A stretch of 64,000 nt of DNA, from NCBI RefSeq assembly GCF_003018255.1, contig NZ_CP027440.1. The stretch is one strand, 5' to 3'. The notes beneath the pieces were generated by a model, which was not told where the DNA came from, made no database searches, and worked only from the letters and a program-made list of their open reading frames with translations. The number at the start of each line of letters is the position of its first letter. Positions within the stretch are counted from its first letter, which is position 1. Source of the DNA: Escherichia coli (GTDB lineage: Bacteria > Pseudomonadota > Gammaproteobacteria > Enterobacterales > Enterobacteriaceae). The position numbers and the translations under genes are program-made. Below, piece after piece: positions 1 through 64,000 of the stretch.

Positions 1-243
1 ATCTGCAACTTCCGTCTGGATTACGCTCCCATTGAGCAACAGTGGGATTTGCTCTTCGCTGATTACTTTGCCGAAGATCTCAAGCTGCTCGCCCCGTTAG
101 CAAAAGATGGGCTGGTGGATGTGGATGAGAAGGGAATACAGGTGACGGCGAAAGGTCGCTTGCTGATCCGCAACATTTGCATGTGCTTTGATACCTATCT
201 GCGCCAGAAAGCGCGGATGCAGCAGTTCTCTCGGGTGATTTAA
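1..243 (+). CDS. hemN: Oxygen-independent coproporphyrinogen III oxidase HemN, C-terminal part (5' end outside window)
   Basis: Frame open from base 1 to the stop at 241-243; ORF-track peptide ends ...QQFSRVI; position upstream of glnG as in E. coli. Confidence 0.75.
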   Translation: MCNFRLDYAPIEQQWDLLFADYFAEDLKLLAPLAKDGLVDVDEKGIQVTAKGRLLIRNICMCFDTYLRQKARMQQFSRVI

Positions 244-310
244 ATTGTGAATGGCGCTTCGTTTACAAAGTAGAAAACGAAAGCGCCATCAATGTGCTGA
301 GAACAAGATT

Positions 311-399
311 GCCTGATGCGCTACGCTTATCAGGCCTGCAAAATCTGTTGAAAATATTGCTTTTGTAGGCCGGATAAGGCGTTCACGCCGCATCCGGCA
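311..399. repeat. REP/BIME palindromic elements (gcctgatgcgctacgcttatcaggcc ... gtaggccggataaggcgttcacgccgcatccggca)
   Basis: Typical E. coli REP consensus read directly in the hemN-glnG intergenic region. Confidence 0.7.
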
Positions 400-432
400 T
401 GAACAAAGAGCACTTCATCAGCAATCTGAAAC

Positions 433-543
433 TCAACTAAACAGCCCAATCATCGCGGCACACAGCACGGCAGCAACAGCAGTTTGCGGTGTGTGGCTGT
501 CAACTGCGCCACTCGATACCAGATTAATTATTGATTCCAGCAT
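433..543 (-). CDS. yshB: Small protein, 36 aa (MLESIINLVSSGAVDSHTPQTAVAAVLCAAMIGLFS), YshB-like
   Basis: Hand-translated minus-strand ORF (ATG at 541-543, stop at 433-435), below the ORF-track length cutoff; identity from recollection of a small gene in this intergenic region. Confidence 0.4.
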   Translation of the reverse strand: MLESIINLVSSGAVDSHTPQTAVAAVLCAAMIGLFS

Positions 544-654
544 AATGACTCTCCCCGTTTTCCGGGCAAGATCATACTGAACTTATCGGAACAGTAAAGC
601 GCAAAACACCAGCAATTTGCGCTCAATAATCAATCTTTACACACAAGCCGTGAA

Positions 655-2064
655 TCACTCCATCCCCAGCTCTTTTAACTTCCGCGTCAGAGTGTTACGC
701 CCCCAGCCGAGTAGCCGCGCCGCTTCCTGTTTATGCCCTTGCGTATGTCGCAACGCGGTCGTCAGTAACGTCCGCTCCAGCTCAGGCTGCGCTTCGGAAA
801 GCAGATTTTGATGACCGGAACGCAGCGCTCTGTCTGCCCACTGCGCTAAAAGTGTCGCCCAACTGTCCGGTTGCATTTGAGAAGTACTCTCCGCAACCGT
901 TGATTCAAACAGTTCACCGGGCAAATCCTGAATCAACACTTCCTGCCCGGCGGCCATCACCGTTAGCCAGCGACAGGTGTTTTCCAGCTGGCGCACGTTC
1001 CCCGGCCACGCCAGGCGCGTCAGCGCGGCTTCGGTTTCCGGATGCAGCAACTTCGCTTCTACGCCCAGTTCGCGCGCGGCAACCTGTAAAAAATGGCGTG
1101 CCAGACGGGGAATATCTTCCCGACGCTCACGCAGTGGCGGCAGATGAACGCGGATGACGTTCAGGCGGTGGAACAGATCCTCACGGAACTTACCTTCCTG
1201 CACCCGCTGTTCAAGATTCTGGTGAGTGGCAGCGATAATCCGCACATCTACTTTCACCGGCGCATAGCCGCCAACGCGATAAAACTGACCATCTGCCAGT
1301 ACGCGCAGCAAACGCGTCTGCACATCCAGCGGCATATCGCCAATTTCATCGAGGAATAATGTGCCACCATCAGCCTGTTCAAAACGCCCCTGACGAATGG
1401 TATTCGCGCCGGTAAATGCGCCTTTCTCGTGACCAAACAGTTCGGATTCGATCAAATCCTTCGGGATAGCCGCCATATTGAGCGCGATAAACGGCGCTTT
1501 GGCTCGCGGACTGTGGCGATGCAGGGCATGAGCGACCAGTTCTTTACCGGTGCCGGACTCGCCGTTAATCAGCACGCTAATAGAAGAACGCGAAAGCCGA
1601 CCGATAATCCGGAACACGTCCTGCATGGCTGGCGCTTCACCGATGATATCGGTCGTTGGGCCGTTAAGCTGAACATTACGCGGCTGCTGCTGTTCCTGGT
1701 AATGACTGATGGCGCGCTCAACCAGCGCCACGGCTTCGTCGATATCAAACGGTTTGGGCAGATAATCAAATGCCCCTTGTTGATAGGCGCTGACGGCAGC
1801 ATCCAGATCGGAATGTGCGGTCATAATGATGACCGGAAGCATCGGATGGCGCTGTTTAATCTGCTTGAGCAGCGCCAGCCCGTCCATTCCCGGCATACGG
1901 ATATCTGAAAGCAGCACATCCGGCGTTTTGCTCGCCAGCGCCTCCAGTACCTCCGCGCCGTTCTCAAATGTTGTACAGGTTAAACCCGCTCCAGCGAGCG
2001 CACGTTCAAGCACCCAACGGATGGAACTATCGTCATCGACTACCCAGACTATCCCTCGTTGCAT
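655..2064 (-). CDS. glnG: Nitrogen regulation response regulator NtrC (NRI), sigma54 activator, 469 aa
   Basis: ORF 655..2124; start placed at internal Met ([23 protein letters not shown]...) giving 469 aa; receiver, AAA+ (GESGTGKE) and HTH domains. Confidence 0.93.
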
Positions 2065-2075
2065 AAACGTCACCT

Positions 2076-3125
2076 TTATTTCCTGATAGGCAGGTAAACC
2101 GAGAACTCGGTATGACCTGGCCAACTGGTAAATTCAATTTTGCCTGAATGCTGATCAATCAAATTACGGGCGATGGATAAGCCAAGCCCGGTGCCACCTT
2201 CGCGGCCGCTGACCATCGGGTAAAACAGCGTATCCTGCAAATGAGGCGGAATACCTGGCCCGTTATCTTCCACATCAATTCGCGCCGCCAGCCGATAGCG
2301 CTCGCCGTGTAAGGTCAGTTGAAACGCTGTGCGGGTACGCAGAATGATTTCACCACCCTCCGGCCCCAGCGCCTGTAGCGCATTGCGCACAATATTCAGC
2401 AAGACCTGTTCAATTTGATCCGGGTCGTGCGCCAGTTCCGGCAGGCTGGGGTCGTAATCCCGAATCAACCGCACGTTGTCCGGCAGTTCCATCGACACCA
2501 GCGTCACCACGCGTTCAGCTACTTTATGAATACTTTCGGTAACGCGCGTACCGGGCAGTTGCGGTCCCAACAGACGGTCGACCAGATTTCGCAGCCGGTC
2601 CGCCTGTTCGATAATCACTTTGGTATATTCGAGTAGTGACGGGTCAGGTAATGCTTTGCTGAGCAGCTGCGCCGCGCCACGTAAACCGCCAAGCGGATTT
2701 TTAATCTCATGTGCCAGGCCGCGCACTAAATCACGGGCAGCAACCTGCTGGGCGTGCTGTAGCTGTTCCTGACTTAAGCGGCGCTGGTTATCCATCGGTG
2801 CCATCTCCAGCAGGATCATGCCGTCCGGCATACGCTGGGCCGTCACAGAAAGGATATGCGAGCGCCCGTCGATGACCAGCGTCACTTCGTTATCAGTAAA
2901 ACCTTGCCCCGCCTCCAGACTTTCTTGCATCAGCTCGATATTTAATGAGAAGTAGCTCAACAGTTCCGGTAACGGTGTACCAAACAATTTGCGGGAGCTT
3001 TGGGCGAGCAGTTGTTGCGCGGCGGGGTTGGCGTAATGGATCGCCAGGTTGTCATCGATTAACAAAATACTGTTAATCAGCGAGTTGAGGATCTGCCCAG
3101 CATCGGGCTGCGTGCCTGTTGCCAT
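2076..3125 (-). CDS. glnL: Nitrogen regulation sensor histidine kinase NtrB (NRII), 349 aa
   Basis: ORF-track peptide [25 protein letters not shown]... with H-box HEIKNPLGG; 11-nt gap to glnG. Confidence 0.93.
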
Positions 3126-3213
3126 AAAGCAGTCTCCTGAACAGGTTGCACCATTTTAGTGCATTATAGCTTTTTACGGATAAAAAGCGCGAAGCATCAG
3201 AGAATTGACGGAG

Positions 3214-3238
3214 AAAAAAGCCCATGCAGAGATGGGCT
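3214..3238 (-). terminator. Rho-independent terminator of glnA (hairpin gcccatctctgcatgggc followed by a T-run on the minus strand)
   Basis: Plus-strand aaaaaag-cccatgcagagatgggc read at 3214-3237. Confidence 0.6.
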
Positions 3239-3298
3239 GAAAGTTTCCACGGCAACTAAATCCCGGCGTTGTTGCGCCGGGTAGTACAACTTCAACTA
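3214..3298 (-). ncRNA. glnZ: glnA 3'UTR, candidate 3'UTR-derived sRNA (GlnZ-like)
   Basis: Region between the glnA stop and its terminator; 3'UTR-derived sRNAs from glnA are described in enterobacteria; no structure-level confirmation here. Confidence 0.3.
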
Positions 3299-4708
3299 TT
3301 AGACGCTGTAGTACAGCTCAAACTCTACCGGGTGCGGAGTCATACGCACGCGGTCATCTTCTTCGCGACGCAGAGCGATGTACGCATCGATCGCTTCATC
3401 AGTGAACACGCCACCGGCTTTCAGGAACTCACGGTCCAGATCCAGTTCGTTCAGTGCTTCTTCCAGAGAACCAGCAACCTGTGGGATCTCTTTCGCTTCT
3501 TCCGGCGGCAGGTCATACAGGTTTTTGTCCATCGCTTCGCCCGGATGGATCTTGTTCTTGATACCGTCAAGACCGGCCATCAGCAGGGCAGCAAAGCACA
3601 GGTACGGGTTAGCCGCCGGGTCCGGGAAACGTACTTCGATACGACGTGCTTTCGGAGAAGAAACCACTGGAATACGGATAGACGCAGAACGGTTACGCGC
3701 AGAGTAAGCCAGCATTACCGGTGCTTCGTAGCCCGGGACCAGACGCTTGTAAGAGTTGGTGGTCGGGTTTGCCAGGGCGTTAATCGCTTTCGCGTGTTTG
3801 ATGACGCCGCCAATGTAGTACAGCGCCTGTTCAGACAGACCTGCATATTTGTCGCCCGCGAACAGGTTAACGCCATTTTTAGCCAGCGACATATGGCAGT
3901 GCATACCGGAGCCGTTATCACCGAACATCGGTTTTGGCATAAAGGTCGCGGTTTTACCGAAGCGGTGCGCTACGTTGTGCACAACATATTTGTAGATCTG
4001 AATTTCGTCAGCTTTTTTGGTCATGGTATTGAAGCGGGTAGCCACTTCGTTCTGACCAGCAGTCGCTACTTCGTGGTGATGGGCTTCAACCACCAGACCC
4101 ATCTGTTCCATCACCAGACACATTTCAGAACGAATATCCTGAGCAGAGTCTACCGGCGGAACCGGGAAGTAACCGCCTTTCACTGCCGGACGGTGACCTT
4201 TGTTACCACCTTCGTATTGGGTGGAGGAGTTCCATGCGCCTTCGATATCGTCGATAGCAACGTGAGAACCGGAGATAGATGATCCGAAACGGATGTCATC
4301 GAACAGGAAGAATTCAGGTTCTGGCCCGAACAGTACGGTGTCGGCAATGCCAGTGGAACGCAGGTAATCTTCGGCGCGCTTCGCAATAGAGCGCGGGTCA
4401 CGGTCATAGCCTTGCAGGGTGCCAGGTTCAAGGATGTCGCAACGGATAATCAGGGTAGAATCGGCGAAGAACGGGTCAATCACTGCGGTGGATGCGTCTG
4501 GCATCAGCACCATGTCGGATTCGTTAATGCCTTTCCAGCCGCCAATCGAGGAGCCGTCAAACATTTTGCCTTCTTCGAAGAATTCAGCATTCACCTGATG
4601 AGCAGGGATAGTGACGTGCTGTTCTTTACCTTTGGTATCGGTGAAGCGCAAATCAACAAACTTCACTTCGTGCTCGTTCAGCATCGTCAGTACGTGTTCA
4701 GCGGACAT
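3299..4708 (-). CDS. glnA: Glutamine synthetase, 469 aa
   Basis: ORF-track peptide [35 protein letters not shown]...; ATG read at 4706-4708. Confidence 0.97.
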
Positions 4709-4791
4709 ACTTTAACTCTCCTGGATTGGTCATGGTCGTCGTGGTAACGAAATCTGCAATTATTTTGGCCGTGTCGCCGTAAAAAAGATAA

Positions 4792-4808
4792 AGCGAAAAC
4801 TGTGCCAA
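4792..4808 (-). promoter_or_regulatory. glnAp2 sigma54 promoter (-24/-12 element TTGGCACagtttTCGCTT on the minus strand)
   Basis: Plus-strand aagcgaaaactgtgccaa at 4791-4808 is the reverse complement of the GG-N10-GC sigma54 consensus, about 85 nt upstream of the glnA ATG. Confidence 0.75.
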
Positions 4809-4860
4809 CTTTTAAATTGCCCCTAAAAGGCGTTATCATGCTTAACATCGTGCAAAAGGG

Positions 4861-4929
4861 CTGCACCATGATGTGAATGTTGCACCAATATAGTGCTTCA
4901 ATGGAAACATTAAGCACCATATTGGTGCA
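4861..4929. promoter_or_regulatory. NtrC (NRI) upstream activator sites for glnAp2
   Basis: TGCACC...GGTGCA-type dyads read at 4881-4896 (tgcaccaatatagtgc) and 4914-4929 (gcaccatattggtgca), plus a further tgcacc repeat from 4861. Confidence 0.65.
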
Positions 4930-5080
4930 ATGACCTTTGGATAACCCTTTTTATGCTCCGTGAAAGCGATCACAAAGGGACTCTGCAATACTTGTTTGCG
5001 GAGGATGTTTGTGATCCTGTTTTGTAGTGCGATTAATCCGTGTACAATAACGCGCTATTTCTAATGCCTGAGGCAAAGTT

Positions 5081-6904
5081 GTGATCGAAAAATTGCGTAA
5101 TATCGCCATCATCGCGCACGTAGACCATGGTAAAACCACCCTGGTAGACAAGCTGCTCCAACAATCCGGTACGTTCGACTCTCGTGCCGAAACCCAAGAG
5201 CGCGTGATGGACTCCAACGATTTGGAGAAAGAGCGTGGGATTACCATCCTCGCGAAAAACACCGCTATCAAATGGAATGATTACCGTATCAACATCGTTG
5301 ATACCCCGGGGCACGCCGACTTCGGTGGTGAAGTTGAACGTGTAATGTCCATGGTAGACTCAGTGCTGCTGGTGGTTGACGCATTTGACGGCCCGATGCC
5401 GCAAACGCGCTTCGTAACCAAAAAAGCGTTTGCTTACGGCCTGAAGCCGATTGTTGTTATCAACAAAGTTGACCGCCCTGGCGCGCGTCCTGATTGGGTT
5501 GTGGATCAGGTATTCGATCTGTTCGTTAACCTCGACGCGACCGACGAGCAGCTGGACTTCCCGATCGTTTACGCTTCTGCGCTGAACGGTATCGCGGGTC
5601 TGGACCACGAAGATATGGCGGAAGACATGACCCCGCTGTATCAGGCGATTGTTGACCACGTTCCTGCGCCGGACGTTGACCTTGACGGTCCGTTCCAGAT
5701 GCAGATTTCTCAGCTCGATTACAACAGCTATGTTGGCGTTATCGGCATTGGCCGCATCAAGCGCGGTAAAGTGAAGCCGAACCAGCAGGTTACTATCATC
5801 GATAGCGAAGGCAAAACCCGCAACGCGAAAGTCGGTAAAGTGCTGGGCCACCTCGGTCTGGAACGTATCGAAACCGATCTGGCGGAAGCTGGCGATATCG
5901 TGGCGATCACGGGCCTGGGCGAACTGAACATTTCTGACACCGTTTGCGACACGCAAAACGTTGAAGCGCTGCCGGCACTCTCCGTTGATGAGCCGACCGT
6001 TTCTATGTTCTTCTGCGTTAACACCTCGCCGTTCTGCGGTAAAGAAGGTAAGTTCGTAACGTCTCGTCAGATCCTGGATCGTCTGAACAAAGAACTGGTA
6101 CACAACGTTGCGCTGCGCGTAGAAGAAACCGAAGACGCCGATGCGTTCCGCGTTTCTGGTCGTGGCGAACTGCACCTGTCTGTTCTTATCGAAAACATGC
6201 GTCGTGAAGGTTTCGAACTGGCGGTATCCCGTCCGAAAGTAATCTTCCGTGAAATCGACGGTCGTAAACAAGAGCCGTATGAAAACGTGACGCTGGACGT
6301 TGAAGAACAGCATCAGGGTTCTGTGATGCAGGCGCTGGGCGAACGTAAAGGCGACCTGAAAAACATGAATCCAGACGGTAAAGGCCGCGTACGTCTCGAC
6401 TACGTGATCCCAAGCCGTGGTCTGATTGGCTTCCGTTCTGAGTTCATGACCATGACTTCCGGTACTGGTCTGCTGTACTCCACCTTCAGCCACTACGACG
6501 ACGTACGTCCGGGCGAAGTGGGTCAGCGTCAGAACGGTGTACTGATCTCTAACGGTCAGGGTAAAGCGGTCGCGTTCGCGCTGTTCGGTCTGCAGGATCG
6601 CGGTAAGCTGTTCCTCGGTCACGGTGCAGAAGTTTACGAAGGTCAGATTATCGGTATTCATAGCCGCTCTAACGACCTGACTGTAAACTGCCTGACCGGT
6701 AAGAAACTGACCAACATGCGTGCTTCCGGTACTGACGAAGCCGTTGTTCTGGTTCCGCCTATCCGCATGACTCTGGAACAAGCTCTGGAGTTCATCGATG
6801 ATGACGAACTGGTAGAAGTGACTCCGACCTCTATCCGTATTCGTAAACGTCACCTGACGGAAAACGATCGTCGTCGCGCCAACCGCGCACCGAAAGACGA
6901 TTAA
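5081..6904 (+). CDS. typA: Ribosome-dependent translational GTPase TypA/BipA, 607 aa, GTG start
   Basis: ORF-track peptide (V)[25 protein letters not shown]...; gtg read at 5081. Confidence 0.96.
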
Positions 6905-6927
6905 TTTCGCTTTTCAGTCATAAAAAA

Positions 6928-6954
6928 CCTGCCATCGCTGGCAGGTTTTTTTTT
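6928..6954 (+). terminator. Rho-independent terminator of typA (cctgccatcgctggcagg plus T9)
   Basis: Hairpin and T-run read directly downstream of the typA stop. Confidence 0.8.
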
Positions 6955-7120
6955 ACCTGTCGTGAGCGCACACCAATGCGAGTATCTCCCTTATAAGTCT
7001 GTGATTACGTCAATAGAGAGCTTTGTCACAATTATCTGCAAAGTCATACGCCGTTAATTGCTTTCTTTTTTGGCGTAAGCGTAAGATGCCTCATCTGGTT
7101 TAAACCAAAAGGATTAAACA

Positions 7121-7831
7121 ATGGCGGAGAATCAATCCACCGTAGAAAATGCAAAAGAGAAACTGGATCGGTGGTTGAAAGATGGCATCACCACGCCGGG
7201 TGGAAAACTCCCTTCAGAAAGAGAGCTGGGAGAACTGCTGGGCATTAAACGTATGACGCTGCGCCAGGCGTTGTTGAACCTCGAGGCAGAATCCAAAATC
7301 TTCCGTAAGGATCGTAAAGGGTGGTTCGTGACCCAGCCGCGATTTAATTACAGTCCAGAGCTGTCGGCGAGCTTTCAGCGGGCTGCAATTGAGCAAGGGC
7401 GGGAGCCTTCCTGGGGGTTTACCGAGAAAAGCCGTACCAGAGATATTCCCGAGACGCTCGTGCCACTGATTACAGTGACACCATCAACTGAACTCTATCG
7501 CATCACCGGCTGGGGAGCGCTGGAAGGACATAAAGTTTTCTATCACGAAACATATATTAATCCTGAAGTTGCCCCGGGTTTTATTGAACAACTTGAAAAC
7601 CACTCATTTTCTGCAGTCTGGGAAAAGTGCTACCAAAAAGAGACGGTAGTAAAAAAATTGATTTTCAAACCCGTCAGAATGCCGGGCGATATCAGCAAGT
7701 ATCTTGGCGGTTCTGCGGGTATGCCAGCGATCTTAATTGAAAAGCATCGCGCCGACCAGCAAGGCAATATTGTCCAGATAGATATTGAATATTGGCGATT
7801 TGAGGCCGTAGACCTCATCATTAATCTGTAG
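7121..7831 (+). CDS. yihL: GntR-family transcriptional regulator, 236 aa
   Basis: N-terminal winged-HTH (SERELGELLGIKRMTLRQAL); matches K-12 YihL in length and position. Confidence 0.85.
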   Translation: MAENQSTVENAKEKLDRWLKDGITTPGGKLPSERELGELLGIKRMTLRQALLNLEAESKIFRKDRKGWFVTQPRFNYSPELSASFQRAAIEQGREPSWGFTEKSRTRDIPETLVPLITVTPSTELYRITGWGALEGHKVFYHETYINPEVAPGFIEQLENHSFSAVWEKCYQKETVVKKLIFKPVRMPGDISKYLGGSAGMPAILIEKHRADQQGNIVQIDIEYWRFEAVDLIINL

Positions 7832-7838
7832 GTGTTTT

Positions 7839-8819
7839 ATGGTGACAATAAATAACGCAAGAAAGATTCTACAACGTGTCGACACTCTTCCTCTTTATTT
7901 ACATGCTTATGCCTTTCATTTAAATATGCGGCTGGAAAGAGTGTTGCCTGCTGATTTACTTGATATCGCAAGTGAAAATAATCTACGTGGCGTCAAAATC
8001 CATGTTCTGGATGGCGAGCGTTTTTCTCTTGGTAATATGGACGATAAAGAACTCTCTGCCTTTGGGGATAAAGCCCGCCGTCTGAACCTTGATATTCATA
8101 TTGAAACCAGCGCTTCAGATAAGGCATCTATTGACGAAGCCGTCGCCATTGCGTTGAAAACTGGGGCATCGTCCGTACGTTTTTATCCACGTTATGAAGG
8201 TAATTTGCGCGACGTATTATCGATCATCGCTAACGACATTGCCTATGTACGGGAAACGTATCAGGACAGCGGCCTGACTTTTACGATCGAACAGCATGAA
8301 GATTTAAAAAGCCATGAGCTGGTGTCGCTGGTCAAAGAAAGTGAGATGGAATCTCTTTCCTTACTGTTTGATTTTGCGAACATGATCAATGCAAATGAGC
8401 ATCCCATCGACGCTTTAAAAACGATGGCACCGCATATTACCCAGGTCCATATCAAAGATGCCTTGATCGTTAAAGAAGAGGGTGGCCTGGGTCATAAAGC
8501 CTGTATTTCAGGTCAGGGTGATATGCCGTTCAAAGCGTTATTAACGCACCTTATCTGCCTGGGTGATGATGAGCCGCAGGTGACGGCATATGGCCTGGAA
8601 GAAGAGGTTGATTACTATGCGCCGGCGTTCCGCTTTGAAGACGAAGATGATAATCCGTGGATCCCTTATCGCCAGATGAGTGAAACACCATTGCCAGAAA
8701 ATCATTTACTGGATGCGCGGTTACGTAAAGAAAAAGAAGATGCAATTAATCAGATAAATCATGTGCGTAATGTACTACAACAAATCAAACAAGAGGCAAA
8801 CCATCTTCTGAACAACTAA
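7839..8819 (+). CDS. yihM: Sugar-phosphate isomerase/epimerase (xylose-isomerase-like TIM barrel) family protein, 326 aa
   Basis: ORF-track peptide; position and length match K-12 YihM. Confidence 0.8.
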   Translation: MVTINNARKILQRVDTLPLYLHAYAFHLNMRLERVLPADLLDIASENNLRGVKIHVLDGERFSLGNMDDKELSAFGDKARRLNLDIHIETSASDKASIDEAVAIALKTGASSVRFYPRYEGNLRDVLSIIANDIAYVRETYQDSGLTFTIEQHEDLKSHELVSLVKESEMESLSLLFDFANMINANEHPIDALKTMAPHITQVHIKDALIVKEEGGLGHKACISGQGDMPFKALLTHLICLGDDEPQVTAYGLEEEVDYYAPAFRFEDEDDNPWIPYRQMSETPLPENHLLDARLRKEKEDAINQINHVRNVLQQIKQEANHLLNN

Positions 8820-8920
8820 TAAGTTTTAACTCATACGCTGTTAATAAAACCATTCCATATGAATGGTCGGTATCTTATTGCCTTTAAAACAGTGATTTTA
8901 AAAATCGCTTAGGGGATGTT

Positions 8921-10186
8921 ATGCTCACGAAAAAGAAATGGGCGTTATTTAGTCTATTAACATTGTGTGGCGGTACAATTTATAAATTACCGTCTCTGAA
9001 AGATGCGTTTTATATCCCGATGCAGGAATATTTCCATTTGACCAATGGTCAAATTGGTAATGCTATGTCGGTAAACTCATTTGTCACCACAGTGGGCTTT
9101 TTTCTGTCTATTTATTTTGCCGATAAACTACCGCGCAGATACACCATGTCATTCTCACTCATTGCGACAGGATTACTGGGTGTTTATTTGACGACAATGC
9201 CGGGGTATTGGGGCATCCTCTTTGTCTGGGCGCTATTTGGCGTTACTTGCGACATGATGAACTGGCCGGTCTTGCTCAAGTCGGTAAGTCGATTGGGCAA
9301 TAGCGAACAACAAGGTCGGTTGTTTGGCTTCTTCGAAACAGGGCGTGGCATTGTCGATACCGTGGTGGCATTTTCTGCGTTGGCAGTATTTACCTGGTTT
9401 GGCAGTGGCTTATTGGGTTTTAAAGCAGGCATCTGGTTCTATTCCCTTATTGTGATTGCCGTAGGCATTATCATTTTCTTTGTCCTGAATGACAAAGAAG
9501 AGGCACCGTCCGTTGAGGTGAAAAAAGAAGACGGAGCATCGCAAAACACCAGTATGACCTCGGTGCTGAGAGATAAAACCATCTGGCTTATCGCTTTCAA
9601 CGTCTTCTTCGTTTACGCGGTTTACTGTGGCCTAACATTCTTCATTCCATTCCTGAAAAACATCTATCTATTGCCCGTTGCTCTGGTGGGGGCTTACGGC
9701 ATCATTAACCAATACTGTCTGAAAATGATTGGAGGACCGATTGGTGGCATGATTTCAGATAAGATCCTGAAATCGCCGAGTAAATATCTATGCTACACCT
9801 TTATCATAAGTACCGCTGCGCTCGTACTGTTGATTATGCTGCCGCACGAAAGTATGCCGGTCTATTTAGGGATGGCATGTACGCTGGGCTTTGGCGCTAT
9901 AGTCTTCACACAGCGAGCCGTATTTTTTGCACCTATCGGCGAAGCAAAAATTGCTGAAAATAAAACAGGCGCGGCGATGGCGTTGGGTAGCTTTATTGGT
10001 TACGCCCCGGCGATGTTCTGCTTCAGTCTGTATGGCTACATTCTGGATTTAAATCCGGGGATTATTGGCTACAAAATCGTGTTTGGCATTATGGCCTGCT
10101 TCGCATTCTGTGGTGCGGTGGTTTCCGTAATGCTGGTTAAGCGTATTAGCCAACGTAAGAAAGAGATGCTGGCGGCTGAAGCTTAA
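8921..10186 (+). CDS. yihN: MFS transporter, 421 aa
   Basis: Polytopic membrane protein; position and length match K-12 YihN. Confidence 0.85.
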   Translation: MLTKKKWALFSLLTLCGGTIYKLPSLKDAFYIPMQEYFHLTNGQIGNAMSVNSFVTTVGFFLSIYFADKLPRRYTMSFSLIATGLLGVYLTTMPGYWGILFVWALFGVTCDMMNWPVLLKSVSRLGNSEQQGRLFGFFETGRGIVDTVVAFSALAVFTWFGSGLLGFKAGIWFYSLIVIAVGIIIFFVLNDKEEAPSVEVKKEDGASQNTSMTSVLRDKTIWLIAFNVFFVYAVYCGLTFFIPFLKNIYLLPVALVGAYGIINQYCLKMIGGPIGGMISDKILKSPSKYLCYTFIISTAALVLLIMLPHESMPVYLGMACTLGFGAIVFTQRAVFFAPIGEAKIAENKTGAAMALGSFIGYAPAMFCFSLYGYILDLNPGIIGYKIVFGIMACFAFCGAVVSVMLVKRISQRKKEMLAAEA

Positions 10187-10245
10187 TTAGTGGCCGGATG
10201 TGCTTAATCCGGCCAACGAAAACCGTATCAACCGAAGTTTCAATT

Positions 10246-11034
10246 TCAGGATACTTCTTGCTCGGCAACCACCAGTTCAACATTCTCTTCACTTAACAAC
10301 TGGCAGAAAGAATTGGGAGGCGGGGCATCAGTAAAAAAAGCCCTGACATTCCGTGCATTGCCAATTGAAACGGCAGCAGACGCGGTAAACTTCGTATGAT
10401 CGGCCACTAACAATGTATTCCGCGCATGTTTAATCATCGTTCTCGCGACTAACGCTTCATTGACATCAAATTCCAGTAGGGTGCCGTCATGTTCAATGGC
10501 ACCTATACTGGTGATTAAATAATCTGCGCGGAAGCCTTCAATAAAATCCACGGCTCCTGGGCCGATAATCCCACCGTTATGAGCGCGTAAAGTGCCTCCC
10601 GGCACCATCACTTCAATATCCTGATTCTTATAAAGAATCTGTGCCACACGCAGGCTATTAGTGATAATGCGTAAATCACGCCGGTTGAGTAATGCCCTGG
10701 CAACGGCTTCTACGGTTGTACCGATGGTGATAAAGACGGTACAGCGTTCGGGAAGGTAATCGGCGACTGCCTCAGCGATCGCCCGTTTCTCGGCGGTGAG
10801 CGAAAGTTCCCGTTGCTCAAAAGCGGTATTCATGACGCTGGAGACGCGCCCGGCCCCTCCATGATGACGGGTGATCAAGCCCTGCTCACTGAGTTTTCGG
10901 ATATCCCGGCGCACGGTTTGCGTTGAAACATCCAGCAGTTGTGCCAGTTCTTCAATATTCATATAACCGCGTTCTGCGATTAGATGAACGAGTTGGTCAT
11001 GGCGTGGATTACCTGTCACTTCGATGATACTCAT
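10246..11034 (-). CDS. DeoR-family transcriptional regulator (YihW/CsqR-like), 262 aa
   Basis: N-terminal HTH (IEELAQLLDVSTQTVRRDIRKL) and DeoR C-terminal sugar-phosphate-binding domain; ATG read at 11032-11034 with upstream RBS. Confidence 0.8.
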   Translation of the reverse strand: MSIIEVTGNPRHDQLVHLIAERGYMNIEELAQLLDVSTQTVRRDIRKLSEQGLITRHHGGAGRVSSVMNTAFEQRELSLTAEKRAIAEAVADYLPERCTVFITIGTTVEAVARALLNRRDLRIITNSLRVAQILYKNQDIEVMVPGGTLRAHNGGIIGPGAVDFIEGFRADYLITSIGAIEHDGTLLEFDVNEALVARTMIKHARNTLLVADHTKFTASAAVSIGNARNVRAFFTDAPPPNSFCQLLSEENVELVVAEQEVS

Positions 11035-11073
11035 GAATACTCCCTTGCCCCTCCTCGGTAGATGTTTACCATT

Positions 11074-11970
11074 TTACGCATAAAGTGACAAAAATGATTC
11101 GGTTTGCTCACGATTAGGAATGCCGGCCCGACCGCCAGGCTGGGTACATTTCATCGCGGCAACCGCACTGGCAAAACGAATAGCCTCTTTTGTTGGCATT
11201 TTTTCTGCCAACGCTACCGCGAGTGCGCCGTGAAAAACATCGCCTGCTCCAGTGGTATCAACCACATTGACAGAAAATGCCTCCTGTTGACACAAATGAC
11301 CATCTTCAATCCACAACGATCCTTCAGAACCCAGCGTAACATACACTTTACCTGCTGTTTGTGTCGTTGCCTGGAACAAACCTTCTTCAGGTGACTGCAG
11401 GCCAGTCATGCGTTTCAGCCCAGGTGTTGAGAACACGGCGTGATCGGCAAGCGCGACAAGTGGAGAAATATCCTGCGGTGTCATATCGGCGTCTAAAAGC
11501 GTTGTCACACCCGCAAGGCGCGCTAGCGAGAATGCTTTTTCAGTACCGCTATGCCAGCGAACATCGGCCAGAATCAGATCATAACGAGAGAAATCGATCG
11601 CTTCTAACCATTCGGCATCAGTACCGAGATCAGGACTTGGATAATTAACGATAATCCGTTCGCCATGCTGATCAACGAGGATCGCTGATTGCGACGAACG
11701 GGCGTTAGGATATCGGCGGCAAAATGCGGTATTGACGCCCCAACCCTCAAGTTCTGCAAGTAAGGTATTTCCACAACTGTCATCGCCGACGCGACCGATG
11801 AAATCAACCTCCACGCCAAGCTTTGCGATTGCAACAGCGGCTGTTGCTGCCGGGCCGCCACCAATCTCAAGATAATGATTTGCCTGATATTTCCCGCCGC
11901 CCTCCGGCAGAGTGGGCAAAGAATAAATCCTGTCCTGAACTGTGATACCCACGCATGCAATTCTGGTCAT
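11074..11970 (-). CDS. PfkB-family sugar kinase (YihV / 6-deoxy-6-sulfofructose kinase-like), about 298 aa
   Basis: ORF 11074..12021; start placed at internal ATG ([13 protein letters not shown]...); PfkB signature [18 protein letters not shown]. Confidence 0.8.
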
Positions 11971-12142
11971 ATTTGTCTTGTCCTGTTTAATTTTGTCGTC
12001 TTTGGTCAATTTAAATGACACAAATGATCAAATTAGTGATGCGTGTCGTGTTTTTGAACATAAATTACAAATATGCTCAAAAACAGACGAAAACGAATTT
12101 TCAATTGTCATTATTTTGTCAATGTCAGACAGGAGAGTATTC
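11971..12142. promoter_or_regulatory. Divergent intergenic control region between the kinase/regulator and reductase/aldolase operons, with TTGTCA direct repeats
   Basis: AT-rich 172-bp region; TTGTCA read at 12105-12110 and 12116-12121 (11-bp spacing), tgtcag at 12123-12128; RBS aggagag at 12131-12137. Confidence 0.4.
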
Positions 12143-13021
12143 ATGGCAACCATTGCATTTCTCGGGCTGGGGCAGATGGGTAGCCCAATGGCTAACAATC
12201 TATTGCAAAAAGGGCATTCATTGCAGGTATTTGATGTCAATGCACAGGCCGTCGATGTGCTAGTTACGCAGGGGGCCACTGCGGCACAAACCCCAGCGGA
12301 AGCAGCAGCAGGCGCTGAATTTATCATCACTATGCTTCCCAATGGTGACATTGTTCGACAGGTTCTGTTGGGGGAAAAAGGCGTCTGTGAGGCTGTTTCA
12401 TCTGACGCGTTATTGATTGATATGTCGACTATTCATCCCTTACAGACCGATGCATTAATACGGGAGTTACAAGAAAAAGGCATCAGTATGATGGACGCTC
12501 CCGTGGGCAGAACGTCCGTGAATGCGATTGATGGCACATTGCTGATTTTAGCGGGTGGCACTGATGAGCAGATTGCACGTGCACGCCCGATTCTCATGTG
12601 CATGGGTAATGAACTGGTCGAGGCTGGCGGCCCAGGAATGGGGATCCGCGTGAAGCTAATTAACAACTATATGAGCATTGCGCTTAATGCGCTGTCCTCC
12701 GAGGCCGCTGTGTTATGTGAGTCACTGGGATTAAATCTTGATGTCGCAATTAAGGTGATGAGTGGTACGGCAGCAGGGAAAGGACATTTTACGACCACCT
12801 GGCCTGGCAAAGTGCTGAAAGGCGATCTTTCACCCGCCTTCATGGTGGATCTGGCGTTGAAAGATCTGCGTATTGCAGTTGACGTCGCTCGGGAGACGGG
12901 GGCACCGCTCAATATGGGGATTGCAGCAGAAAGTTATTACGCCGCAGCAAGTCAAGACGGCAAAGGGCGGCAGGATTGGAGTGCCCTGCTAAATCAGGTT
13001 CGCCAGCAGGCTGGTCTTTAA
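12143..13021 (+). CDS. NAD(P)-dependent HIBADH-family reductase (YihU / 3-sulfolactaldehyde reductase-like), about 292 aa
   Basis: ORF 11942..13021; start placed at ATG 12143 ([20 protein letters not shown], Rossmann GxGxxG). Confidence 0.8.
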
Positions 13022-13045
13022 TTTTATCTATTAACAGGAGTTTCT

Positions 13046-13933
13046 ATGTCATCCCACTTCACCCCATTTACGCTGAAAGATATCTCCCGCCCAGGTGGTG
13101 GATTCGCCATGTTAGCTGTCGATCAGCGTGAGGCCATGCGCCTGATGTTTGCGGCAGCAGGGCAGCCAAAACCCATCGCCGACAGTGTACTCACCGATTT
13201 TAAAGTTGCCGCGACCCGAATCCTTTCTCCTTATGCTTCTGCCGTTCTGGCGGATAAACAATTTTGTCTTGAACAAATAGTCGAGCAGGGCGCTGTGGCT
13301 AATTCTTGCGGCCTGATTGTCGCTGCCGATCTTTTTATCCCAGGTAATGGCATCCCGGTTGATAGCGTTGAAATAGATATGTCCGTCGACCCGCATAAAG
13401 CCCGTGAAATGGGGGCTAAGGCAATGAAATTACTTGTACTCTGGCGTGAAGATGAACCCGCAGAGGAACGTCTGGCAATGGTTGATAAATTTGTTCGTCG
13501 CTGCCGTAGTGCCGGGCTGGTTAGCATTATTGAACCTGTGGTGCGTCCACCTCGTCGCGGTTGGGACTTTGATCGTGAAAGCGCCATTGTTGCCGCCGCC
13601 GCAGAGCTTGGTGGAACAGAGGCTGATCTTTACAAAGCCGAGATGCCATTAGGGGGCAAAGGCGATGAAAAAACCTTACTTGCCGCCTGTCAGCAACTTA
13701 ACGATCAGATGAAGATGCCGTGGGTAATTCTTTCTTCTGGCGTTGATGCCGATATTTTTGGCCGTGCAGTAAGTATTGCCATGAAAGGTGGTGCGTCGGG
13801 CTTCCTGGCTGGACGAGCGGTATGGGCGTCGGTTGTTGGTGCACAAGATCCACAAACCATGCTGCGCGATGTCTCCGTTCCACGCTTGCAACGGCTGGCT
13901 GAAATTGTCGATGAAGGTATCGCGCAACGCTAA
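13046..13933 (+). CDS. Class I aldolase of the LacD/DeoC family (YihT / sulfofructose-phosphate aldolase-like), 295 aa
   Basis: ORF-track peptide [29 protein letters not shown]...; family assignment from recollection. Confidence 0.7.
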
Positions 13934-13965
13934 TCCCCTATGGATATCGATTCTGGAGAATAACA

Positions 13966-14976
13966 ATGGATAAAATTACCCAGGTTTTATTTTCAGATAT
14001 TGGGAAAGTCACCACTCAATATGTTGAAGTACCACACCAGCAACTTAAACCGCACGAAGTACGGATTGCGCCCGTGTTCTACGGGATATGCGGTTCGGAT
14101 CTGCATGTTCTGAAAGGCGGTCATCCGTTTGCCAAGCCGCCTGTCGTCCCCGGTCATGAAATTGCAGCGCGCGTTACGGAAGTGGGCAGCGACGTTAAAA
14201 ATGTACAGCCGGGCGATCATGTTGTGGTCGATCCCATCATGGCTTGCATGGAATGCCGAGCCTGCAAAGCAGGACGTTTTAATCTTTGTGAACCACCGCA
14301 GGTTGCTGGTTTTCGCGCACCGGGCTTTGCTCGCTCACAACACATTGTTCCTGCGCGTAATTGCCATGTCGCACCAGCCTCTTTACCGCTAAAAGTGTTG
14401 GCCTTTGCCGAACCGGCGGCTTGTGCTCGTCACTGCGTTAACCGAATGCCGAAAGCTTCTCTGGAAAGCGTACTGGTGATTGGTGCCGGAACGATAGGCT
14501 TATCCATCGTGCAGGCACTGCGCATTATGGGGGCAGGTAAGATTACCGTGATTGAACCTGACGCTGCCAAACGCGCGCTGGCGTTAAAGCTGGGCGCAGC
14601 AGAAGTTTGGGCACCAGGTGAGCTGGCCGCAGATGTGAGATTTACGGGGGCGATTGATGTCGTTGCAGCGCAGGCCACGCTTAACGATGCATGTACCCGT
14701 GTATATGCCGGAGGCACCGTCGTGTGCATGGGCGTACCAAGTGGGCCGCGTGAAATACCATTACCGATGATGCAACGTTTCGAGCGTGACTTGCTCAACT
14801 CTGGCATGTACATCCCTGAAGATTTCGATGCTGTTATCGAATGGCTGGCGGATGGGCGGTTTGATACCAGTGAACTGGTTACCGATTTATTTGCCATTGA
14901 GGATGCAGCGGCGGCATTCGAACGCGCGCAGCAAAATGACTCCATAAAGGTCATGCTGCAATTTGCGCCGGAATGA
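13966..14976 (+). CDS. Zn-dependent medium-chain alcohol/polyol dehydrogenase (sorbitol/galactitol-1-phosphate dehydrogenase-like), 336 aa
   Basis: Catalytic-zinc motif CGSDLH...GHE, structural-zinc cysteines CMECRACKAGRFNLC, NAD-binding VIGAGTIGL. Confidence 0.8.
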   Translation: MDKITQVLFSDIGKVTTQYVEVPHQQLKPHEVRIAPVFYGICGSDLHVLKGGHPFAKPPVVPGHEIAARVTEVGSDVKNVQPGDHVVVDPIMACMECRACKAGRFNLCEPPQVAGFRAPGFARSQHIVPARNCHVAPASLPLKVLAFAEPAACARHCVNRMPKASLESVLVIGAGTIGLSIVQALRIMGAGKITVIEPDAAKRALALKLGAAEVWAPGELAADVRFTGAIDVVAAQATLNDACTRVYAGGTVVCMGVPSGPREIPLPMMQRFERDLLNSGMYIPEDFDAVIEWLADGRFDTSELVTDLFAIEDAAAAFERAQQNDSIKVMLQFAPE

Positions 14977-15045
14977 TTTTCTAAATCTCTGTCTGGCGCT
15001 GCGTCACGTCAGCGCCACCCTACAACAATTAAAAAGGACACTGCG

Positions 15046-16479
15046 ATGAGTCAAATCACCAGTCCTGCAACTTATTCAATTAGTCGGCCACAGGACGTAA
15101 TTGATATTGTTAATAAGAACTCTGCAATCAACACCAGTATCGGCGTTATTTTTATTGCTTTGGGCGGCATATTGATTGATGCCTACCAGGTGGCGATGGT
15201 GGGGTTTGGTAATAAATACATTGCCGCTCAATTCGGCATTTCTCCGGGTCTTGCTGCGACCGTCAATGCGTCAGTATTAATCGCCGCGTTAATTGGCGGT
15301 TTATTAGCGAACCGAGTAATAAACCGCTTTGGGCAAAAGCGGGCATTTATTATTGGCATGGGGCTGTGCACCATCGGTGCTGCAGCGGTAGCTATTGCTC
15401 CCAGTATCTGGTGGGTGCTGGTGTGCCGCGTCATCATGGGCTTTGGTTTAGGCATCGACTTCCCTTTGGCAACTAATGCCGTGGCAGAGCTTCGTGGTTC
15501 AACGTCGAAGAAAACCGGAACGTCGGTCAACCTCTGGCAAATGGCCTGGTATGTTTCGACAACCGTTGTTTATTTGGTGCTTTTGCCGCTGCTTCTGTCG
15601 GGTATCGCTGAAGAACAATTGTGGCGTTACGGAATATTCATCGGAGCTATTTTTGCAGTCATCTTCATGATTTTGCGTTACTTCTTTATTGGTGAATCCG
15701 CAATGTGGGCCGCACGCGTTGGGCGTTACCAGGAAGCGTGCGACATTCTGGGAAAACGTTATGGTGTTCAGGCTCGCGTTGCGGCATCGGGTACAACAGA
15801 AGCGAAATTCTCGGAAAAAGCAGAGAATAAATACAGTGGTGGATATGGCATCTTATTTAATGATCGTTACCGCAAACGCACCATTCTTGGCTGTGTCGTG
15901 GCAACCATGCAGGCGTGGCAATATAACGCCGTAGGTGTTTATCTTCCTCTTACGTTGGCGGGAATAATAAGTGGCGGGCTTACTGGCGCGTTGACCGGTT
16001 CTGCCGTCGTGAATGCCCTTTGTGGGGTGACAGGTGGGATGATCGGCTCGTTTATTCTCCAACGACTGGGTACTCGCCGACAGTCGATGTATGGATTTGC
16101 TGTTGTGACCTTAGCATTGCTGTCGTTAGGCGCACTGGCAACGACTAATCCTTGGCTGTCTTTAGGGTTATTGGGATCAATTATTTTCTTCCATTCAGCG
16201 GGTCCTGGTGGGCTGGGCATGACCATTGCCACACTCTCTTATCCTCCCGCTATTCGCCCTACTGGGGTCGGATTTGCCCGCGCTATTATGCGCACAGGGG
16301 CAATTGCAGGACTCATTTTCTGGCCGATGCTGTGGGGTGCGTTGAAAACTGAAGCGTTTTACTGGTTGGCAATCGTGCCATTCCTGGGATTCCTAACCTG
16401 TGTATTGATTAATTGGGAACCACTGGGTGCAAATGTTGATGCTGAGGACGCAGAGGTTCTGGCTGAATTGAAGAAATAA
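15046..16479 (+). CDS. MFS transporter, 477 aa
   Basis: Multiple hydrophobic segments; MFS motif A (GGLLANRVINRFGQKRAF). Confidence 0.8.
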   Translation: MSQITSPATYSISRPQDVIDIVNKNSAINTSIGVIFIALGGILIDAYQVAMVGFGNKYIAAQFGISPGLAATVNASVLIAALIGGLLANRVINRFGQKRAFIIGMGLCTIGAAAVAIAPSIWWVLVCRVIMGFGLGIDFPLATNAVAELRGSTSKKTGTSVNLWQMAWYVSTTVVYLVLLPLLLSGIAEEQLWRYGIFIGAIFAVIFMILRYFFIGESAMWAARVGRYQEACDILGKRYGVQARVAASGTTEAKFSEKAENKYSGGYGILFNDRYRKRTILGCVVATMQAWQYNAVGVYLPLTLAGIISGGLTGALTGSAVVNALCGVTGGMIGSFILQRLGTRRQSMYGFAVVTLALLSLGALATTNPWLSLGLLGSIIFFHSAGPGGLGMTIATLSYPPAIRPTGVGFARAIMRTGAIAGLIFWPMLWGALKTEAFYWLAIVPFLGFLTCVLINWEPLGANVDAEDAEVLAELKK

Positions 16480-16577
16480 TTTAATGCGCATCGGCTTAAG
16501 CCGATGCGCATTAATTCAAACTGCCCACGTTTAGTGGTTCGTATCCCAGATTTCTCGCCTACCAGGAGAGGAAAATT

Positions 16578-17927
16578 ATGTCTGAAAAGTTACCCGCACC
16601 GCGTGAAGGGCTTTCCGGTAAAGCCATGAGACGTGTCGTTATGGGCAGTTTCGCAGGCGCGTTAATGGAATGGTATGACTTCTTTATTTTTGGCACGGCA
16701 GCAGGACTGGTATTTGCACCGCTGTTTTATCCAGACAGCGATCCTTTTATAGGTCTTATAGCTTCCTTTGCGACCTTTGGTGTCGGTTTTCTGACTCGTC
16801 CTTTAGGGGGCATCGTCTTTGGTCATTTTGGCGATAAAATCGGGCGAAAAATAACACTTATCTGGACGCTGGCTATTGTCGGTTGCTCCACATTTTTGAT
16901 TGGTTTTATTCCGACGTATCAGGAAATTGGCATTTGGGCACCGCTTGTATTAATGGTGCTGCGTTTGATTCAGGGCTTTGGTCTTGGTGGCGAGTACGGT
17001 GGAGCGGCATTGATGACCATAGAATCAGCGCCCGAATCCCGACGCGGATTTTTAGGTTCACTCCCGCAAACGGCTGCGTCTGTGGGTATTATGCTGGCAA
17101 CCGGTATTTTTGCTCTCTGTAACCATTTTCTTACTTCGGAGCAGTTTCTCTCCTGGGGATGGCGCATTCCGTTTTGGCTTTCTGCGGTGATGTTGATCGT
17201 TGGGCTGTTTATCCGCCTACATACCGAAGAAACGCTGGATTTTCAAAAGCAAAAAACGACGAATAATAAAGAAAAGTCCGTTCCTCCGTTGATTGAATTA
17301 TTCAAAAAACATCCACGAAATATTTTATTGGCACTGGGTGCGAGGCTGGCGGAAAGTGTCTCCTCTAATATTATTAATGCCTTTGGTATTGTCTATATTT
17401 CCAGCCAATTAGCATTGTCGCGAGATATTCCCCTGACGGGTATGTTGATTGCCTCGGCGATCGGTATTTTCAGTTGTCCATTGGTTGGATGGTTATCAGA
17501 TCGTATAGGTCAAAAAAGTCTGTATTTGTCGGGAGCAGGATTTTGTGTCCTGTTCGCGTTTCCTTTCTTCTTATTATTGGATAGCAAAAGTACGCTCATC
17601 ATCTGGTGCAGTATGATCCTCGGCTACAACTTAGGTCCGACGATGATGTTTGCCGTGCAGCCAACACTTTTCACCCGCATGTTCGGTACCAAAGTACGAT
17701 ATACCGGCCTTTCTTTTGCTTATCAATTTTCCGCGATTCTTGGCGGACTAAGCCCCCTTATCGCCTCAAGTTTGCTGGCGCTAGGGGGAGGAAAACCGTG
17801 GTATGTCGCTCTGTTTTTATTTGCTGTCTCAGTTCTTTCCTTTGTTTGCGTCTGGCTGATTGAGCCGACCGATGAACAAGAAACCGCTTCTTACCGCTAC
17901 ATCAGGGAACAATCTCATGAAAACTGA
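16578..17927 (+). CDS. MFS transporter of the metabolite:H+ symporter type (ProP/KgtP/ShiA-like), 449 aa
   Basis: Characteristic N-terminus EWYDFFIFG and GHFGDKIGRK loop motif. Confidence 0.75.
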   Translation: MSEKLPAPREGLSGKAMRRVVMGSFAGALMEWYDFFIFGTAAGLVFAPLFYPDSDPFIGLIASFATFGVGFLTRPLGGIVFGHFGDKIGRKITLIWTLAIVGCSTFLIGFIPTYQEIGIWAPLVLMVLRLIQGFGLGGEYGGAALMTIESAPESRRGFLGSLPQTAASVGIMLATGIFALCNHFLTSEQFLSWGWRIPFWLSAVMLIVGLFIRLHTEETLDFQKQKTTNNKEKSVPPLIELFKKHPRNILLALGARLAESVSSNIINAFGIVYISSQLALSRDIPLTGMLIASAIGIFSCPLVGWLSDRIGQKSLYLSGAGFCVLFAFPFFLLLDSKSTLIIWCSMILGYNLGPTMMFAVQPTLFTRMFGTKVRYTGLSFAYQFSAILGGLSPLIASSLLALGGGKPWYVALFLFAVSVLSFVCVWLIEPTDEQETASYRYIREQSHEN

Positions 17928-18804
17928 ACGAAAAAACGAGCATTACCTGGCGCTACAACAGGCGTTTGACGCGCCATGGCCTGGGCCTGTAGGAGAGTTA
18001 GTGATGCTGGAAAAAGGCAATATTCACCTGCAGATTTATCCGCATGATGGTGCCAGGATAACCTCGTTAAAGGCATTTGGTTCTGAAGTATTACGCCAAT
18101 GGCAGCCGCAGCGCAGAGCTTTTCAGTATGGCTGTTTCCCAATGGTGCCGTGGGCAGGGCGACTGGGGAATGCGACGCTGAATGCTGGTGGGCAATGTTA
18201 TTCTTTACCCGCCAATAAACCACCACATGCGTTGCATGGTATGGCTTGTTACTCAACGTGGGAAATCATCGACAAAACAGCAGATTCCCTGACTTTACGT
18301 ATGCCCCTGGCTTCACCGTGGCCCTGGCAAGGGGAAGTGATTCAGACTTTTTTGCTGGAGAACGATGCGCTGGTTTTGCAACTGGAAGTCCATTCATATG
18401 CCGATACATTCCCGGCCTCCGCAGGCTGGCATCCGTGGTTTGCGAAAAAGCTGACTCCGCAAAATACAGAATCGTTGCAGGTGCTTTTTGATGCGGACTG
18501 GCAAGAAGAAGCGGGTAGTGATGAACTGCCAACTGGAAATCGTATCTCTCCTCAAGTCGGTCCCTGGGATGACTGTTTTGGTTTTTATGACGGGGTGAAG
18601 GTTAAGTTACTGTGGCCTGGTAAACTCGCGATGACCATGACCTCTTCTGCAAACAGTCTGGTGGTATTTGATAAACAGCCCGATGCCACCTGTATTAACC
18701 CGCTGACTCAGGCACCTAACGCAATAAATCTAACGCCGGAATTTGTGACACCAGATAAGCCGCTGGTCATCGAAACTCGTTGGCAATTTACACCTGAATC
18801 TTAA
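17872..18804 (+). CDS. Aldose 1-epimerase (mutarotase)-like protein (YihR-like), about 310 aa; alternative ATG at 17917
   Basis: ORF 17860..18804 begins at a TTG; ATG codons at 17872 and 17917; start overlaps the end of the upstream transporter gene. Confidence 0.65.
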   Translation: MNKKPLLTATSGNNLMKTERKNEHYLALQQAFDAPWPGPVGELVMLEKGNIHLQIYPHDGARITSLKAFGSEVLRQWQPQRRAFQYGCFPMVPWAGRLGNATLNAGGQCYSLPANKPPHALHGMACYSTWEIIDKTADSLTLRMPLASPWPWQGEVIQTFLLENDALVLQLEVHSYADTFPASAGWHPWFAKKLTPQNTESLQVLFDADWQEEAGSDELPTGNRISPQVGPWDDCFGFYDGVKVKLLWPGKLAMTMTSSANSLVVFDKQPDATCINPLTQAPNAINLTPEFVTPDKPLVIETRWQFTPES

Positions 18805-18944
18805 CCATTCATCTATTGCGAAAAAGACAGTGAAATTACTCTGCTTTTTCGCAATCAGCATCACAAGATTACCCTTATTGCCACATAGCCAAACCCATCC
18901 TTTCCCGCTACAGTTAATTTCTTGTGGCGCGAAAGGAGGCAAAA

Positions 18945-19544
18945 ATGCTCTATATCTTTGATTTAGGTAATGTGATTGTCGATATCGACTTTAACCGTGT
19001 GCTGGGGGCCTGGAGCGATTTAACGCGTGTTCCACTGGCTACGCTTAAGAAGAGTTTCCACATGGGCGAGGCGTTTCATCAGCATGAGCGTGGGGAAATT
19101 AGCGACGAAGCGTTCGCAGAGGCGCTGTGTCATGAGATGGCCCTGCCGCTAAGCTACGAGCAGTTCTCTCACGGCTGGCAGGCGGTGTTTGTCGCGCTGC
19201 GCCCGGAAGTGATCGCCATCATGCATAAACTGCGTGAGCAGGGGCATCGCGTGGTGGTGCTTTCCAATACCAACCGCCTGCATACCACCTTCTGGCCGGA
19301 AGAATATCCGGAAATTCGTGATGCTGCTGACCATATCTATCTGTCGCAAGATCTGGGGATGCGCAAACCCGAAGCACGAATTTACCAGCATGTTTTGCAG
19401 GCGGAAGGTTTTTCACCAGACGATACGGTCTTTTTCGACGATAACGCCGATAATATAGAAGGAGCTAATCGGCTAGGCATTACTAGTATTCTGGTGAAAG
19501 ATAAAACCACCATCCCGGACTATTTCGCGAAGGTGTTATGCTAA
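18945..19544 (+). CDS. yihX: HAD-family alpha-D-glucose-1-phosphate phosphatase, 199 aa
   Basis: ORF 18924..19544; start at internal Met ([17 protein letters not shown]...), HAD motif I. Confidence 0.9.
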
Positions 19545-20410
19545 AAACCATTCAGGACAAAGCCAGGCATCGTACCCGTCCACTATGGGCCTGGCTAAAA
19601 CTACTCTGGCAACGCATTGATGAGGACAACATGACAACCCTGGCAGGTAACCTTGCCTATGTGTCGTTGCTCTCATTAGTGCCGCTGGTTGCCGTTGTTT
19701 TTGCGCTTTTCGCCGCTTTTCCCATGTTTTCCGACGTCAGCATTCAGTTGCGTCACTTTATTTTTGCCAACTTTCTGCCTGCTACTGGCGATGTTATTCA
19801 GCGGTATATCGAACAATTTGTTGCCAATTCCAACAAGATGACCGCCGTTGGGGCGTGTGGGCTGATCGTCACAGCATTATTGCTGATGTACTCCATCGAT
19901 AGCGCGTTGAATACCATCTGGCGCAGCAAACGAGCGCGACCAAAAATTTACTCGTTTGCCGTGTACTGGATGATTTTAACGCTGGGGCCGCTGCTGGCAG
20001 GGGCCAGTCTGGCGATCAGTTCCTATCTGCTCTCCCTGCGCTGGGCGAGCGATCTCAATACTGTCATCGACAACGTGCTGCGTATTTTTCCGCTGCTGTT
20101 GTCGTGGATCTCCTTCTGGTTGCTGTACAGCATTGTTCCTACCATCCGCGTACCTAACCGCGACGCGATTGTCGGCGCGTTTGTCGCCGCACTCCTGTTC
20201 GAAGCAGGAAAGAAAGGTTTCGCGCTTTATATCACCATGTTCCCGTCATATCAGCTCATTTACGGCGTGCTGGCGGTGATCCCCATTCTCTTTGTCTGGG
20301 TCTACTGGACATGGTGTATCGTCTTGCTTGGCGCGGAAATTACTGTCACTCTCGGGGAATACCGCAAATTAAAACAAGCTGCTGAACAAGAAGAAGACGA
20401 CGAACCATGA
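19538..20410 (+). CDS. yihY: Inner-membrane protein YihY (formerly called RNase BN, rbn), 290 aa
   Basis: ORF-track peptide [21 protein letters not shown]...; overlaps yihX by 7 nt. Confidence 0.9.
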
Positions 20411-20844
20411 TTGCATTAATTCAACGCGTAACCCGTGCCAGCGTCACCGTGGAGGGAGAAGTGACGGGCGAAATTGGCGCGGGACTTTTGGTGTTATTGG
20501 GTGTCGAAAAGGATGACGACGAACAGAAAGCAAACCGTCTGTGCGAGCGTGTGCTCGGCTACCGCATCTTTAGCGATGCCGAAGGCAAGATGAATCTCAA
20601 CGTGCAACAGGCGGGCGGCAGTGTACTGGTGGTTTCCCAGTTTACCCTTGCCGCAGATACCGAACGGGGGATGCGTCCAAGTTTCTCCAAAGGTGCATCA
20701 CCGGATCGCGCAGAGGCGTTATATGACTATTTCGTCGAACGCTGCCGTCAGCAAGAGATGAACACGCAAACAGGACGCTTCGCTGCGGATATGCAGGTAT
20801 CGCTGGTCAATGATGGCCCCGTGACATTCTGGTTGCAGGTATGA
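20407..20844 (+). CDS. dtd: D-aminoacyl-tRNA deacylase, 145 aa
   Basis: ORF-track peptide [19 protein letters not shown]...; 4-nt overlap with yihY. Confidence 0.93.
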
Positions 20845-21830
20845 GCCAGCTTCCAGGGTTGTCACGGGAAACAAGAGAGAGTATCGCTATGTATCACCTT
20901 CGGGTTCCACAAACAGAAGAAGAATTAGAGCGTTACTATCAGTTTCGCTGGGAAATGTTGCGTAAGCCCCTGCATCAACCGAAAGGTTCGGAACGCGACG
21001 CGTGGGATGCGATGGCGCATCACCAGATGGTCGTCGACGAGCAGGGTAATCTGGTGGCGGTAGGCCGACTGTATATTAATGCCGACAATGAAGCGTCCAT
21101 TCGCTTTATGGCCGTTCATCCCGACGTGCAGGACAAAGGGTTAGGAACGCTGATGGCGATGACCCTCGAATCTGTGGCGCGTCAGGAAGGTGTTAAGCGC
21201 GTGACCTGTAGCGCCCGCGAAGACGCGGTGGAGTTTTTCGCCAAGCTGGGGTTTGTTAATCAGGGAGAAATCACCACGCCAACCACCACGCCGATTCGCC
21301 ATTTTTTGATGATTAAACCCGTTGCCACTCTGGATGATATTTTGCATCGCGGCGACTGGTGCGCGCAGCTGCAACAGGCGTGGTATGAACACATCCCGCT
21401 GAGTGAAAAAATGGGCGTGCGCATTCAGCAATATACCGGGCAAAAATTTATCACCACCATGCCGGAAACAGGCAATCAGAATCCGCATCACACGCTGTTT
21501 GCCGGGAGTTTATTCTCGCTGGCAACGCTCACCGGTTGGGGGCTTATCTGGCTGATGCTGCGCGAACGCCACCTCGGCGGAACGATTATTCTGGCGGATG
21601 CGCATATCCGCTACAGCAAGCCGATTAGCGGCAAACCTCATGCGGTAGCCGACCTTGGTGCCTTAAGCGGCGATCTCGACCGTCTGGCGCGCGGACGAAA
21701 AGCACGGGTGCAGATGCAAGTAGAAATCTTTGGCGACGAGACGCCGGGTGCAGTGTTTGAAGGCACGTATATCGTTCTGCCCGCGAAGCCATTTGGCCCG
21801 TATGAAGAGGGCGGGAACGAAGAAGAGTAG
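20841..21830 (+). CDS. yiiD: GNAT acetyltransferase / thioesterase-domain protein YiiD (FabY), 329 aa
   Basis: ORF-track peptide; 4-nt overlap with dtd. Confidence 0.88.
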
Positions 21831-21847
21831 GGGCGTTTTACTTGACT

Positions 21848-21876
21848 GAAAAGGTTTTCAATCTGAAAACCTTTTC
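21848..21876. terminator. Bidirectional hairpin terminator between yiiD and the esterase gene (gaaaaggttttcaatctgaaaaccttttc)
   Basis: Inverted repeat read directly between the two convergent stops. Confidence 0.6.
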
Positions 21877-21893
21877 TGGGCCCTGGTCCGGAG

Positions 21894-22877
21894 TTACCTT
21901 CCCGCTCTCCAGGCAACATCCCGTAGCGCCGATCGCGCAGCCTCGCTGATACCACCTAACTGAAAAAATCCGTGGATAACGCCAAGGTAGCGTTGGCAGG
22001 TGCATTGCACTCCTTGCCCTGTCATGCGGTGATACAACGCTTCACCTTCATCGCAAAGTGGGTCGTATTCAGCGGTAATGATATGTACAGGTGGCAAGCC
22101 ATTGAAATCATCGCGCCAAAGAGGGCTGGCTTCAGGATGCCTGCGTTCAATGCCTGGCAGGTACATCTCAAAGCCGCTCAGTAAAGTGTCGCGTGTGATG
22201 ATGTAATCGTGACCATTGCGTATGTAGCTTTCGAAATGCGCAGTCGCATCAAGCATGGGATAAATTAAGATGAGTTGTGCTGGTTGCCACTCGCCAGCAC
22301 GCTTCAATCGCAAAGCAGTTACCAGCGCCAGATGCCCTCCCGCACTGTCACCGGCAAGAGTTATTCGTTGTTTATCAACGCCGAGTCGTTCGGCGTGTTG
22401 CCGGACTAATTCTGCACCTCGTTGTGCATCATCATGGGCGGCGGGGAAAGTATGTTCCGGTGCCAGCCGATACTGGACGGCAATAATCCGACATTGCCCG
22501 TAATAGGCTAACTGGCGCAGCTGGTTGTCGTGAGTTGCGAACCCGCCGCTAACAAAACAGCCACCGTAGTAATAAATTATCGTCGGGAGTAATGTCGGGG
22601 CATTCAGCGGTGACACTATTCGTAAGGTCATCCCTTCAAGTTCGATAGTCTGAATATCTACCCGCGTTTCTGTCTCACCCGCAAGGACAGCGCTGGCGAT
22701 ATAGCCCTCTCTGCGCTGCGTAATACTTTGTTGGCGCGATGAGGGGCGACCCGCAGCGATAAACTCTTCGACTAACTCTGCAATTCCTTTTTCCAGTGCC
22801 ATAGTAGAACTCATTTTGCTGTATGAATGTACAGTTTTATACACCCGTTTTTGCTGGATGGATACAGGGAAATTCAC
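21894..22877 (-). CDS. Alpha/beta-hydrolase, hormone-sensitive-lipase (Aes-like) family carboxylesterase, up to 327 aa
   Basis: GDSAGG nucleophile-elbow motif; ORF starts at a GTG (22877), first in-frame ATG at about 22814. Confidence 0.75.
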   Translation of the reverse strand: MNFPVSIQQKRVYKTVHSYSKMSSTMALEKGIAELVEEFIAAGRPSSRQQSITQRREGYIASAVLAGETETRVDIQTIELEGMTLRIVSPLNAPTLLPTIIYYYGGCFVSGGFATHDNQLRQLAYYGQCRIIAVQYRLAPEHTFPAAHDDAQRGAELVRQHAERLGVDKQRITLAGDSAGGHLALVTALRLKRAGEWQPAQLILIYPMLDATAHFESYIRNGHDYIITRDTLLSGFEMYLPGIERRHPEASPLWRDDFNGLPPVHIITAEYDPLCDEGEALYHRMTGQGVQCTCQRYLGVIHGFFQLGGISEAARSALRDVAWRAGR

Positions 22878-22976
22878 GGGCGTGAAAAATCTGGAAAGCG
22901 CCTCGCAAATGTAAAGACAAACCCGGCAGAGACGTGGTTTTGCTGGAGCACTATCAGTAAGCTAGTGGTTTCAAGG

Positions 22977-22993
22977 GTACGTCAATGACGTAC
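22977..22993. promoter_or_regulatory. Perfect 17-bp palindrome (gtacgtcaatgacgtac) upstream of the toxin-antitoxin pair; candidate operator
   Basis: Read directly; lies between the divergent esterase gene and the toxin gene, upstream of a TATAAT at 23024-23029. Confidence 0.4.
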
Positions 22994-23030
22994 AAAAAGG
23001 ATTGTTACTCTAAGCCAATGGCGTATAATT

Positions 23031-23342
23031 ATGCTCTTCATCGAAACGGAAATTTTTACTGAAGATGTTCAAAAACTGCTGACCGACGATGAATTCAGTC
23101 GTTTTCAGTTTTTCCTGGCCTTGAATCCTGACTATGGTGAGGTAATACCTGAAACTGGTGGGTTAAGAAAGGTTCGATGGGTGTCAGGAGGAAAGGGGAA
23201 ACGTGCTGGTGTCAGGGTTATTTACTTTCATCAGGTTAAACATTATGAGATCAGATTACTGCTTATTTATCGTAAGGGTATTAAAGATGATCTGTCTCCC
23301 CAGGAAAAAGCAATGCTCCGGTTGTTAAATACGAGGTGGTAA
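23031..23342 (+). CDS. RelE/ParE-superfamily (HigB-like) type II toxin, 103 aa
   Basis: Small basic protein (MLFIETEIFTEDVQKLL...) immediately followed, with no gap, by an XRE-family HTH gene. Confidence 0.6.
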   Translation: MLFIETEIFTEDVQKLLTDDEFSRFQFFLALNPDYGEVIPETGGLRKVRWVSGGKGKRAGVRVIYFHQVKHYEIRLLLIYRKGIKDDLSPQEKAMLRLLNTRW

Positions 23343-23633
23343 ATGGATAAGGCACTTTTTGAGCGGTTGACTCACAGCATGGCCCAGATGAATGAAATTA
23401 TTGAAGGAACGCGACAGCCTTCGCGGACTTTTGAAGTTGATGCTATGAAAATCAAAGAAATACGCCGCGCTTCAGGGTTGTCACAATCTAAATTTGCCGA
23501 TCTTATTTCTGTAAGCGTAGACACGTTGCGTAACTGGGAGCAGGGGCGACGTTCACCGACCGGGCCTGCAAAGGCTTTGCTGCGAGCGATTGCCAATGAT
23601 CCGCAACATGTGCTGCAAGCACTTAACCGTTAG
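23343..23633 (+). CDS. XRE-family HTH antitoxin (HigA-like), 96 aa
   Basis: HTH (IRRASGLSQSKFADLISVSVDTLRNWEQG); start codon abuts the toxin stop (tggTAAATGg). Confidence 0.6.
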   Translation: MDKALFERLTHSMAQMNEIIEGTRQPSRTFEVDAMKIKEIRRASGLSQSKFADLISVSVDTLRNWEQGRRSPTGPAKALLRAIANDPQHVLQALNR

Positions 23634-24237
23634 AGGCATGGTTATGCCATACAGAAAGCACCAGCATTCAGAACTCCTGTGAAAGCGGCGTAGTGCCACC
23701 TGCTCAGGAGTTTTGCTATGACCCGTAATCGTGCTGACCGTTGCCACCCTATGATGCGATTAAAAAAACTCATCGTCGCGCCGATGATTGACGTCAATGC
23801 TATCGGATGATACCGGGGGTGTTCCGGAAGGAATTCCTTGTTTCCCGAACTGTTACCAACAAAATTATAACGATAAGCAAGTAAAGACCGGTTGGTGGCA
23901 GTACTGACCGGTCTGTGATGGATGATTAATTTCACCTTAAATCCTGGTGCTGTTAGGATGCTGACATTTTTCGGCTACACCATTCAGATTATGCAAATAA
24001 AGATCCAATCAAAAGATAAATATCCCTGAATATAATATATTTATAGCACCCATATCTCATCCTGGGCGATAACCCAACCATTTTTGATTAACAAATGAAA
24101 CAACTGCAACGTTCTTATTATTTCTGGAAAACGTCTCGCAAAAACAAAACAGCATGCAAAAATCCGCTTTTTTTAAATGATTTTTCGGCGTAATTTTCGC
24201 ACATACATTAATGAGTAATATATGTAAGGTATTGGTA

Positions 24238-24456
24238 ATGGCGATGAATACGGTTTTTCTTCATTTATCAGAAGAGGCAATTAAACGGCTGAACAAGCTT
24301 AGGGGCTGGCGTAAGGTTTCACGATCTGCAATTTTACGCGAAGCGGTTGAGCAATATCTGGAGCGGCAGCAATTTCCGGTGCGTAAAGCAAAGGGTGGCA
24401 GGCAAAGGGGGGAGACAGTAGTTGTTGATGATCAGTGTAAGGAGCATAAGGAATGA
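24238..24456 (+). CDS. yiiE: Ribbon-helix-helix (CopG-like) small regulator, 72 aa
   Basis: ORF 24211..24456 with start at internal Met (MAMNTVFLHLSEEAIKRLNKLRGW...); name from recollection of K-12. Confidence 0.55.
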   Translation: MAMNTVFLHLSEEAIKRLNKLRGWRKVSRSAILREAVEQYLERQQFPVRKAKGGRQRGETVVVDDQCKEHKE

Positions 24457-24670
24457 CAAAAAATTTATTATTCTTGAATATAAAAACCAGATGCCCTTAT
24501 TCTGGTATTAATACAAAGCTGTTTTACTTGAACTTATAATAACTGCAACTGTTACATCATATCTGGAAAACGCCTCGCGAAATACGAGAGATTTTGCGGG
24601 AATAGCAGGTGTCGTCATACCCTATGAACTGTAATCCGGGCGACCAGCGCCACCCGGAAAACGTCAGAGA

Positions 24671-25600
24671 TTACTCCCCTTCACCCGGAAACAGGAACGG
24701 GTTGATGGAACTACGGGCATAGCCTTCTTGCTCCATTCGCGCGTCCAGTACCAGAGAGGCGAGGTCATCTGCCACGGCTTCAACTTTCGGTTCTTTTTCC
24801 TGATAAAGAATCTTCAGGTAAGTGCCGCAGTCATCGCAGCTTTCGGCTTTAATCGCGGCCTGTTCGTCATCCAGCGACCAGTAATGCAGTTTGCCGCTTT
24901 GTTCACAGTTGCTGCATTTTACGCGTACTACGTGCCATTCAGTTTCACACAGGTTGCAGTGCAGGTAACGCAGCCCCTGAGTGGTGCCAATTTGCACCAT
25001 GCTGGACACCGGCATAGAACCACAAACCGGGCAATATTGACGTTGTTCGCCATATTCCGCACGCGCTTTGCCGGGGATCAGATTGGCCATCTGCGCCCAG
25101 TAGAGCGACAGTGCAGCCCAGATAAACGGCGCTTTATCGCTGCTGACGGACGAGAAATCAGAGGCAAACAGTGCGCTGGCCATATCTTCCAGCTCCTGAG
25201 TCGATGCCTTCTCCAGATTCTCAATCACTGCCAGCGCCGGGCCGCTCATTTCAGGTTTCAGCTCAGCAATCAGCGCCATCAGCAGCTTTTGCCAGTGCTT
25301 ATCACGCGGCAGAACGTGAATATCCAGCGGGGGCTTGCCCTGTGCGCTGGCTTCTTTAATGCGCGCGGTCAGATCCATCTCCAGCGGATGGTCGTACAGC
25401 ACCACTTCCTGGGCGTGGGCGATAAGCGCAGCAAAGCGCAGGTAATCACCCAGCGGATTATTTTCTGCCAGCTCGCGCAGACGCTCGGCGCGGCGGTTGT
25501 ATAAATTCTTGAGCCGAGGGAACAATAACGGCGGAATCATATCCGCCGTACGTTTCTCGCTCGAACCCAGCTCATCTTGCGGGATTATGCGAATACTCAT
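24671..25600 (-). CDS. fdhE: Formate dehydrogenase accessory protein FdhE, 309 aa
   Basis: CxxC cysteine clusters ([31 protein letters not shown]). Confidence 0.93.
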
Positions 25601-26232
25601 TCAGCTTTCTTTTCCGTTGTCTTGCGGACCTCACGGTACCAGCGCGGGTGATGTTTCTTCGCCCAGGCGCTGGTCACCCATCCTTCCACCATGGCGGTAA
25701 TCGTGCCTTTCACCCAAAGGGCGGCGTAGATATGCACCATGATAACCACAATTAACGCCACTGCGGCAAATGAATGCAGCATTAACGCGAATCGGATCAC
25801 CGGGATTGAGAAAGCAGGCGCAAAATAAGGACGCCAGATAATCACGCCGCTCACCAGCAACAGGACCAGGAAAATAATCGCCGCCCAGAAAACGCATTTC
25901 TGACCGAAGTTATAACGCCCGGTGTCACCTACTTCCTCGTTGACGACGATCTTACGAATATTCTTCGCCCAAAAGATATCATCCCGATTGATTAGGTTGT
26001 GATGCCAGTAACGGAAAAACATGATGATGAACGAGGCAAACATAACCACGCCGACAAACGGGTGCAGAATTCGCGCCAGCTGCGGTGTGCCCATGATTTG
26101 CATCAACCAGTTGAAGGACGGGAACAAAAAGCCCAGCCCGCTCACCGCCGCCAGGATGAAGCAGAAGGCGGTGATCCAGTGGTTGATACGTTCCGGCGCG
26201 GTGTAGCGCACGATGGTGTCACGTCGTTTCAT
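25597..26232 (-). CDS. fdoI: Formate dehydrogenase-O cytochrome b556 subunit, 211 aa
   Basis: Polytopic membrane protein; 4-nt overlaps with fdoH and fdhE. Confidence 0.93.
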
Positions 26233-27131
26233 TTGCGCTCCTCGTCTTTCTCTTCGTGCAGATTATTCTCTTCCTCATCCGCACGGTTCGGACCGACACC
26301 CACGTAGTGGAATATACTGGCTGCGAAGGTAGCCGCAAAGCCAACAGCTGCGAGCGGTTTCCAGATGCCTTTCCAGAATTTCACGGTTTCGCTGATTTCC
26401 GGGTTCTCCGGCAAGCCATGATACAGATTTGGCTTGTCAGCATGGTGCAGCACGTACATAACATGTGTACCACCGACGCCTGCCGGGTCGTACAAACCCG
26501 CATTGTCGTAACCACGGGTTTTCAGCTCCGCCACGCGCTCGCTCGCCAGCGTTTTCATCGACTCTTTCGTACCGAAGTGAATCGCGCCCGTTGGGCAGGT
26601 CTTCACGCAGGCCGGTTCTTGCCCAACCACCACGCGGTCAACGCACAACGTACATTTGTAGACGCGGTTGTCTTCCGGGTTGAGGCGCGGAATGTCGAAC
26701 GGACAGCCCGCAATGCAATAACCGCAGCCGATGCACTGCTCGGACTGGAAGTCGACGATACCGTTGGCATACTGAATAATTGCCCCTTCCGCCGGGCACG
26801 CTTTCAGGCAGCCTGGATCGGAACAGTGCATACAGCCGTCTTTGCGGATCAGCCATTCCAGTTTGTCGTTCTGCTCCACTTCCGAGAATCGCATCACCGT
26901 CCACGATTTGGCACTTAAATCATTGGGGTTGTCGTACACCCCAATGTTATTGCCGACGGTATCGCGAATGTCGTTCCACTCTGAACACGCCACCTGACAG
27001 GCTTTACAGCCGATACAGGTGGTAACGTCGATGAGTTTCGCCACTTCTTCCTGGAAGTCCCGCGCCTGAGGCGCGGGGGTCAGACCGTTAGTCGCGGAAC
27101 GACGAATGATATCTTGCGATTGATAAGCCAT
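26229..27131 (-). CDS. fdoH: Formate dehydrogenase-O iron-sulfur subunit, 300 aa
   Basis: Four ferredoxin-type Cys clusters in the ORF-track peptide. Confidence 0.93.
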
Positions 27132-27143
27132 ATGTCGTCTCCG

Positions 27144-30100
27144 TTACACCTTTTCCACATTCACAAGGAAGGACTTAAACTCCGGCGTCTGCGTGTTCGC
27201 ATCACCGACGAATGGCGTCAACGTATTGGCAATAAAGCCTTTTTTCGCAACACCTTCATAGCCCCAGTGAATCGGAATACCGATGGTATCGATATCTTTG
27301 CCGTTTGCTTTCAGCGTGCGAATACGTTTGGTCACTACCGCTTTGGCTTTGATATAGCCACGGTTGGAGGAGACTTTCACAGTATCGCCCTGGGCAATGC
27401 CAAGTTTATTCGCCAGCGACTCCCCGATTTCCACAAACTGCTCTGGTTGCAAAATCGCATTCAACAGCGCGTGTTTGGTCCAGTAGTGGAAGTGCTCGGT
27501 CAGACGATAGGTGGTTCCGACATACGGGAACTTATCGGCTTTACCCAATGCTTCGGCGTCGTCTTTAAAGATACGCGCAGCCGGGTTCGAGATAACGTTT
27601 GGATGCAGCGGGTTAGTTCCCAGCGGCGTTTCAAACGGCTCGTAGTGTTCCGGGAACGGACCTTCCGCCATCTTATCGAGGGCAAACAGACGTCCCATGC
27701 CTTCCTGCTGCATGATAAACGGCCCTACGCCGCTGCCCGGAGGCGCTGCGCTGTAGTCCGGAATATCCCAGCCGGTCCACTTAGTGCCGTCCCATTTCAG
27801 CAACTGACGCTTCGGATCCCATGGGTTACCCTGCGGATCTGCGGAGGCGCGGTTATACAGAATGCGGCGGTTAAGCGGCCATGCCCATGCCCAGCCCAGC
27901 GTGTTACCGAGGCCAGACGGATCGGCGTTATCACGACGCGCCATCTGGTTACCTTCTGGCGTCCAGCTACCGGCGAAAATCCAGCAGCCACAGGAGGTCG
28001 TACCGTCATCGCGCAGTTGGGCGAACGAGCTAAGTTGTTGGCCTTTCTTGACGATAACCGCACCGGTTGCCGGATCGGTAATATCGGCCAGCGCCTTACC
28101 GTTGCTCTCCATCGCCACTTCTTCCGACTTCGGCTCATGCGGAATGGCGTAGTTCCAGGTCATATTCAGCACCTGGTCCGGGTTTGCGCCACCCTGTTCG
28201 GCATACATCTTGCGCAAGCGCAGGAAGATACCGGAGAGGATCTCGCCATCAGTCAGCGCAATCCCTGGGGCGTCCGCACCTTTCCAGTGCCACTGTAACC
28301 AGCGACCGGAGTTAACGATTGAACCGTTCTCTTCTGCGAAGCAAGTCGATGGCAGACGGAACACTTCGGTCTGGATCTTCGACGAGTCAACTTCGTTCAG
28401 CTCACCGTGGTTCTGCCAGAAGTTAGAGGTTTCAGTGTTCAGCGGGTCGATGGTGACGAGGAACTTCAGTTTCGACAGACAACCGATCACTTTGTTTTTG
28501 TTCGGGAATGAGGCAACAGGGTTAAAGCCCTGGCAGATATAGCCATTGACCTTGCCTTCTTTCATCATCTCGAAGTATTGCAGGACGTCGTAGCCTTTAT
28601 CCCACTTCGGCAACCAGTCAAAGCCCCAGCTATTTTCCGCCGTCGCTTTATCACCAAAGAATGCCTTCATCATTGAGACGAAGAATTTCGGGTAGTTGCC
28701 CCAGTAGTTGACCTGGCCTTCCAGCAGTGGTTTTGGCGTGTTGGCAGCGAGGTAAGTTTGCAGATCGGTCTGCTTCTCGCTTGGCAACGTCATGTAACCT
28801 GGCAGACTCTGCGACAGCAGCCCCAGGTCGGTCAGCCCCTGAATATTGGAGTGACCGCGCAGGGCGTTAACGCCGCCGCCAGCCATCCCCATATTGCCGA
28901 GCAGCAACTGGATCATCGCCATCGTACGAATGTTTTGCGCACCAATGGAGTGTTGCGTCCAGCCGAGCGCGTAAAGGAACGAGGCAGTTTTATCGTGAGC
29001 ACTGGTCTCAGCGATGTATTCGCAGACTTTCAGGAATGCGTCTTTTGGCGTACCACAGATGTTTTCAACCACATCTGGCGTGTAGCGGGAAACGTGCTGT
29101 TTCAGCAAGTTCCACACGCAACGTGGATGTTGCAGGGTAGTATCGCGTTTGGCGAAGCCGTTTTCGTCCAGTTCGTAAGTCCAGGAGGATTTATCGTACT
29201 TACGTTTTTCCGCGTCATAGCCGGTGAACAGGCCATCTTCAAAGCCGTAATCCTCACGCACGATCAGGCTGGCGTTGGTATAGGCTTCGGTGTATTCGCG
29301 GTTGAATTTTTCATTGTTCAGCAGGTACAGCAATACGCCTGACAGGAAAGCAATGTCAGTACCGGAACGAATAGGGGCATAGTAGTCAGCTACCGCCGCC
29401 GTACGCGTAAAGCGAGGATCGATCACAATCAGCTTCGCGCCATTGTGAATTTTGGCTTCCATCGCCCAGCGGAACCCGACCGGGTGAGCTTCAGCGGCGT
29501 TACCGCCCATCACCACGACGAGGTTGGCGTTCTTGATGTCGACCCAGTGGTTGGTCATCGCACCGCGACCAAATGTTGGAGCAAGACTTGCTACCGTTGG
29601 TCCGTGTCAGACACGCGCCTGGTTGTCGACCGCGAGCATACCCAGCGCGCGGGAGAATTTTTGCGTTAAATAGCCGGTTTCGTTACTCGACGCGGAAGCA
29701 CACAGCATCCCGGTGGAGAGCCAGCGGTTAACGGTCACGCCTTCGGCGTTTTGCGCAATGTAGTTAGCATCGCGGTCTTCTTTCATCAGTTTGGCGATGC
29801 GATCAAACGCCTCTTCCCAACTGATTTGCTGCCATTTATCAGAACCTGGCGCACGGTATTCCGGAAACTTCAGACGGCTTTCGGAGTGGATGAAATCCAC
29901 CAGGCCAGCGCCTTTCGGACAAAGTGCACCGCGGTTGACCGGGTGATCCGGGTCACCTTCGATATGGAAGATAGATGCTTTGGCGTTTTTTGCTCCGTCA
30001 CCGAGGCTGTACATCAACAGCCCACAGCCTACGGAACAATAGGTGCAGGTATTACGGGTTTCGCGGGTGCGCAGCAGTTTATACTGCCGGGTTTCCGCGA

Positions 30101-30194
30101 GTGCTACGCTGGGTGCAAAACCCAGTGCCGCTGCCGTGGTGCCTGCCATACCGCCAGCGCAGATCTTAAAGAACTGCCTTCTGCTGACCTGCAT
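27144..30194 (-). CDS. fdoG: Formate dehydrogenase-O catalytic subunit, selenoprotein with in-frame UGA (Sec) at 29607-29609; about 1016 aa
   Basis: ORF track splits the gene into 29607..30194 (Tat signal MQVSRRQFFKICAGG...) and 27144..29558; both are in the same frame and the sequence after the UGA reads H-G-P-T-V-A-S. Confidence 0.92.
29560..29606 (-). promoter_or_regulatory. Putative SECIS element directing selenocysteine insertion at the fdoG UGA
   Basis: mRNA immediately 3' of the UGA (CACGGACCAACGGUAGCAAGUCUUGCUCC...) in the position of bacterial SECIS hairpins; structure not computed. Confidence 0.5.
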
Positions 30195-30387
30195 GGATTG
30201 CTCCTTGTTTCGACATTGTCACGTCCCATTTACATTCGCTTGCTGCGTGTGCAGGGAGTGGGAGTTATTTTTCTTTGCGGAAGGGGCCGCAAAGGTCCAG
30301 AATTGGCTCAATTTCCCTCCATCCAGGAAGGGTTTGTAACAGAATACCATAATGTTGGTGTGTGTGTTCTTATCTGGTTAAGAGAAA

Positions 30388-31221
30388 GTGAAAAAAACAC
30401 AGCAAAAAGAAATCGAAAATGTGACAAATATCACAGGTGTTCGTCAAATTGAGTTATGGCGGCATGATGATTTACAACACCCACGGTTAGATGAGGTGGC
30501 GGAAGAAGTTCCCGTTGCGCTGGTCTACAACGGTATTTCGCATGTGGTGATGATGGCGTCGCCCAAAGACCTTGAGTACTTTGCGCTCGGTTTTTCGCTT
30601 TCCGAGGGGATAATCGAAAGTCCGCGCGATATCTTCGGCATGGATGTCGTTCCTTCCTGTAATGGTCTTGAAGTTCAAATTGAGCTTTCCAGCCGCCGCT
30701 TTATGGGGTTGAAGGAGCGTCGCCGGGCACTGGCGGGACGTACGGGATGTGGCGTGTGCGGCGTGGAGCAACTTAATGACATCGGAAAACCGGTGCAGCC
30801 GCTACCGTTCACCCAGACGTTTGATCTCAACAAACTGGATGATGCATTACGTCATCTCAATGATTTTCAGCCAGTGGGGCAACTGACCGGTTGTACTCAC
30901 GCCGCCGCCTGGATGTTGCCATCTGGCGAACTGGTCGGCGGGCATGAAGACGTGGGTCGCCATGTGGCGCTGGACAAACTGTTAGGCCGCCGGTCACAAG
31001 AAGGGGAAAGCTGGCAGCAAGGTGCGGTACTGGTTTCCAGCCGTGCCAGTTATGAAATGGTGCAAAAGTCGGCGATGTGCGGCGTAGAGATTTTGTTTGC
31101 GGTGTCTGCCGCGACCACACTTGCTGTAGAAGTGGCTGAACGCTGTAATTTGACGCTGGTGGGCTTTTGTAAACCGGGTCGGGCAACGGTTTATACCCAT
31201 CCGCAGCGTTTGAGCAATTAA
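30388..31221 (+). CDS. fdhD: Formate dehydrogenase sulfurtransferase FdhD, 277 aa
   Basis: ORF-track peptide [28 protein letters not shown]... Confidence 0.93.
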
Positions 31222-31228
31222 TTAAAAT

Positions 31229-31270
31229 AAGTCCTGCGATATATATTAAATTGCAGGACTTATTCATTTC
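31229..31270 (+). terminator. Hairpin terminator after fdhD (aagtcctgc ... gcaggactt)
   Basis: 9-bp inverted repeat read directly after the fdhD stop, followed by a T-rich tract. Confidence 0.55.
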
Positions 31271-31933
31271 GTGAATTTTATTATTTTATTTATAAACAAA
31301 ACGCGTGTAGTGGCGTTAACGCCTGCGTTGCAACCTATTGATGGCGTGGCGGTGAGTTATATTGATGCTGCCGTAGCGTTGGGTAATACCATTAACGAAA
31401 TGGATAAATATTACATCCAGGAAAATTATAAAGACGATGCGTTTGCGAAAGGGAAAACGCTGCACCAGACATTCTTAAAAAATCTGGAAGCCTTTGAACC
31501 TGTAGCAGAATCTTATCATGCGGCGATTCAGGAAATTAATGACAAGCGCCAGCTTACGGAATTGAAAAATATTGAAGAAAGAGAAGGGAAAACATTCCAC
31601 TACTACTCTCTGGCAGTCATGATTTCAGCGAAACAAATTAATAACCTGATATCGCAAGATAAGTTTGATGCAGAAGCGGCAATGAAGAAAGTGTCTGAAC
31701 TGGAAACGCTGGTGGCGCAGGTCAAAGAAGCGGATAAAAGCGGCATGAATTTCTCGTTTATTAATTCGGCAGGCCAGTATCAACTCGAGGCTAAAAAATA
31801 CGTTCGCCGCATCAGAGATAAAGTCCCGTACTCTGACTGGGATAAAGAGCAACTTCAGGACGCAAACTCAAGCTGGATGGCCGAAGACTCATTTCCCGAG
31901 AGCATTATGCGAGTACAACGAAATGGTCGATGA
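31271..31933 (+). CDS. YiiG-position ORF, up to 220 aa from a GTG start; no signal peptide; possibly a 5'-truncated remnant
   Basis: Begins directly after the fdhD terminator; K-12 YiiG as recalled is a longer lipoprotein; first ATG is well inside the frame. Confidence 0.4.
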   Translation: MNFIILFINKTRVVALTPALQPIDGVAVSYIDAAVALGNTINEMDKYYIQENYKDDAFAKGKTLHQTFLKNLEAFEPVAESYHAAIQEINDKRQLTELKNIEEREGKTFHYYSLAVMISAKQINNLISQDKFDAEAAMKKVSELETLVAQVKEADKSGMNFSFINSAGQYQLEAKKYVRRIRDKVPYSDWDKEQLQDANSSWMAEDSFPESIMRVQRNGR

Positions 31934-32353
31934 AATATTTCAGTCAATTGTAATCGCGGAGCGGGTTTGTGATGAGCGCGGATATGTCACGAAGTCGTGA
32001 CAATATAAAGCAGAGTGAAGGATAAATTTTGTGAATAAAGTATCATTATTTAATGATTTTGTGAATGTTTAAATGTCTCAGATAATTTGTTTAAGCGTTA
32101 TTTATATTTGTGGCTTATGAGTCAGCGTGAATCATATCTAATATTTTTTACGATTTTTAGTTAAAAACGGCACTATTGTTATATTCCTCACGTTCCAGGA
32201 AATCAGCGGATTTACTCATATTATGCAGCGGGATACTATCCATCGGCCTGCTGAAGTTGGATTAAAAATTCGAAAGTGCACACCTTATATTTCTCTATAT
32301 ACGTATTCCTTTTGGAAAGCGTAGGGTCTCTTTTATTTCAGGGAACGTAAATA

Positions 32354-33748
32354 ATGAAAAAATCGACATTATCTTTAGCCATCGGTTTATTATTGGCATG
32401 TAGTACCGGAATGGCAAAAACACAGCATTTAACGCTGGAACAACGCATGGCATTGCTGGAAGAACGCCTGGAAGCGGCAGAAATGCGGGCAGCAAAAGCA
32501 GAGAGCCAGGTTAAACAGCTGCAGACACAACAAGCCGCTGAGATCCGCGAAATTAAGGCTGCCCAGGGCAATACGCCGGTAAATGGACAGGCAACGGCGG
32601 AATCTGCAAAGAAAAATTCCACCTCACCTAATCTTTTGCTCTCAGGTTATGGCGATTTAAAAATCTACGGCGACGTAGAATTTAATATGGATGCGGAAAG
32701 TAATCATGGCCTTCTGGCAATGACCAACGCTGATGTGAATAGCGATCCCACTAATGAACAGTGGAATCTCAATGGTCGTATTCTGTTAGGTTTTGATGGT
32801 ATGCGAAAACTGGATAATGGTTATTTCGCCGGGTTCTCCGCACAACCGCTGGGGGACATGCACGGTTCAGTAAATATCGATGATGCGGTATTCTTCTTTG
32901 GCAAAGAAAACGACTGGAAGGTCAAAGTAGGTCGTTTTGAAGCCTACGATATGTTCCCGCTGAATCAGGATACCTTTGTTGAACATTCCGGTAATACTGC
33001 GAACGATCTTTATGACGATGGCAGCGGTTATATCTATATGATGAAAGAGGGCCGCGGGCGCTCTAACGCTGGCGGTAATTTCCTCGTCAGCAAACAACTT
33101 GATAACTGGTATTTTGAATTAAACACGTTACTTGAAGACGGAACATCTTTATATAATGACGGTAATTATCATGGACGCGATATGGAGCAGCAGAAAAATG
33201 TTGCTTATCTGCGTCCAGTAATTGCCTGGTCGCCGACGGAAGAATTCACCGTTTCCGCAGCGATGGAAGCGAACGTAGTAAATAATGCTTATGGTTATAC
33301 CGATAGCAAGGGTAATTTTGTCGATCAGTCCGATCGTACCGGCTATGGTATGAGCATGACCTGGAATGGCCTGAAAACGGATCCGGAAAATGGTGTCGTG
33401 GTTAATCTTAATACCGCCTATTTAGATGCTAATAATGAGAAAGATTTCACTGCCGGGATTAACGCGCTGTGGAAACGTTTCGAGCTCGGTTATATCTACG
33501 CGCACAATAAGATTGATGAATTCAGCGGTGTAGTTTGTGATAACGACTGCTGGATTGATGATGAAGGGACGTACACCATTCACACCATTCATGCGTCTTA
33601 TCAGTTCGCTAATGTGATGGATATGGAGAACTTTAATATTTACCTCGGGACGTATTACTCCATTCTGGATAGCGACGGTGATAAAAAACACGGTGATGAT
33701 ACTGATGACCGTTACGGGGCACGCGTTCGCTTTAAATACTTCTTCTGA
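32354..33748 (+). CDS. Outer-membrane beta-barrel porin with N-terminal coiled-coil extension (carbohydrate-porin-like), 464 aa
   Basis: Signal peptide MKKSTLSLAIGLLLACSTGMA, heptad-rich segment LEQRMALLEERLEAAEMRAAKAESQVKQLQ, alternating beta-strand pattern, C-terminal ...RFKYFF. Confidence 0.7.
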   Translation: MKKSTLSLAIGLLLACSTGMAKTQHLTLEQRMALLEERLEAAEMRAAKAESQVKQLQTQQAAEIREIKAAQGNTPVNGQATAESAKKNSTSPNLLLSGYGDLKIYGDVEFNMDAESNHGLLAMTNADVNSDPTNEQWNLNGRILLGFDGMRKLDNGYFAGFSAQPLGDMHGSVNIDDAVFFFGKENDWKVKVGRFEAYDMFPLNQDTFVEHSGNTANDLYDDGSGYIYMMKEGRGRSNAGGNFLVSKQLDNWYFELNTLLEDGTSLYNDGNYHGRDMEQQKNVAYLRPVIAWSPTEEFTVSAAMEANVVNNAYGYTDSKGNFVDQSDRTGYGMSMTWNGLKTDPENGVVVNLNTAYLDANNEKDFTAGINALWKRFELGYIYAHNKIDEFSGVVCDNDCWIDDEGTYTIHTIHASYQFANVMDMENFNIYLGTYYSILDSDGDKKHGDDTDDRYGARVRFKYFF

Positions 33749-33756
33749 TGAAGTCG

Positions 33757-33781
33757 CGGTGCTGGATATTTTCCGGCACCG
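33757..33781. terminator. Bidirectional hairpin between the porin gene and rhaM
   Basis: Imperfect inverted repeat cggtgctgg...ccggcaccg between convergent stops. Confidence 0.45.
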
Positions 33782-33788
33782 CAACTCA

Positions 33789-34103
33789 TTAAGGCAGGTA
33801 AAACACTTCTTGCAGCTCGCTACTGACTGGGCTGTTATCCGGGTTAGTTGGCATAACGTCGGTCATATATTTCCACCAACGTTGGCAAACATCAGTACTG
33901 GCTACCGCATTCCACCGTTCTTCAGATTCAATCTCTACCGTGGCAAACAGCAGATTACGCGCTTTGTCGAGGTAAATGGCGTAGTTATGCGCACCGTGAG
34001 ATTTCAACACTGCTTCCAGTTCCGGCCAGATTGGATTATGACGACGCTGATACTCTTCGTGGGCGTCGGGGTTAACCTGCATGACAAAGGCTTTGCGGAT
34101 CAT
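33789..34103 (-). CDS. rhaM: L-rhamnose mutarotase, 104 aa
   Basis: ORF-track peptide [30 protein letters not shown]...; ATG read at 34101-34103. Confidence 0.93.
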
Positions 34104-34112
34104 GTTTGCTCC

Positions 34113-34937
34113 TTACAGCGCCAGCGCACTGGCGAGTGGTGTAACGCCGAAACGCTGGCCGAGCGCTATCAGCTCTTCACGACTGATGGTCTGTTTCATG
34201 CCGCCCATCGAATAAACCTTCACTAATACTTGTGCTGATTTTTCTGCGGTGTCGATTAAACCGAATGTTTCATCCAGTGTCGGACCGCTGCCGAAGACGC
34301 CGTGGAAGGGCCACAACACCAGCGAATGTTTTTGCATTTCCTGTGCGGTCGCCTGGCCGATTTCGTCGGTGCCGGGCACCATCCACGGCAAAATGCCGAC
34401 GCCATCCGGGAACACTACCAGACATTCGGTGCTGCCTTCCCACAGTTGGCGAGTGAAGACCGCGGTGTCGTTTTCCAGTACGTAGGTAAGGGCGATCAGG
34501 TTGGTGGCATGGCAGTGCATGATCACCCGATCTTTACCGTTGGTGGCTTTAATGCGCTCGCAGTGGGAGAGAAAGTGAGCCGGAAGTTCGGAAGTGGGGA
34601 CGGCTTTGTTGGTTAACCCCCAAAGAATGTGGTAGCCCGCGCCGTCGCTGTCGACTTTTACGATGCCTAAGTTAGCCGCAGGATCAAGCTGGACGTTACG
34701 GAAGAATTTGCCTGAGCCGGTGACAATAAACGGTGTATTTGCCAGTAAAGGCATGGGCTGGCTGAGCGGGATATAGCGCGGTTGTTGGTGAAAATTGTCG
34801 TGATATGGTGCGATATCGGCGTCATCCAGGCGCAGCGTCAGGTTGCCGCCGTTGCGCTCGTCCCAGCCTTTCAGCCAGGCGTCGGTGGTGGCTTTAATCA
34901 TTCCCTGGACAAACCAGGACTGAGTAATGTTTTGCAT
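34113..34937 (-). CDS. rhaD: Rhamnulose-1-phosphate aldolase, 274 aa
   Basis: ORF 34113..35030 with start at internal ATG ([32 protein letters not shown]...). Confidence 0.93.
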
Positions 34938-34969
34938 GTTCGGTGTTCCTGTTAATTGGACGTCCGTGC

Positions 34970-35118
34970 CTGTTGCCGGATATACGATCTGTAGGCCGGA
35001 TAAGGCACTCGTGCCGCATCCGGCAATCAATGCCTGATGCGACGCTGTCGCGTCTTATCAGGCCTACAACTATTGCCGACCCGTAGGCCGGATAAGGCAC
35101 TTGTGCCGCATCCGGCAG
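34970..35118. repeat. REP/BIME cluster in the rhaD-rhaA intergenic region
   Basis: Repeated gtaggccggataaggc...gccgcatccggca and gcctgatgcgacgc...cttatcaggcctac units. Confidence 0.75.
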
Positions 35119-35121
35119 TGT

Positions 35122-38134
<3,013 letters not shown>

Positions 38135-38971
38135 ATGACCGTATTACATAGTGTGGATTTTTTTCCGTCTGGTAACGCGTCCGTGGCGATAGAACCCCGG
38201 CTCCCGCAGGCGGATTTTCCTGAACATCATCATGATTTTCATGAAATTGTGATTGTCGAACATGGCACGGGTATTCATGTGTTTAATGGGCAGCCCTATA
38301 CCATCACCGGTGGCACGGTCTGTTTCGTACGCGATCATGATCGGCATCTGTATGAACATACCGATAATCTGTGTCTGACCAATGTGCTGTATCGCTCGCC
38401 GGATCGATTTCAGTTTCTCGCCGGGCTGAATCAGTTGCTGCCACAAGAGCAGGATGGGCAGTATCCGTCTCACTGGCGCGTTAACCACAGCGTGTTGCAG
38501 CAGGTGCGACAGCTGGTTGCACAGATGGAACAGCAGGAAGAGGAAAATGATTTACCCTCGACCGCCAGTCGCGAGATCTTATTTATGCAATTACTGCTCT
38601 TGCTGCGTAAAAGCAGTTTGCAGGAGAACCTGGAAAACAGCGCGTCACGTCTCAACTTGCTTCTGGCCTGGCTGGAGGACCATTTTGCCGATGAGGTGAA
38701 TTGGGATGCCGTGGCGGATCTATTTTCTCTTTCGCTGCGTACGCTACATCGGCAGCTTAAGCAGCAAACGGGACTGACGCCTCAGCGTTACCTGAACCGC
38801 CTGCGACTGATGAAAGCCCGACATCTGCTACGCCACAGCGAGGCCAGCGTTACTGACATCGCCTATCGCTGCGGATTCAGCGACAGTAACCACTTTTCGA
38901 CGCTTTTTCGCCGAGAGTTTAACTGGTCACCGCGTGATATTCGCCAGGGACGGGATGGCTTTCTGCAATAA
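38135..38971 (+). CDS. rhaS: AraC-family activator RhaS, 278 aa
   Basis: ORF-track peptide [44 protein letters not shown]... Confidence 0.93.
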
Positions 38972-39044
38972 CGCGAATCTACTCAACGTATTTGTACGCC
39001 ATATTGCGAATAATCAACTTCGTTCTCTGGCCGAGGTAGCCACG

Positions 39045-39893
39045 GTGGCGCATCAGTTAAAACTTCTCAAAGATGATTTTTTTGCCAGCGACCAGCAGGC
39101 AGTCGCTGTGGCTGACCGTTATCCGCAAGATGTCTTTGCTGAACATACACATGATTTTTGTGAGCTGGTAATTGTCTGGCGCGGTAATGGTCTGCATGTA
39201 CTCAACGATCGCCCTTATCGCATTACCCGTGGCGATCTCTTTTACATTCATGCTGACGATAAACACTCCTACGCTTCCGTTAACGATCTGGTTTTGCAGA
39301 ATATTATTTATTGCCCGGAGCGGCTGAAGCTGAATCTTGACTGGCAGGGGGCGATTCCGGGATTTAGTGCCAGCGCAGGGCAACCACACTGGCGCTTAGG
39401 TAGCGTGGGGATGGCGCAGGCGCGGCAGATTATCGGTCAGCTTGAGCATGAAAGTAGTCAGCATGTGCCGTTTGCTAACGAAATGGCAGAGTTGCTGTTC
39501 GGGCAGTTGGTGATGTTGCTGAATCGCCATCGTTACACCAGTGATTCGTTGCCGCCAACATCCAGCGAAACGTTGCTGGATAAGCTGATTACCCGGCTGG
39601 CGGCCAGCCTGAAAAGTCCCTTTGCGCTGGATAAATTTTGTGATGAGGCATCGTGCAGTGAGCGCGTTTTGCGTCAGCAATTTCGCCAGCAGACTGGAAT
39701 GACCATCAATCAATATCTGCGGCAGGTCAGAGTGTGTCATGCGCAATATCTTCTCCAGCATAGCCGCCTGTTAATCAGTGATATTTCAACCGAATGTGGC
39801 TTTGAAGATAGTAACTATTTTTCGGTAGTGTTTACCCGGGAAACCGGGATGACGCCCAGCCAGTGGCGTCATCTCAATTCGCAGAAAGATTAA
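39045..39893 (+). CDS. rhaR: AraC-family activator RhaR; GTG start giving 282 aa (alternative upstream starts at 38934 or 38955)
   Basis: ORF 38934..39893; GTG at 39045 precedes [17 protein letters not shown]; longer alternatives would overlap rhaS. Confidence 0.85.
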
Positions 39894-40924
39894 TTCGCCA
39901 TGCCCATGCCGACGATGTTGGCGGCGACAATAATCACCACACAACCGAGGCTCAACACCGTTACCGGACGGCGACCTGCATTGTTCCACTCTTTCAGCAC
40001 CAACCCGACGATACCGCCGCACAATACATAGAAGCTCATATGCAGCATCCAACTGATGTAGTCATACTGCGCCGGAATACGCGCGTGGCCCCAGGCATAG
40101 AAAAAGAATTGCAGATACCACATCAACCCGCCCAGTGCTGAGAGTAACACATTGTGAATGATCAGCGGTTTTGCCAGCGAGAAGTCGGCTTTTAGCGACA
40201 AATCCTTCACTTTTGCCAGACGAATGAAGCAGAAACCGAGGTTAATGATCGCGCCGCCGCCCATGATGACAACATAGCTTGGCAGAGCGACATACAGTGG
40301 ATCGACGCCCAGTGCAGCAGCGGCTTCATGCATCGGTTTTGCGGCGTTCATCGCAAAGGACATCCCGGCAGAGAAAATGCCGCACATCACCGCCAGCACC
40401 AGCCCTTTTTTCAGGTTGAACTCTTCGGCTTTAATGCCCATCTTGCGCTCTTTCAACTGCCCGGCGCGAGTTACAATCCCTACGCCAATCAGCGCCACCA
40501 GAACGCCGAGCAACGTCATGCGTCCGCCTTCGGTATTAATCAGCACATCGAAATTGCCGTTGATAATTGGCGTCATCAGCGTACCGACAATCAACGTAAT
40601 GCCAATGGCGATGCCAATTCCCATCGACATGCCGAGATAACGCATGGTCAGGCCGTAGTTGATATTACCGATCCCCCACATAGCGCCGAACAGAAAAACA
40701 GGCAGCAGCGTAGAGAGACTAAACGAGCTGTAATACGCCCAGAAATTCGGTAGTAACAGGGCGCTGATGGCCCACGGCAGGATAATCCACGAAACAATCC
40801 CACCGACTGACCACATGGTTTCCCATGACCATTTTTTTACTTTTTTGAACGGAGCGTAAAAACAGGCTGCACTGGCCGCGCCGATCAAATGCCAAAATAT
40901 CCCCATCGTAATCGCGTTACTCAT
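39890..40924 (-). CDS. rhaT: L-rhamnose:H+ symporter, 344 aa
   Basis: Polytopic membrane protein, peptide [29 protein letters not shown]... Confidence 0.93.
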
Positions 40925-41115
40925 CTTCTTATCCTCATCATTTTTCGTCGCGTCACATCTCCGACGAGATGAGTGTAAAAATCGTGCTGTCGATTAACCT
41001 TTCGCCTATTGCCGCCGCTGCCGATTTACTGGCAATCACGGCATTAAGTGGGTGATTTGCTTCACATCTTGGGCATTTTCCTGCAAAACCATACCCTTAC
41101 GAAAAGTACGGCATT

Positions 41116-41151
41116 GATAATCATTTTCAATATCATTTAATTAACTATAAT
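41116..41151 (+). promoter_or_regulatory. sodA promoter region: Fur-box-like element (gataatcattttcaatatcatt) and -10 TATAAT at 41146-41151
   Basis: AT-rich GATAAT/ATCATT repeats typical of Fur sites, upstream of sodA. Confidence 0.5.
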
Positions 41152-41208
41152 GAACCAACTGCTTACGCGGCATTAACAATCGGCCGCCCGACAATACTGG
41201 AGATGAAT

Positions 41209-41829
41209 ATGAGCTATACCCTGCCATCCCTGCCGTATGCTTACGATGCCCTGGAACCGCACTTCGATAAGCAGACCATGGAAATCCACCACACCAAACA
41301 CCATCAGACCTATGTCAACAACGCCAACGCGGCGCTGGAAAGCCTGCCAGAATTTGCCAACCTGCCGGTTGAAGAGCTGATCACCAAACTGGACCAGCTG
41401 CCAGCAGACAAGAAAACCGTACTGCGCAACAACGCTGGCGGTCACGCTAACCACAGCCTGTTCTGGAAAGGTCTGAAAAAAGGCACCACCTTACAGGGTG
41501 ACCTGAAAGCGGCTATCGAACGTGACTTCGGCTCCGTTGATAACTTCAAAGCAGAATTTGAGAAAGCGGCAGCTTCCCGCTTTGGTTCCGGCTGGGCATG
41601 GCTGGTGCAAAAAGGCGATAAACTGGCGGTGGTTTCTACTGCTAACCAGGATTCCCCGCTGATGGGTGAAGCTATTTCTGGCGCTTCCGGCTTCCCGATT
41701 CTGGGCCTGGATGTGTGGGAACATGCTTACTACCTGAAATTCCAGAACCGCCGTCCGGACTACATCAAAGAGTTCTGGAACGTGGTGAACTGGGACGAAG
41801 CAGCGGCACGTTTCGCGGCGAAAAAATAA
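41209..41829 (+). CDS. sodA: Manganese superoxide dismutase, 206 aa
   Basis: ORF 41203..41829; start at the second ATG ([33 protein letters not shown]) with GGAG RBS 6 nt upstream. Confidence 0.96.
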
Positions 41830-42088
41830 TCATTTGCCGCCTGCTGCAATGAGGCGTTTACGCCGCATATCAGCTTAAAAAATGAACCATCGCCAACGGC
41901 GGTGGTTTTTTTGTGATCAATTTCAAAATAAAAACAATGATCCGATAAAAATAAAACGATGTTTCAATTGATGTGGTTTTGATCACTTTTATTGATTAAA
42001 TGAATGTCTATCTTCGTTTCCATCAACACTGATGCTCCATTGAGGAATTACGCATCAGCCCTTAAAAATATGCCGACAGGTGATGGAA

Positions 42089-43072
42089 ATGCAGATAAAA
42101 CGCTCGATTGAGAAAATCCCGGGGGGGATGATGCTCGTCCCGCTATTCCTTGGCGCACTGTGCCACACCTTCTCGCCGGAGGCGGGGAAATATTTTGGAT
42201 CATTCACCAACGGGATGATTACCGGTACGGTGCCCATTCTGGCGGTGTGGTTTTTTTGCATGGGGGCGTCAATAAAATTAAGCGCGACGGGAACGGTATT
42301 GCGTAAATCCGGTACGCTGGTGGTAACAAAAATTGCCGTCGCGTGGGTGGTTGCGGCAATTGCCTCGCGCATTATTCCGGAACATGGTGTTGAAGTTGGA
42401 TTCTTTGCCGGACTTTCAACGCTGGCGCTGGTGGCGGCGATGGATATGACCAACGGCGGACTTTACGCTTCCATCATGCAGCAGTACGGCACAAAAGAAG
42501 AAGCTGGGGCATTTGTGTTGATGTCATTGGAGTCCGGGCCGCTCATGACGATGATTATTCTGGGCACTGCCGGGATTGCCTCGTTTGAACCGCATGTTTT
42601 CGTCGGCGCAGTATTACCGTTCCTGGTGGGCTTTGCCCTTGGGAACCTTGACCCTGAATTACGAGAATTTTTCAGCAAAGCGGTGCAGACGCTGATTCCA
42701 TTCTTTGCCTTCGCACTGGGTAATACCATTGATTTGACTGTAATTGCCCAGACAGGTTTGCTGGGGATCCTGTTGGGTGTGGCAGTAATTATCGTGACCG
42801 GTATTCCGTTGATTATCGCTGATAAATTGATTGGCGGTGGCGATGGCACTGCCGGAATTGCCGCTTCCAGTTCCGCAGGGGCCGCGGTAGCGACACCTGT
42901 GCTGATTGCAGAAATGGTGCCTGCGTTTAAACCGATGGCTCCGGCAGCAACTTCGCTGGTCGCGACGGCGGTCATTGTGACTTCGATTCTGGTGCCAATT
43001 CTTACCTCTATCTGGTCACGTAAAGTCAAAGCCAGAGTGGCGAAAATCGAAATTTTAGGTACGGTGAAATAA
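42089..43072 (+). CDS. kdgT: 2-keto-3-deoxygluconate permease, 327 aa
   Basis: ORF 42080..43072; start at ATG 42089 ([24 protein letters not shown]...). Confidence 0.9.
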
Positions 43073-43220
43073 ACCAACTTCCTTAATCCCCACAGCCGGA
43101 TGAACTAACGTTCGTCCGGTTTTCAATTGCGTTTCTGCCTGGATACTTACCGCGAAAACAGCACGCCTGACATAAAATAAATATGGTCTAATGGGGAAAT
43201 TTCTCGTGGAGAGGGAACAG

Positions 43221-43895
43221 ATGCGATATCCGGTTGATGTATACACAGGCAAGATTCAGGCTTATCCCGAAGGCAAACCCAGCGCAATTGCCAAAATCCA
43301 GGTTGATGGTGAGTTGATGCTGACGGACCTGGGGCTGGAAGGTGACGAACAGGCGGAGAAAAAGATCCACGGCGGGCCAGACAGAGCGCTGTGTCATTAT
43401 CCTCGTGAGCATTATCTCTACTGGGCGCGGGAATTTCCGGAACAGGCGGAGCTGTTTGTTGCGCCTGCGTTTGGCGAAAATCTCTCAACCGACGGTCTGA
43501 CGGAAAGTAATGTTTATATTGGTGATATTTTCCGCTGGGGAGAGGCATTAATTCAGGTCAGCCAGCCACGCTCACCTTGCTATAAACTCAATTACCATTT
43601 TGATATCAGCGATATAGCGCAGTTGATGCAAAACACGGGTAAAGTGGGGTGGTTGTATAGCGTAATTGCACCAGGGTTGGTATCTGCTGATGCGCCGCTG
43701 GAGTTGGTTTCCCGTGTCAGCGATGTGACCGTGCAGGAGGCTGCCGCCATCGCATGGCATATGCCGTTTGATGACGATCAGTATCACCGTTTACTCTCCG
43801 CCGCAGGGTTATCGAAAAGCTGGACGCGAACGATGCAAAAGCGCCGACTGAGCGGCAAGCTCGAAGATTTTTCCCGCCGTTTGTGGGGAAAATAA
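43221..43895 (+). CDS. yiiM: MOSC-domain protein YiiM, 224 aa
   Basis: ORF 43191..43895; start at internal Met (MRYPVDVYTGKIQAYPEG...). Confidence 0.88.
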   Translation: MRYPVDVYTGKIQAYPEGKPSAIAKIQVDGELMLTDLGLEGDEQAEKKIHGGPDRALCHYPREHYLYWAREFPEQAELFVAPAFGENLSTDGLTESNVYIGDIFRWGEALIQVSQPRSPCYKLNYHFDISDIAQLMQNTGKVGWLYSVIAPGLVSADAPLELVSRVSDVTVQEAAAIAWHMPFDDDQYHRLLSAAGLSKSWTRTMQKRRLSGKLEDFSRRLWGK

Positions 43896-43902
43896 CCCCG
43901 GA

Positions 43903-44045
43903 GTGTAGGCCTGATAAGACGCTATCAGCGTCGCATCAGGCATCCTGCTCAAATGCCGGATGCGGCGTAAACGCCTTATCCTGCCTACAAAACCCATAAA
44001 TTCAACAGGTTTTGTAGGCCTGATAAGCGTAGTGCATCAGGCATT
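43903..44045. repeat. REP/BIME cluster between yiiM and cpxA
   Basis: gtaggcctgataagacgc...gcatcaggc and gccggatgcggcgtaaacgccttatc units read directly. Confidence 0.75.
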
Positions 44046-44066
44046 TTTTTTACCTGAATGTTGACG

Positions 44067-45440
44067 TTATGACCGCTTATACAGCGGCAACCAAATCACC
44101 AGCCGTAAACCGCCCAGCGGGCTGTCTTCTGCCTTCACCCAGCCACGATGCTGCTGAATGGCGGTTTCTACAATCGCCAGCCCCAAACCTGTACCGCCAG
44201 ATTCACGATCGCGTGCTTCATCGGTCCGATAGAATGGACGGAAAATCTGTTCGCGATCTTCCGGGCTAACGCCAGGACCATCGTCGTCCACCGTAATGGT
44301 GATACCGTCTTTATCTACCGCAAAGCCCACTTCAATCTTCGTATGGGAATAACGCAGAGCATTACGAACAATGTTTTCCAGCGCACTTTCCAGGGCGTTC
44401 GGGTTGCCGTACAGCGGCCACGGCCCAGGTGGGAAGTTAACCGTCAACGACTTGCCCATTTGCTCGGCTTCGAACGCCGCGTTATCCAGCACTTCACTCC
44501 ACAACTGGTTGGCTTTGATGGTCTCGCTAACCAGCGCATTTTTCTGCTGATTACGTGACATCACCAACAGATCGTTGATCATGCTGTCCAGACGTTGCGC
44601 TTCGGTTTCAATACGCTCCAGTTCCTTGCTTTCACCGCTACGACGGCGCAGTAACGCCGTACCCAGTTGCAGACGCGTCAGCGGGGTGCGCAGTTCGTGA
44701 GAGATATCAGAAAGTAGACGCTGCTGAGAGGTCATCATGCGCTCCAGCGCGGTGACCATCTGGTTAAAACTGGCACCGGCGGCAAGGAATTCCTGTGGCC
44801 CCGCTTCCAGTTCCGGGTGCTGGCGTAAGTTTCCCTGGGCAACTTCATCGGCAGCGTTTTTCAGCTTACGCGCCGGTTTTGCCAGACTCCAGGCCAACCA
44901 CAACAGCAGCGGCGTACTGACCAGCATGGTGACAATCAGCAGTAATAGCGGGCGGTCAAACAGTAAGTTTATGAAATCGGATTGAGAACTGCTGGCCGGA
45001 CGAATCAGATAAAGTTGGTAATTATCTTCGCCATCACGCACGGAGAACGGACCGACCAGTTCCACGCGGCCATACTTTTTCTTCTGCGGATGATCGGCGT
45101 TATCGGCCTGACCAATAAAGTTACGAATGATCTGCATTTCGCTGCGTTCAGCGCCGATCACGCGGCCTTCGGTGGTCACCAATAACAAACGCTGTCCTGG
45201 CGGTGCCCACTTATCAATCGCCCGGAACAGACGCCGCCACCACATTAAATCGTTGGGCGGATCGTTCGCCAGCTCCGCTTCAACATGCTGCTCAATCATC
45301 AGACCCTGACGCTGTTCGCTATCCAGAAGCTCGGTCATCTGGCGTGAATCGAGCTTGGGTAACATCAAAACCAACATCAACACCAGCGCCAGCGTCAGCC
45401 AGAAGATGGCGAAGATGCGCGCGGTTAAGCTGCCTATCAT
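44067..45440 (-). CDS. cpxA: Envelope-stress sensor histidine kinase CpxA, 457 aa
   Basis: ORF-track peptide MIGSLTARIFAIFWLTLALVLMLVLMLPKLDSRQ... Confidence 0.95.
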   Translation of the reverse strand: MIGSLTARIFAIFWLTLALVLMLVLMLPKLDSRQMTELLDSEQRQGLMIEQHVEAELANDPPNDLMWWRRLFRAIDKWAPPGQRLLLVTTEGRVIGAERSEMQIIRNFIGQADNADHPQKKKYGRVELVGPFSVRDGEDNYQLYLIRPASSSQSDFINLLFDRPLLLLIVTMLVSTPLLLWLAWSLAKPARKLKNAADEVAQGNLRQHPELEAGPQEFLAAGASFNQMVTALERMMTSQQRLLSDISHELRTPLTRLQLGTALLRRRSGESKELERIETEAQRLDSMINDLLVMSRNQQKNALVSETIKANQLWSEVLDNAAFEAEQMGKSLTVNFPPGPWPLYGNPNALESALENIVRNALRYSHTKIEVGFAVDKDGITITVDDDGPGVSPEDREQIFRPFYRTDEARDRESGGTGLGLAIVETAIQQHRGWVKAEDSPLGGLRLVIWLPLYKRS

Positions 45441-46135
45441 GAAGCAGAAACCATCAGATAGCCACGACCACGCAGGGTTTTAAACCACGGGTGACCATCC
45501 TTACGATCCGGCAGTTTACGACGCAGGTTGGAAATATGCATATCGATAGCGCGGTCGAAAGGCGTCAGGCGCTTGCCCAGCACTTCCTGGCTTAAATGCT
45601 CACGGGAAACCACCTGACCCAGATGCTGTGCCAGCAAATAGAGCAGGGTAAACTCAGTACCGGTTAACTCCAGTGTTTGCCCGTCGAAGGTGGCTTCCTG
45701 GCGACCAGGATTGAGACTTAAGGCATCAACTTCCAGTGTCGGTGAACCGTTGTCGTTGTTTTGCTGTTGTTCGCTCCAGTGCGAACGGCGCAGGATCGCG
45801 CGAATACGTGCCACCAGCTCACGATCATTAAACGGTTTCGGGAGATAGTCATCTGCGCCCAGCTCAAGGCCGAGAACGCGATCAAGTTCACTGCCGCGCG
45901 CCGTCAACATAATGACAGGCGTCTGGTGTGTCTGGCGAAGTGCTTTTAATGTGTCGATACCATTTTTCTTCGGCATCATTACATCAAGCAAAAGTAAATC
46001 AATGCTGTCGTCCAGAAGATCAAGCGCCTGTTCCCCATCGTGGGCAACAATCACGTTGAAGCCTTCCATCTCGAGCAGCTCCTTTAATAGGGAAGTCAGC
46101 TCTCGGTCATCATCAACTAACAGGATTTTATTCAT
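45437..46135 (-). CDS. cpxR: Envelope-stress response regulator CpxR, 232 aa
   Basis: ORF-track peptide MNKILLVDDDRELTSLLKELLEMEGFNV...; 4-nt overlap with cpxA. Confidence 0.95.
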   Translation of the reverse strand: MNKILLVDDDRELTSLLKELLEMEGFNVIVAHDGEQALDLLDDSIDLLLLDVMMPKKNGIDTLKALRQTHQTPVIMLTARGSELDRVLGLELGADDYLPKPFNDRELVARIRAILRRSHWSEQQQNNDNGSPTLEVDALSLNPGRQEATFDGQTLELTGTEFTLLYLLAQHLGQVVSREHLSQEVLGKRLTPFDRAIDMHISNLRRKLPDRKDGHPWFKTLRGRGYLMVSAS

Positions 46136-46190
46136 TGTTTAAATACCTCCGAGGCAGAAATTACGTCATCAGACGTCGCTAATCCATGAC

Positions 46191-46205
46191 TTTACGTTGT
46201 TTTAC
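46191..46205 (-). promoter_or_regulatory. CpxR box (GTAAA-N5-GTAAA) in the cpxR-cpxP divergent region
   Basis: Plus-strand tttacgttgttttac is the reverse complement of GTAAAacaacGTAAA; an additional GTAAA at about 46236. Confidence 0.65.
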
Positions 46206-46284
46206 ACCCCCTGACGCATGTTTGCAGCCTGAATCGTAAACTCTCTATCGTTGAATCGCGACAGAAAGATTTTGGGAGCAAATG

Positions 46285-46785
46285 ATGCGCATAGTTACCG
46301 CTGCCGTCATGGCCTCAACGCTGGCAGTCAGTTCATTAAGCCACGCTGCTGAAGTCGGTTCAGGCGATAACTGGCATCCGGGTGAAGAACTTACGCAGCG
46401 CAGTACGCAGAGCCATATGTTCGACGGCATAAGTTTAACCGAACATCAGCGTCAGCAGATGCGAGATCTTATGCAACAGGCCCGGCACGAACAGCCTCCT
46501 GTTAATGTTAGCGAACTGGAGACAATGCATCGCCTTGTCACCGCAGAAAATTTTGATGAAAACGCTGTGCGCGCACAGGCAGAAAAAATGGCGAATGAGC
46601 AAATTGCTCGTCAGGTTGAGATGGCAAAAGTCCGCAACCAAATGTATCGCCTGTTAACGCCGGAGCAGCAAGCGGTTTTAAATGAGAAACATCAACAACG
46701 AATGGAGCAGTTGCGTGACGTGACGCAATGGCAAAAAAGTTCATCGTTGAAGCTATTGAGTAGTAGCAACTCACGTTCCCAGTAG
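46285..46785 (+). CDS. cpxP: Periplasmic Cpx-pathway inhibitor/adaptor CpxP, 166 aa
   Basis: ORF 46282..46785; peptide [36 protein letters not shown]... Confidence 0.93.
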
Positions 46786-46794
46786 TAAACCCTG

Positions 46795-46852
46795 TTTTCC
46801 TTGCCATAGACACCATCCCTGTCTTCCCCCACATGATGTGGGGGTTTTTTTT
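46795..46852 (+). ncRNA. cpxQ: cpxP 3'UTR-derived sRNA (CpxQ-like), ending at the cpxP terminator
   Basis: Segment from the cpxP stop to the terminator hairpin cccccacatgatgtggggg plus T8 (46826-46852); CpxQ is known to be processed from this 3'UTR. Confidence 0.45.
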
Positions 46853-46933
46853 ATCCTCAATTTGCCTGCTGCTTAATGCATTGCAGATGATTTGCTTCCG
46901 TTATACTAGCGTCAGTTGATAGCGGGAGTATTT

Positions 46934-47836
46934 ATGAATCAATCTTATGGACGGCTGGTCAGTCGGGCGGCGATTGCTGCAACGGCGATGGCTTCACTGC
47001 TATTGCTGATTAAAATTTTTGCATGGTGGTATACCGGGTCGGTGAGTATTCTCGCCGCGCTGGTGGATTCGCTGGTGGATATCGGCGCGTCGTTGACGAA
47101 TTTACTGGTGGTGCGATATTCCCTGCAACCTGCCGACGATAATCACTCGTTTGGTCACGGTAAAGCTGAGTCCCTCGCGGCGCTGGCGCAAAGTATGTTT
47201 ATCTCCGGTTCAGCACTATTCCTGTTTTTGACGGGTATTCAACATCTGATATCTCCAACACCGATGACAGATCCAGGCGTCGGGGTTATCGTGACAATTG
47301 TGGCGCTAATTTGTACGATTATCCTTGTCTCGTTTCAGCGTTGGGTGGTGCGCCGGACGCAAAGCCAGGCGGTGCGGGCTGATATGCTACATTACCAGTC
47401 TGATGTTATGATGAACGGTGCAATTCTGCTGGCGCTGGGGTTGTCCTGGTACGGCTGGCATCGCGCCGATGCTCTGTTTGCATTGGGAATCGGCATCTAT
47501 ATTTTATATAGCGCGTTACGCATGGGATATGAGGCGGTACAGTCATTACTGGATCGCGCATTGCCTGATGAAGAACGGCAAGAAATTATTGATATCGTGA
47601 CTTCCTGGCCGGGTGTTAGCGGCGCTCACGATCTTCGCACGCGGCAGTCAGGGCCGACCCGCTTTATTCAGATTCATTTGGAAATGGAAGACTCTCTGCC
47701 TTTGGTTCAGGCACATATGGTGGCGGATCAGGTAGAGCAGGCTATTTTACGGCGTTTTCCGGGATCGGATGTGATTATCCATCAGGACCCCTGTTCCGTC
47801 GTACCCAGGGAGGGTAAACGGTCTATGCTTTCATAA
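46934..47836 (+). CDS. fieF: Cation-diffusion-facilitator Fe/Zn efflux transporter FieF (YiiP), 300 aa
   Basis: ORF 46916..47836; start at internal Met ([36 protein letters not shown]...). Confidence 0.92.
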
Positions 47837-48016
47837 TCAGTATAAAAGAGAGCCAGACCCGCATTTTGTGTATAAAATACCGCCATTTGGCCTGACCTGA
47901 ATCAATTCAGCAGGAAGTGATTGTTATACTATTTGCACATTCGTTGGATCACTTCGATGTGCAAGAAGACTTCCGGCAACAGATTTCATTTTGCATTCCA
48001 AAGTTCAGAGGTAGTC

Positions 48017-48979
48017 ATGATTAAGAAAATCGGTGTGTTGACAAGCGGCGGTGATGCGCCAGGCATGAACGCCGCAATTCGCGGGGTTGTTCGTTCTGCG
48101 CTGACAGAAGGTCTGGAAGTAATGGGCATTTATGACGGCTATCTGGGTCTGTATGAAGACCGTATGGTACAGCTAGACCGTTACAGCGTTTCTGACATGA
48201 TCAACCGTGGTGGTACGTTCCTCGGTTCTGCGCGTTTCCCGGAATTCCGCGACGAGAACATCCGCGCCGTGGCTATCGAAAACCTGAAAAAACGTGGTAT
48301 CGACGCGCTGGTGGTTATCGGCGGTGACGGTTCCTACATGGGTGCAATGCGTCTGACCGAAATGGGCTTCCCGTGCATCGGTCTGCCGGGCACTATCGAC
48401 AACGACATCAAAGGCACTGACTACACTATCGGTTTCTTCACTGCGCTGAGCACCGTTGTAGAAGCGATCGACCGTCTGCGTGACACCTCTTCTTCTCACC
48501 AGCGTATTTCCGTGGTGGAAGTGATGGGCCGTTATTGTGGCGATCTGACTTTGGCTGCGGCTATTGCCGGTGGCTGTGAATTCGTTGTGGTTCCGGAAGT
48601 TGAATTCAGCCGTGAAGACCTGGTAAACGAAATCAAAGCGGGTATCGCGAAAGGTAAAAAACACGCGATAGTGGCGATTACCGAACATATGTGTGATGTT
48701 GACGAACTGGCGCATTTCATCGAGAAAGAAACCGGTCGTGAAACCCGCGCAACTGTGCTGGGCCACATCCAGCGCGGTGGTTCTCCGGTGCCTTACGACC
48801 GTATTCTGGCTTCCCGTATGGGCGCTTACGCTATCGAGCTGCTGCTGGCAGGTTACGGTGGTCGTTGCGTAGGTATCCAGAACGAACAGCTGGTTCACCA
48901 CGACATCATCGACGCTATCGAAAACATGAAGCGTCCGTTCAAAGGCGACTGGCTGGACTGCGCGAAAAAACTGTATTAA
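48017..48979 (+). CDS. pfkA: 6-phosphofructokinase I, 320 aa
   Basis: ORF 47921..48979; ATG at 48017 ([26 protein letters not shown]...). Confidence 0.96.
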
Positions 48980-49034
48980 TGATTTCGGAAAAAGGCAGAT
49001 TCCTTTAGCCTGAAACCGATGACAGAAGCAAAAA

Positions 49035-49135
49035 TGCCTGATGCGCTTCGCTTATCAGGCCTACATGAATTCTGCAATTTATTGAATTTGCGAACTTTTG
49101 TAGGCCGGATAAGGCGTTCGCGCCGCATCCGGCAT
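49035..49135. repeat. REP/BIME elements after pfkA
   Basis: gcctgatgcgcttcgcttatcaggcctac and gtaggccggataaggcgttcgcgccgcatccggca read directly. Confidence 0.75.
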
Positions 49136-49298
49136 GGACAAAGCGCACTTTGTCAGCAATATGAGGCGGATTTCTTCCGCCTTTTTAATCCCCCTACATA
49201 TACCCGCAAGTTATAGCCAATCTTTTTTTATTCTTTAATGTTTGGTTAACCTTCTGGCACGCTTTGCTCATCACAACACAACATAAGAGAGTCGGGCG

Positions 49299-50288
49299 AT
49301 GAACAAGTGGGGCGTAGGGTTAACATTTTTGCTGGCGGCAACCAGCGTTATGGCAAAGGATATTCAGCTTCTTAACGTTTCATATGATCCAACGCGCGAA
49401 TTGTACGAACAGTACAACAAGGTATTCAGCGCCCACTGGAAACAGCAAACTGGCGATAACGTGGTGATCCGTCAGTCCCACGGTGGTTCAGGCAAACAAG
49501 CGACGTCGGTAATCAACGGTATTGAAGCTGATGTTGTCACGCTGGCTCTGGCCTATGACGTGGACGCGATTGCGGAACGCGGGCGGATTGATAAAGAGTG
49601 GATCAAACGTCTGCCGGATAACTCCGCACCGTACACTTCCACCATTGTTTTCCTGGTGCGTAAGGGCAATCCGAAGCAGATCCATGACTGGAACGATCTG
49701 ATTAAACCGGGTGTTTCGGTGATCACGCCTAATCCGAAAAGCTCTGGTGGCGCGCGCTGGAACTACCTGGCAGCCTGGGGCTACGCGCTGCATCACAACA
49801 ACAACGATCAGGCAAAAGCACAGGATTTTGTTCGGGCACTGTATAAAAACGTCGAAGTTCTGGATTCTGGCGCGCGCGGCTCCACTAATACCTTTGTCGA
49901 GCGCGGGATTGGCGATGTACTGATTGCCTGGGAAAACGAAGCTCTGCTGGCAGCGAATGAACTGGGGAAAGATAAATTCGAAATTGTCACGCCGAGTGAG
50001 TCTATCCTCGCAGAGCCAACCGTGTCGGTGGTCGATAAAGTGGTCGAGAAAAAAGGCACCAAAGAGGTGGCGGAAGCCTACCTGAAATATCTCTACTCGC
50101 CAGAAGGTCAGGAAATTGCCGCGAAAAACTACTACCGTCCGCGCGATGCTGAGGTGGCGAAAAAGTACGAAAATGCGTTTCCAAAGCTGAAGTTATTCAC
50201 CATTGATGAAGAGTTCGGCGGCTGGACGAAAGCGCAAAAAGAGCATTTTGCTAACGGCGGTACGTTCGATCAGATTAGCAAACGCTGA
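49299..50288 (+). CDS. sbp: Periplasmic sulfate-binding protein, 329 aa
   Basis: Signal peptide [19 protein letters not shown] followed by the mature binding protein. Confidence 0.93.
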
Positions 50289-50393
50289 TTTCTCCAGGAT
50301 AATTATCAAACCCGGTGGTTTCTCGCGACTGGGTTTTTTATTTGTCACGATTTTGCGTTACCCTTGCATCTCTTTGAGGTACAGGGAAAAAAG

Positions 50394-51149
50394 ATGAAAA
50401 AAGCGGGTCTTCTTTTTTTGGTGATGATAGTTATCGCCGTTGTGGCTGCCGGTATTGGTTACTGGAAATTAACCGGTGAAGAGTCGGATACATTACGTAA
50501 GATTGTCCTTGAGGAATGTTTGCCCAATCAGCAGCAAAATCAAAATCCTTCGCCATGTGCGGAAGTCAAACCCAATGCCGGATACGTGGTTTTAAAAGAT
50601 CTTAATGGCCCACTGCAATATCTGTTGATGCCAACGTATCGTATTAACGGTACTGAAAGTCCTTTGTTGACCGATCCTTCAACGCCGAACTTCTTTTGGT
50701 TGGCCTGGCAGGCGCGTGATTTTATGAGCAAAAAATACGGCCAGCCGGTTCCCGATCGCGCGGTTTCTTTGGCGATCAACTCTCGCACCGGGCGTACGCA
50801 AAACCATTTTCATATTCATATCTCTTGTATTCGTCCTGATGTGCGCGAACAGCTGGATAACAATCTGGCGAACATCAGCAGCCGCTGGTTGCCACTGCCA
50901 GGTGGTTTGCGCGGGCATGAATACCTGGCGCGTCGGGTAACGGAAAGCGAACTGGTACAACGCAGCCCATTTATGATGCTTGCAGAAGAAGTGCCTGAGG
51001 CGCGGGAACATATGGGAAGCTACGGGCTGGCGATGGTGCGGCAGAGTGATAACTCATTTGTATTGCTGGCGACACAACGAAATCTACTGACGCTTAACCG
51101 TGCTTCAGCCGAGGAAATCCAGGATCATCAGTGTGAGATTTTGCGTTAA
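50394..51149 (+). CDS. cdh: CDP-diacylglycerol pyrophosphatase, 251 aa
   Basis: ORF 50364..51149; start at internal Met ([24 protein letters not shown]...). Confidence 0.9.
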
Positions 51150-51171
51150 GGCGAGGAGTTAAGGAAAGTAA

Positions 51172-51194
51172 GTGCCGGATATGAAATCCGGCAC
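51172..51194. terminator. Bidirectional hairpin terminator between cdh and tpiA (gtgccggatatgaaatccggcac)
   Basis: Perfect 8-bp stem read between the convergent stops. Confidence 0.65.
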
Positions 51195-51203
51195 CTGTCA
51201 GAC

Positions 51204-51971
51204 TTAAGCCTGTTTAGCCGCTTCTGCAGCTTTAACGATCACTGCGAAAGCGTCAGCTTTCAGAGAAGCACCGCCAACCAGCGCGCCGTCGATGTCTGGT
51301 TGAGCAAACAGTTCTGCAGCGTTAGACGCGTTTACAGAGCCGCCGTACTGAATGATCACTTGTTCAGCGATGTTAGCGTCAACTTTAGCGATGTGGTCAC
51401 GGATGAATTTGTGAACAGCCTGTGCCTGAGCCGGAGTTGCAGATTTGCCAGTACCGATTGCCCATACGGGTTCGTAAGCGATAACCGCACCTTCGAATGC
51501 CGCAGCACCCTGAGTTTTCAGTACCGCGTCGATCTGACGTGCACAAACTTCTTCAGTTTTGCCCGCTTCGTTTTCAGCTTCGGTTTCACCGATGCACAGA
51601 ACCGGAGTCAGACCCTGCTCTTTCAGCACCGCGAATTTTTTCGCGATCAGTTCGTCAGACTCTTTGTGGTAAGTACGACGTTCAGAGTGGCCGATGATGA
51701 TGTACTGTGCGCCGATGTCTTTCAGCATAGCAGCAGAGGTTTCACCGGTGAATGCGCCGGACAGGTTCAGGTCCACGTTTTGCGCACCCAGCATGATGTG
51801 GCTGCCTTCAGCTTCACGCTTCGCCATATCGATGTACATTTCCGGTGGTGCGATTGCAACCGCACAGCCAGCAACACCTGCCAGCTCTTTACGCAGGTTA
51901 GATACCAGCTCGTGAACCATGTGGCGGCTGCCGTTCAGTTTCCAGTTACCCATCACTAAAGGATGTCGCAT
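51204..51971 (-). CDS. tpiA: Triosephosphate isomerase, 255 aa
   Basis: ORF-track peptide [32 protein letters not shown]... Confidence 0.97.
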
Positions 51972-52078
51972 TTTAATTCTCCACGCTTATAAGCGAATAA
52001 AGGAAGATGGCCGCCCCGCAGGGCAGCAGGTCTGTGAAACAGTATAGAGATTCATCGGCACAAAGGCTTTGCTTTTTG

Positions 52079-52678
52079 TCATTTATTCAAACCTTCAAGC
52101 GATTCAGATAGCGCCAGCTTAATCGGTTCAACAGCGAAGGTCAGCCCCTTTTCGCCGTTGTCCGCGACAACATAACGCAGTGCACCTTCTGTCTCGGTGT
52201 AATAACGTTTGTTTTTCCCCGCCGTTAGTAGCGCCTGCAGTTTTTTCTGGCTTTGAGTTTTGGTCATTAATGGGGTGAGTGTGCGGATCACCGCTGCCAT
52301 GTATGCCTGAGCTTTCGCTTTCGCGGCTTTTTGCTCTGGCCCCTGGATGGGTAGCCAGGTCATTTGAATGCTTTTGATTTTTAAGGTACCGCGCTCCAGC
52401 GCAGTAGAAGCATACAAGTTCTCGTTAATTTTACTTGCTGCACGAGTGAGATTGGCTTTGTCGGGACTGCTGTCGATGGCACGAAATTCGTTCAGTGGCA
52501 GGCTGGGATTCTGGCTGTTAAAGTCTTCTCGAAACTGGCTGATGGAGAGATCGAAAGTAGGGGCTCCAGCCAGCAGATAAGGCGCGGTCGTTGCCGTATC
52601 TGGTGTTTGTGCATGCGCCGTTGTTGTAACGGTTAATGCAGAACATAAGAGAAAAAACAGCGTACACCCTGGCTTCAT
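52079..52678 (-). CDS. yiiQ: Exported DUF1454-family protein YiiQ, 199 aa
   Basis: Signal peptide MKPGCTLFFLLCSALTVTTTAHA. Confidence 0.85.
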   Translation of the reverse strand: MKPGCTLFFLLCSALTVTTTAHAQTPDTATTAPYLLAGAPTFDLSISQFREDFNSQNPSLPLNEFRAIDSSPDKANLTRAASKINENLYASTALERGTLKIKSIQMTWLPIQGPEQKAAKAKAQAYMAAVIRTLTPLMTKTQSQKKLQALLTAGKNKRYYTETEGALRYVVADNGEKGLTFAVEPIKLALSESLEGLNK

Positions 52679-52778
52679 TGACAGTACCTTTTGTTATGAC
52701 TGGCTCCGATTAAAACGATATCTGTCGCCCTTGTCAAAAGGGTAGAATCCTGGAAAAGACAACCATCAAGGAACTTAC

Positions 52779-53219
52779 ATGACCATACAGCAATGGTTAT
52801 TCTCATTTAAAGGGCGTATTGGACGCCGTGATTTCTGGATTTGGATAGGCCTGTGGTTTGCAGGCATGCTGGTGCTTTTCTCACTGGCGGGTAAAAATTT
52901 ACTCGATATTCAGACCGCGGCGTTTTGCCTTGTGTGCTTGCTTTGGCCAACAGCGGCAGTAACCGTTAAGCGCTTGCATGATCGCGGGCGTTCCGGCGCA
53001 TGGGCATTTCTGATGATTGTGGCGTGGATGCTGCTGGCGGGTAACTGGGCAATTTTACCGGGTGTCTGGCAATGGGCGGTGGGGCGTTTTGTCCCGACAT
53101 TGATTCTGGTGATGATGCTTATCGATCTTGGTGCGTTTGTTGGCACACAAGGCGAAAATAAATATGGTAAAGATACCCAGGATGTGAAGTATAAAGCCGA
53201 CAATAAATCAAGTAATTAA
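52779..53219 (+). CDS. yiiR: DUF805-family inner-membrane protein YiiR, 146 aa
   Basis: ORF-track peptide MTIQQWLFSFKGRIGRRDFWIWIGLWFAG... Confidence 0.85.
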   Translation: MTIQQWLFSFKGRIGRRDFWIWIGLWFAGMLVLFSLAGKNLLDIQTAAFCLVCLLWPTAAVTVKRLHDRGRSGAWAFLMIVAWMLLAGNWAILPGVWQWAVGRFVPTLILVMMLIDLGAFVGTQGENKYGKDTQDVKYKADNKSSN

Positions 53220-53430
53220 CCTTTAATATATCTCTTATCGCTATTTTTTTCCGGGATTGTTATTTCCACGATGCAAGTGACAATGCCCGGAAAATCCTTC
53301 TGAACTCTTCACCTTAAGCAATATCAAAAAAAATGGTAATCCATAAGATCATTACTTGTTTGTTCTTCCTTTAACGGCGCATTATTCTTAAGTCGTAATC
53401 GACAGAGAGGCGAATATACAGAGGTGCCCT

Positions 53431-53730
53431 ATGAAAGATGTCGTAGATAAATGCAGTACTAAAGGATGTGCGATTGATATCGGTACGGTGATTGATAACG
53501 ACAACTGTACCAGTAAGTTTTCGCGCTTTTTTGCCACCCGCGAAGAAGCAGAGTCCTTTATGACCAAACTGAAAGAGCTTGCCGCCGCTGCATCCTCTGC
53601 AGATGAAGGGGCCAGCGTGGCCTATAAGATTAAGGATCTGGAAGGGCAAGTTGAGCTTGATGCGGCCTTCACCTTCTCATGCCAGGCCGAGATGATTATT
53701 TTTGAGTTATCACTGCGTTCGTTAGCTTGA
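53431..53730 (+). CDS. yiiS: DUF406-family protein YiiS, 99 aa
   Basis: ORF-track peptide [26 protein letters not shown]... Confidence 0.8.
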
Positions 53731-53756
53731 TGGAGTTGCTTTAGAAGGAGTTAAAT

Positions 53757-54185
53757 ATGGCTTATAAACACATTGGCGTGGCAATTTCCGGGAATGAAGA
53801 AGATGCCTTACTGGTGAATAAAGCCCTGGAGCTCGCCAGACATAATGACGCTCACCTGACGTTAATTCATATTGATGATGGCTTAAGCGAGTTGTATCCG
53901 GGTATCTACTTCCCTGCAACAGAAGATATTCTTCAATTGTTGAAGAATAAGTCGGATAACAAGCTGTATAAACTGACGAAAAATATTCAATGGCCGAAGA
54001 CAAAACTGCGTATTGAACGCGGAGAAATGCCGGAAACACTGCTGGAAATTATGCAAAAAGAGCAGTGCGACCTCCTTGTCTGTGGTCATCACCACTCATT
54101 TATCAACCGTTTGATGCCGGCATATCGCGGGATGATCAATAAGTTGAGTGCGGATTTGCTCATCGTGCCGTTTATCGATAAGTAA
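53757..54185 (+). CDS. uspD: Universal stress protein D, 142 aa
   Basis: ORF-track peptide [40 protein letters not shown]... Confidence 0.9.
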
Positions 54186-54189
54186 CCGC

Positions 54190-54936
54190 TTACCAGTAAT
54201 GCTCCGCTGTCATATGGCCCGGTCGGCGACGTAAATGTTTCGTCATCTGCCGGGTCTCTTTCAGTAACTGTTGCGTATCGCGCACCATCTGTGGATTGCC
54301 GCACAGCATCACATGGCTGGTTTCTTTATTCATCGGCAGGCCAACCGCGCTTTCCAGTTCACCACTTTCAATTAATGCCGGTATCCGTCCGGTGAGCGAC
54401 CCCGCTGTCGTTTCCCGACTGACCACCGTCTGAATGCGCAGTTTGCCTTCGTAGCGTTTTTCCAGTTCTTGCATCAGTGGCAAATAGCTTAAGTCGGCGG
54501 CATAACGTGCGGCGTGAACCAGGACCAGATTTTTGAAGCGCTCTAAATCTTTGCCCAGTTGCAGAATCGATAAATAAGGGCCAATCGCTGTACCGGTTGC
54601 CAGCATCCATAGCGTTTCGCAATCTGGTACTTCATCCAGCACAAAGAAGCCAGCTGCTTCGCTAACCACCTGCACTTCATCGCCCGGTTTCAGTGCCGCC
54701 AGTCGTGGGCTTAATTTGCCATCGGGGACGGTGACCAGGTAAAACTCCAGATCGGGATTATCGGGCGAGTTAACATAGGAGTAGGCGCGCTGGACGCGTT
54801 CGCCGTCGATTTCAAGGCCAAGCTTGGTGAATTGCCCGGCGGTAAACGGAAGCACGGGGGCGTGAACGGTGAGACTAAACAGGGCGTCGGTCCAGTTCTG
54901 CACTTTAGTGACTTTGCCTGTTACCCAATCAGCCAT
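54190..54936 (-). CDS. fpr: Ferredoxin/flavodoxin-NADP+ reductase, 248 aa
   Basis: ORF-track peptide MADWVTGKVTKVQNWTDALFSLTVHAPVLPFTAGQFTKLG... Confidence 0.93.
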   Translation of the reverse strand: MADWVTGKVTKVQNWTDALFSLTVHAPVLPFTAGQFTKLGLEIDGERVQRAYSYVNSPDNPDLEFYLVTVPDGKLSPRLAALKPGDEVQVVSEAAGFFVLDEVPDCETLWMLATGTAIGPYLSILQLGKDLERFKNLVLVHAARYAADLSYLPLMQELEKRYEGKLRIQTVVSRETTAGSLTGRIPALIESGELESAVGLPMNKETSHVMLCGNPQMVRDTQQLLKETRQMTKHLRRRPGHMTAEHYW

Positions 54937-54983
54937 GTTTTTCTCCTGTTTTGATTGACTTGCCTTATCTTCGTTCTCCGAAC

Positions 54984-55010
54984 AAAAAAATTCCAGTCCC
55001 GAAGGACTGG
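54984..55010 (-). terminator. Rho-independent terminator of glpX (ccagtccttcgggactgg plus T-run on the minus strand)
   Basis: Plus-strand aaaaaaa-ttccagtcccgaaggactgg read downstream of the glpX stop. Confidence 0.7.
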
Positions 55011-55032
55011 AAGGCTCAATCGATCAAATCAA

Positions 55033-56043
55033 TCAGAGGATGTGCACCTGCATTTCTGGGTCTTTGCGATCCAGATAGTGGATAGACTGAATGCGGCGAA
55101 TGGTGCGTGACTTGCCGCGGATCAGCAGCGTTTCGGTAGTCGCGATATTGCCTTTGCGGCTAATACCTTCCAGCAGATCACCTTTGGTGATGCCGGTGGC
55201 AGAAAAGATGACGTTGTCGCTGCGCGCCATATCGCCCAAACGCAATACTTTACCGGCTTCGATGCCCATCGCTTTGCAGCGTGCCAGCTCCTGCTCGCCA
55301 ATGCGACGATTCTCTTCGTTGTCGCCTTTGACGTCATGACGCGCCAGCAGACGACCGTTCATGTCACCATCTAATGCGCGGATCACCGCCGCAGAAACCA
55401 CGCCTTCCGGCGCGCCACCAATACCGTACAGCACGTCAACTTCGCTGTCTGGCATACAGGTGAGAATTGAGGCTGCAACGTCGCCGTCCGGAATAGCAAA
55501 TACGCGCACGCCGAGTTGCTGCATTTCTGCGATAACGGCATCGTGGCGCGGTTTTGCCAGAATCGTTACCGTCAGTTCGCTCAACGGTTTGCCGAGCGCC
55601 GCCGCAACATTGCGCAGGTTATCCGCCAGCGGCAGGTTCAGATCAATGGTGCCTTTGGCTCCCGGTCCGACGATCAGCTTCTCCATATACATATCTGGCG
55701 CGTTGAGGAAGCAGCCTTTATCGCCTACTGCCAGCACCGCCAGCGCGTTAGCCTGGCCCATCGCCGTCATGCGCGTGCCTTCAATCGGATCAACAGCAAT
55801 ATCTACCGCGTCGCCGCGACCAGTACCGACTTTTTCACCAATGTAGAGCATCGGTGCTTCGTCGATTTCACCTTCACCAATAACGATGGTGCCGTCAATG
55901 TTGACCTGGTTGAGCATAATACGCATGGCGTTTACCGCCGCGCCGTCCGCGGTGTTTTTATCGCCGCGTCCTAACCATTTGTAGCCAGCCAGCGCCGCTG
56001 ATTCGGTGACGCGGGAAAATTCGATGGCAAGTTCTCGTCTCAT
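55033..56043 (-). CDS. glpX: Fructose-1,6-bisphosphatase class II (GlpX), 336 aa
   Basis: ORF 55033..56172; start at internal Met (MRRELAIEFSRVTESAALAGYKWLGRGDKN...). Confidence 0.92.
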   Translation of the reverse strand: MRRELAIEFSRVTESAALAGYKWLGRGDKNTADGAAVNAMRIMLNQVNIDGTIVIGEGEIDEAPMLYIGEKVGTGRGDAVDIAVDPIEGTRMTAMGQANALAVLAVGDKGCFLNAPDMYMEKLIVGPGAKGTIDLNLPLADNLRNVAAALGKPLSELTVTILAKPRHDAVIAEMQQLGVRVFAIPDGDVAASILTCMPDSEVDVLYGIGGAPEGVVSAAVIRALDGDMNGRLLARHDVKGDNEENRRIGEQELARCKAMGIEAGKVLRLGDMARSDNVIFSATGITKGDLLEGISRKGNIATTETLLIRGKSRTIRRIQSIHYLDRKDPEMQVHIL

Positions 56044-56109
56044 AGTAAACTCTAAGCAGTAAGGAATGGCGCGAAGTGTAGCACAGGGGAAGGGCGGGAT
56101 TATTGATGT

Positions 56110-56172
56110 GTGCGGGGTTGCCCCCGCACGATTCAGGACTACCGGATGCGGCATAAACGCTTCATCCGGCAT
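56110..56172. repeat. REP-like palindromic element between glpK and glpX
   Basis: gcggggttgcccccgc hairpin and ccggatgcggcataaacgcttcatccggca read directly. Confidence 0.55.
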
Positions 56173-56177
56173 TTACA

Positions 56178-59225
<3,048 letters not shown>

Positions 59226-59280
59226 TTACGCTTCATCTTTCGCGTAATTTCTTTACTGTGTAGGCCAACAGGTAACGCAG

Positions 59281-59310
59281 AAAAAAGGCACCTTGCGGTG
59301 CCTTTTTTAT
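59281..59310. terminator. Bidirectional terminator between zapB and rraA (aaaaaa-ggcaccttgcggtgcc-tttttt)
   Basis: Perfect hairpin flanked by A- and T-runs. Confidence 0.8.
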
Positions 59311-59795
59311 CATTCAATATCCAGCGGATCTTCTGAAAGAATAATCCCGGTATTGTCGGCGTAAAGATGGTCGCCGGAGAAGAAGGTTACACCGCCAAAA
59401 TTGACGCGGACATCGCTTTCGCCAATGCCTTCGCCAGCGGCACCAACCGGAATTGCGGCCATTGCCTGGATGCCGATATCCAGCTCTTCCAGGTCATCTA
59501 CCTGACGCACCGCGCCGTAAATGACCAGACCTTCCCATTCATTTTGTACTGCCAGACGCGCCAGTTCAGCATCGACCAGTGCGCGACGAACAGAACCACC
59601 GCCATCGACGACAAGAACACGACCACGGCCATTCTGTTCGAGCAGATCGTACAGCAACCCGTTGTCCTCGAAACATTTTACCGTGATTATTTGTCCGCCA
59701 AACGACGCCCGTCCGCCAAAGTTGGAGAACAGCGGTTCCACGACGTTAACATCTTCTTGATAGATGTCACAAAGCTCGGAAGTATCGTATTTCAT
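59310..59795 (-). CDS. rraA: RNase E inhibitor RraA, 161 aa
   Basis: ORF-track peptide [36 protein letters not shown]... Confidence 0.93.
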
Positions 59796-59887
59796 AGGCT
59801 TAACATTCAGTTGCTGCGAGAATTTTCAGTATATCGCGCTATGTAGGCTGTTGGCAAAATCATCAATTGTTAATTGATATTTGTCAG

Positions 59888-60814
59888 TTATGCTGCCCAC
59901 TGGCTTAGGAATATCCCTAAAACAAACAGCAGGTTAGTCAGTAACGCTCCCTTGACAGTGCGTTCCAGCATCGGTCGCATCGCCACCGGGTCCATTTCCC
60001 GCATCACATAACGGGCTTGCTTCACCAGTAATGGTGCCGCCAGCAGGAACAGCCAGCCCCACAGGCTATGCAGCGAAAAGAGATTAAACAGCGCCAGGCA
60101 CACCAGAGAGCCCATCAGCAGGCAGGCATGATAACGACGCGCGTTCACTTCACCTAAGCGCACCACCAGCGTGTTTTTGCCATTTTCGCGGTCGCTATTG
60201 ATATCACGCAGGTTATTAATGTTCAGTACTGCCGTTGCCAGCAGGCCGCATGCGGTCGCCGGAAGGATCAGCGCCGGAATCAATGTATGAGCCTGTAAAT
60301 ACCAGCTGCCCATGACGCTCAACCAGCCAAAGAAAACCAGTACGGAAATATCACCCAGACCGATATAACCATAAGGACGATTGCCCACGGTGTAGGTGAT
60401 AGCGGCAATGATCGACAACCCGCCAAGAATCAGGAAACCGACAAAATCGGCCAGTGTATGGCACGCCACTGCAACCAGTGCCAGCCCGGAGAGACAGATG
60501 AGCACGACGGTAATAATGAGCGCCCGTTTCATCTCTTGCTGGGTAATGACCCCTTTTTGCATGCCGCGTAGCGGTCCGATACGGTCAGGTTTATCGCTGC
60601 CTTTTACCGCATCGCCGTAATCATTGGCGAGGTTAGAAAGGATCTGTAATAGCCCGGCGGTAATCAGTGCCAGCAGGGCGACCAGCGGATCGAAGTGACC
60701 TTGCCACCATGCCAGCGCCGTCCCGACGATAATTGCAGCAAAGGCGAGGGGGAGGGTTTTAGGTCGTAAACTTTCCAGCCACGCCTGAGTTCGGCTAATT
60801 TGTTGTTCAGTCAT
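59888..60814 (-). CDS. menA: 1,4-dihydroxy-2-naphthoate octaprenyltransferase, 308 aa
   Basis: ORF 59888..60826; start at internal Met (MTEQQISRTQAWLESLRPKTLPLAFAAIIVG...). Confidence 0.9.
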   Translation of the reverse strand: MTEQQISRTQAWLESLRPKTLPLAFAAIIVGTALAWWQGHFDPLVALLALITAGLLQILSNLANDYGDAVKGSDKPDRIGPLRGMQKGVITQQEMKRALIITVVLICLSGLALVAVACHTLADFVGFLILGGLSIIAAITYTVGNRPYGYIGLGDISVLVFFGWLSVMGSWYLQAHTLIPALILPATACGLLATAVLNINNLRDINSDRENGKNTLVVRLGEVNARRYHACLLMGSLVCLALFNLFSLHSLWGWLFLLAAPLLVKQARYVMREMDPVAMRPMLERTVKGALLTNLLFVLGIFLSQWAA

Positions 60815-60880
60815 AATACGCGCCAATAAAAATGGGGCCTTTCAGCCCCATCAAACAATGATGAAAATGATTGAACGCGA

Positions 60881-62212
60881 TTATAGGATAAAACGGCTCA
60901 GATCTTCATCTGCCACCAACGCATCCAGATGTTTGCTCACATAATCTGCGTCAATAGTGATGGTTTGACCGCTTAAATCGCTGGCGTCGTAGGAAATCTC
61001 TTCCATTAAACGCTCCAGAACGGTATGTAAACGACGAGCACCGATGTTTTCGGTAGATTCGTTCACCTGCCATGCCGCTTCCGCGATGCGCTTAATACCG
61101 GAGTCGGTAAACTCGATATTTACGCCTTCAGTCGCCATCAGTGCTTTGTACTGCACGGTAATAGAGGCATTCGGCTCGGTCAGAATACGCTCGAAGTCGC
61201 TGGTGGTCAGTGCCTGCAGCTCAACGCGGATTGGCAGACGACCTTGCAGTTCCGGGATCAGGTCAGACGGTTTCGCAATCTGGAACGCGCCAGAAGCGAT
61301 AAACAGAATGTGGTCAGTTTTGACCATCCCGTGTTTGGTGGAAACGGTGCAACCTTCTACCAGCGGCAGCAGGTCACGCTGAACACCTTCACGAGAAACA
61401 TCCGGACCGGAAGACTCGCCGCGCTTACAGATTTTGTCGATTTCGTCGATAAACACGATCCCGTGCTGCTCAACAGCGTCGATAGCGTCTTGCTTCAGCT
61501 CTTCCGGATTCACCAGTTTCGCCGCTTCTTCTTCAATCAGCAGCTTCATGGCGTCTTTGATTTTCAGCTTACGCGCTTTTTGCTTCTGACCGCCCAGGTT
61601 CTGGAACATGGACTGCAGCTGGCTGGTCATCTCTTCCATGCCCGGAGGAGCCATAATTTCAACGCCCATCGGTGCTGCGGCAAGATCGATCTCGATTTCT
61701 TTGTCATCAAGCTGGCCTTCACGCAGTTTTTTGCGGAATGCCTGACGAGCAGCGGACGGTTCCTGCTGCTGTTCGGTCTGTCCCCAGTTGTTTTTAGCCG
61801 GTGGGATCAGTACGTCGAGAATACGTTCTTCTGCCAGTTCTTCAGCGCGATAACGGTTTTTCTCGATAGCCTGGACACGTACCATTTTCACGGCGGCATC
61901 GGTCAGATCGCGAATAATAGAATCCACTTCCTTACCGACATAGCCCACTTCGGTGAATTTGGTCGCTTCAACTTTGATGAACGGCGCATTCGCCAGCTTA
62001 GCCAGACGACGGGCGATTTCAGTTTTACCGACACCGGTCGGGCCGATCATCAGGATATTTTTCGGGGTCACTTCATGGCGCAGCTCTTCGTTGAGCTGCA
62101 TGCGACGCCAGCGGTTACGCAGAGCAATCGCCACGGAACGCTTGGCGTTGTCCTGGCCGATGATGTGCTTATCCAGTTCGCTGACGATTTCGCGTGGGGT
62201 CATTTCAGACAT
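60881..62212 (-). CDS. hslU: ATP-dependent protease ATPase subunit HslU, 443 aa
   Basis: Walker A GPTGVGKT; peptide [37 protein letters not shown]... Confidence 0.97.
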
Positions 62213-62221
62213 GGGAGATCC

Positions 62222-62752
62222 TTACGCTTTGTAGCTTAATTCTTCGATGGTGTGGAAATGGTTGGTATAGATGCAAATGTCGCCTGCAATATCCAACGCC
62301 TTTTCAGCAATTTCACGGGCGCTAAGTTCAGTGTTTTCTAACAGCGCGCGCGCCGCAGCCTGGGCGTAAGGGCCGCCGGAGCCGATAGCAATAAGATCGT
62401 TTTCTGGCTGCACCACGTCACCGTTACCGGTGATGATAAGCGAAGCGGTTTCATCCGCGACTGCCAGCAGTGCTTCAAGTTTGCGCAGCATGCGATCGGT
62501 ACGCCAGTCTTTTGCCAGCTCAACGGCGGCTTTGACCAGATGGCCCTGATGCATTTCCAGTTTACGTTCAAACAGTTCGAACAGCGTAAAAGCATCCGCA
62601 GTACCGCCCGCAAAGCCCGCGATGACTTTGTCGTTGTACAGACGGCGGACCTTTTTCACGTTGCCTTTCATTACGGTATTGCCCAACGTGGCCTGACCAT
62701 CACCAGCGATGACCACATGGCCGTTACGGCGTACGCTTACTATAGTTGTCAC
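62222..62752 (-). CDS. hslV: ATP-dependent protease subunit HslV, 176 aa
   Basis: N-terminal Thr protease peptide [31 protein letters not shown]... Confidence 0.97.
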
Positions 62753-62820
62753 GAGCTGACCCCTTGGTTACGAATACAGAGTACAAACCCCGTACAAAAG
62801 TACGGGGCATAATGCAATTA

Positions 62821-62848
62821 TAGATGGGGGGGATTTTGAGGGTTTCAA
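62821..62848 (-). promoter_or_regulatory. hslVU sigma32 heat-shock promoter (TTGAAAcc-N13-CCCCATCTA on the minus strand)
   Basis: Plus-strand tagatggggg (62821-62830) and ggtttcaa (62841-62848) are the reverse complements of the sigma32 -10 and -35 consensus. Confidence 0.7.
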
Positions 62849-63804
62849 CCCCCGGCGGCGAGCCGAATGCAGTTTGTATGACCCGCCATCTTCAAGCGAT
62901 TGAGGGTGCTGTCTGCGTTCTCTTTGCCTTTCACCGGGCCAATGACCACACGATTCCAGCCATTGTTGGTGGTGATTTTCGAGTCAAAGCCTTCAAACGC
63001 CAGCTGAGCACGTACCGTCTCTGCCTGTTCCGCGCCTCTGAACGAACCGCACTGCACCATCCAGCGGCGTTCGTCTTTTTTCTCCGCCGTCGGTTTTGGC
63101 GCGTCAGCGGCACGAGCAACCGGCGCAGCTTGCTGCGGCTTCGACTGCGCGGTCGTGTGCGCAGGGGTTTGCAGCAGATCCTGGTACGGCTGCTGAGTAG
63201 AAGCCGGTTTAGACTGGCGCGGTTGCGCCTGTACCGGCGCGGCTTGCGACGTACGCGTCTGCTGCTGCCAGCTTTGTTCAGTCGTACGCGACTGCTGAGC
63301 CAGGCGTTGCTGCTCCGCTAATTGCTGCGCCTGACGCTGGCGCTGTAGCGTTTGCTGACGCTGTTCCGGCGTCTGTTCATTCCACGGAACTTCAACCAGC
63401 TGCGTTGGCTGCTGGCGCATATCAGCCTGCATTTGCTCAAGAAGCTGGCGTTGTTCTGGTGTCAGTTGCTCCGGCGTTTTCACTTCACCACCGGCAGAAG
63501 GTTCTGTAGGCGCACGCACACCCGGCTGGCGACTTTCCAGCTCTTTGATGTAGCGCCAGCGTTCTTCTGGTTTTGGTGGTAGTCCGTTTCCGGTCACTTT
63601 CTGGCTTTGCAGTGTCTCGGACTCTTCTTTCTTGTGATGCGTAATGAAGTACAGACCACCGATAAAGGTCACAAGAACGGCGGCAGCAATAGCGACCATA
63701 GCGGGAGAAACCGCAGGCAGATTTCGTTGCTTTTTCCGTGAGGTGCTCTTTTTTCGCCGCGAAGGTGCCGGTTGGCTGCGGCGTACATAATCTCGTTGTG
63801 CCAC
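62845..63804 (-). CDS. ftsN: Cell-division protein FtsN, 319 aa
   Basis: ORF-track peptide MAQRDYVRRSQPAPSRRKKSTSRKKQRNLPAVSPAMVAIAAAVLV... with Q/P-rich periplasmic linker and C-terminal SPOR domain. Confidence 0.93.
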   Translation of the reverse strand: MAQRDYVRRSQPAPSRRKKSTSRKKQRNLPAVSPAMVAIAAAVLVTFIGGLYFITHHKKEESETLQSQKVTGNGLPPKPEERWRYIKELESRQPGVRAPTEPSAGGEVKTPEQLTPEQRQLLEQMQADMRQQPTQLVEVPWNEQTPEQRQQTLQRQRQAQQLAEQQRLAQQSRTTEQSWQQQTRTSQAAPVQAQPRQSKPASTQQPYQDLLQTPAHTTAQSKPQQAAPVARAADAPKPTAEKKDERRWMVQCGSFRGAEQAETVRAQLAFEGFDSKITTNNGWNRVVIGPVKGKENADSTLNRLKMAGHTNCIRLAAGG

Positions 63805-63895
63805 TATCGTTTCGCTGTATTTATTCGTTCGTCAGCCCGCCATGTTACTTAAGCGGCGGGCCTTTGACCAGTCACGGCAGTCTTAAAGGTTTACT

Positions 63896-64000
63896 TTAAG
63901 GTAACGCGCGTGTTGATCCCCGGATGATAAGTTCGCAGTCCATTAAACGAGAGCCACTGCCAACGTGTTGCCCCTGCATTTGATCAAGCAATAACAGCAT
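63896..64000 (-). CDS. cytR: LacI-family repressor CytR, C-terminal 34 codons (5' end outside window)
   Basis: Hand translation of the minus strand from 64000 gives ...LLLLDQMQGQHVGSGSRLMDCELIIRGSTRALP with stop at 63896-63898; identity from gene order and recollection. Confidence 0.55.
   Translation of the reverse strand: MLLLLDQMQGQHVGSGSRLMDCELIIRGSTRALP

What the first reader, a model, noticed from the sequence alone, without database searches (positions are those of the whole stretch)
24095..24610. Imperfect direct repeat flanking yiiE, and a 28-codon ORF overlapping its stop
A roughly 45-nt motif occurs upstream (aactgcaacgttcttattatttctggaaaacgtctcgcaaaa, about 24110-24152) and again downstream (aactgcaactgttacatcatatctggaaaacgcctcgcgaaa, about 24541-24582) of yiiE. 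This is consistent with a duplicated promoter/operator region of tandem small-regulator genes, of which the second copy (yiiF in K-12) seems absent or degenerate here. A 28-codon ORF (MTKNLLFLNIKTRCPYSGINTKLFYLNL) begins overlapping the yiiE stop with a good upstream AAGGAG.
Basis: partly seen in the sequence, partly recalled or inferred. Interest (0 to 1): 0.35.

Follow-up and report, generated by a model that had tools for sequence, protein, structure and literature searches.

The report
Decayed toxin-antitoxin pair with CRP-S sites
The two repeats flanking yiiE are the upstream control regions of a tandemly duplicated toxin-antitoxin cassette whose second copy was deleted in this strain; their conserved core matches a known competence-linked (Sxy-dependent) CRP binding site, and the small ORF is a dead toxin-gene remnant, so the locus is explained and fairly ordinary.

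Summary
A 45-nt direct repeat (24099-24143 and 24538-24582, 78% identical) flanks yiiE, and a 28-codon ORF (24453-24539) overlaps the yiiE stop.

The repeats are the 5' ends of two paralogous cassettes, each made of an upstream site, a ribbon-helix-helix antitoxin and a PIN (VapC) toxin. Fifty-seven of 5,426 E. coli genomes still carry yiiE-yiiF-vapC. Twenty-nine loci from Citrobacter, Klebsiella, Salmonella diarizonae and other enteric genera carry a single yiiF-vapC pair next to fdhE.

In the window, a 657-bp deletion between CGC(A/G)AAA microhomologies removed the proximal promoter, yiiF and about 85% of vapC. At least 538 genomes share this junction.

The 28-codon ORF is a collapsed relic of yiiE's former vapC partner. 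Its length is 28, 19 or 7 codons depending on strain, so it is not a conserved gene.

The conserved 22-nt core of the repeat reads, on the other strand, TTTTGCGA-N6-TTCCAGA. This matches the published E. coli CRP-S motif (TGCGA-N6-TTCCA) exactly and nearly equals the validated sxy-promoter site. A third copy lies at 22889-22910. A sigma-54 promoter is rejected.

This is a new member of a known kind and of modest interest.

The parts
22889..22910 (+). CRP-S site copy 0 (ATCTGGAAAGCGCCTCGCAAAT; on the - strand the core is TGCGA-GGCGCT-TTCCA at 22892-22907). It lies between the LexA-box hydrolase promoter and the higB-like/nadS pair.
   Evidence: It occupies the same position relative to the hydrolase start and LexA box as the site upstream of yiiF in other genera.
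24099..24143 (+). Repeat copy 1 (45 nt). Its 3' 22 nt (24122-24143) are a perfect CRP-S site (core 24125-24140, - strand TGCGA-GACGTT-TTCCA). The 5' 24 nt (AACAACTGCAAC...) occur only in Escherichia.
24191..24196 (+). Candidate -10 hexamer TAATTT of the CRP-S-dependent promoter. It would place the site centre (24132.5) near -70, a class I position. This is inferred.
   Evidence: It aligns with the conserved 'gtgTAnnTTG' element of the outgroup alignment. The class I distance is expected for CRP-S promoters (PMC6728893; PMC1635313). No TSS data were obtained.
24238..24456 (+). yiiE, a 72-aa ribbon-helix-helix (CopG/RHH_1) orphan antitoxin paralogue of YiiF.
   Evidence: Pfam RHH_1 E = 1e-11. 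It is 39-42% identical to YiiF. In 8 alleles, codons 1-52 show 7 codons with synonymous-only variation and 1 with amino-acid variation, whereas codons 53-72 show 3 and 7.
24453..24537 (+). It keeps ATGACAAAAA (vapC ATGGCAAAAA) and CCAGATGCCCTTATTCTGG...CTTGAACT (vapC CCAGATGCCATTATTCTGG...TTTGAACT, coding PDAIILATAQIYGFEL).
   Evidence: Local alignment to the vapC 3' part gives z = 8.2-8.8, with 0 of 1000 shuffles reaching the score. ORF length is 28, 19 or 7 codons in different strains. No Pfam hit.
24538..24582 (+). Repeat copy 2 (45 nt), the orphaned upstream region of the deleted yiiF. Its CRP-S core at 24564-24579 reads CGCGA-GGCGTT-TTCCA on the - strand, because the T4 position was changed by the deletion junction.
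24576..24582 (+). Deletion junction CGCGAAA, the microhomology between CGCAAAA (end of the CRP-S site) and CGCGAAA (vapC codons T-R-N). 657 bp are missing relative to strain PK12.
   Evidence: The junction is present in at least 538 of 5,426 genomes.
24578..24634 (+). Last 18 codons plus stop of vapC (RNTRDFAGIAGVVIPYEL*). No start codon remains.
   Evidence: tblastn against PK12 VapC; alignment.
24636..24657 (.). Hairpin CCGGGCGACCAGCGCCACCCGG between the vapC remnant and the convergent fdhE (24671-25600, - strand). It is the conserved right edge of the cassette slot.

Best explanation
The repeat marks two paralogous copies of one type II toxin-antitoxin cassette. Each cassette consists of an upstream CRP-S site, a promoter/operator, an RHH antitoxin and a PIN toxin.

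The ancestral enterobacterial state is a single yiiF-vapC pair convergent with fdhE. In Escherichia the unit was tandemly duplicated, giving yiiE-(vapC') followed by yiiF-vapC.

In this genome, unit 1 keeps its CRP-S site and yiiE. The yiiE DNA-binding domain is under purifying selection. Its toxin gene has collapsed to about 85 nt, which by accident of A/T-run lengths reads as a 28-codon ORF.

Unit 2 was removed by a 657-bp deletion between the 7-nt microhomologies CGCAAAA (the 3' edge of the CRP-S site) and CGCGAAA (inside vapC). Only the 45-nt upstream segment and the last 18 codons of vapC remain.

The conserved 22-nt core is a CRP-S site. cAMP-CRP together with the competence co-activator Sxy/TfoX would bind it and activate a distal promoter from a class I position of about -70. 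A proximal inverted repeat, ATATAC-N5-GTATAT, overlaps TGATATACT in the yiiF unit and is degenerate in yiiE; it would serve antitoxin autorepression. E. coli hicAB has this two-promoter layout.

Shown here: the repeat, the paralogy, the deletion, the relic, the conservation and the exact motif match. Inferred: CRP-Sxy binding, promoter positions and the autorepression site.
For: Structure and history:
- Strain PK12 has yiiE, an RHH gene and a VapC gene (PIN, E = 4e-19) in a row.
- Unit 1 and unit 2 align end to end (z = 52).
- The window's junction maps to PK12 positions 1844-1850 and 2501-2507.
- Allele counts among 5,426 genomes: 57 with intact vapC, at least 538 with the window-type junction, and 3,415 with the K-12 type, yiiF plus a REP element.
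- 29 loci from other genera carry one yiiF-vapC pair next to fdhE. The yiiE type occurs only in Escherichia.

Relic ORF.

Footprint: two conserved islands lie upstream of yiiF in the outgroups, while the flanks vary.

CRP-S identity:
- The published E. coli motif is T4G5C6G7A8-N6-T15T16C17C18A19. It is non-palindromic and works in either orientation (PMC6728893).
- The core's reverse complement is TGCGA-N6-TTCCA. It is perfect at 22892-22907 and 24125-24140 and in 24 of 29 outgroup loci that were retrieved by protein, not by motif.
- The second half-site has G6, as stated for all Enterobacteriaceae CRP-S sites (PMC1635313).
- The validated sxy-promoter site, TTTCGGAAAGAGCCTCGCAAAT, is nearly identical and has the same orientation.
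- The same motif precedes prlF (perfect match), rayT/yafM and chpS. yafM and chpSB are reported as Sxy-induced (PMC5581495; PMC11951105).
- hicAB has a distal CRP-S promoter and a proximal antitoxin-repressed promoter (PMC11594946).
Against: - No binding or expression data for yiiE or yiiF were obtained. The primary Sxy-regulon paper (Sinha et al. 2009) is not in the library, so I could not check whether yiiE/yiiF are listed there.
- No TSS data were accessible, so the -70 placement rests on a weak TAnnTT hexamer.
- The perfect 10-specified-base core is expected about 0.2 times per 64 kb by chance. Each site alone is therefore weak evidence; the argument rests on conservation, the flanks and the recurrence.
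- K-12 higBA and hicAB showed no core with 1 mismatch or fewer in my scan, so the simple pattern does not recover all reported Sxy-controlled TA loci.
- The 24 nt at the 5' end of the repeat (AACTGCAAC...) remain unexplained.
Confidence: 0.8

Rival explanations
1. The repeated core is the operator at which the RHH proteins YiiE/YiiF repress their own transcription.
For: RHH antitoxins normally autoregulate. The motif lies upstream of both genes. Loose 11-nt-spaced sub-repeats, CTGGAAAG and CTCGCAAAAG, can be read in it.
Against: The same 21-22-nt sequence stands before genes with no YiiE/YiiF relative: sxy, prlF, rayT, dinG, an SRAP gene and a relBE-like pair. It matches the CRP-S motif exactly. 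A better operator candidate, the inverted repeat ATATAC-N5-GTATAT overlapping TGATATACT, is conserved next to the yiiF start.
Confidence: 0.08
2. The core is a sigma-54 (-24/-12) promoter, read as TGG-N9-TCGCA, which gives GG-N10-GC spacing.
For: The spacing fits, and the conservation is bipartite with 4 variable central bases.
Against: A weight matrix built from 50 ChIP-seq sites scores the copies at 1.1-5.3 bits, against at least 7.9 for the training sites (median 15.8). Between 188 and 819 17-mers in the window score as well. The matrix does recover the known fdoI site as a positive control. A at position -23 never occurs in the 50 sites. No sigma-54 ChIP-seq or gSELEX site is reported at yiiE/yiiF in K-12, which carries both copies.
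Confidence: 0.01
3. The 28-codon ORF is a genuine small-protein gene translationally coupled to yiiE.
For: An ATGA overlap with the yiiE stop and AAGGAG 8 nt upstream.
Against: Indels in A/T runs change the frame. The ORF is 28 aa in the window, L003 and L006, 19 aa in L001, L004 and L009, and 7 aa in K-12, L002, L007 and L008. The DNA is homologous to the 5' and 3' parts of vapC but is read out of the VapC frame. It has no family match. The Shine-Dalgarno sequence and overlap are what a former toxin gene would leave behind.
Confidence: 0.04
4. The repeated core is a recombination or cassette-boundary site (attC-like) at which toxin-antitoxin cassettes are captured, rather than a transcription-factor site.
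For: One copy precedes each of three successive cassettes in the window (higB-like/nadS, yiiE, yiiF remnant). In other genera, higB-nadS or yiiF-vapC occupy the same slot after the same site. Two independent deletions end at its 3' edge (window and L087).
Against: The yiiE and yiiF units share homology well beyond the core, so this is an ordinary tandem duplication. No second copy lies at the right edge of the cassettes. No recombinase is nearby. The deletions are explained by 7-nt microhomology. The site also precedes non-cassette genes such as sxy itself.
Confidence: 0.05

Closest known systems
E. coli hicAB locus (distal P1 with a CRP-S site activated by Sxy; proximal P2 repressed by HicB)
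   Same: A type II toxin-antitoxin operon with a CRP-S site well upstream and a separate antitoxin-controlled element next to the genes (PMC11594946). The two conserved islands upstream of yiiF-vapC have this layout.
   Different: The protein families differ (RHH antitoxin and PIN toxin, with the antitoxin first). The promoters here are not mapped. In the window the toxin genes are gone and one CRP-S site is orphaned.
CRP-S site of the E. coli sxy (tfoX) promoter
   Same: The sequences are TTTCGGAAAGAGCCTCGCAAAT (sxy) and TTTCTGGAAAACGTCTCGCAAAA (yiiE). Both have the TGCGA half-site proximal to the gene and lie 105-137 nt before the start codon.
   Different: The sxy site has TTCCG as its weak half-site, whereas the yiiE/yiiF sites have the consensus TTCCA. 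The sxy site is experimentally validated; these are not.
VapBC-type toxin-antitoxin pairs with ribbon-helix-helix antitoxins (e.g. FitAB; from my own knowledge)
   Same: An RHH antitoxin gene overlaps a PIN-domain toxin gene (TAATG overlap in PK12), with an inverted repeat at the promoter.
   Different: In the window only relics of the toxin genes remain. Activity and target of this VapC are untested.
Orphan antitoxins / decaying chromosomal TA loci
   Same: The antitoxin is retained after toxin loss. The DNA-binding domain is conserved while the toxin-binding tail drifts. There were several independent toxin-inactivating events.
   Different: Here the decay series is unusually complete within one species: intact, REP-replaced, truncated and deleted.
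Haemophilus influenzae toxTA (competence-regulated TA with a CRP-S promoter)
   Same: A TA operon under CRP-Sxy control (PMC11951105; PMC6957337).
   Different: The proteins are unrelated, the toxin comes first, and the H. influenzae CRP-S site is palindromic.

Membership tests
E. coli-type CRP-S site (Sxy-dependent CRP site) | 22-bp CRP-type site with core T4G5C6G7A8-N6-T15T16C17C18A19 | tested here: met
   The core is perfect at 22892-22907 and 24125-24140. Copy 2 (24564-24579) has CGCGA, where T4 was lost at the deletion junction. The motif is quoted from PMC6728893.
E. coli-type CRP-S site (Sxy-dependent CRP site) | No T6 in either half-site; the half-site without C6 has G6 (Enterobacteriaceae rule) | tested here: met
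   The half-sites are TGCGA (C6) and TGGAA (G6) in all copies. The rule is from PMC1635313.
E. coli-type CRP-S site (Sxy-dependent CRP site) | Conserved at the orthologous promoter across Enterobacteriaceae | tested here: met
   24 of 29 protein-retrieved yiiF-vapC loci have a perfect core 95-117 nt before yiiF, while the flanks vary.
E. coli-type CRP-S site (Sxy-dependent CRP site) | Class I distance (about -62, -72, -83, -93 or -100) from a transcription start | tested here: inconclusive
   No TSS data. A conserved TAnnTT hexamer would put the site near -70, and the proximal TGATATACT would put it near -98.
E. coli-type CRP-S site (Sxy-dependent CRP site) | Transcription activated only with both cAMP-CRP and Sxy | not testable with these tools
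   Needs reporter, ChIP or microarray data. Sinha et al. 2009 is not held.
Type II toxin-antitoxin pair, VapBC type | Adjacent antitoxin and PIN-toxin genes in one operon | tested here: not met
   This is met in PK12 and 29 outgroup loci. It is not met in the window, which holds yiiE plus two toxin relics (24453-24537 and 24578-24634). The window therefore contains remnants of such pairs, not a functional pair.
Type II toxin-antitoxin pair, VapBC type | RHH (or AbrB) DNA-binding antitoxin; PIN-domain toxin | tested here: met
   YiiE RHH_1 E = 1e-11; PK12 YiiF RHH_1 E = 5.6e-6; PK12 VapC PIN E = 4.4e-19.
Type II toxin-antitoxin pair, VapBC type | Toxicity of the PIN protein and its neutralisation by the antitoxin | not testable with these tools
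   Requires expression experiments.
Small-protein gene | Reading frame and length conserved among close relatives | tested here: not met
   28, 19 or 7 codons in 10 E. coli-type loci.
Sigma-54 promoter | TGGCAC-N5-TTGCW scoring in the range of bound sites; sigma-54 occupancy | tested here: not met
   Weight-matrix score of 1.1-5.3 bits against at least 7.9 for bound sites. No ChIP-seq or gSELEX site.

The most novel reading that the evidence does not exclude
CRP-S sites are a general, conserved front end of chromosomal type II toxin-antitoxin cassettes in Enterobacteriaceae. One site precedes each of three successive cassettes in this window. Unrelated pairs (RHH-PIN or HigB-NadS) are exchanged behind the same site in the hydrolase-fdhE slot. 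Perfect or near-perfect sites also precede prlF-yhaV, chpSB and a relBE-like pair. If true, the competence co-activator Sxy would be a common master input to many TA modules, and CRP-S-marked slots would be preferred landing or retention places for them. The site's TCGCAAAA edge would also recurrently seed deletions that remove the cassette.
Probability: 0.2. Interest if true: 0.55.

Novelty: new member of a known kind. Interest (0 to 1): 0.3.

Why it matters
It gives two K-12 'y-genes' a concrete identity. yiiE and yiiF are orphan RHH antitoxins left over from a duplicated VapBC-type module, and each sits behind a consensus Sxy-dependent CRP site.

It adds VapBC-type and PrlF-YhaV cassettes to the few TA loci (hicAB, chpSB, higBA) already linked to the Sxy/CRP-S regulon.

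It also documents, within one species, a full decay series of a TA locus. Among 5,426 genomes, vapC is intact in 1%, REP-replaced in about 63% and cleanly deleted in about 10% or more; the remaining genomes include truncated forms that were not counted separately. This is useful for studies of TA turnover and for annotation, because the 28-codon ORF should not be called as a gene.

None of this overturns current views.

Tried and rejected
- **Sigma-54 promoter.** The spacing fits, but a weight matrix built from 50 ChIP-seq sites and the published ChIP-seq/gSELEX lists rule it out.
- **Simple sigma-70 promoter in the motif, either strand.** No consistent -10 or -35 across contexts (and inspection).
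- **Known RNA family.** None in 23000-25000 at E <= 1.
- **Motif as a relic of VapC C-terminal coding sequence.** tblastn joins 24512-24631 to VapC residues 84-124. Only the last 18 residues are true vapC. The rest (IITATVTSY against IILATAQIY) is weak and absent from the outgroups, so I treat it as chance.
- **A second copy of the motif at the right edge of the cassette (att-like flanks).** E. coli's GGAAAACGTC after vapC is not conserved elsewhere; only a hairpin is.
- **dif/Xer-like reading of GGTGCGCACC near the motif in three viral contigs.** The XerD arm is not conserved. The six viral hits are about what chance predicts for 17 specified bases, by my own rough estimate of the collection's size.
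- **Extension of the duplication upstream of copy 1.** Not significant (z = 1.7).
- **TSS data.** The Cappable-seq supplement holds no positions for this region, and the dRNA-seq paper is not held.
- **Literature.** Nothing links yiiE/yiiF to antitoxins or to this sequence string. Sinha et al. 2009 is not readable here.
Full report

The window is E. coli. The local gene order is an alpha/beta-hydrolase (21894-22802, - strand), a higB-like gene (23031-23342), nadS (23343-23633), yiiE (24238-24456) and the convergent fdhE (24671-25600, - strand).

The repeat finder reports a 45-nt direct repeat at 24099-24143 and 24538-24582, 78% identical and 439 nt apart. The 28-codon ORF is at 24453-24539. 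Its ATG overlaps the yiiE stop, and AAGGAG lies 8 nt upstream. The 21-nt core of the repeat occurs three times in the window at up to 2 mismatches, against 0.01 expected.

**2. What the locus is**

I compared the region with 5,426 complete E. coli genomes.
- In K-12 and many other strains the second repeat copy lies about 113 nt before yiiF, just as the first lies before yiiE.
- In strain PK12 the order is yiiE, a yiiF-type RHH gene, then a 124-aa 'VapC family toxin' whose start overlaps the yiiF stop (TAATG), then fdhE.
- Pfam confirms RHH_1 for YiiE (E = 1e-11) and PK12 YiiF (E = 5.6e-6), and PIN for the toxin (E = 4.4e-19).

yiiF is therefore the antitoxin of a VapBC-type pair. YiiE is its paralogue, at 39-42% protein identity.

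In PK12, the segment 'repeat plus yiiE' aligns end to end with 'repeat plus yiiF', from the first base of the repeat to the stop codon (z = 52 against shuffles). The 45-nt repeat is thus only the best-preserved stretch of a whole-unit tandem duplication.

**3. The ancestral state**

I scanned one genome per species with a YiiE/YiiF alignment and followed with tblastn. This returned 29 loci from Citrobacter, Klebsiella, Salmonella diarizonae, Trabulsiella, Kluyvera, Franconibacter, Kosakonia, Lelliottia and others. Most of the 29 encode a full-length VapC and a few carry a truncated one, and in all but one (L037, Cedecea, no fdhE match) the yiiF-vapC pair lies next to a convergent fdhE.

The yiiE type appears only in Escherichia (E. 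coli and E. whittamii). Two further hits are obvious E. coli contaminants in other assemblies.

The two Escherichia units are about 70% alike in the non-coding stretch between the repeat and the genes. That stretch is not conserved at all between genera. The duplication therefore happened within the Escherichia lineage, and YiiE diverged quickly afterwards.

**4. What happened in this genome**

Relative to PK12 (locus L004), the window lacks 657 bp.
- The left side ends in ...CCTCGC-AAAA (PK12 1844-1850, the 3' edge of repeat copy 2).
- The right side begins at ACGC-GAAATACGAG (PK12 2501-2507, vapC codons T-R-N).
- The window reads CCTCGCGAAATACGAG, so the crossover lies in the shared CGC(A/G)AAA (window 24576-24582).

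What follows (24578-24634) is the last 18 codons plus stop of vapC, then the hairpin shared with fdhE.

The remnant still contains 15 nt that the K-12 allele has lost. The deletion therefore arose from an intact-vapC ancestor, not from the K-12 form.

Allele counts among the 5,426 genomes:
- Intact vapC interior: 57.
- The window's exact junction: at least 538, including UM146 and APEC O2:K1:H7 strains, and also E. whittamii.
- K-12 type, with the vapC interior replaced by a REP/BIME element: 3,415.
- Further alleles truncate vapC after about 30 codons (L005, L006) or delete motif 2 through vapC (L009).

The toxin was thus inactivated at least four separate times. A Klebsiella-like metagenomic contig (L087) carries an independent deletion with almost the same end points...CTCGCAAAA|CCAAAGATTTTGCC. 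The short homology between the site's TCGCAAAA edge and vapC's CGCG(A/T)AATA is therefore a recurrent deletion seed.

**5. The 28-codon ORF**

The 85 nt between the yiiE stop and repeat copy 2 are collinear with the two ends of vapC.
- ATGACAAAAA corresponds to ATGGCAAAAA at the start.
- CCAGATGCCCTTATTCTGG...CTTGAACT corresponds to CCAGATGCCATTATTCTGG...TTTGAACT, which codes PDAIILATAQIYGFEL. The core matches 18 of 19, with z = 8.2-8.8 and 0 of 1000 shuffles reaching the score.

The ORF reads this DNA out of the VapC frame.

Indels in the A/T runs make the ORF 28 codons in the window, L003 and L006. It is 19 codons in L001, L004 and L009, and only 7 in K-12, L002, L007 and L008. It has no family match.

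It is the collapsed relic of yiiE's former toxin gene. The 'good' Shine-Dalgarno sequence and the ATGA overlap are what translational coupling of a toxin gene leaves behind.

**6. What the conserved core is**

Aligning the region upstream of yiiF from 29 loci (E. coli PK12 and K-12 plus 27 loci from other genera) shows two conserved islands in an otherwise variable spacer.
- Island 1 is atTcTGGAAAgcggCTCGCAaAA, at a fixed -116 to -93 from the first ATG.
- Island 2 is gtgTAnnTTG...aTGATATACTGGAGGTATATATG.

Between the two Escherichia units this core is 90-100% identical, while the rest is about 56-67% identical.

I first tested a sigma-54 reading, because the GG-N10-GC spacing fits. A matrix built from 50 ChIP-seq sites scores the copies at only 1.1-5.3 bits, against at least 7.9 for bound sites. 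It recovers the known site inside fdoI as the top hit in the window. No sigma-54 ChIP-seq or gSELEX site is reported at yiiE/yiiF. This reading is rejected.

A metagenome scan for the core gave 61 loci.
- About half are the yiiF locus.
- The same 21 nt also stand before a higB-nadS pair that sits in the very same hydrolase-fdhE slot (L090, L072).
- They stand before a RelB/ParE-like pair (Pfam RelB E = 1e-10).
- They stand directly after garD, before dinG, and before an SRAP gene.
- In K-12 the site after garD lies 133 nt before prlF-yhaV. Another copy lies 70 nt before rayT/yafM.

The motif is therefore a stand-alone site used at many loci and in either orientation.

The reverse complement reads TTTT-TGCGA-GCCGCT-TTCCA-GA. 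The published E. coli CRP-S motif is T4G5C6G7A8-N6-T15T16C17C18A19. It is non-palindromic and orientation-independent (Sinha et al. 2009, as quoted in PMC6728893). This is an exact match. The second half-site (TGGAA) has G6, as stated for all Enterobacteriaceae CRP-S sites (PMC1635313).

Positive control: my scan finds the validated sxy-promoter site (TTTCGGAAAGAGCCTCGCAAAT) 136 nt before the sxy ATG. Its TGCGA half is proximal to the gene, as for yiiE and yiiF.

Supporting reports:
- yafM/rayT and chpSB are reported as Sxy-induced (PMC5581495; PMC11951105), and both carry near-perfect copies.
- The perfect core is present in 24 of the 29 outgroup loci, which were retrieved by protein and not by motif.

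**7. How it most likely works**

Shown: the sequence, its conservation and its match to the motif.

Inferred:
- cAMP-CRP with Sxy/TfoX binds the site and activates a distal promoter. CRP-S promoters work by a class I mechanism at class I distances.
- The conserved TAnnTT of Island 2 (TAATTT at 24191-24196 for yiiE) would put the site centre near -70.
- The inverted repeat ATATAC-N5-GTATAT overlaps TGATATACT next to yiiF. It is the likely antitoxin operator and proximal promoter.

This two-part layout is what is described for E. coli hicAB, which has a distal CRP-S promoter P1 and a proximal HicB-repressed P2 (PMC11594946).

The window therefore holds three sites.
- 22889-22910 is perfect. It lies in the ancestral position beside the LexA-box hydrolase promoter and now faces higB-like/nadS.
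- 24122-24143 is perfect and faces yiiE.
- 24561-24582 lost its T4 to the deletion junction. It has no promoter or gene left, so it is a stranded site.

yiiE itself looks functional. In 8 alleles, codons 1-52 (the RHH domain) show 7 codons with only synonymous variation and 1 with an amino-acid change. Codons 53-72, the tail that in antitoxins binds the toxin, show 3 and 7.

**8. Comparison with what is known**

The site is filed as a CRP-S site on sequence criteria (three features met, one inconclusive, one untestable). The locus is filed as the remnant of VapBC-type pairs. It is not a functional pair, because the toxin genes are gone.

The library holds no paper linking yiiE/yiiF to antitoxins or to this sequence. 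I could not read Sinha et al. 2009, which may already list them.

I therefore rate the finding as a new member of a known kind. It is of modest interest: it explains two K-12 y-genes, adds TA families to the Sxy-linked set, and gives a clean decay series. It does not challenge current understanding.

**9. Limits**

- There is no expression, binding or TSS evidence.
- The simple core pattern does not recover K-12 higBA or hicAB sites at 1 mismatch or fewer.
- The 5' 24 nt of the repeat (AACTGCAAC...) and a 34-nt resemblance to the vapC end at 23716-23749 remain unexplained.

Noticed in passing
window 22819-22834 (with hydrolase start at 22802, - strand): CTGTATGAATGTACAG, a LexA-box-like sequence, sits between the alpha/beta-hydrolase start codon and CRP-S copy 0. 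The same box is conserved at this position in Citrobacter, Klebsiella and Salmonella loci. This suggests an SOS-regulated esterase gene divergent from the TA slot.
   Followed up: partly
window 22977-23633; metagenome loci L090, L072: The higB-like/nadS pair has a perfect inverted repeat GTACGTCA-A-TGACGTAC (22977-22993) and TATAAT (23024-23029). In L090 this pair occupies exactly the hydrolase-CRP-S-X-fdhE slot that yiiF-vapC fills elsewhere, i.e. a cassette exchange behind the same site; in L072 it follows the same hydrolase and CRP-S site, but the contig ends before fdhE.
   Followed up: partly
metagenome locus L087 (also L053, L055, L075, L084): L087 has an independent deletion joining the CRP-S edge (CTCGCAAAA) to the vapC 3' end (CCAAAGATTTTGCC), almost the same end points as in the window. 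The other loci show further independent ways of losing yiiF-vapC.
   Followed up: partly
L042 (K-12 NC_000913.3 4079000-4080300): In K-12 the vapC interior is replaced by a REP/BIME element, leaving only its start (ATGGGAAAAA) and last ~20 codons. The proximal TGATATACT/inverted repeat before yiiF is mutated to TGATATTGG...ATATTT, so orphan yiiF also seems to be losing its own promoter/operator.
   Followed up: partly
window 26079 (-) and 4808 (-): The best sigma-54 matrix hits in the window are CTGGCGCGAATTCTGCA inside fdoI (the published intragenic site IS47) and TTGGCACAGTTTTCGCT (glnAp2-like).
   Followed up: no
window 23716-23749: A 34-nt stretch is 74% identical to the vapC stop/terminator region at 24622-24655 (E = 0.012 in a very small search space). 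It may be a further relic or chance.
   Followed up: partly
L110 6862-6877, L111 22558-22573, L115 3326-3341 (K-12): Perfect or one-mismatch CRP-S cores lie 133 nt before prlF-yhaV (directly after the garD stop), 70 nt before rayT/yafM (directly after a REP pair) and about 115 nt before chpS.
   Followed up: partly
L008 (NZ_ABFU01000111.1) and L010 (UQCR01000230.1): Contigs labelled Bacillus coahuilensis and uncultured Robinsoniella carry E. coli yiiE-yiiF (YiiE protein match 96% and 85% identity). This is almost certainly assembly contamination.
   Followed up: no
L003 (NZ_CM129039.1, the closest genome to the window): An IS1 element is inserted 14-23 nt downstream of CRP-S copy 1. It separates the site from yiiE in that strain.
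   Followed up: no
viral contigs L044-L046; metagenome loci L052, L066 and 10 more: A common enterobacterial island segment carries the same 21-nt core about 170-200 nt upstream of, and divergent from, an SOS-response-associated peptidase (YedK-like) gene. The core is preceded by the palindrome GGTGCGCACC and followed by GGGGCA repeats. Its function is unknown.
   Followed up: partly

Follow-up and report, generated by a model that had tools for sequence, protein, structure and literature searches.

The in-frame UGA at codon 196 of an Escherichia coli fdoG gene is a selenocysteine codon followed by a SECIS element

Does the stop codon inside the formate dehydrogenase gene of this 64-kb stretch of E. 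coli DNA (the window) mark a broken gene, or is it read as an amino acid? The list of open reading frames gives fdoG as two in-phase pieces, 29607..30194 (-) and 27144..29558 (-), and a sequence-only reading had claimed that a TGA at 29607-29609 is all that splits the gene. The complete coding sequence and the codon in question are as follows.

27144..30194, minus strand: fdoG coding sequence, formate dehydrogenase-O alpha subunit, 1016 aa including Sec196, plus the terminal stop
29607..29609, minus strand: UGA codon 196, decoded as selenocysteine, which aligns with SeCys196 of FdnG in 1KQF

Translation of 30194..27144 (-) gives 1017 codons in a single frame, with a sole internal stop at codon 196 in addition to the terminal stop. 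The three bases at 29607-29609 read TCA on the plus strand and TGA on the minus strand, and the peptide around the UGA, AVDNQARV-U-HGPTVASL (AVDNQARV*HGPTVASLAPTFGRGAM in the translation), is the one that the earlier reading had quoted. That reading gave no strand; on the minus strand, the region 3' of the UGA runs in descending coordinates from 29606 to about 29562, which fits the interval of 29560-29609 that it had marked.

The two pieces were compared with TIGR01553, the NCBIfam profile for formate dehydrogenase alpha (FDH-N/O alpha equivalog, cut-off of 814.2). The pieces cover contiguous profile positions, 1-194 with 271.4 bits and 196-1009 with 1277.9 bits, and the split is therefore not a chance one; position 195, the sole profile position between them, is the UGA codon. 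The 820 codons downstream of the UGA are open, and it is this part that scores 1277.9 bits. The Pfam domains Molybdop_Fe4S4, Molybdopterin, and Molydop_binding are all present in the product.

With C standing in for Sec in the protein query, the UGA falls on X196 (SeCys) of FdnG in chain A of PDB 1KQF, and the next-best structure matches are chains named "selenocysteine-containing" formate dehydrogenases. The expected Sec-site peptide of FdoG is V-U-HGPTVASLAPTFGR. All 93 FdoG/FdnG-type loci retrieved, which span many bacterial lineages, have a TGA at the equivalent position. Of 5426 complete E. coli genomes, 5425 carry the 59-mer that contains this TGA, the median copy number being two. In the one variant 59-mer examined, C9 is replaced by U and the pair is retained as G-U. 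The proposal that this is a conserved selenocysteine site, and thus recoding and not a pseudogene, agrees with both the 1KQF alignment and the 93 conserved loci. It was previously reported that all three E. coli formate dehydrogenases have a bis-MGD coordinated with a selenocysteine ligand (PMC6239281). By its alignment with X196 of 1KQF and the Pfam domains, Sec196 lies at the molybdenum-ligand position of the molybdopterin oxidoreductase fold, and established knowledge leads us to expect that it ligates molybdenum in this copy as well.

Bacterial SECIS elements lie just downstream of the UGA and are bound by the winged-helix domains of SelB (PMC4605307; PMC8124441); a G some 20 nt past the UGA is conserved in their loop (PMC4605307). 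Such an element follows the UGA of fdoG, and its parts were assigned as listed here, with columns numbered along the 59-nt alignment.

29554..29612, minus strand: SECIS, full Rfam SECIS_3 match, 59 nt, taking in the preceding Val codon and the UGA
29597..29607, minus strand: 5' arm of the lower stem, columns 6-16 in the MFE fold, overlapping the A of the UGA
29578..29595, minus strand: apical hairpin GGUAGCAAGUCUUGCUCC, the presumed SelB-binding minihelix, 18 nt, seven pairs
29593..29593, minus strand: bulged U, column 20, left unpaired by the Rfam consensus, by the MFE fold, and by RNAalifold
29585..29587, minus strand: apical loop G-U-C, whose G follows the A of the UGA by exactly 20 nt
29562..29572, minus strand: 3' arm of the lower stem, columns 41-51, in which U45 pairs with A12 (enterobacterial register)

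The match to RF01989 (SECIS_3) reaches 84.3 bits (gathering score of 63; E = 1.3e-20) over model positions 1-59 of 59 and is the only SECIS match in the 64-kb window. Because the SECIS_3 seed probably holds enterobacterial fdoG/fdnG sequences, this high score is partly the recognition of a near-identical sequence. The UGA occupies model positions 4-6, and within the coding sequence, pairing begins at or beside its last base. The apical hairpin starts 11 nt after the UGA, behind the spacer CACGGACCAAC, and is laid out as GG-U(bulge)-AGCA / AGUCU / UGCU-CC. The criteria of an 11-nt spacing and a bulged U for bacterial SECIS elements come from work on fdhF. On SECIS_2, the fdhF type, the element scores only 28.1 bits (gathering score of 70), and membership of that type was rejected; nearby Rfam matches to drz-agam-1 and ALIL, with E-values of 2.8-8.5, were treated as chance. 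Taken with the covariation of the apical helix described below, the SECIS_3 score bears out the earlier suggestion that the SECIS is formed by the stretch of roughly 45 nt that follows the UGA.

While the expected hairpin does form when this RNA is folded, as the sequence-only reading had anticipated, its energy does not discriminate it from other sequences. The 50 nt folded have an MFE of -14.6 kcal/mol; dinucleotide shuffling places this at z = -1.03, and 25 of the 200 shuffled sequences match or exceed the stability of the native SECIS. When 3000 synonymous recodings serve as the reference, the native sequence falls slightly on the less stable side of the mean (z = +0.94). For these reasons, we rejected folding energy as evidence. 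The evidence for the SECIS is its shape, spacing, and covariation, not its folding energy. As a lesson of method, a SECIS is recognized by structure-aware models, by spacing, and by covariation at synonymous sites, and energy alone is insufficient.

The comparative evidence was drawn from a homologue set retrieved with a degenerate, peptide-based DNA pattern, which returned 120 loci; 93 of these were of the FdoG/FdnG type and yielded 60 distinct 59-mers. Among the 60 distinct sequences, the apical helix is 99.5% paired, compared with 26-49% when the partners are slid by 1-3 columns, and RNAalifold, run independently, recovers the same helix. Pair 21-33 shows compensatory changes (GC in 47, AU in 9, and GU in 4 of the 60), as does pair 24-30 (AU in 40, CG in 17, and GC in 3). 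Both pairs covary at synonymous third positions and are intact in 60 of 60. Moreover, columns 18 (ACG Thr) and 27 (AGU Ser or GGU Gly) are invariant in all 60, whereas adjacent third positions vary freely. In the loop, G26 and U27 are invariant, U27 being a synonymous third position that is T in every one of the 60. The bulged U20 is likewise invariant in the 60 sequences; because U20 is also the middle base of a conserved Val codon, nothing can be read from this alone. When the peptide is recoded synonymously, the apical stem survives together with G26 and U27 in only about 0.5% of cases, and the peptide therefore does not dictate the hairpin. Pairing in the lower stem is less complete, at 83-86% across homologues in either of two registers, and the register is ambiguous. 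As this is a conserved coding region, much of the invariance is at the protein level, and the third-position evidence alone is independent of protein constraint.

These data bear directly on the idea that the UGA region is conserved through gene conversion between fdoG and fdnG combined with strong protein constraint, the hairpin being incidental and unselected. The two paralogues share the following run.

29542..29612, minus strand: 71-nt run identical to K-12 fdnG, covering the UGA and the SECIS

An exact identity of this length would also be expected from a conversion tract, the folding energy is unexceptional, and the peptide HGPTVA(S/G)LAP is itself highly conserved. However, two observations speak against conversion with protein constraint: the double compensatory changes at synonymous sites of pairs 21-33 and 24-30, found intact throughout the set and in distant lineages, and the invariance of synonymous sites 18 and 27 while others vary. 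Furthermore, enterobacterial loci with the identical 59-mer have diverged from the window in their flanks, at 40-43% of the synonymous codons; as this set was picked by exact match of the core, the core value of 0 of 323 is circular, and the flank figure alone is informative. Finally, an Rfam SECIS match was found in none of 11 loci whose FdhF-type paralogues have a Cys codon and the same local peptide motif CARVCHGPSVAGL, compared with five of five distant Sec FdoG-type loci and two of three Sec FdhF-type loci. We therefore regard an incidental hairpin as very unlikely.

The gene has a second name to contend with. In all the genomes listed, RefSeq (PGAP) labels the gene at this locus "fdnG: formate dehydrogenase-N subunit alpha", which would make it the nitrate-inducible FDH-N alpha gene. 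The description of TIGR01553 likewise says FDH-N, and the SECIS 59-mer is the same in both paralogues. The neighbours of the gene point elsewhere.

30388..31221, plus strand: fdhD, sulfurtransferase for FDH maturation, 277-aa ORF, by the annotation of the identical locus L001 and of K-12
26229..27131, minus strand: fdoH, beta subunit, 300-aa ORF, named fdoH in L001
25597..26232, minus strand: fdoI, cytochrome b556 gamma subunit, 211-aa ORF, by the L001 annotation
24671..25600, minus strand: fdhE, accessory protein, 309-aa ORF, by the L001 annotation

Because fdhD is divergent and fdoH, fdoI, and fdhE lie downstream of fdoG, the fdo locus can be told apart from the fdn locus. With rha genes nearby, the arrangement is that of the K-12 fdo locus, unlike that of the yddG-fdnGHI-yddM locus. 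The sequence of the gene agrees. It is 100% identical to the copy of E. coli SCU-171 and 97.7% identical in nucleotides to K-12 b3894, from which it differs at 70 of 3051 nt and by 3 aa, whereas its identity to K-12 fdnG (b1474) is 74.8% in nucleotides and 76.9% in amino acids. Its product has the 1016 aa of FdoG compared with the 1015 aa of FdnG. The fdo synteny and the identity to b3894 establish the gene as fdoG, the name that the earlier reading had given it. That it is instead fdnG is extremely unlikely, and the RefSeq name given here is an artefact of paralogue naming. E. coli has selA, selB, selC, and selD; none of these genes, selC (tRNA-Sec) included, was found within the 64-kb window, which is without any tRNA gene.

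A pseudogene reading, in which the TGA arose by nonsense mutation or through a sequencing error and translation yields only a 195-aa N-terminal fragment, gains something from the mechanical ORF call that cuts the gene in two and from the established competition of release factor 2 (RF2) at Sec codons, by which some truncated product is expected, but it has next to no chance given the long open frame with its profile score beyond the TGA, the crystallographic SeCys at the equivalent residue, and the SECIS that follows, and it is effectively refuted because the TGA is conserved, both across E. coli genomes and in every FdoG/FdnG-type locus retrieved.

We consider it nearly certain that the UGA at codon 196 of fdoG is recoded co-translationally as selenocysteine by means of the 3' SECIS. 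The frame and identity of the gene, the homology of its UGA to a crystallographic SeCys, the SECIS match, the covariation, and the synonymous constraint were all observed in the present comparison. SelB binding, Sec insertion, and Mo ligation would take place in this copy as established knowledge describes them. The mRNA directly 3' of the UGA folds as the SECIS, with a lower stem starting from the UGA itself and an apical minihelix at 29595..29578. The C-terminal winged-helix domains of SelB would bind the apical hairpin, as in the established E. coli mechanism, and would thereby keep the SelB-GTP-Sec-tRNA(Sec) complex at the ribosome as the UGA enters the A site. The SelB complex is expected to compete there with RF2 and insert Sec, and the Sec residue would then ligate the molybdenum of the bis-MGD cofactor.

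It is possible, if unlikely, that the enterobacterial fdoG/fdnG SECIS is under extra constraint, with a further role beyond hairpin formation. Over 59-71 nt, a stretch that extends past the SelB-binding minihelix, the enterobacterial element is frozen in the two paralogues and throughout Enterobacterales, and its lower-stem register, A12-U45, differs from the C12-G44 of the Pseudomonas/Burkholderia type. An extra role of this kind could consist of tuning ribosome pausing or RF2 competition, or of SelB-dependent translational control.

Nothing contradicts the explanation by recoding. The in-frame stop of fdoG is a selenocysteine codon with a SECIS after it, which is an ordinary and already described arrangement; textbooks have set out since the 1990s how UGA is recoded to Sec in the three E. 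coli formate dehydrogenases with the help of SelB and a SECIS. The value of the result is for annotation only, as it guards against calling fdoG a pseudogene or splitting it into two genes and also flags the RefSeq "fdnG" label at the fdo locus.

Comparing the element with known SECIS elements, the closest is that of K-12 fdoG (b3894) with its Sec196. It belongs to the same gene, locus, and codon and is identical over gene nt 560-660; the K-12 gene and that of the window differ only by strain-level polymorphisms outside the element. The fdnG gene (b1474) is a paralogue at another locus. It also has Sec at residue 196 and an identical SECIS 59-mer, and the 71-nt run is the longest exact run that it shares with fdoG, the next-longest being 36 nt. 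Both FdnG and FdoG are periplasmic membrane-bound heterotrimeric enzymes (PMC6239281). The SECIS of fdhF (RF01988, SECIS_2) differs in its stem sequence and 3' half, and its host protein, FDH-H, is cytoplasmic, is 715 aa long, and has its Sec at codon 140. What it shares with the fdoG element is the UGA followed by CACGG.CC, the 11-nt spacer, the minihelix that starts with GGU, the bulged U, and the G-U-C apical loop. The fdhF SECIS is the experimentally dissected model, and the SelB-dependent mechanism is the same.

The fdoG gene, 30194..27144 (-), translates as 1017 codons, of which only codon 196 is a stop apart from the terminal one. TCA on the plus strand at 29607-29609 corresponds to TGA on the minus strand, and this codon divides the gene into two minus-strand ORFs of the same phase, as the sequence-only reading had claimed; the flanking peptide that it quoted is the one we translated, ...LGMLAVDNQARV*HGPTVASLAPTFGRGAMTNHW.... 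The SECIS_3 model of Rfam (RF01989) matches 29612..29554 (-) over all 59 model positions; its score of 84.3 bits exceeds the gathering score, 63, and the window contains no other SECIS hit. The span 29560-29609 proposed earlier for the element is right, because the 3' side of the UGA lies at descending coordinates. The fdhF-type model, SECIS_2, reached only 28.1 bits against a gathering score of 70. The features are as follows, with columns of the 59-mer counted from G29612 as column 1.

29607..30194 (-): N-terminal ORF piece, 195 aa, ending at the TGA (ORF list)
27144..29558 (-): C-terminal ORF piece (ORF list)
29609..29607 (-): UGA, columns 4-6
29606..29596 (-): spacer CACGGACCAAC, 11 nt, columns 7-17
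29595..29578 (-): apical hairpin, columns 18-35
29593 (-): bulged U, column 20
29587..29585 (-): loop G-U-C, columns 26-28
29607..29597 (-): lower stem, 5' arm, columns 6-16
29572..29562 (-): lower stem, 3' arm, columns 41-51

The apical hairpin is built from the pairs G18-C35 and G19-C34 and from five pairs joining columns 21-25 with 29-33. Reading on from the UGA, the loop G comes exactly 20 nt later, in agreement with the general description of bacterial SECIS elements as a stem of 6-8 bp whose loop has a conserved G some 20 nt downstream (PMC4605307).

For comparison, representative genomes were searched with a degenerate pattern for R-V-(U/C)-H-G-P-(T/S)-V-A, which returned at least 120 loci. 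All 93 FdoG/FdnG-type loci among the matches listed carry TGA; they come from Gamma-, Beta- and Alphaproteobacteria, Actinomycetota, Terriglobia and Geobacter-like genomes, and yield 60 distinct 59-mers in a gapless alignment. Within these 60 listed sequences the apical helix is 99.5% paired, and sliding the partners by 1-3 columns lowers the pairing to 26-49% (Rfam structure) or 29-57% (the window's own register). Pair 21-33 occurs as GC (47), AU (9) and GU (4), and pair 24-30 as AU (40), CG (17) and GC (3), with none broken, and each of these four columns is a third position where the changes are synonymous. The third positions 18 (Thr ACG) and 27 (AGU/GGU) are unchanged in 60/60, whereas three or four different bases occur at other third positions. 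RNAalifold finds the same apical helix without prior input of structure, and only about 0.5% of synonymous recodings preserve both the full set of seven apical pairs and the loop bases G26 and U27. The score and the apical covariation bear out the placement of a SECIS 3' of the UGA. One chance pattern match, in a Streptomyces contig (L073, 509-534 (-)), has a peptide context unrelated to formate dehydrogenase; a pattern of this information content is expected to match a few times at random.

No exact run shared by fdoG and fdnG is longer than the 71 nt (gene nt 583-653, window 29612..29542; the next longest is 36 nt) that lie over the UGA and SECIS. Conservation arising only from gene conversion and protein constraint is contradicted by the covariation at synonymous sites and by the Cys-codon FdhF-like paralogues (motif CARV-C-HGPSVAGL), where Rfam SECIS hits numbered 0/11. 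SECIS_3 matched 5/5 distant Sec FdoG-type loci, and SECIS_2 matched 2/3 Sec FdhF-type loci, the Haemophilus Sec-type fdhF (L024) falling below its gathering score. In E. coli, the best match of 5432/5433 records is at least 99% identical to the 59-mer; the sole deviant changes CAC to CAU, a C-G pair becoming U-G. The Cys-type loci, with TGC or TGT at the Sec position, lie in Enterobacterales and other genomes (L016, L021, L029, L045, L061, L069, L077, L097, L100, L108, L119), and often share a genome with Sec-type fdhF, fdoG and fdnG, as in Citrobacter werkmanii and Enterobacter sp. Bisph1.

Folding energy is uninformative for the SECIS here. The hairpin folds, as the earlier reading had anticipated, but its energy does not discriminate: with an MFE of -14.6 kcal/mol, z is -1.03 relative to dinucleotide shuffles, and the native sequence does not exceed synonymous recodings of its peptide in stability (z = +0.94). 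Asking whether any hairpin can form, as proposed earlier for refutation, is thus a test that would hardly ever be failed.

That the gene is instead fdnG is excluded by synteny and identity. In the identical E. coli locus L001 its neighbours are the divergent fdhD, then fdoH, fdoI and fdhE, with rhaM, rhaD and rhaA further out, an order that agrees with the K-12 fdo locus and not with yddG-fdnGHI-yddM. It differs from K-12 fdoG (b3894) by 70 nt and 3 aa, with 0 differences inside gene nt 560-660, versus 74.8% nt and 76.9% aa identity to K-12 fdnG; the gene is therefore fdoG. All 3051 nt are 100% identical in several E. coli chromosomes, and the gene is present in 5425/5426 complete E. coli genomes at a median of two places, which are fdoG plus fdnG. 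RefSeq/PGAP names the fdo-locus gene 'fdnG: formate dehydrogenase-N subunit alpha' in every listed E. coli genome (L001, L125) despite adjoining genes annotated fdoH and fdoI, a systematic paralogue-naming artefact, since one equivalog model serves both paralogues. Between fdhD and rhaM (31271-33748 (+)), the annotation of L001 places two further ORFs, unlike K-12, which has an intact yiiG and the frvRXBA operon there.

31271-31933 (+): truncated yiiG ORF
32354-33748 (+): 'carbohydrate porin' ORF, 464 aa

Five further Rfam matches in the window exceed the gathering score: ES222 sRNA at 4892-4999 (+), two REP-derived naRNA4 at 34994-35064 (+) and 43908-43985 (-), ES036 sRNA at 49057-49098 (-) and the ClpQY (hslVU) promoter element at 62750-62807 (-).

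A pseudogene or sequencing error is excluded by the conservation and the intact downstream frame, which uphold recoding. The two pieces match positions 1-194 and 196-1009 of the 1009 in NCBIfam TIGR01553 (FDH-N/O alpha, equivalog), leaving exactly one position for the UGA, and the C-terminal piece by itself reaches 1277.9 bits, where the cut-off is 814.2. Fe4S4, Molybdopterin and Molydop_binding Pfam domains were found, and a twin-arginine motif, S-R-R-Q-F-F-K, is present at the N-terminus of the translation. The 143-aa segment around the UGA aligns with FdnG of PDB 1KQF (E = 1.3e-79), and the UGA lands on residue 196, an X in the chain that is selenocysteine, as the claim of a formate dehydrogenase selenocysteine site had implied; the chains that rank next are 'selenocysteine-containing' formate dehydrogenases by their deposited names. 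In all three E. coli enzymes, bis-MGD is coordinated via a selenocysteine ligand (PMC6239281). Overall, the observation is confirmed and its interpretation supported, and the feature is an already known one.

In the established mechanism, tRNA-Sec is first charged with Ser, SelA turns the product into Sec-tRNA-Sec with selenophosphate made by SelD, and SelB-GTP holds Sec-tRNA-Sec while its C-terminal winged-helix domains bind the SECIS apical hairpin; once the UGA has reached the A site, this tethered complex inserts Sec in competition with RF2 (PMC4605307, PMC8124441). By analogy, the fdoG copy here would depend on SelA and SelD for Sec-tRNA-Sec, its apical hairpin would be bound by SelB-GTP, and Sec would probably be inserted at the UGA in competition with RF2. 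In a Mesorhizobium contig (L067), a tRNA-Sec gene (2447-2538 (-)) and the fdoG SECIS (11800-11858 (-)) are some 9 kb apart, which fits the fdoGHI-selABC clusters that PMC8124441 describes.

Support for the lower stem is weaker than for the apical helix: pairing is 83-86% across the 60 listed 59-mers, in two registers. The window and other Enterobacterales use A12-U45, and Pseudomonas- and Burkholderia-type sequences C12-G44 (columns 12, 44 and 45 are 29601, 29569 and 29568); columns 12 and 45 are mostly C/C (32) and A/T (13). This lineage switch is a slipped-register form of covariation. On the established view, which comes from fdhF, nothing beyond the apical minihelix and its spacing from the UGA is essential, and the weaker, two-register lower stem fits that view. 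The proposed comparison with known elements also holds, for fdnG through the shared exact run and for K-12 fdhF through a common UGA-CACGG start, 11-nt spacer, GGU minihelix start and GUC loop.

Follow-up and report, generated by a model that had tools for sequence, protein, structure and literature searches.

A RafY-family porin gene and a yiiG pseudogene remnant between fdhD and rhaM of Escherichia coli: a common allele that very probably arose by loss

The analysed sequence, hereafter called the window, is a 64,000-nt stretch of the E. coli contig NZ_CP027440.1, in which the interval between fdhD and rhaM contains a 220-codon open reading frame (ORF) with a GTG start, an AT-rich spacer and a porin gene (Table 1), while the equivalent interval of K-12 carries yiiG and the frvRXBA genes. 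The gene on the left flank is named fdhD in the annotation of the near-identical strain 2017.09.02CC. A strong terminator comes directly after it, whose fold energy was calculated by RNA folding over positions 31222–31275. On the right flank, homology to K-12 picks up again exactly at the stop codon of rhaM, and the hairpin separating the porin gene from the convergent rhaM probably acts as a bidirectional terminator. Inspection of ORFs and repeats revealed no integrase, IS element, tRNA, border repeat or direct repeat at the borders of the locus. The original prediction, made from the same letters, had described a gene content unlike that of K-12, namely a GTG-initiated ORF of 220 codons right after the fdhD terminator and devoid of a signal peptide or lipobox, about 420 bp of AT-rich non-coding DNA and a plus-strand porin gene, and all of these features were confirmed by the sequence and by comparison with MG1655.

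Table 1 Features of the fdhD–rhaM region in window coordinates
Feature	Position	Strand	Description and evidence
fdhD, intact left flank	30388..31221	+	ORF; protein 100% identical to EDL933 FdhD (tblastn)
fdhD intrinsic terminator hairpin	31226..31264	+	Inverted repeat; 15-bp stem, -19.9 kcal/mol
220-codon ORF, GTG start	31271..31933	+	13 codons of former fdhD-yiiG intergenic DNA, then yiiG remnant, out-of-frame end
Deletion 1 junction, 478 bp vs EDL933	31310..31317		Direct repeat GTGGCGTT (8 bp) kept as a single copy
yiiG pseudogene remnant	31310..31933	+	YiiG codons 139 to ~345; 95-97% nucleotide identity to EDL933/K-12 yiiG
+1 C insertion (CCC vs CC in intact yiiG)	31895..31897	+	Nucleotide alignment, three-frame translation
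Deletion 2 junction, 4,792 bp vs EDL933	31929..31934		BLAST breakpoints, junction flanks
AT-rich spacer	31934..32353		Native frvA-porin divergent intergenic region minus 38 bp; alignment to EDL933 intergenic region
Conserved CRP-like 16-mer TGTTATATTCCTCACG	32177..32192	+	8/10 consensus positions, lacP1-like; centre ~62 nt before the predicted start of transcription
Predicted porin promoter	32211..32239	+	-35 TTTACT (32211-32216), 17-nt spacer, -10 TACTAT (32234-32239)
Leader hairpin ACGUAUUCC-UUUU-GGAAAGCGU	32301..32322	+	RNAfold z = -2.6; U-rich run, then Shine-Dalgarno AGGGA (32340-32344)
RafY-family outer-membrane porin gene, intact	32354..33748	+	464 aa; chromosomal paralogue 'rafY2'; PF16966
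Hairpin GCGGTGCTGG-ATATTTT-CCGGCACCGC	33756..33782		Between convergent porin and rhaM genes; read from the sequence
rhaM, right flank	33789..34103	-	Stop codon begins at 33789

The porin matches the complete Pfam model PF16966 (residues 104–464 over model positions 1–372 of 372, E = 3.7e-154) and consists of a signal peptide (approximately residues 1–21), a helical N-terminal extension (28–70) and a β-barrel (101–464) ending in phenylalanine. The N-terminus, MKKSTLSLAIGLLLACSTGMA/K, has the properties of a Sec signal peptide, and the C-terminus, ...RFKYFF, provides the terminal aromatic residue. The AlphaFold model, which is of moderate confidence (pLDDT 67.5, pTM 0.62), has some 16 strands; the best Foldseek matches to it are 16-stranded porins (Omp32, OprB, VhChiP and OmpF-type, E about 1e-11). 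It is most likely that the protein would form a 16-stranded trimeric pore, which in the absence of glucose would let di- and oligosaccharides through the outer membrane. A search of NCBIfam found a family neither for the porin nor for the yiiG remnant.

RafY is a diffusion pore letting in raffinose, sucrose and maltose. This glycoporin is the porin of the raffinose plasmid pRSD2 and is listed in TCDB as 1.B.15 (Ulmke et al. 1997; Andersen et al. 1998, both via PMC4827864 and PMC4809568). The window porin resembles RafY in its full-length match to PF16966 (Porin_8), and it has the same length of 464 aa and 78.4% amino-acid identity compared to the plasmid porin encoded after rafR-rafA-rafB-rafD, both proteins possessing a signal peptide, a helical N-terminal extension, a C-terminal phenylalanine and a predicted 16-strand barrel. 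Unlike rafY of pRSD2, the window gene is chromosomal, monocistronic, unlinked to rafRABD and convergent with rhaM. With the yiiG remnant on one side and rhaM on the other, it is not a member of a raf operon; genes for α-galactosidase, permease and invertase were found only around the 78%-identical plasmid paralogue. The gene called rafY2, or 'carbohydrate porin', of E. coli O157:H7, sited between frvA and rhaM (PMC4809568; WP_000749920.1), is an ortholog at the equivalent site with 97.8% nucleotide identity and the same upstream region, although O157:H7 keeps intact yiiG and frvRXBA upstream of it and the window does not. The sugar porins LamB, ScrY and BglH (PF02264, the 18-stranded maltoporin family) are likewise outer-membrane carbohydrate channels, and the N-terminal coiled-coil extension of the ScrY type is weakly echoed in the window porin (Sugarporin_N, E = 0.06). 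Membership in this family was nevertheless rejected, as the porin has no match to PF02264, phmmer found no match for it among all PDB sequences, and the structural matches are 16-stranded porins instead of maltoporins. A porin–rhaM–rhaD segment was also seen captured on an IncK plasmid beside MFS and GH32 genes, which may hint at a link with the scavenging of plant-derived sugars.

All the differences in gene content between the window and O157:H7 EDL933 are deletions. BLAST resolved three collinear blocks (31000–31317, 31310–31933 and 31933–34200), and the breakpoints were taken from it, since the global MAFFT alignment of the two sequences put the large gaps in the wrong places. Deletion 1 takes about 60 bp 5′ of yiiG and codons 1–138, including those for the signal peptide and lipobox. 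Deletion 2, with a microhomology of at most 1–4 bp, takes the final 19 nt of yiiG, the whole of frvR, frvX, frvB and frvA, and some 18 nt lying 5′ of frvA. The third deletion, of 38 bp at approximately position 32029 in the spacer, is specific to the window allele. The lengths balance (478 + 4792 + 38 − 1 = 5307 = 6439 − 1132), and the breakpoints, which the original prediction had suggested defining by alignment to K-12, are fixed by the resumption of K-12 homology at rhaM and by the deletions relative to EDL933. Both large deletion junctions are identical in strains 2017.09.02CC, 536, Nissle 1917 and U15A. Strain 536 and the window do not differ in their yiiG remnants (100% identity), and both have the +1 C insertion. 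This insertion frameshifts the remnant and is absent in Nissle and U15A, which instead bear a 135-bp deletion between AAGGGAAAAC repeats; the Nissle porin is, in addition, 21 nt shorter.

The complete set of fdhD, yiiG, frvRXBA, porin and rhaM was found in EDL933, in ST131 and in Escherichia sp. MOD1-EC7003 from a cryptic lineage. In a set of 5,426 complete E. coli genomes, the K-12-like allele was counted 2,827 times (52%), the full form 1,382 times and the window-like allele, to which strains 536 and Nissle 1917 belong, 1,166 times (about 21%); the porin gene, whose pan-genome distribution had been proposed as a check, is present in 2,556 genomes (47%). The porin gene adjoins rhaM in at least 10 enterobacterial genera as well as in the cryptic Escherichia lineage, the two genes being convergent in Kluyvera, Citrobacter, Klebsiella, Raoultella, Enterobacter, Pseudocitrobacter, Trabulsiella, Superficieibacter and others, and the order fdhD-frvRXBA-...-porin-rhaM occurs in C. 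braakii, C. amalonaticus S646 and Trabulsiella. Since many genera share both the porin–rhaM synteny and an AT-rich upstream region, this DNA is considered ancestral.

It is quite reasonable to suggest, with a probability of roughly 0.9, that the window locus is one of three common fdhD–rhaM alleles and that it arose via loss rather than gain, a polarity that rests on parsimony and synteny and not on a dated phylogeny. The ancestral Escherichia order would be fdhD and yiiG in the forward orientation, frvR-frvX-frvB-frvA in the reverse orientation, an AT-rich divergent control region, and a rafY-like porin gene convergent with rhaM. A deletion between two copies of GTGGCGTT would have eliminated the ribosome-binding site, start codon and 5′ codons of yiiG, another one the whole frvRXBA operon together with the 3′ tip of yiiG, and the 38-bp deletion would have shortened the intergenic region, with the +1 C arising later and frameshifting the yiiG remnant. 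K-12, in which 111 bp without an EDL933 counterpart stand in place of the 1.7 kb of the porin, is a porin-deletion derivative that lost the gene by a separate, independent change, and it was due to this loss that the difference from K-12 resembled an insertion or replacement. K-12, being itself deleted for an ancestral porin, is therefore no neutral reference at this locus. The variant is ordinary pan-genome variation that has already been annotated. A literature search found no account of an fdhD–rhaM polymorphism, nor of H-NS occupancy there. It is also a clean textbook example of how short-repeat-mediated deletions followed by pseudogene decay shape a pan-genome.

The opposite polarity, with the porin-less K-12 state being ancestral and some lineages having regained the porin from a different Escherichia or a Citrobacter lineage through homologous recombination, would agree with the K-12-like allele being the commonest, with the 111 bp present in K-12 at the porin's place, and with the synonymous divergence of the E. 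coli porin, which reaches a dS of 0.22–0.25 against about 0.09 at yiiG. It is, however, very unlikely, as the site, orientation and upstream motif of the porin are alike in many genera and in the cryptic Escherichia, the closest orthologs outside Escherichia share 83–85% amino-acid identity and so are not recent donors, and the porin alleles within E. coli are 93–99.9% identical at the nucleotide level. Under the derivation by loss, the high synonymous divergence (dS up to 0.25) suggests that recombination moved porin alleles across E. coli lineages. With dN/dS values of 0.03–0.06 and an intact gene in all the strains compared, the porin is under strong purifying selection and is selectively maintained.

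The remains of yiiG present a different picture. The GTG of the 220-codon ORF lies 6 nt past the fdhD terminator, no Shine-Dalgarno sequence is visible 5′ of this codon at position 31271, and no signal peptide or lipobox was found in the first 13 residues. Residues 14–212 correspond to residues 139–337 of YiiG with 96% amino-acid identity, the intact K-12 protein being 351 aa long; a full-length alignment to YiiG, which the original prediction had named as evidence against itself, was not observed. The native stop codon of yiiG is deleted and the C-terminus of the remnant is frameshifted. Compared to the YiiG (DUF3829) lipoproteins, the product would have no lipobox cysteine, no signal peptide and no frame of about 351 aa. 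PGAP treats the corresponding stretch of strains 2017.09.02CC and 536 as a pseudogene of a 'YiiG family protein', which it marks as frameshifted, incomplete and lacking the N-terminus. The ORF is a chance reading frame through a dead yiiG fragment, and since it starts in formerly intergenic DNA right after the fdhD terminator and crosses dead yiiG, most likely no protein is made from it. That it codes for a functional, newly truncated cytoplasmic YiiG derivative using the GTG start is extremely unlikely: the frame does stay open over 220 codons, the kept part is highly identical to YiiG, and the dN/dS value against K-12 is 0.11, but this value comes from just 16 substitutions, and the dN/dS of the remnant, with only 5–13 nonsynonymous differences available, is uninformative on neutral versus constrained evolution. 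The location of the GTG past a strong terminator without a Shine-Dalgarno sequence, the altered C-terminus, the PGAP assignment and the additional 135-bp deletion in sister strains with equal junctions, a pattern of a decaying pseudogene, all argue against such a function.

The original prediction of a locus replacement stands as far as the difference in content and the truncation of yiiG are concerned, but not as a replacement, because the supposedly exchanged parts coexist in EDL933, ST131 and MOD1-EC7003. The spacer (420 bp) has a GC content of 34.3% against the window mean of 50.8% and is the most AT-rich stretch of its length in the window, with only 0.16% of the 420-bp windows in the 64 kb being equally AT-rich. 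This was taken as a mark of foreign DNA, but it is a native intergenic region, and the 300 nt 5′ of the porin have 27–38% GC in every ortholog. The porin itself, at 44.7% GC, is GC-poor, and its orthologs are likewise 4–7 points below their own loci, so the low GC is intrinsic to the gene and does not indicate a foreign composition. Scarcely tenable, then, is the view that a horizontally acquired, H-NS-silenced cassette of spacer and porin took the place of yiiG-frvRXBA, for although the AT-rich spacer, the GC-poor porin, its absence from K-12 and the paralogue rafY on a plasmid speak in its favor, the window differs from the full form by clean deletions, the synteny and the AT-rich upstream region span genera, mobility genes are absent, and the plasmid rafY, with only about 86% nucleotide and 78% amino-acid identity, is not the source. 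The features of a genomic islet, namely a patchy, non-syntenic absence in relatives, mobility signatures and a donor-like composition, were likewise not observed. Binding of H-NS to the spacer is possible, its AT-richness being the prerequisite seen in the sequence, and it would not imply a horizontal origin.

After the loss of frvRXBA the spacer would still keep the porin's own promoter, with a CRP-like site at about −62, the −35 and −10 hexamers and a hairpin-bearing leader of approximately 110 nt; transcription is predicted to start at about position 32246. The CRP-like site reads TGTTA-N6-TCACG against the consensus TGTGA-N6-TCACA, and its predicted position would be close to the −61.5 typical of class I sites at sigma-70 promoters. 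A conserved TTTAC follows 18 nt 3′ of the site, and the conserved −10 another 17 nt downstream. TTTAC and TAnTnT-type hexamers are found at a constant distance from the 16-mer across genera, the spacing of all three elements being fixed in 30 of the 34 syntenic orthologous loci. In a simple promoter and terminator scan, sites were no more frequent than in shuffled sequences and the predicted porin promoter scored below the threshold. The two mismatches to the CRP consensus are themselves conserved, and another regulator may possibly be involved. A hairpin with different stem sequences occupies the matching leader position in about 20 of 28 orthologs (mean z −1.35), the support for it consisting of per-sequence folds, as RNAalifold found no consensus structure in the MAFFT alignment of 24 leaders. 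An Rfam scan of positions 30000–35000 gave no matches within 31222–33788; a sub-threshold match to the FdoG1 thermometer lies outside this interval.

It may be speculated, though the idea is doubtful, that cAMP-CRP, or else a dedicated regulator recognising TGTTAYNTNSCTCACG, activates the porin gene and the leader hairpin gates it, and that the porin and the frv PTS are alternative ways of scavenging plant sugars such as fructosides and rhamnose-containing oligosaccharides, which, if true, would explain the three states found in E. coli (porin with frv, porin only and frv only). The RafY-type porin is the only part of the locus with some forward value, being strongly conserved, uncharacterised and preceded by a phylogenetically footprinted promoter, and its absence from laboratory K-12 may explain why it has gone unstudied.

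The fdhD-rhaM interval lies on the E. coli chromosome and is arranged as listed in the table. Its layout had been described accurately, with the GTG ORF, the AT-rich 420-bp spacer and the plus-strand porin gene all present, and the gene content does differ from that of K-12, since MG1655 carries yiiG (351 aa) and frvRXBA here, as stated in the original prediction, and no porin. The spacer is unusual in composition, its AT-richness being matched by only 0.16% of the 420-bp windows in the 64 kb scanned. While the difference from K-12 is real, the mechanism and origin proposed for it, a replacement by horizontally acquired DNA, did not hold, the locus being explained by deletions in ancestral DNA.

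Features of the fdhD-rhaM locus and the lesions relative to E. coli O157:H7 EDL933
Feature	Position	Strand	Remarks
fdoG			in-frame UGA; ahead of fdhD
fdhD	30388-31221		
Terminator hairpin	31226-31264		strong, -19.9 kcal/mol; 3' of fdhD
220-codon ORF	31271-31933		GTG start
Deletion 1	31310-31317 (surviving copy)		478 bp, between two copies of GTGGCGTT
Inserted C (+1)	31895-31897		frameshifts the yiiG remnant
Deletion 2	near 31933		4,792 bp
Non-coding spacer	31934-32353		420 bp, 34.3% GC
Deletion 3	~32029		38 bp, inside the intergenic region; allele-specific
Conserved 16-mer	32177-32192		TGTTAYNTNSCTCACG
-35 hexamer	32211-32216		TTTAC; 18 nt downstream of TGTTAYNTNSCTCACG
-10 hexamer	32234-32239		TAnTnT-type; 17-nt spacer after -35
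464-codon ORF (porin)	32354-33748	plus	
rhaM-rhaD-rhaA-rhaB operon		minus	3' of the porin ORF

EDL933 possesses all the parts, namely fdhD, yiiG, frvR, frvX, frvB, frvA, a 477-bp intergenic region, the porin gene and rhaM, and alignment of the window to it gives three collinear blocks. Deletion 1 took out yiiG codons 1-138 together with the translation start, signal peptide and lipobox; deletion 2 took out the last 19 nt of yiiG, the entire frvRXBA and ~18 nt on the upstream side of frvA. The interval corresponds to that of EDL933 less the three deletions and plus the inserted C, with sizes that close exactly (478 + 4792 + 38 - 1 = 5307 = 6439 - 1132), so the spacer is the native frvA-porin divergent intergenic region rather than a linker of foreign origin. 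Relative to EDL933, K-12 is missing 1,723 bp (part of the same intergenic region, the porin gene and 39 bp after it), in place of which it carries 111 bp with the rhaM terminator.

In a set of 5,426 complete E. coli genomes, the K-12-type frvA-rhaM junction was found in 2,827, frvA contiguous with the porin in 1,382 and the window-type arrangement in 1,166, the three together accounting for 99%; the porin itself is present in 2,556. Phylogroup B2 holds both the full form (ST131) and the window-type form (536, Nissle). The locus is a common deletion allele already annotated in RefSeq.

The 220-codon ORF is not a full-length YiiG: it matches only YiiG residues 139-337 (96% identity), opens with 13 codons of what was once intergenic DNA and ends out of frame. 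It has no Shine-Dalgarno sequence, starts 6 nt past the terminator and is considered untranslated; such remnants are already annotated as pseudogenes in RefSeq. Both large deletion junctions are identical in 2017.09.02CC, 536, Nissle 1917 and U15A. The inserted C is common to the window and 536 and absent from Nissle and U15A, both of which have lost 135 bp between two AAGGGAAAAC repeats, still found in the window at 31449 and 31584. Differing later lesions on shared junctions are what would be expected if a pseudogene had decayed following a single inactivation in an ancestor; dN/dS of the remnant was uninformative, with too few substitutions. In Citrobacter, Enterobacter, Trabulsiella and other outgroup loci yiiG is absent from the fdhD-frvR interval, and it appears to be Escherichia-specific at this site.

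When one genome per species was scanned, porin orthologues with 60-85% amino-acid identity were found across the Enterobacteriaceae, convergent with rhaM in Kluyvera, Citrobacter, Klebsiella, Raoultella, Enterobacter, Pseudocitrobacter, Trabulsiella, Superficieibacter and others. In C. braakii, C. amalonaticus S646, Kluyvera genomosp. 1 and Trabulsiella the porin has frvRXBA upstream and rhaM downstream, with fdhD ahead of frvR in C. braakii and Trabulsiella, where the compared flank reaches far enough, and the entire E. coli arrangement is seen in MOD1-EC7003, a cryptic Escherichia lineage. The porin gene has 44.7% GC, its orthologues are similarly low relative to their own loci, and the 300 nt upstream have 27-38% GC in all of them. 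ORF, Rfam and repeat scans found no mobility genes, tRNAs or border repeats at the locus. Horizontal acquisition is therefore not supported, given the synteny conserved across genera, the low GC intrinsic to the gene and the lack of mobility signatures; the porin and spacer DNA is, by this comparison, ancestral. In Citrobacter, frvA and the porin are separated by azlCD-like genes and an XRE/cupin regulator.

The porin alleles of E. coli have diverged strongly at synonymous sites (dS up to 0.25); values against ST131 and Nissle, 0.22-0.25, are more than twice the ~0.09 of neighboring yiiG, suggesting either that the allelic lineages are old or that the gene has recombined. With alleles reshuffled by recombination, as this high dS implies, the number of loss events cannot be counted. 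In the divergent Escherichia genome CP089930.1 ('E. coli' E69, 1-7564; ~90% nucleotide identity), porin-rhaM is preceded by yibF-selA-selB-yiaY-aldB in the place of fdhD, yiiG and frv; these other upstream genes indicate a chromosomal rearrangement that broke within the region upstream of the porin.

The 464-codon ORF is assigned to the RafY family, matching the whole Pfam model PF16966 'Porin-like glycoporin RafY' (E 3.7e-154), and has neither an NCBIfam equivalog nor a related sequence among PDB entries. With the porin of E. coli raffinose plasmids it shares 78.4% identity; that porin differs in context, lying 3' of regulator, alpha-galactosidase, MFS permease and GH32 invertase genes. For the chromosomal copy of O157:H7 the name 'rafY2' is used in the literature (PMC4809568). 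An AlphaFold model of moderate confidence built from 39 homologues (pLDDT 67.5) comprises an N-terminal helix (28-70) and a barrel of ~16 strands, in agreement with the TCDB description of RafY (PMC4827864), and among solved structures it best matches 16-stranded porins (Omp32, OprB, chitoporin VhChiP, OmpF-type), not maltoporin. The gene is intact, and dN/dS values of 0.03-0.06 across E. coli alleles point to strong purifying selection. The residual interest of the locus lies in this uncharacterised porin, kept in many enterobacterial genera yet lost from K-12, and in its footprinted control region.

The upstream region is poorly conserved apart from a footprint made up of TGTTAYNTNSCTCACG and the two hexamers, whose spacing is kept in 30 of 34 syntenic orthologues from at least eight genera. 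The 16-mer agrees with the CRP consensus at 8/10 positions and is similar to the lacP1 site. Its centre would fall near -62, a geometry consistent with a class I CRP-activated promoter that would drive the intact, selectively maintained porin gene; the two conserved departures of the 16-mer from the consensus leave room for another regulator. Base composition alone makes H-NS binding to the spacer plausible. The leader of ~110 nt contains a hairpin (32301-32322), a U-rich run and a Shine-Dalgarno sequence (32301-32344 overall). A hairpin occurs at the equivalent place in about 20 of 28 orthologues with different stem sequences (mean z -1.35), and it is only a lead because RNAalifold found no consensus structure in the leader alignment.

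A chromosomal fragment of 2,749 bp, 98.2% identical to window 32193-34941, is present on IncI-gamma/K conjugative plasmids (CP057400.1 pRHB27-C22_5, 14840-17588; also NZ_OQ534115 to NZ_OQ534119). It extends from 161 bp ahead of the porin gene across rhaM and rhaD and has been joined to the downstream side of genes for an MFS transporter and a GH32 glycosidase; at the protein level its porin is 100% identical to that of the window.

The window differs from K-12 elsewhere as well. An 8.6-kb cluster (10235-18877) coding for a DeoR regulator, a sugar kinase, a sulfolactaldehyde reductase, an aldolase, a Zn-dependent dehydrogenase, two MFS transporters and an epimerase-like protein stands in place of the 11.9-kb ompL-yihOPQRSTUV-csqR sulfoquinovose cluster. 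An additional ~2 kb downstream of fabY (21831-23840) includes a hormone-sensitive-lipase/esterase-like ORF (21894-22877, minus strand), ~600 bp around yiiF are missing at 24583-24607, and the glnA 3'UTR/GlnZ sRNA region (3239-3286) has 48 bp versus 160 bp in K-12. Upstream of fdoG there is a sub-threshold Rfam match to the FdoG-1 5'UTR thermometer (30165-30363, minus strand; 32 bits vs gathering 50, E 3e-5). The rhaD-rhaA intergenic repeat (34985-35117) varies in copy number, spanning ~180 bp versus 450 bp in K-12, with at least eight tandem copies of a ~92-bp repeat in Escherichia sp. MOD1-EC7003 (10720-11577 of the compared locus).

Follow-up and report, generated by a model that had tools for sequence, protein, structure and literature searches.

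A solitary chromosomal porin, very probably of the RafY glycoporin family, beside the rhamnose genes of Escherichia coli

Known relatives of the porin we discuss here are found on plasmids. On IncF plasmids, a porin 78-79% identical to ours lies directly after rafR-rafA-rafB-rafD (encoding a LacI regulator, a GH36 α-galactosidase, an MFS permease and a GH32 protein), and this order is the published rafR-A-B-D-Y (PMC4809568). For the porin of that set, RafY, two papers give maltose, sucrose and raffinose as the sugars taken up (PMC4809568 and PMC12987596, both citing Ulmke 1997). RafY was reported to be a general diffusion pore, not a specific porin (Andersen 1998, cited in PMC4827864). A homologue annotated rafY2 occurs in O157:H7 strains that have no rafRABD, and raffinose uptake together with LacY has been suggested for raf-less E. 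coli (PMC4809568); this paper is the sole mention of a chromosomal rafY2 that our literature search found. Elsewhere in the family, lactulose induces a homologue in Salmonella (PMC13304739). In Klebsiella pneumoniae, the porin GlyP is repressed by the LacI-type regulator GlyR, and its up-regulation alone is sufficient for an advantage in carbohydrate competition in an OmpK35/36-deficient background; RafY-family porins are said there to have a larger pore than OmpK35/36 (bioRxiv 10.64898/2026.03.29.715108).

Our gene sits in a 64,000-nucleotide stretch of E. coli chromosome (the window), which runs through fdoI-fdoH-fdoG, fdhD, a yiiG pseudogene and the porin to rhaM-rhaD-rhaA-rhaB on the opposite strand, and then to rhaS-rhaR. 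The coding sequence occupies positions 32354..33748 on the plus strand and runs from ATG to TGA, encoding 464 amino acids plus the stop, exactly the product that the original prediction, made from the DNA letters, had placed there. It is the sole long frame at the locus; the opposite strand is full of stop codons, and a Shine-Dalgarno-like AGGGAA (32340-32345) lies 9 nt 5' of the ATG. RefSeq lists the product in the best-matching strain (99.9% identical) as WP_000749944.1, 'carbohydrate porin'. No NCBIfam family matches it at E <= 0.1, so a curated NCBIfam HMM is not the source of that name. We consider the protein very likely to belong to the RafY glycoporin family (PF16966 Porin_8, TCDB 1.B.15), as an orphan encoded on the chromosome. 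The gene is already known in kind, the family being in Pfam and TCDB, the gene annotated in RefSeq and the O157:H7 copy in print.

The protein runs MKKSTLSLAIGLLLACSTGMA ... RFKYFF, and its first 21 residues (32354..32416, plus strand) look like a cleavable signal peptide, which is how they had been read at the outset. The layout is of the Sec type, MKK followed by a 12-residue hydrophobic core (mean Kyte-Doolittle 2.3) and then G-M-A/K, and in an alignment of 17 homologues both A21 and K22 are nearly invariant, so this reading has held up, with cleavage after A21 deduced from the conserved A-K junction. The E. coli copies also have a cysteine, Cys16, which creates a lipobox-like LLAC. Citrobacter, Kluyvera and the other chromosomal orthologues do not share this cysteine, so we set aside the reading as a lipoprotein and, on the alignment, favor cleavage of the precursor by signal peptidase I at A21/K22 over lipidation of Cys16.

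Behind the signal peptide comes a helix. The original prediction was of a coiled coil of roughly 60 residues; the heptad pattern is there, and the length has to be cut, since AlphaFold2 gives a single helix of 44 residues, 28-71 (32435..32566, plus strand), which would lie in the periplasm. In one heptad register, with M32, L39, A46, V53, Q60 and I67 at the a positions and L28, L35, A42, A49, L56, E63 and A70 at the d positions, 11 of the 13 core positions are hydrophobic, a count equalled by 49 of 5000 shuffles. The 17-homologue alignment adds an invariant motif within the helix (E29 Q30 R31 L35 E36 R38 L39 E43 R45 A49 E50). Pfam finds Sugarporin_N (PF11471) here as a weak match, E 0.06; among the 17 homologues, the same domain reaches E <= 0.001 in five and E <= 0.1 in 16. 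These matches suggest that the N-terminal module may be related to the ScrY-type extension, and it would be the sole part that our protein shares with ScrY-type porins. From the helix, a low-complexity linker of residues 72-99 (32567..32650, plus strand) leads on to the barrel; it is predicted to be disordered, at 72-97 in the model (pLDDT <50 at 71-97), is little conserved and carries indels among homologues. Many RafY-family members, of 350-390 aa, have no N-terminal helix at all.

The rest of the protein is where its family identity is decided. The porin-family HMM search found Pfam PF16966, 'Porin-like glycoporin RafY', at E 3.7e-154 (513.7 bits), aligning residues 104-464 with the whole model, 1-372 of 372, and the same family matches all 17 aligned homologues. 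It is a small family, with 233 representatives at E <= 0.001 when 1.84 billion proteins are searched. AlphaFold2, run with a 58-sequence alignment, returned a model with mean pLDDT 80.2 and pTM 0.71, in which residues 100-463 form 16 long β-strands and barrel pLDDT is mostly >90. The barrel as a whole covers residues 100-464 (32651..33745, plus strand), and its strand number agrees with the 16 that TCDB gives for family 1.B.15 (PMC4827864). A region of β-barrel character closing on a C-terminal phenylalanine had been foreseen, and structure prediction and alignment both bear this out: the C terminus, RFKYFF, resembles a β-signal, F464 is invariant in the 17 close homologues and nearly so (at least 90%) in the 58-sequence family alignment, and Y462 is invariant in the latter.

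The original prediction looked elsewhere for relatives, to ScrY-like or OprB-type porins, and we had to ask how much of that to keep. On such a reading the protein would be a sugar-specific porin of the LamB/ScrY or OprB family, with a saturable binding site (the greasy slide) and an 18-stranded or OprB-type barrel. The idea is not without attractions: there is an N-terminal coiled coil as in ScrY, with its weak Sugarporin_N match, there is the RefSeq name 'carbohydrate porin', and TCDB clusters the RafY family nearest to the sugar porin family (PMC4827864). The barrel tells otherwise. A Pfam scan at E <= 10 gives no LamB (PF02264), OprB (PF04966) or Porin_1 (PF00267) match, neither the porin sequence nor the family profile finds LamB or ScrY by sequence in the PDB, and an 18-stranded LamB/ScrY-type barrel is not what is predicted. 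In the fold comparison of our model, OprB (19.4), ScrY (18.0) and maltoporin (17.8) rank lower, and the top Foldseek matches in AFDB are proteins named raffinose porin, glycoporin or carbohydrate porin, followed by phosphate-porin-like 16-stranded barrels. PDB sequence searches with the porin, its N-terminal segment and the 58-sequence family profile gave noise or no match, and sequence and profile alike found no solved structure of a RafY-family member there. What survives of the ScrY/OprB guess is a carbohydrate porin with a periplasmic coiled-coil module; the barrel family does not survive, and we think membership of the LamB/ScrY or OprB families highly improbable.

To return to the RafY-type barrel, its strands 5 and 6 are joined by a long loop of residues 195-240 (32936..33073, plus strand), placed by the model between strands E188-194 and E241-249. 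It is the longest loop and the best-conserved stretch of the RafY family, G193-G241 being dense with invariant residues. Porins with 16 strands carry a constriction loop, L3, between strands 5 and 6. By analogy, the loop at 195-240 is likely to be the equivalent of L3 and to constrict the pore.

Where does the gene occur, and in what company? Compared by blastn with K-12 MG1655, similarity ends at 31933 in the 3' part of yiiG and picks up again at 33788, where rhaM stops. The 1854 bp between (31934..33787, plus strand) comprise the porin's promoter region, the gene and a downstream hairpin, and in their place K-12 has frvRXBA and ~150 bp of unrelated DNA. We recognize three types of locus in E. 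coli: yiiG-frvRXBA-rhaM without the porin in K-12; yiiG-frvRXBA-porin-rhaM, with the porin divergent from frvA, in O157:H7 and E. coli B; and yiiG'-porin-rhaM in the window and in AZ161, with frv deleted and yiiG truncated at its 5' end. Of 5426 complete E. coli genomes, 2543 (47%) carry the porin segment at >=80% coverage, and a 3-kb query across the window-type junction reaches that level in 1166 genomes.

Outside E. coli, the orthologues of Citrobacter and Kluyvera (83-85% identity) occupy the same place, convergent with rhaM and standing alone. In other relatives, sugar genes lie next to the porin. Klebsiella sp. B345 has the orthologue at the fdhD...rhaM locus after homologues of rafR (65%), rafA (70%) and rafB (75%); Pseudocitrobacter has a GntR-PTS-GH4 module between porin and rhaM; and in K. 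grimontii, a LacI-MFS-β-helix module takes that position. Further members of the family close clusters for oligosaccharide utilization, as does a Buttiauxella homologue at the end of an ABC transporter/GH13/GH130 cluster. Because the neighboring sugar modules differ in this way among genera, the porin is the constant element of a variable sugar-utilization hotspot that extends from fdhD to the rha genes. Plasmid pRHB27-C22_5, with its order MFS-GH32-porin-rhaM-rhaD, raised the possibility that the porin is what remains of an MFS + GH32 island. This reading fails: on chromosomes, the MFS/GH32 portion belongs to another locus, and the two portions occur together in none of the genomes, so the plasmid is a mosaic.

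Upstream of the gene, an alignment across four to five genera shows little conservation beyond a few blocks, namely a CRP-like site, TTTAC(T) and TAnnnT. The first, TGTTA-N6-TCACG (32177..32192, plus strand), is a putative activator site; it has the best CRP-consensus score upstream of the porin in each of E. coli, Kluyvera, Klebsiella, Pseudocitrobacter and Citrobacter. By a crude scoring scheme, which also recovers the CRP sites of rhaB-rhaS and of the rhaT region, it ranks 12th of the ~64,000 positions of the window, just under the known rha CRP sites, and it departs from consensus in both half-sites (TGTtA, TCACg). Downstream, TTTAC and a TAnnnT hexamer 16-17 nt beyond it are conserved in E. 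coli, Kluyvera and Pseudocitrobacter. Conservation is what leads us to propose a sigma-70 promoter here (32211..32239, plus strand), with TTTACT (32211-32216) as the -35 and TACTAT (32234-32239) as the -10, separated by a 17-nt spacer. Only 8 of its 12 consensus positions match, which is why it is not among the sites, all at chance level, that a consensus promoter scan returned. The distance from the CRP-like site to the -35 is a constant 18 nt across genera, with varying sequence between them. Transcription would then start near 32246, by our estimate, leaving a 5' UTR of ~108 nt and setting the CRP-like site at about -61.5, the class-I position. From its sequence, the promoter thus appears to be of the class-I CRP-dependent kind. 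As for RNA structure, Rfam gave nothing at E <= 1 between 31900 and 33900, and the putative 5' UTR folds no better than shuffled sequence (z 0.01), which left a TTCC-N4-GGAA palindrome unsupported as a structural element.

A gene that stands alone and is so unevenly distributed invites the suspicion that it is a relic, the functionless leftover of a chromosomal raf cluster that has been lost, now on its way to becoming a pseudogene. The raf partner genes are indeed absent from the locus, the adjoining yiiG is a pseudogene and, in the locus type of the window, frv has been deleted. The porin gene is also dispensable, about half of complete E. coli genomes, K-12 included, lacking it, and truncated forms exist: a common one has lost its N-terminal part, beginning at M123 and measuring 342 aa (P0057, 496 member sequences), so some strains carry disrupted copies. 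Against this stands the sequence of the gene itself. The frame is intact in all the copies we compared, and its 464 codons are preserved both in distant E. coli and in other genera. In comparisons with O157:H7, E. coli B and AZ161, dN/dS is 0.05-0.09, and with plasmid RafY it is 0.14 (from genus to genus, dS is saturated); purifying selection on the porin is strong. These values and the Pfam E-value put the feature well clear of chance. The promoter elements are conserved as well, and in Citrobacter and Kluyvera the porin stands alone just as it does here. We therefore regard decay from a lost raf cluster as very unlikely.

That leaves the neighbors. The rhaM stop codon lies 40 bp 3' of the porin, with rhaMDAB convergent, and to this extent the original claim that no transporter or catabolic genes are linked to the porin fails on position; it stands for a permease or hydrolase of the raf type, of which there is none at the locus within the window. 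Between the porin stop (33748) and the rhaM stop (33789) is a GC-rich hairpin (33755..33781, no strand assigned) with ΔG -33.1 kcal/mol and z -7.9, a stability that none of 200 shuffles attains. There is no T-run on either side, so we do not call it a terminator; it is probably a transcript-end or insulating element for the porin and rhaM. Convergent order and hairpin together mean that the two genes are not co-transcribed. E. coli K-12 uses rhamnose without the porin gene. The proposition that the porin is the entry channel of the L-rhamnose system, for rhamnose or rhamnose-containing oligosaccharides and co-regulated with rhaBADM, can draw on an adjacency to rhaM kept in Escherichia, Citrobacter and Kluyvera (and a position near rhaM in Klebsiella and Pseudocitrobacter), but we hold it to be very improbable, given that ability of K-12, the convergent genes with a strong hairpin between them, an upstream region that does not significantly resemble the promoter regions of rhaBAD/rhaSR or rhaT, the other sugar modules that part the porin from rhaM in Pseudocitrobacter and K. 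grimontii, and the raf genes that precede the porin in one Klebsiella. The adjacency of porin and rha genes looks positional rather than functional.

How might a RafY-type orphan work? The Sec signal peptide would export the precursor, and the C-terminal Y-x-F motif would direct its insertion by BAM. The mature protein would fold into a β-barrel of 16 strands and, as its structural neighbors do, probably assemble as a trimer, with the conserved 46-residue loop folding inward to set the size of the pore. The 44-residue heptad helix would hang in the periplasm, probably as a trimeric coiled coil as in ScrY, whose extension it appears to match in kind. By homology with RafY, we would expect a wide, non-saturable diffusion pore and not a sugar-binding channel, passing di- to oligosaccharides (candidates are maltose, sucrose, raffinose-type α-galactosides and maltodextrins) faster than OmpF/OmpC do, sugars above the size limit usual for porins included. 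The original prediction, which listed the substrate as unknown, was too pessimistic, to judge by the maltose, sucrose and raffinose named for RafY (PMC4809568, PMC12987596). If its own promoter depends on CRP, as it appears to, the gene would encode a catabolite-repressed 'hunger' porin.

Put together, these elements lead to a proposal that we offer tentatively and consider possible though rather less than likely: that this RafY-type orphan acts as a 'hunger' channel activated by CRP, which about half of the lineages of E. coli retain without its being tied to a catabolic operon of its own, and whose wide pore gives oligosaccharides, and possibly bulky antibiotics, a standing route of entry. 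If this is true, the presence, absence or truncation of the porin would be an overlooked determinant of nutrient competition in the gut, and also of how permeable the outer membrane is once OmpF/OmpC are gone, the situation reported for GlyP in Klebsiella. With 47% of complete E. coli genomes carrying the gene and K-12 without it, a view of outer-membrane permeability drawn from K-12 leaves something out for many clinical and animal strains. The conserved architecture of the CRP-like promoter, for its part, makes a simple, testable prediction about how this alternative porin is controlled. As a discovery the gene carries little weight, the family being curated, the gene annotated and the O157:H7 copy published.

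It remains to set the porin beside the systems it resembles. Plasmid RafY (pRSD2 type) is likewise 464 aa long, with an equal layout of signal peptide, helix, linker and barrel, 78-79% amino-acid identity over 97-100% of its length, a conserved cysteine pair (C395, C399) and the same C-terminal RFKYFF. It differs in setting and control: the window copy is chromosomal and has no rafR-A-B-D before it, the upstream regions are unrelated, DNA similarity beginning only within the coding sequence, and the CRP-like site of the window copy has no counterpart of comparable score in the plasmid copies. The rafY2 of O157:H7 and the 'carbohydrate porin' of E. coli B, UTI89 and others are the same gene at the same locus, with 98.9% amino-acid identity; in O157:H7 and E. 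coli B, however, the porin is divergent from an intact frvABXR and yiiG is intact, whereas the window has lost frvRXBA and retains yiiG as a pseudogene truncated at its 5' end.

GlyP of Klebsiella pneumoniae is another RafY-family 'alternative' porin (bioRxiv 10.64898/2026.03.29.715108); it is encoded in an operon of regulator, permease, hydrolase and porin, whereas the gene of E. coli is solitary. ScrY and BglH, of the LamB family (PF02264 with PF11471), probably have in common with the window porin the periplasmic N-terminal coiled-coil module, of the motif family LEQRL..LE.RL..AE.RA, and a physiological role in oligosaccharide uptake, which for our porin is a prediction. The 16-stranded trimeric porins OprP, Omp32, OmpU/OmpT and DcaP differ from it in sequence, with identity of only 8-14% and no common Pfam family detected, and in selectivity, which in their case is for phosphate, anions or dicarboxylates. 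With OmpF/OmpC (PF00267), the resemblance is at the level of the fold only, with no profile match.

The gene on the fdhD side of the porin is a remnant. It is yiiG, encoding a DUF3829 lipoprotein, which at 31271-31933 (+) has decayed to a pseudogene: some 470 bp present in K-12 have been deleted, the start codon among them, and the final 19 nt of its 3' end are gone at the point where the porin segment joins. The loss of frvRXBA and the deletion in yiiG are one and the same event. In strains that have kept frvABXR, represented by E. coli O157:H7 and E. coli B, the porin is transcribed divergently from the cryptic frv PTS operon, and frvA and the porin share an intergenic region of about 476 bp in which the CRP-like site lies.

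Around 40 nt 5' of the porin ATG there is also a small palindrome, TTCCTTTTGGAA (32307-32318), with counterparts upstream of the porin in Citrobacter (TTCCTACAGGAA) and Kluyvera (ATTCAAATAGTGAAT). It may serve as an operator or have an sRNA-related role. A folding test of the porin 5' UTR found no significant structure. Within the coding sequence, the signal peptide of the E. coli copies carries LLAC, its cysteine being Cys16 (codon 32399-32401), and this fits the lipobox pattern of lipoproteins; V/A-A-N takes its place in Citrobacter, Kluyvera and the other chromosomal orthologues. At the opposite end of the gene, a very stable hairpin, GCGGTGCTGGATATTTTCCGGCACCGC (33755-33781; ΔG -33 kcal/mol, z -7.9), lies where the porin and rhaM converge, between their stop codons. 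Neither strand shows a T-run at this hairpin, which is part of the segment that K-12 lacks.

Elsewhere in the window, an in-frame TGA splits fdoG (27144-30194, -) into two apparent ORFs, 27144-29558 and 29607-30194. The gene is not broken: this TGA encodes the selenocysteine of formate dehydrogenase-O, and an Rfam match to SECIS_3 (84 bits) sits at 29554-29612, on the very spot. The top CRP-consensus match of the entire window, AAATGTGACAAATATCACAGGT (30417-30438), falls just within the start of fdhD (ORF from 30388) and adjoins the fdhD-fdoG divergent region. Rfam also returned, above gathering score, the ES222 sRNA (4892-4999), the ES036 sRNA (49057-49098) and the ClpQY (hslVU) heat-shock promoter element (62750-62807), and it scored the REP-type repeats at 34994-35064 and 43908-43985 as naRNA4. 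Such repeats number one in the rhaD-rhaA spacer here, against three to four in tandem in K-12.

The porin has also turned up away from the chromosome. An IncI-type conjugative plasmid, pRHB27-C22_5 (CP057400.1), carries at 7840-10588 a 2.7-kb chromosomal fragment running porin-rhaM-rhaD, 98% identical to 32193-34941 of the window, and adjoining it are MFS and GH32 genes that originate from a different chromosomal locus. This plasmid fragment shows that mobilisation of the chromosomal porin is possible.

Follow-up and report, generated by a model that had tools for sequence, protein, structure and literature searches.

Translation start of rhaR and organisation of the rhaS-rhaR junction in Escherichia coli

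Where translation of rhaR begins is a question that the E. coli sequence raises by itself, since the reading frame of this regulator stays open upstream of the annotated gene and runs back into rhaS. We analysed a stretch of 64,000 nucleotides from contig NZ_CP027440.1 (the window), in which the open reading frames, together with the RefSeq annotation of an identical strain, give the gene order rhaB, rhaS, rhaR, rhaT; rhaB is divergent from rhaS-rhaR, and rhaT lies on the minus strand and converges on rhaR. A preliminary description of this DNA had set a GTG at 39045, giving a 282-aa protein that begins AHQLKLL after the initiator, against upstream starts that overlap rhaS, the longest of them at 38934. 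Both coordinates are exact against the open reading frame list and the sequence, and the codons that follow the GTG (GCG CAT CAG TTA AAA CTT CTC) do encode AHQLKLL. The ambiguity itself is real, both in the raw sequence and in public records, where versions of 282, 288 and 312 aa all carry the name RhaR.

Candidate starts and identity of the protein

The longest open reading frame in the rhaR frame spans 38934-39893, opens with GTG, encodes 319 aa and shares its first 38 nt with the 3' end of rhaS. The shorter interval 39045-39893 counts 849 nt, that is 282 aa and a stop codon. The features of the junction are as follows.

38135-38971, + strand: rhaS coding sequence, 278 aa, ATG start, stop TAA at 38969-38971 (open reading frame list and RefSeq annotation of the identical strain 104)
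38934-38936, + strand: GTG, first start-type codon of the 319-aa open reading frame, 38 nt inside rhaS; Shine-Dalgarno energy -2.7 kcal/mol
38955-38957, + strand: ATG of the 312-aa version, spanning the rhaS codons GAT-GGC (Asp-Gly), 17-nt overlap with rhaS
38972-39044, + strand: rhaS-rhaR spacer, predicted to be untranslated, 73 nt from the rhaS stop to GTG 39045
39027, + strand: CTG of the 288-aa version, codon -6 relative to GTG 39045
39033-39037, + strand: GAGGT, predicted Shine-Dalgarno sequence of rhaR, 7 nt upstream of the GTG; duplex energy -7.3 kcal/mol
39045-39047, + strand: GTG, predicted initiation codon of rhaR (282 aa) and start of the RefSeq coding sequence
39045-39893, + strand: rhaR coding sequence, 282 aa, AraC/XylS-family activator, stop TAA at 39891-39893, which overlaps the convergent rhaT stop by 4 nt

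The window is 100% identical to the chromosome of E. coli strain 104. Its rhaS-rhaR stretch was matched in 5,419 of 5,426 complete genomes, with 98-99% identity to K-12-type strains. Relative to rhaR of E. coli K-12 (WP_001336056.1, 282 aa; PDB 5U93/5U9E), the GTG start and the 73-nt spacer are the same and the proteins are 98.6% identical, with S/N, V/M and I/V in the N-terminal domain among the few substitutions; the junctions differ only by an A/T change at 38981.

The identity of the protein and its N-terminal boundary were then read from independent anchors. Two NCBIfam equivalog models of RhaR matched above their cut-offs (NF010025, 573.1 bits against 525; NF010027, 564.2 bits against 384). 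Both models have 282 positions, and positions 2-281/282 are matched by residues 39-318/319 of the 319-aa frame, so that model position 1 corresponds to GTG 39045 and residues 1-37 are left unmatched. When the 319-aa frame was searched against Pfam, an AraC_binding domain (59-189), HTH_18 (236-312) and HTH_AraC were found, which is the architecture of RhaR: a cupin-type AraC sugar-binding domain followed by a C-terminal double helix-turn-helix. The deposited RhaR N-terminal domain (PDB 5U93) starts MAHQLKLL and was crystallised without any extension, indicating that this domain is complete from the GTG start. The DFF motif shared with the paralogue RhaS is preceded by 7 residues in RhaS and by 10 in a 282-aa RhaR, and would be preceded by 40 in a 312-aa form. 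RhaR orthologues in a large protein collection are overwhelmingly 282 aa long, and RefSeq/PGAP places the start at 39045 (282 aa) in every E. coli record inspected.

Comparison of rhaS-rhaR junctions across Enterobacteriaceae

To compare junctions, one genome per species was scanned, which yielded 80 loci with RhaR orthologues (70-98% identity); about 30 genera of enterobacteria are represented. In each locus, tblastn was used to find the homologue of codon GTG 39045, and the junction was then read; together with the window this makes 81 junctions, all from Enterobacteriaceae. The homologous codon is a start codon in 78 of the 81 junctions (GTG in 68 and ATG in 10), and in the remaining three, from two Superficieibacter and a metagenome-assembled genome, GTG stands one codon downstream. 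This conserved start lies 71-155 nt past the rhaS stop in all 80 junctions compared, and GAGGT or GGAG is found 5-8 nt before it in nearly all loci. Pairing of the rhaR Shine-Dalgarno sequence with the 16S rRNA tail reached -5.1 kcal/mol or better in 80/80 loci (median -8.8), as compared to 16% of random in-frame positions inside rhaR at -5 kcal/mol or better. No upstream start codon was positionally conserved among the 80 junctions.

The position at which coding constraint begins could be read from 57 junctions anchored on the start. From codon 2 onward, column entropy at the three codon positions was 0.30, 0.23 and 1.09 bits; over the 69 nt upstream of the start it was 1.47, 1.43 and 1.37 bits. 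Codon periodicity is thus present from codon 2 and absent upstream, which argues that coding-type constraint switches on exactly at the codon of GTG 39045.

In 71 of the 80 junctions, a stop within the spacer closes the upstream frame, and in nearly all species the rhaR frame is interrupted 1-24 codons upstream; in 39 junctions the stop is the TGA contained in a TGAGGT Shine-Dalgarno sequence. Conservation of the upstream frame, the check proposed in the preliminary description, therefore clearly favours GTG 39045, the start which that description had implicitly preferred and which the comparison across enterobacterial junctions supports. Of the three frames, that of rhaR traverses the spacer without a stop in the fewest junctions (9/80, the other two 21/80 and 38/80), and 32% of mononucleotide shuffles of the 73-nt E. 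coli spacer lack an in-frame stop; taken together, these values make the open extension in E. coli no more than would be expected by chance. The nearest non-coli Escherichia of the set (L004, 93% RhaR identity) has the in-frame TGA of TGAGGT and a spacer 1 nt shorter than that of E. coli. The homologous E. coli triplet is CGA (39032-39034), and an additional base, located past the Shine-Dalgarno sequence and ahead of the start, puts it out of frame as well. In Escherichia sp. MOD1-EC7003, the frame is open from the equivalent of ATG 38955, as in E. coli. When the E. coli genome set was searched with the divergent Escherichia junction for a closer lineage, none was found.

Spacers of 71-74 nt are found in 57 of 80 junctions, and the others measure 79-155 nt; modulo 3, the lengths fall evenly into the three classes (27/27/26). 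Inserts of up to ~80 nt were found in the spacers of Salmonella, Citrobacter and Klebsiella indica, those of Salmonella and Citrobacter being REP-like. Within E. coli, the spacers of 8 strains hold 5 variable sites, of which 2 would be synonymous and 3 non-synonymous in the rhaR frame, a polymorphism too sparse for a selection test. From these comparisons, the segment 38972-39044 reads as an untranslated intercistronic spacer which by chance lacks an in-frame stop in E. coli, and 38934-38971 is the rhaS 3' end read in another frame. The long upstream frame as a whole thus appears as a chance extension confined to E. coli and its closest clade.

Rival starts and initiation of rhaR

Altogether, rhaR is very probably translated from GTG 39045-39047 by means of its own GAGGT, giving a 282-aa protein, and the 111-nt open frame 38934-39044 would be non-coding for RhaR. 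This assignment is made because positional conservation, the Shine-Dalgarno sequence, the coding signature, the closed upstream frame, the curated anchors, RefSeq and the literature all point to the same codon. As for the literature, the rhaR start was described as almost exclusively non-ATG across 10,643 E. coli genomes (PMC11445065), in agreement with the GTG start seen here. That study groups rhaR with lacI, cra and mlc as carbohydrate regulators with non-ATG starts, and its functional test concerned lacI only; the GTG found in 68/81 rhaR junctions fits this group, although ten species in our comparison use ATG at the homologous codon.

The most serious competitor is ATG 38955, as the main or an additional start in E. 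coli, which would yield a 312-aa protein with a 30-residue extension whose translation is coupled to rhaS termination 14-17 nt downstream. Both E. coli and Escherichia sp. MOD1-EC7003 do have an open frame from this codon, ATG is stronger than GTG as a start, and the overlap with the end of rhaS might in principle permit re-initiation. The 312-aa form is also named RhaR on at least 1000 public contigs, and RhaR is reportedly numbered as a protein of 312 residues in the first publication of the sequence (1987) and in mutational work that followed. A G-rich stretch upstream of the ATG can pair at -7.8 kcal/mol if spacing is ignored, but the properly spaced Shine-Dalgarno sequence is weak (AGGG, -4.2 kcal/mol). 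Moreover, the rhaS codons GAT-GGC, when read out of frame, account for the ATG, and the variants found in the overlap are synonymous in rhaS but non-synonymous in the extension (one at 38959 changes Ala to Val). Nothing comparable to the extension occurs outside E. coli and its closest clade. Most junctions, that of the nearest Escherichia relative among them, have a closed frame, codon periodicity is absent upstream of GTG 39045, and an N-terminal domain of RhaR that begins at the GTG is able to fold and crystallise. We consider initiation at ATG 38955 very unlikely on this evidence.

The two other candidates fare worse. GTG 38934 is the mechanical start of the longest open reading frame, and this is what speaks for a 319-aa protein; however, the codon lacks a Shine-Dalgarno sequence (-2.7 kcal/mol) and sits 38 nt within rhaS, other genera do not conserve it, none of the public records inspected uses it, and every argument against the 312-aa form applies to it equally, so that its chance of being the start is negligible. 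Codon -6 (39027) owes its candidacy to 288-aa RhaR records that begin MAEVATVA or MVEVATVA, in Shigella dysenteriae and E. coli. In the window this codon is a CTG without a Shine-Dalgarno sequence (+0.1 kcal/mol), its use would put the conserved GAGGT inside the coding sequence, and it is not a conserved start in other species, which leaves a 288-aa product extremely improbable. A model of dual in-frame starts with two proteoforms was judged unlikely on the same grounds as ATG 38955 (frame closed in 71/80 junctions, no upstream periodicity, no conserved upstream start); a minor longer RhaR product may exist beside the 282-aa form.

The choice of start also shapes the junction, as the preliminary description had pointed out: with GTG 39045 there is a conserved spacer of ~72 nt and no stop-start overlap at all. 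On this gene model, rhaS and rhaR would be two cistrons of one operon ~73 nt apart, and the length of the spacer together with the presence of a dedicated Shine-Dalgarno sequence suggests that ribosomes load de novo at the rhaR start, independently of any stop-start overlap. The pair shares with coupled overlapping cistrons (ATGA/TAATG type) that the two genes are adjacent in one operon, and the ATG 38955 reading would create a 17-nt overlap; it differs from them in that it keeps a 71-74-nt spacer (longer with REP inserts) and a separate rhaR Shine-Dalgarno sequence, and has no conserved overlap. An overlapping, translationally coupled pair was therefore rejected, given that the conserved start lies 71-155 nt past the rhaS stop and that overlapping starts occur only in the E. 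coli lineage. Coupling of rhaS translation to the rhaR start by RNA structure was likewise rejected: the E. coli junction folds no better than its shuffles (z = -0.22), RNAalifold predicted zero consensus pairs across 31 genera, and the junction has no Rfam match.

Initiation signals of the two genes are of unequal strength. The rhaS start has an ATG and an AGGAGG Shine-Dalgarno sequence with a duplex energy of -10.3 kcal/mol, as compared to GTG and GAGGT (-7.3 kcal/mol) for rhaR, and rhaR output would accordingly be predicted to stay below that of rhaS. These weaker signals fit the published lower level of RhaR, a passage of a review stating that RhaS is expressed above RhaR owing to Shine-Dalgarno differences (PMC5566544, citing Wickstrum et al.).

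What remains is the state of the public records. The exact K-12 sequences of 282 and 312 aa are each found on at least 1000 contigs, both named RhaR, and 288-aa versions are also present; among the database entries of our comparison, P0002 and P0122 are 312-aa forms. The 312-aa and 288-aa records are over-extensions, and the ambiguity is one of annotation, not of biology. They resemble the 'erroneous initiation' records produced by gene callers that prefer the longest frame or an ATG, and form a textbook case in which a chance stop-free stretch precedes a non-ATG start and an upstream ATG is chosen. The GTG 39045 gene model is already known, and the question is an ordinary, settled one of annotation in a well-studied operon.

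A conserved spacer element and the significance of the junction

Separately from the start-codon question, the spacer contains a conserved pair of motifs.

38972-38987, no strand assigned: imperfect palindrome CGCGA-N6-TCAAC, directly after the rhaS stop
39009-39014, + strand: AATAAT hexamer, hypothetical -10 element, 5/6 matches to TATAAT, 29 nt from the palindrome centre

In other genera, the palindrome takes the form CGCGA-N6-TCACC with flanks GTAA...GTTTT. Directly past the rhaS stop, GTAACG(C/A/G)GA-N6-TCA(C/A)CG followed by a T-run was found in 75 of 80 junctions, and in 71 of 80 the hexamer (A/G)ATAAT stands at 29-30 nt from the centre of the palindrome. Palindrome and hexamer columns hardly vary, whereas entropy averages 1.23 bits at the 4-fold degenerate sites of rhaR, and the G/C positions of the palindrome at +/-2 and +/-4 are kept. 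The spacing between the two motifs is retained even where inserts shift the pair 46-112 nt from the rhaR start, which argues against a local translational enhancer.

Several known kinds of element were considered and rejected. As an RNA hairpin or terminator, the palindrome with its T-run is too weak (median -1.5 kcal/mol), and no intrinsic terminator was found in the E. coli junction. The element is unlike the conserved promoter motif upstream of rhaS (TCTTGAAAAAnnGAC ... GTCnAAAAATTTAAGG), which speaks against a RhaR/RhaS operator. It is not a good CRP site either, the match to the consensus being at background level: relative to TGTGA-N6-TCACA, the E. coli palindrome CGCGA-N6-TCAAC has 4 mismatches in 10 positions, and the TCACC form of other genera has 3, which is chance level, since sites with at most 3 mismatches number 184 in the window against 224 expected. 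The CRP targets obtained by genomic SELEX include rhaB, rhaS and rhaT-sodA and nothing between rhaS and rhaR (PMC3105977).

A generic sigma-70 scan of the E. coli junction found no promoter. The geometry of palindrome and hexamer would fit an activator site at -41.5 or -42.5 relative to a transcription start set by the putative -10. It is therefore conceivable, though on balance improbable, that the module GTAACGCGA-N6-TCA(C/A)CGTTTT with (A/G)ATAAT combines a protein-binding site with the -10 element of an internal, activator-dependent promoter, as the motif pattern would allow. Were this the case, transcription would be predicted to start near 39021-39022, and rhaR would be expressed independently of rhaS, supplying basal RhaR to start the rhamnose cascade.

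The practical value of settling the start is small, as it confirms the 282-aa, GTG-initiated RhaR of RefSeq and PDB. The choice nevertheless bears on RhaR residue numbering, on the design of rhaSR expression cassettes and on models of RhaS:RhaR stoichiometry, which would rest on independent and weaker initiation of rhaR, not on overlap coupling. The conserved spacer element, for its part, offers a cheap lead on how basal RhaR may be supplied.

A conserved module in the rhaS-rhaR spacer

The junction between rhaS and rhaR was compared across 80 species-level loci (L003-L082), and a module of a palindrome and a hexamer was found in the homologous part of these junctions:

38969-39014, conserved spacer module (palindrome plus hexamer)

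The palindrome, GTAACGCGA-N6-TCA(C/A)CGTTTT, adjoins the rhaS stop codon on its 3' side in 75 of the 80 junctions, and an (A/G)ATAAT hexamer lies 29-30 nt from the palindrome centre in 71. The columns of this module are near-invariant, as compared with 1.23 bits at fourfold degenerate sites. The spacing within the module is unchanged even where REP-like inserts separate it from the rhaR start. Such inserts, or other strongly folding ones, are found in L005, L007, L010, L011, L075 and L079 (Salmonella, several Citrobacter species and Klebsiella indica), where the spacer is 137-155 nt long and has a minimum free energy over its whole length of -45 to -61 kcal/mol; in these loci the insert sits 3' of the conserved hexamer and 5' of the rhaR Shine-Dalgarno sequence. 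Judged from sequence, this geometry is compatible with a candidate activator site followed by a -10 element. When compared with CRP, the spacer palindrome matched no better than background level.

Copies of the pattern were also counted in the whole window, where AACGCGA-N6-TCAMCGTT with up to 3 mismatches gave 14 matches vs 4.0 expected from dinucleotide shuffles. Among the matches are the known strong CRP-type site (37954-37974) and, within rhaB, a copy with 2 mismatches (37469-37489, minus strand); the excess is probably an effect of codon composition.

RhaR records and the 3' end of rhaR

Some public protein records depart from the 282-aa RhaR. P0001, a 511-aa record from a Logan assembly, is a rhaS-rhaR fusion ORF (window equivalent about 38135-39893) in which a deletion in rhaS moves reading into the rhaR frame; because no stop interrupts this frame in E. 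coli over the 77 codons that precede the GTG, reading continues into RhaR. A third start, at codon -6, is used in some GenBank records of E. coli and Shigella dysenteriae (P0126 and P0131, 288 aa, with N-termini MAEVATVA or MVEVATVA); in the window this codon (39027) is CTG.

At its other end, rhaR converges on rhaT, and the two stop codons overlap within a TTAA (39890-39893), so that no space is left between the genes for an intergenic terminator:

39891-39893, plus strand, rhaR stop (TAA)
39890-39892, minus strand, rhaT stop (TTA on the plus strand)

Strain variants at the rhaR start

Two E. coli strains are altered next to the rhaR start. In NCTC9064 (L083, locus 1788-2538), IS1A replaces all DNA upstream of window-equivalent 39007; rhaS and the rhaBAD side are lost, fdhD is the new neighbour of rhaR, and 38 nt remain 5' of the GTG, from just before the AATAAT hexamer, with rhaR still annotated as intact. 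In the clinical isolate UID2309220036 (L086), a G-to-T change at 39035 converts the rhaR Shine-Dalgarno sequence from GAGGT to GATGT, which would be expected to weaken rhaR initiation.

Follow-up and report, generated by a model that had tools for sequence, protein, structure and literature searches.

The cpxQ small RNA gene in the cpxP 3'UTR of an Escherichia coli genome, its conservation across Enterobacterales and the W-phi attachment site within it

The cpxP-fieF region and the identity of cpxQ

The DNA analysed here, called the window throughout, is a 64,000-nt stretch of an Escherichia coli contig (NZ_CP027440.1, assembly GCF_003018255.1), and the site under study lies in it within the gene order cpxA-cpxR / cpxP / fieF / pfkA, as in K-12. 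The ORF upstream of the site encodes an LTXXQ-family protein (Pfam), as expected of CpxP, and stops with TAG at 46783..46785, an in-frame TAA following at once (46786..46788). In the divergent promoter region on its other side lies the only perfect match to GTAAA-N5-GTAAA in the 64-kb window, a consensus whose form and role are established for the Cpx regulon; at one mismatch or fewer the scan gave 5 matches against 3.4 expected, a number that is not significant alone. We take this box to be the transcriptional input for cpxP, and hence for CpxQ. The features around which the argument is built are these:

46191..46205, minus strand: CpxR box GTAAAACAACGTAAA in the divergent cpxR/cpxP promoter region (consensus match)
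46285..46785, plus strand: cpxP coding sequence, parental mRNA of CpxQ (maps to K-12 b4484; Pfam LTXXQ, E = 8e-22)
46795..46852, plus strand: mature CpxQ sRNA, 58 nt (57/58 identity to K-12 cpxQ, b4716)
46795..46808, plus strand: 5' pairing region, CpxQ nt 1-14, UUUUCCUUGCCAUA (cfa and nhaB complementarity)
46812..46825, plus strand: second pairing region, CpxQ nt 18-31, ACCAUCCCUGUCUU (skp complementarity; same as in K-12)
46826..46852, plus strand: Rho-independent terminator and predicted Hfq-binding 3' module, with 8-bp stem, UGA loop and U8 (fold, terminator scan, covariation)
46836, plus strand: loop polymorphism, A here and C in K-12

The first-pass annotation of this stretch had described a cpxP 3'UTR carrying a CpxQ-like sRNA, with about 40 nt between the cpxP stop and a strong terminator hairpin followed by T8. 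The spacer turns out to measure exactly 40 nt (46786..46825), and the hairpin, CCCCCACA-TGA-TGTGGGGG at 46826..46844, has an 8-bp stem with 6 G-C pairs, closed by a 3-nt loop, and runs directly into T8 at 46845..46852. Alignment to the known RNA allows a firmer statement than likeness. Window positions 46795..46852 (+) are identical at 57 of 58 bases to the curated gene of K-12 MG1655 (ncRNA cpxQ, b4716, 'small regulatory RNA CpxQ', 4106330..4106387, 9 nt after cpxP), and over the 101 nt that span the cpxP end and cpxQ the identity is 100/101. The sole mismatch sits at 46836, in the middle of the terminator loop, where the window has A and K-12 has C. Locus, strand, boundaries, pairing regions and terminator architecture are otherwise those of K-12 CpxQ: the gene begins 9 nt past the cpxP stop, on the same strand, and shares the cpxP terminator. 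Both pairing regions, the absence of which had been named as grounds for refutation, are unbroken and the same as in K-12, and the 5' region makes the known cfa and nhaB contacts (see below). Since the lone change lies in the terminator loop and the identity is 57/58, we read the sequence as cpxQ and not merely as CpxQ-like; we put the probability that it is the E. coli cpxQ gene, the known 3'UTR sRNA cut from the cpxP mRNA, at about 0.97. As to the extent first proposed for the feature, 46786 to 46852, the end is correct, whereas the start lies 9 nt upstream of the mature 5' end at 46795. The element is already known, and nothing in it is new in itself: CpxQ of E. coli K-12 and Salmonella was reportedly described by Chao and Vogel and by Grabowicz et al., both in 2016.

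A query covering the 67 nt from the stop to the end of the T tract matched all but one of the 5426 complete E. coli genomes (5425). Identical matches to the form with A at 46836 occur in 4189 complete E. coli records and to the K-12 form with C in 899, so A is the majority allele of the species; the two are not expected to differ in function. RNase E cleavage, Hfq binding, Cpx induction and target repression are established by experiment in the nearly identical K-12 and Salmonella sequences, and it is from that literature that we infer them for the window strain.

The predicted fold of the 67 nt has -17.4 kcal/mol (z = -2.35), a stability matched by 5 of 200 shuffles, and the terminator scan returned 2 sites against 1.4 expected by chance. 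By themselves these two results are weak evidence, and the case for more than chance rests on comparison, with K-12 and the other E. coli genomes above and across genera below; the hairpin with its U8 fits a predicted Hfq-binding module. An ORF of 98 aa overlapping the site on the opposite strand (46538..46834) had no Pfam match and was treated as spurious.

Conservation, processing and the Hrs1 model

A DNA-pattern scan of species-representative genomes, in which the pattern GTTTNCCTTGCCAN{6,14}ATCCCTGTCT covered most of both pairing regions, returned at least 120 loci; since it demanded most of both seeds, this set of loci is silent on how many cpxP genes are without the element. The genera among the matches listed are Escherichia, Salmonella, Citrobacter, Klebsiella, Enterobacter, Pantoea, Erwinia, Mixta, Dickeya, Brenneria, Lonsdalea, Yersinia and Xenorhabdus. 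Every listed locus with enough upstream DNA (114/114) has a cpxP homologue directly upstream on the same strand, and CpxP identity to E. coli across these loci ranges from 39.6 to 98%. The 31-nt body of the RNA is essentially invariant across the 120 listed loci, even where CpxP identity has fallen to about 40%. Nucleotides 1-14 are invariant in all 120, though the search pattern itself specified most of that region, and so is the second region across the listed loci; the 9 positions that the pattern left free (T; TAGACACC) are unchanged in 111 of the 120.

The hairpin was not part of the search pattern, and each sequence was folded separately. Among the loci listed the terminator exists in 37 distinct versions, all of them perfectly paired over 6-9 bp, with changes on both sides of the stem: at stem position 6, for instance, the pair is C-G in 38, U-A in 19, A-U in 17 and G-C in 2. 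From a MAFFT alignment, in which stems and loops of differing length fall out of register, RNAalifold recovered no more than 3 of the terminator pairs, and for this reason folding sequence by sequence was used instead. Taken together, an invariant unstructured body and a covarying terminator are what, on comparative grounds, we would call the signature of a seed-pairing Hfq sRNA.

These patterns bear directly on whether the stretch could be an inert 3'UTR, one that supplies the cpxP terminator and has no separate RNA function. Such a reading accounts well for the hairpin and T8, which form a standard intrinsic terminator of the kind that every gene needs. It would, however, lead one to expect drift in the 31 nt before the hairpin, yet these are invariant while CpxP is only 40-55% identical, and it is the terminator, the part needed for termination, that varies freely by compensatory changes. 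Moreover, cpxQ-dependent phenotypes and target regulation have been published (PMC4817254, PMC6755755), and published deletion and compensatory-mutation data refute an inert 3'UTR for K-12 and Salmonella. We regard it as very improbable.

One match falls outside the expected range of hosts: the contig NZ_SZPQ01000034.1, which bears the name of the alphaproteobacterium Martelella alba, has a cpxP-CpxQ locus of enterobacterial type whose CpxP is 52.6% identical to that of E. coli, and the assembly is probably mislabelled or contaminated.

The 5' end of the RNA involves two further features (the slash marks the cut):

46759..46789, plus strand: A-R-N-rich tract (AGT AGT AGC AAC at 46759..46770; AGT AGT AAA at 46781..46789)
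46790..46798, plus strand: processing junction CCCUG/UUUU (K-12 cpxQ 5' end maps to 46795; junction conserved)

The K-12 annotation implies a cut between 46794 and 46795. RNase E reportedly prefers a U at +2 (Chao et al. 2017), and the junction agrees with this preference but lacks a purine at -2. In published work the enzyme that frees CpxQ from the cpxP mRNA, aided by Hfq, is RNase E (PMC9438474), and the product carries a 5' monophosphate, arises by RNase E-dependent processing and is stabilised by Hfq (PMC9438474, PMC6755755, PMC10250213). Among the listed loci the distance from the cpxP stop to the core varies from 4 to 152 nt, and the CCCT just before the pattern is nonetheless retained in 113 of the 120; the conserved block thus has a sharp 5' edge, CCCT/GTTTT, that is independent of the reading frame, as expected of a processing site.

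An sRNA with a promoter of its own inside the cpxP 3' end, as opposed to a processing product, would be one of many 3'UTR sRNAs of that kind. A scan for sigma-70-like promoters found none within the cpxP 3' end upstream of 46795, which fits processing rather than independent transcription, and the block begins abruptly at its edge whatever the stop distance, with no conserved -10- or -35-like elements upstream; the RNase E-dependent processing and 5' monophosphate reported for CpxQ also argue against separate initiation. We attach very little probability to an independent promoter and retain processing from the cpxP mRNA.

The 36 nt before CCCT are rich in AGT, AGC and AAC triplets. Of 79 distinct orthologous tracts, 82% contain at least 3 A-R-N triplets in a row; the corresponding share is 16% for shuffles and 17% for windows taken from inside cpxP, figures to be read with the phylogenetic relatedness of the compared tracts in mind. 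The tract is retained whether it codes for a Ser/Asn-rich CpxP tail or lies within the 3'UTR, and could be an Hfq distal-face site guiding the cut, which is a hypothesis only. Units of AGTAACCAG(TAA) are repeated near the cpxP end in the window and in orthologous tracts, which suggests that the cpxP stop codon may have shifted inside a repeat array.

In its means of release CpxQ resembles SdhX, SroC and MicL-S, which are likewise freed by RNase E from an mRNA 3' end, use the terminator of that mRNA, bind Hfq and pair through short seeds (PMC9438474). Unlike them, CpxQ covers almost the whole 3'UTR of a monocistronic mRNA and belongs to the same stress pathway as the protein encoded upstream.

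The databases give a less direct picture of the locus. At the gathering score Rfam had no match at cpxQ anywhere along the element, although the whole window was searched; the best match below it was RF02628 'Hrs1', to 46780..46852, with 44.5 bits (E = 1.5e-7) against a gathering score of 56.4, and on the minus strand, that is, antisense to cpxP. Read literally, this orientation would make the functional RNA one encoded opposite cpxP, all the more so as Hrs1 passes its gathering score in five Erwiniaceae loci, in 5/5 of them on the strand opposite to cpxP and the core. The consensus of the model, however, begins with A7 and a GC stem, which is the terminator read backwards, so that an RNA from that strand would be without a terminator. 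The published hrs1 of Erwinia amylovora lies between cpxP and fieF, co-oriented with both ('> > >'), depends on Hfq and has a Rho-independent terminator (PMC4070566, Table 1), and the curated K-12 cpxQ is on the plus strand. An RNA from the opposite strand is therefore extremely improbable in our estimate, and the RF02628 model itself appears to be strand-inverted, the reverse complement of the RNA. The plus-strand CpxQ shares with Hrs1 the cpxP-fieF position, the Hfq dependence, the Rho-independent terminator (PMC4070566) and the same core sequence, and these correspondences make Hrs1 the Erwiniaceae orthologue of CpxQ. The sub-gathering score arises because the model was built from Erwiniaceae sequences in reverse orientation, not from lack of homology. 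Hrs1 was classed as Erwinia-specific in 2014 (PMC4070566), a class that the conservation of the core beyond Erwinia, as judged from the loci compared here, contradicts.

The consequence is visible in genome annotation. None of the 12 PGAP-annotated RefSeq E. coli records among those listed has a feature at 46786..46852, a gap likely due to there being no Rfam family that reaches its gathering score. CpxQ is at present without a working Rfam family, the related model being inverted and limited to one clade, and a correctly oriented, broader model would mend the annotation across Enterobacterales. Other matches of the permissive search (NsiR1, RyhB and OmrA-B among them) were set aside as chance look-alikes of a terminator. 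Elsewhere in the window, matches at the gathering score were to the ES222 sRNA, the SECIS_3 selenocysteine insertion element, two naRNA4 elements (REP-type), ES036 and a ClpQY promoter element, these matches lying at 4892..4999, 29554..29612, 34994..35064, 43908..43985, 49057..49098 and 62750..62807.

Target pairing and the proposed pathway

Repression through base pairing with CpxQ has been reported for nhaB, skp, agp, ydjN, fimA and cfa (PMC9438474, PMC4817254, PMC6755755, PMC10250213). Three of these, as K-12 genes, were searched for complementarity in tests that were blind to the published positions, with the following results. (i) In cfa, CpxQ nt 5-11 (CCUUGCC) are perfectly complementary to -135..-129, and C11 stands opposite G-135, which is the published CpxQ-cfa compensatory pair (PMC6755755); only 0.3% of shuffled bodies pair with the cfa leader as well as the CpxQ body does. 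(ii) In nhaB, nt 6-13 pair with +307..+314 of the coding sequence by way of G:U pairs, at most 1 nt from the published U7 contact, a contact at which a change from A:U to G:U has been reported in E. coli (PMC10250213). (iii) In skp, a published CpxQ target (PMC4817254, PMC9438474), nt 18-25 (ACCAUCCC) are perfectly complementary to -20..-13, adjoining the Shine-Dalgarno sequence; this site is a prediction computed here and is not taken from a publication, Grabowicz et al. giving no pairing details for skp.

Complementary runs of 7-8 nt occur in 21-79% of shuffles and are statistically not unusual alone, so that the short complementarities count only through falling at published positions. For nhaB and skp, RNAduplex runs on the full 31-nt body told little, since long internal loops were allowed and 38% and 47% of shuffles, respectively, pair as well; tests of contiguous complementarity and of local windows were used instead. 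The second pairing region goes by the label R2 and has published targets of its own.

The cfa leader contains one more possible contact. Around -175..-168 (GGGACAGG in K-12) it can pair with CpxQ nt 24-31 over 8 bp, two of them G:U, and this falls within -195..-161, the Hfq site needed for CpxQ repression (PMC6755755); the pairing may be due to chance.

From these elements and the literature, the following course of events may be proposed. (i) Phosphorylated CpxR would activate the cpxP promoter; the box is present in the window and its activation is known from the literature. (ii) Transcription of cpxP would run to the intrinsic terminator at 46826..46852, a structure seen here. (iii) RNase E, with Hfq, would cut 9 nt past the stop, between G46794 and U46795, yielding a 58-nt RNA with a 5' monophosphate; the cut comes from the literature, the conservation of the junction from this analysis. 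(iv) Hfq would bind the U8 tail and the terminator and stabilise the RNA, as the literature describes. (v) The invariant and unstructured nt 1-14 and nt 18-31 would pair with mRNAs such as those of nhaB, cfa and skp, leading to a block of translation or to RNase E-mediated decay, where the regulation is from the literature and the complementarity from here. The outcome, again following the literature, would be a limit on membrane-protein load during inner-membrane stress. In this sense CpxQ is the non-coding branch of the Cpx response, and a single transcript gives rise both to it and to the CpxP protein.

The W-phi attachment site

The 3' part of the gene coincides with a phage integration site:

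46809..46855, no strand assigned: 47-bp attB block, identical to the attP core of W-phi and P2-like phages (alignment)

The block, which was defined by aligning the window, the W-phi attP, a circular P2-like genome and the attR of a lysogen, consists of CpxQ nt 15-58 and 3 further nt (ATC); in W-phi, attP is flanked by ogr and int. The window holds one copy of the block and no prophage, so its attB is empty. The 67-nt query hit 6099 places in the 5425 E. coli genomes, with about 670 extra copies across them, only one of which was confirmed as a prophage junction. One surplus copy adjoins the integrase gene of a circular P2-like phage genome 32 kb in size. The block recurs in 62 phage records, those of W-phi, fiAA91-ss, R18C and Salmonella and Yersinia phages among them. 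Strain KMi029 has a complete P2-like prophage inserted between cpxQ and fieF, and the right junction of this prophage (attR) reads phage arm, block and then exactly the host (fieF) flank of the window. A 163-nt query made of phage arm and core found full coverage in only 15 genomes; the phage arms are variable, and the query is unusable for counting lysogens.

Use of the site spans several genera, as integrases beside the element testify. Immediately beyond the CpxQ terminator, within about 1.1 kb and on the opposite strand, are W-phi-type integrase genes or their remnants; those of Kosakonia (88% identity) and Erwinia sp. OLFS4 (67%) are full-length, and those of Trabulsiella, Yersinia pestis and Pantoea ananatis are remnants. 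In contrast to most Erwiniaceae, Erwinia sp. OLFS4 has a terminator of the E. coli type, a hint that the phage copy may replace the host terminator on integration.

With 47 bp identical to a W-phi-type attP core, and with remnants of such integrases adjoining the element in several genera, one might ask whether the sequence is conserved at the DNA level, as an attachment site, and not for an RNA function. Bacteria would not be expected to keep a site for the benefit of a phage, and the most conserved part of the element takes in nt 1-14, beyond the limits of the block. Within the block, species differ in the terminator but not in the second pairing region. Conservation as an attachment site is thus a reading to which we give next to no probability; the simpler one is that the phage exploits a sequence that the function of the CpxQ RNA keeps constant.

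In the literature searched, descriptions of this attB do not name the RNA. The W-phi attB has been given as the old MG1655 coordinate 4104392 (PMC3448106), and the site as 'cpxP-fieF: Wphi1 (P2)' (PMC3032704); the RNA gene goes unnamed in these descriptions because they predate CpxQ, and in the literature searched we found no link between the W-phi attB and CpxQ. In other respects the site is like those at which P2-like phages integrate at the ends of sRNA genes (rybB, cyaR): the attP/attB block spans the 3' part of the RNA gene, including the inverted repeat of the terminator, and integration regenerates the 3' end of the gene (PMC3032704, PMC3448106). What sets it apart from the rybB and cyaR sites is that the same literature describes it only as 'cpxP-fieF' or by coordinate. 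An attB inside cpxQ adds CpxQ to the sRNA genes used by P2-like phages (rybB, cyaR, ssrA), and such phages possibly carry a functional fragment of an sRNA.

The copy of the block in the phage lies 112 nt downstream of ogr, on the same strand. It is conceivable, though we consider it unlikely, that phage transcripts, or those of the lysogen at attR, end in the second region of CpxQ and its Hfq terminator and so would act, during infection or lysogeny, as truncated CpxQ mimics, either regulating that region's targets or competing for Hfq. If this were true, a corollary would be that integration overwrites the host terminator with the phage version, which would account for the E. coli-type terminators found here and there in Erwinia, Mixta and Pantoea.

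Finally, position 46836 is the centre of the inverted repeat within the attB block, and the phage attP copies carry A at the matching loop position, as does the window, where K-12 has C. The crossover region of a tyrosine integrase would be expected at this loop, and if it lies there, the C of K-12 may make that strain a poorer W-phi attB.
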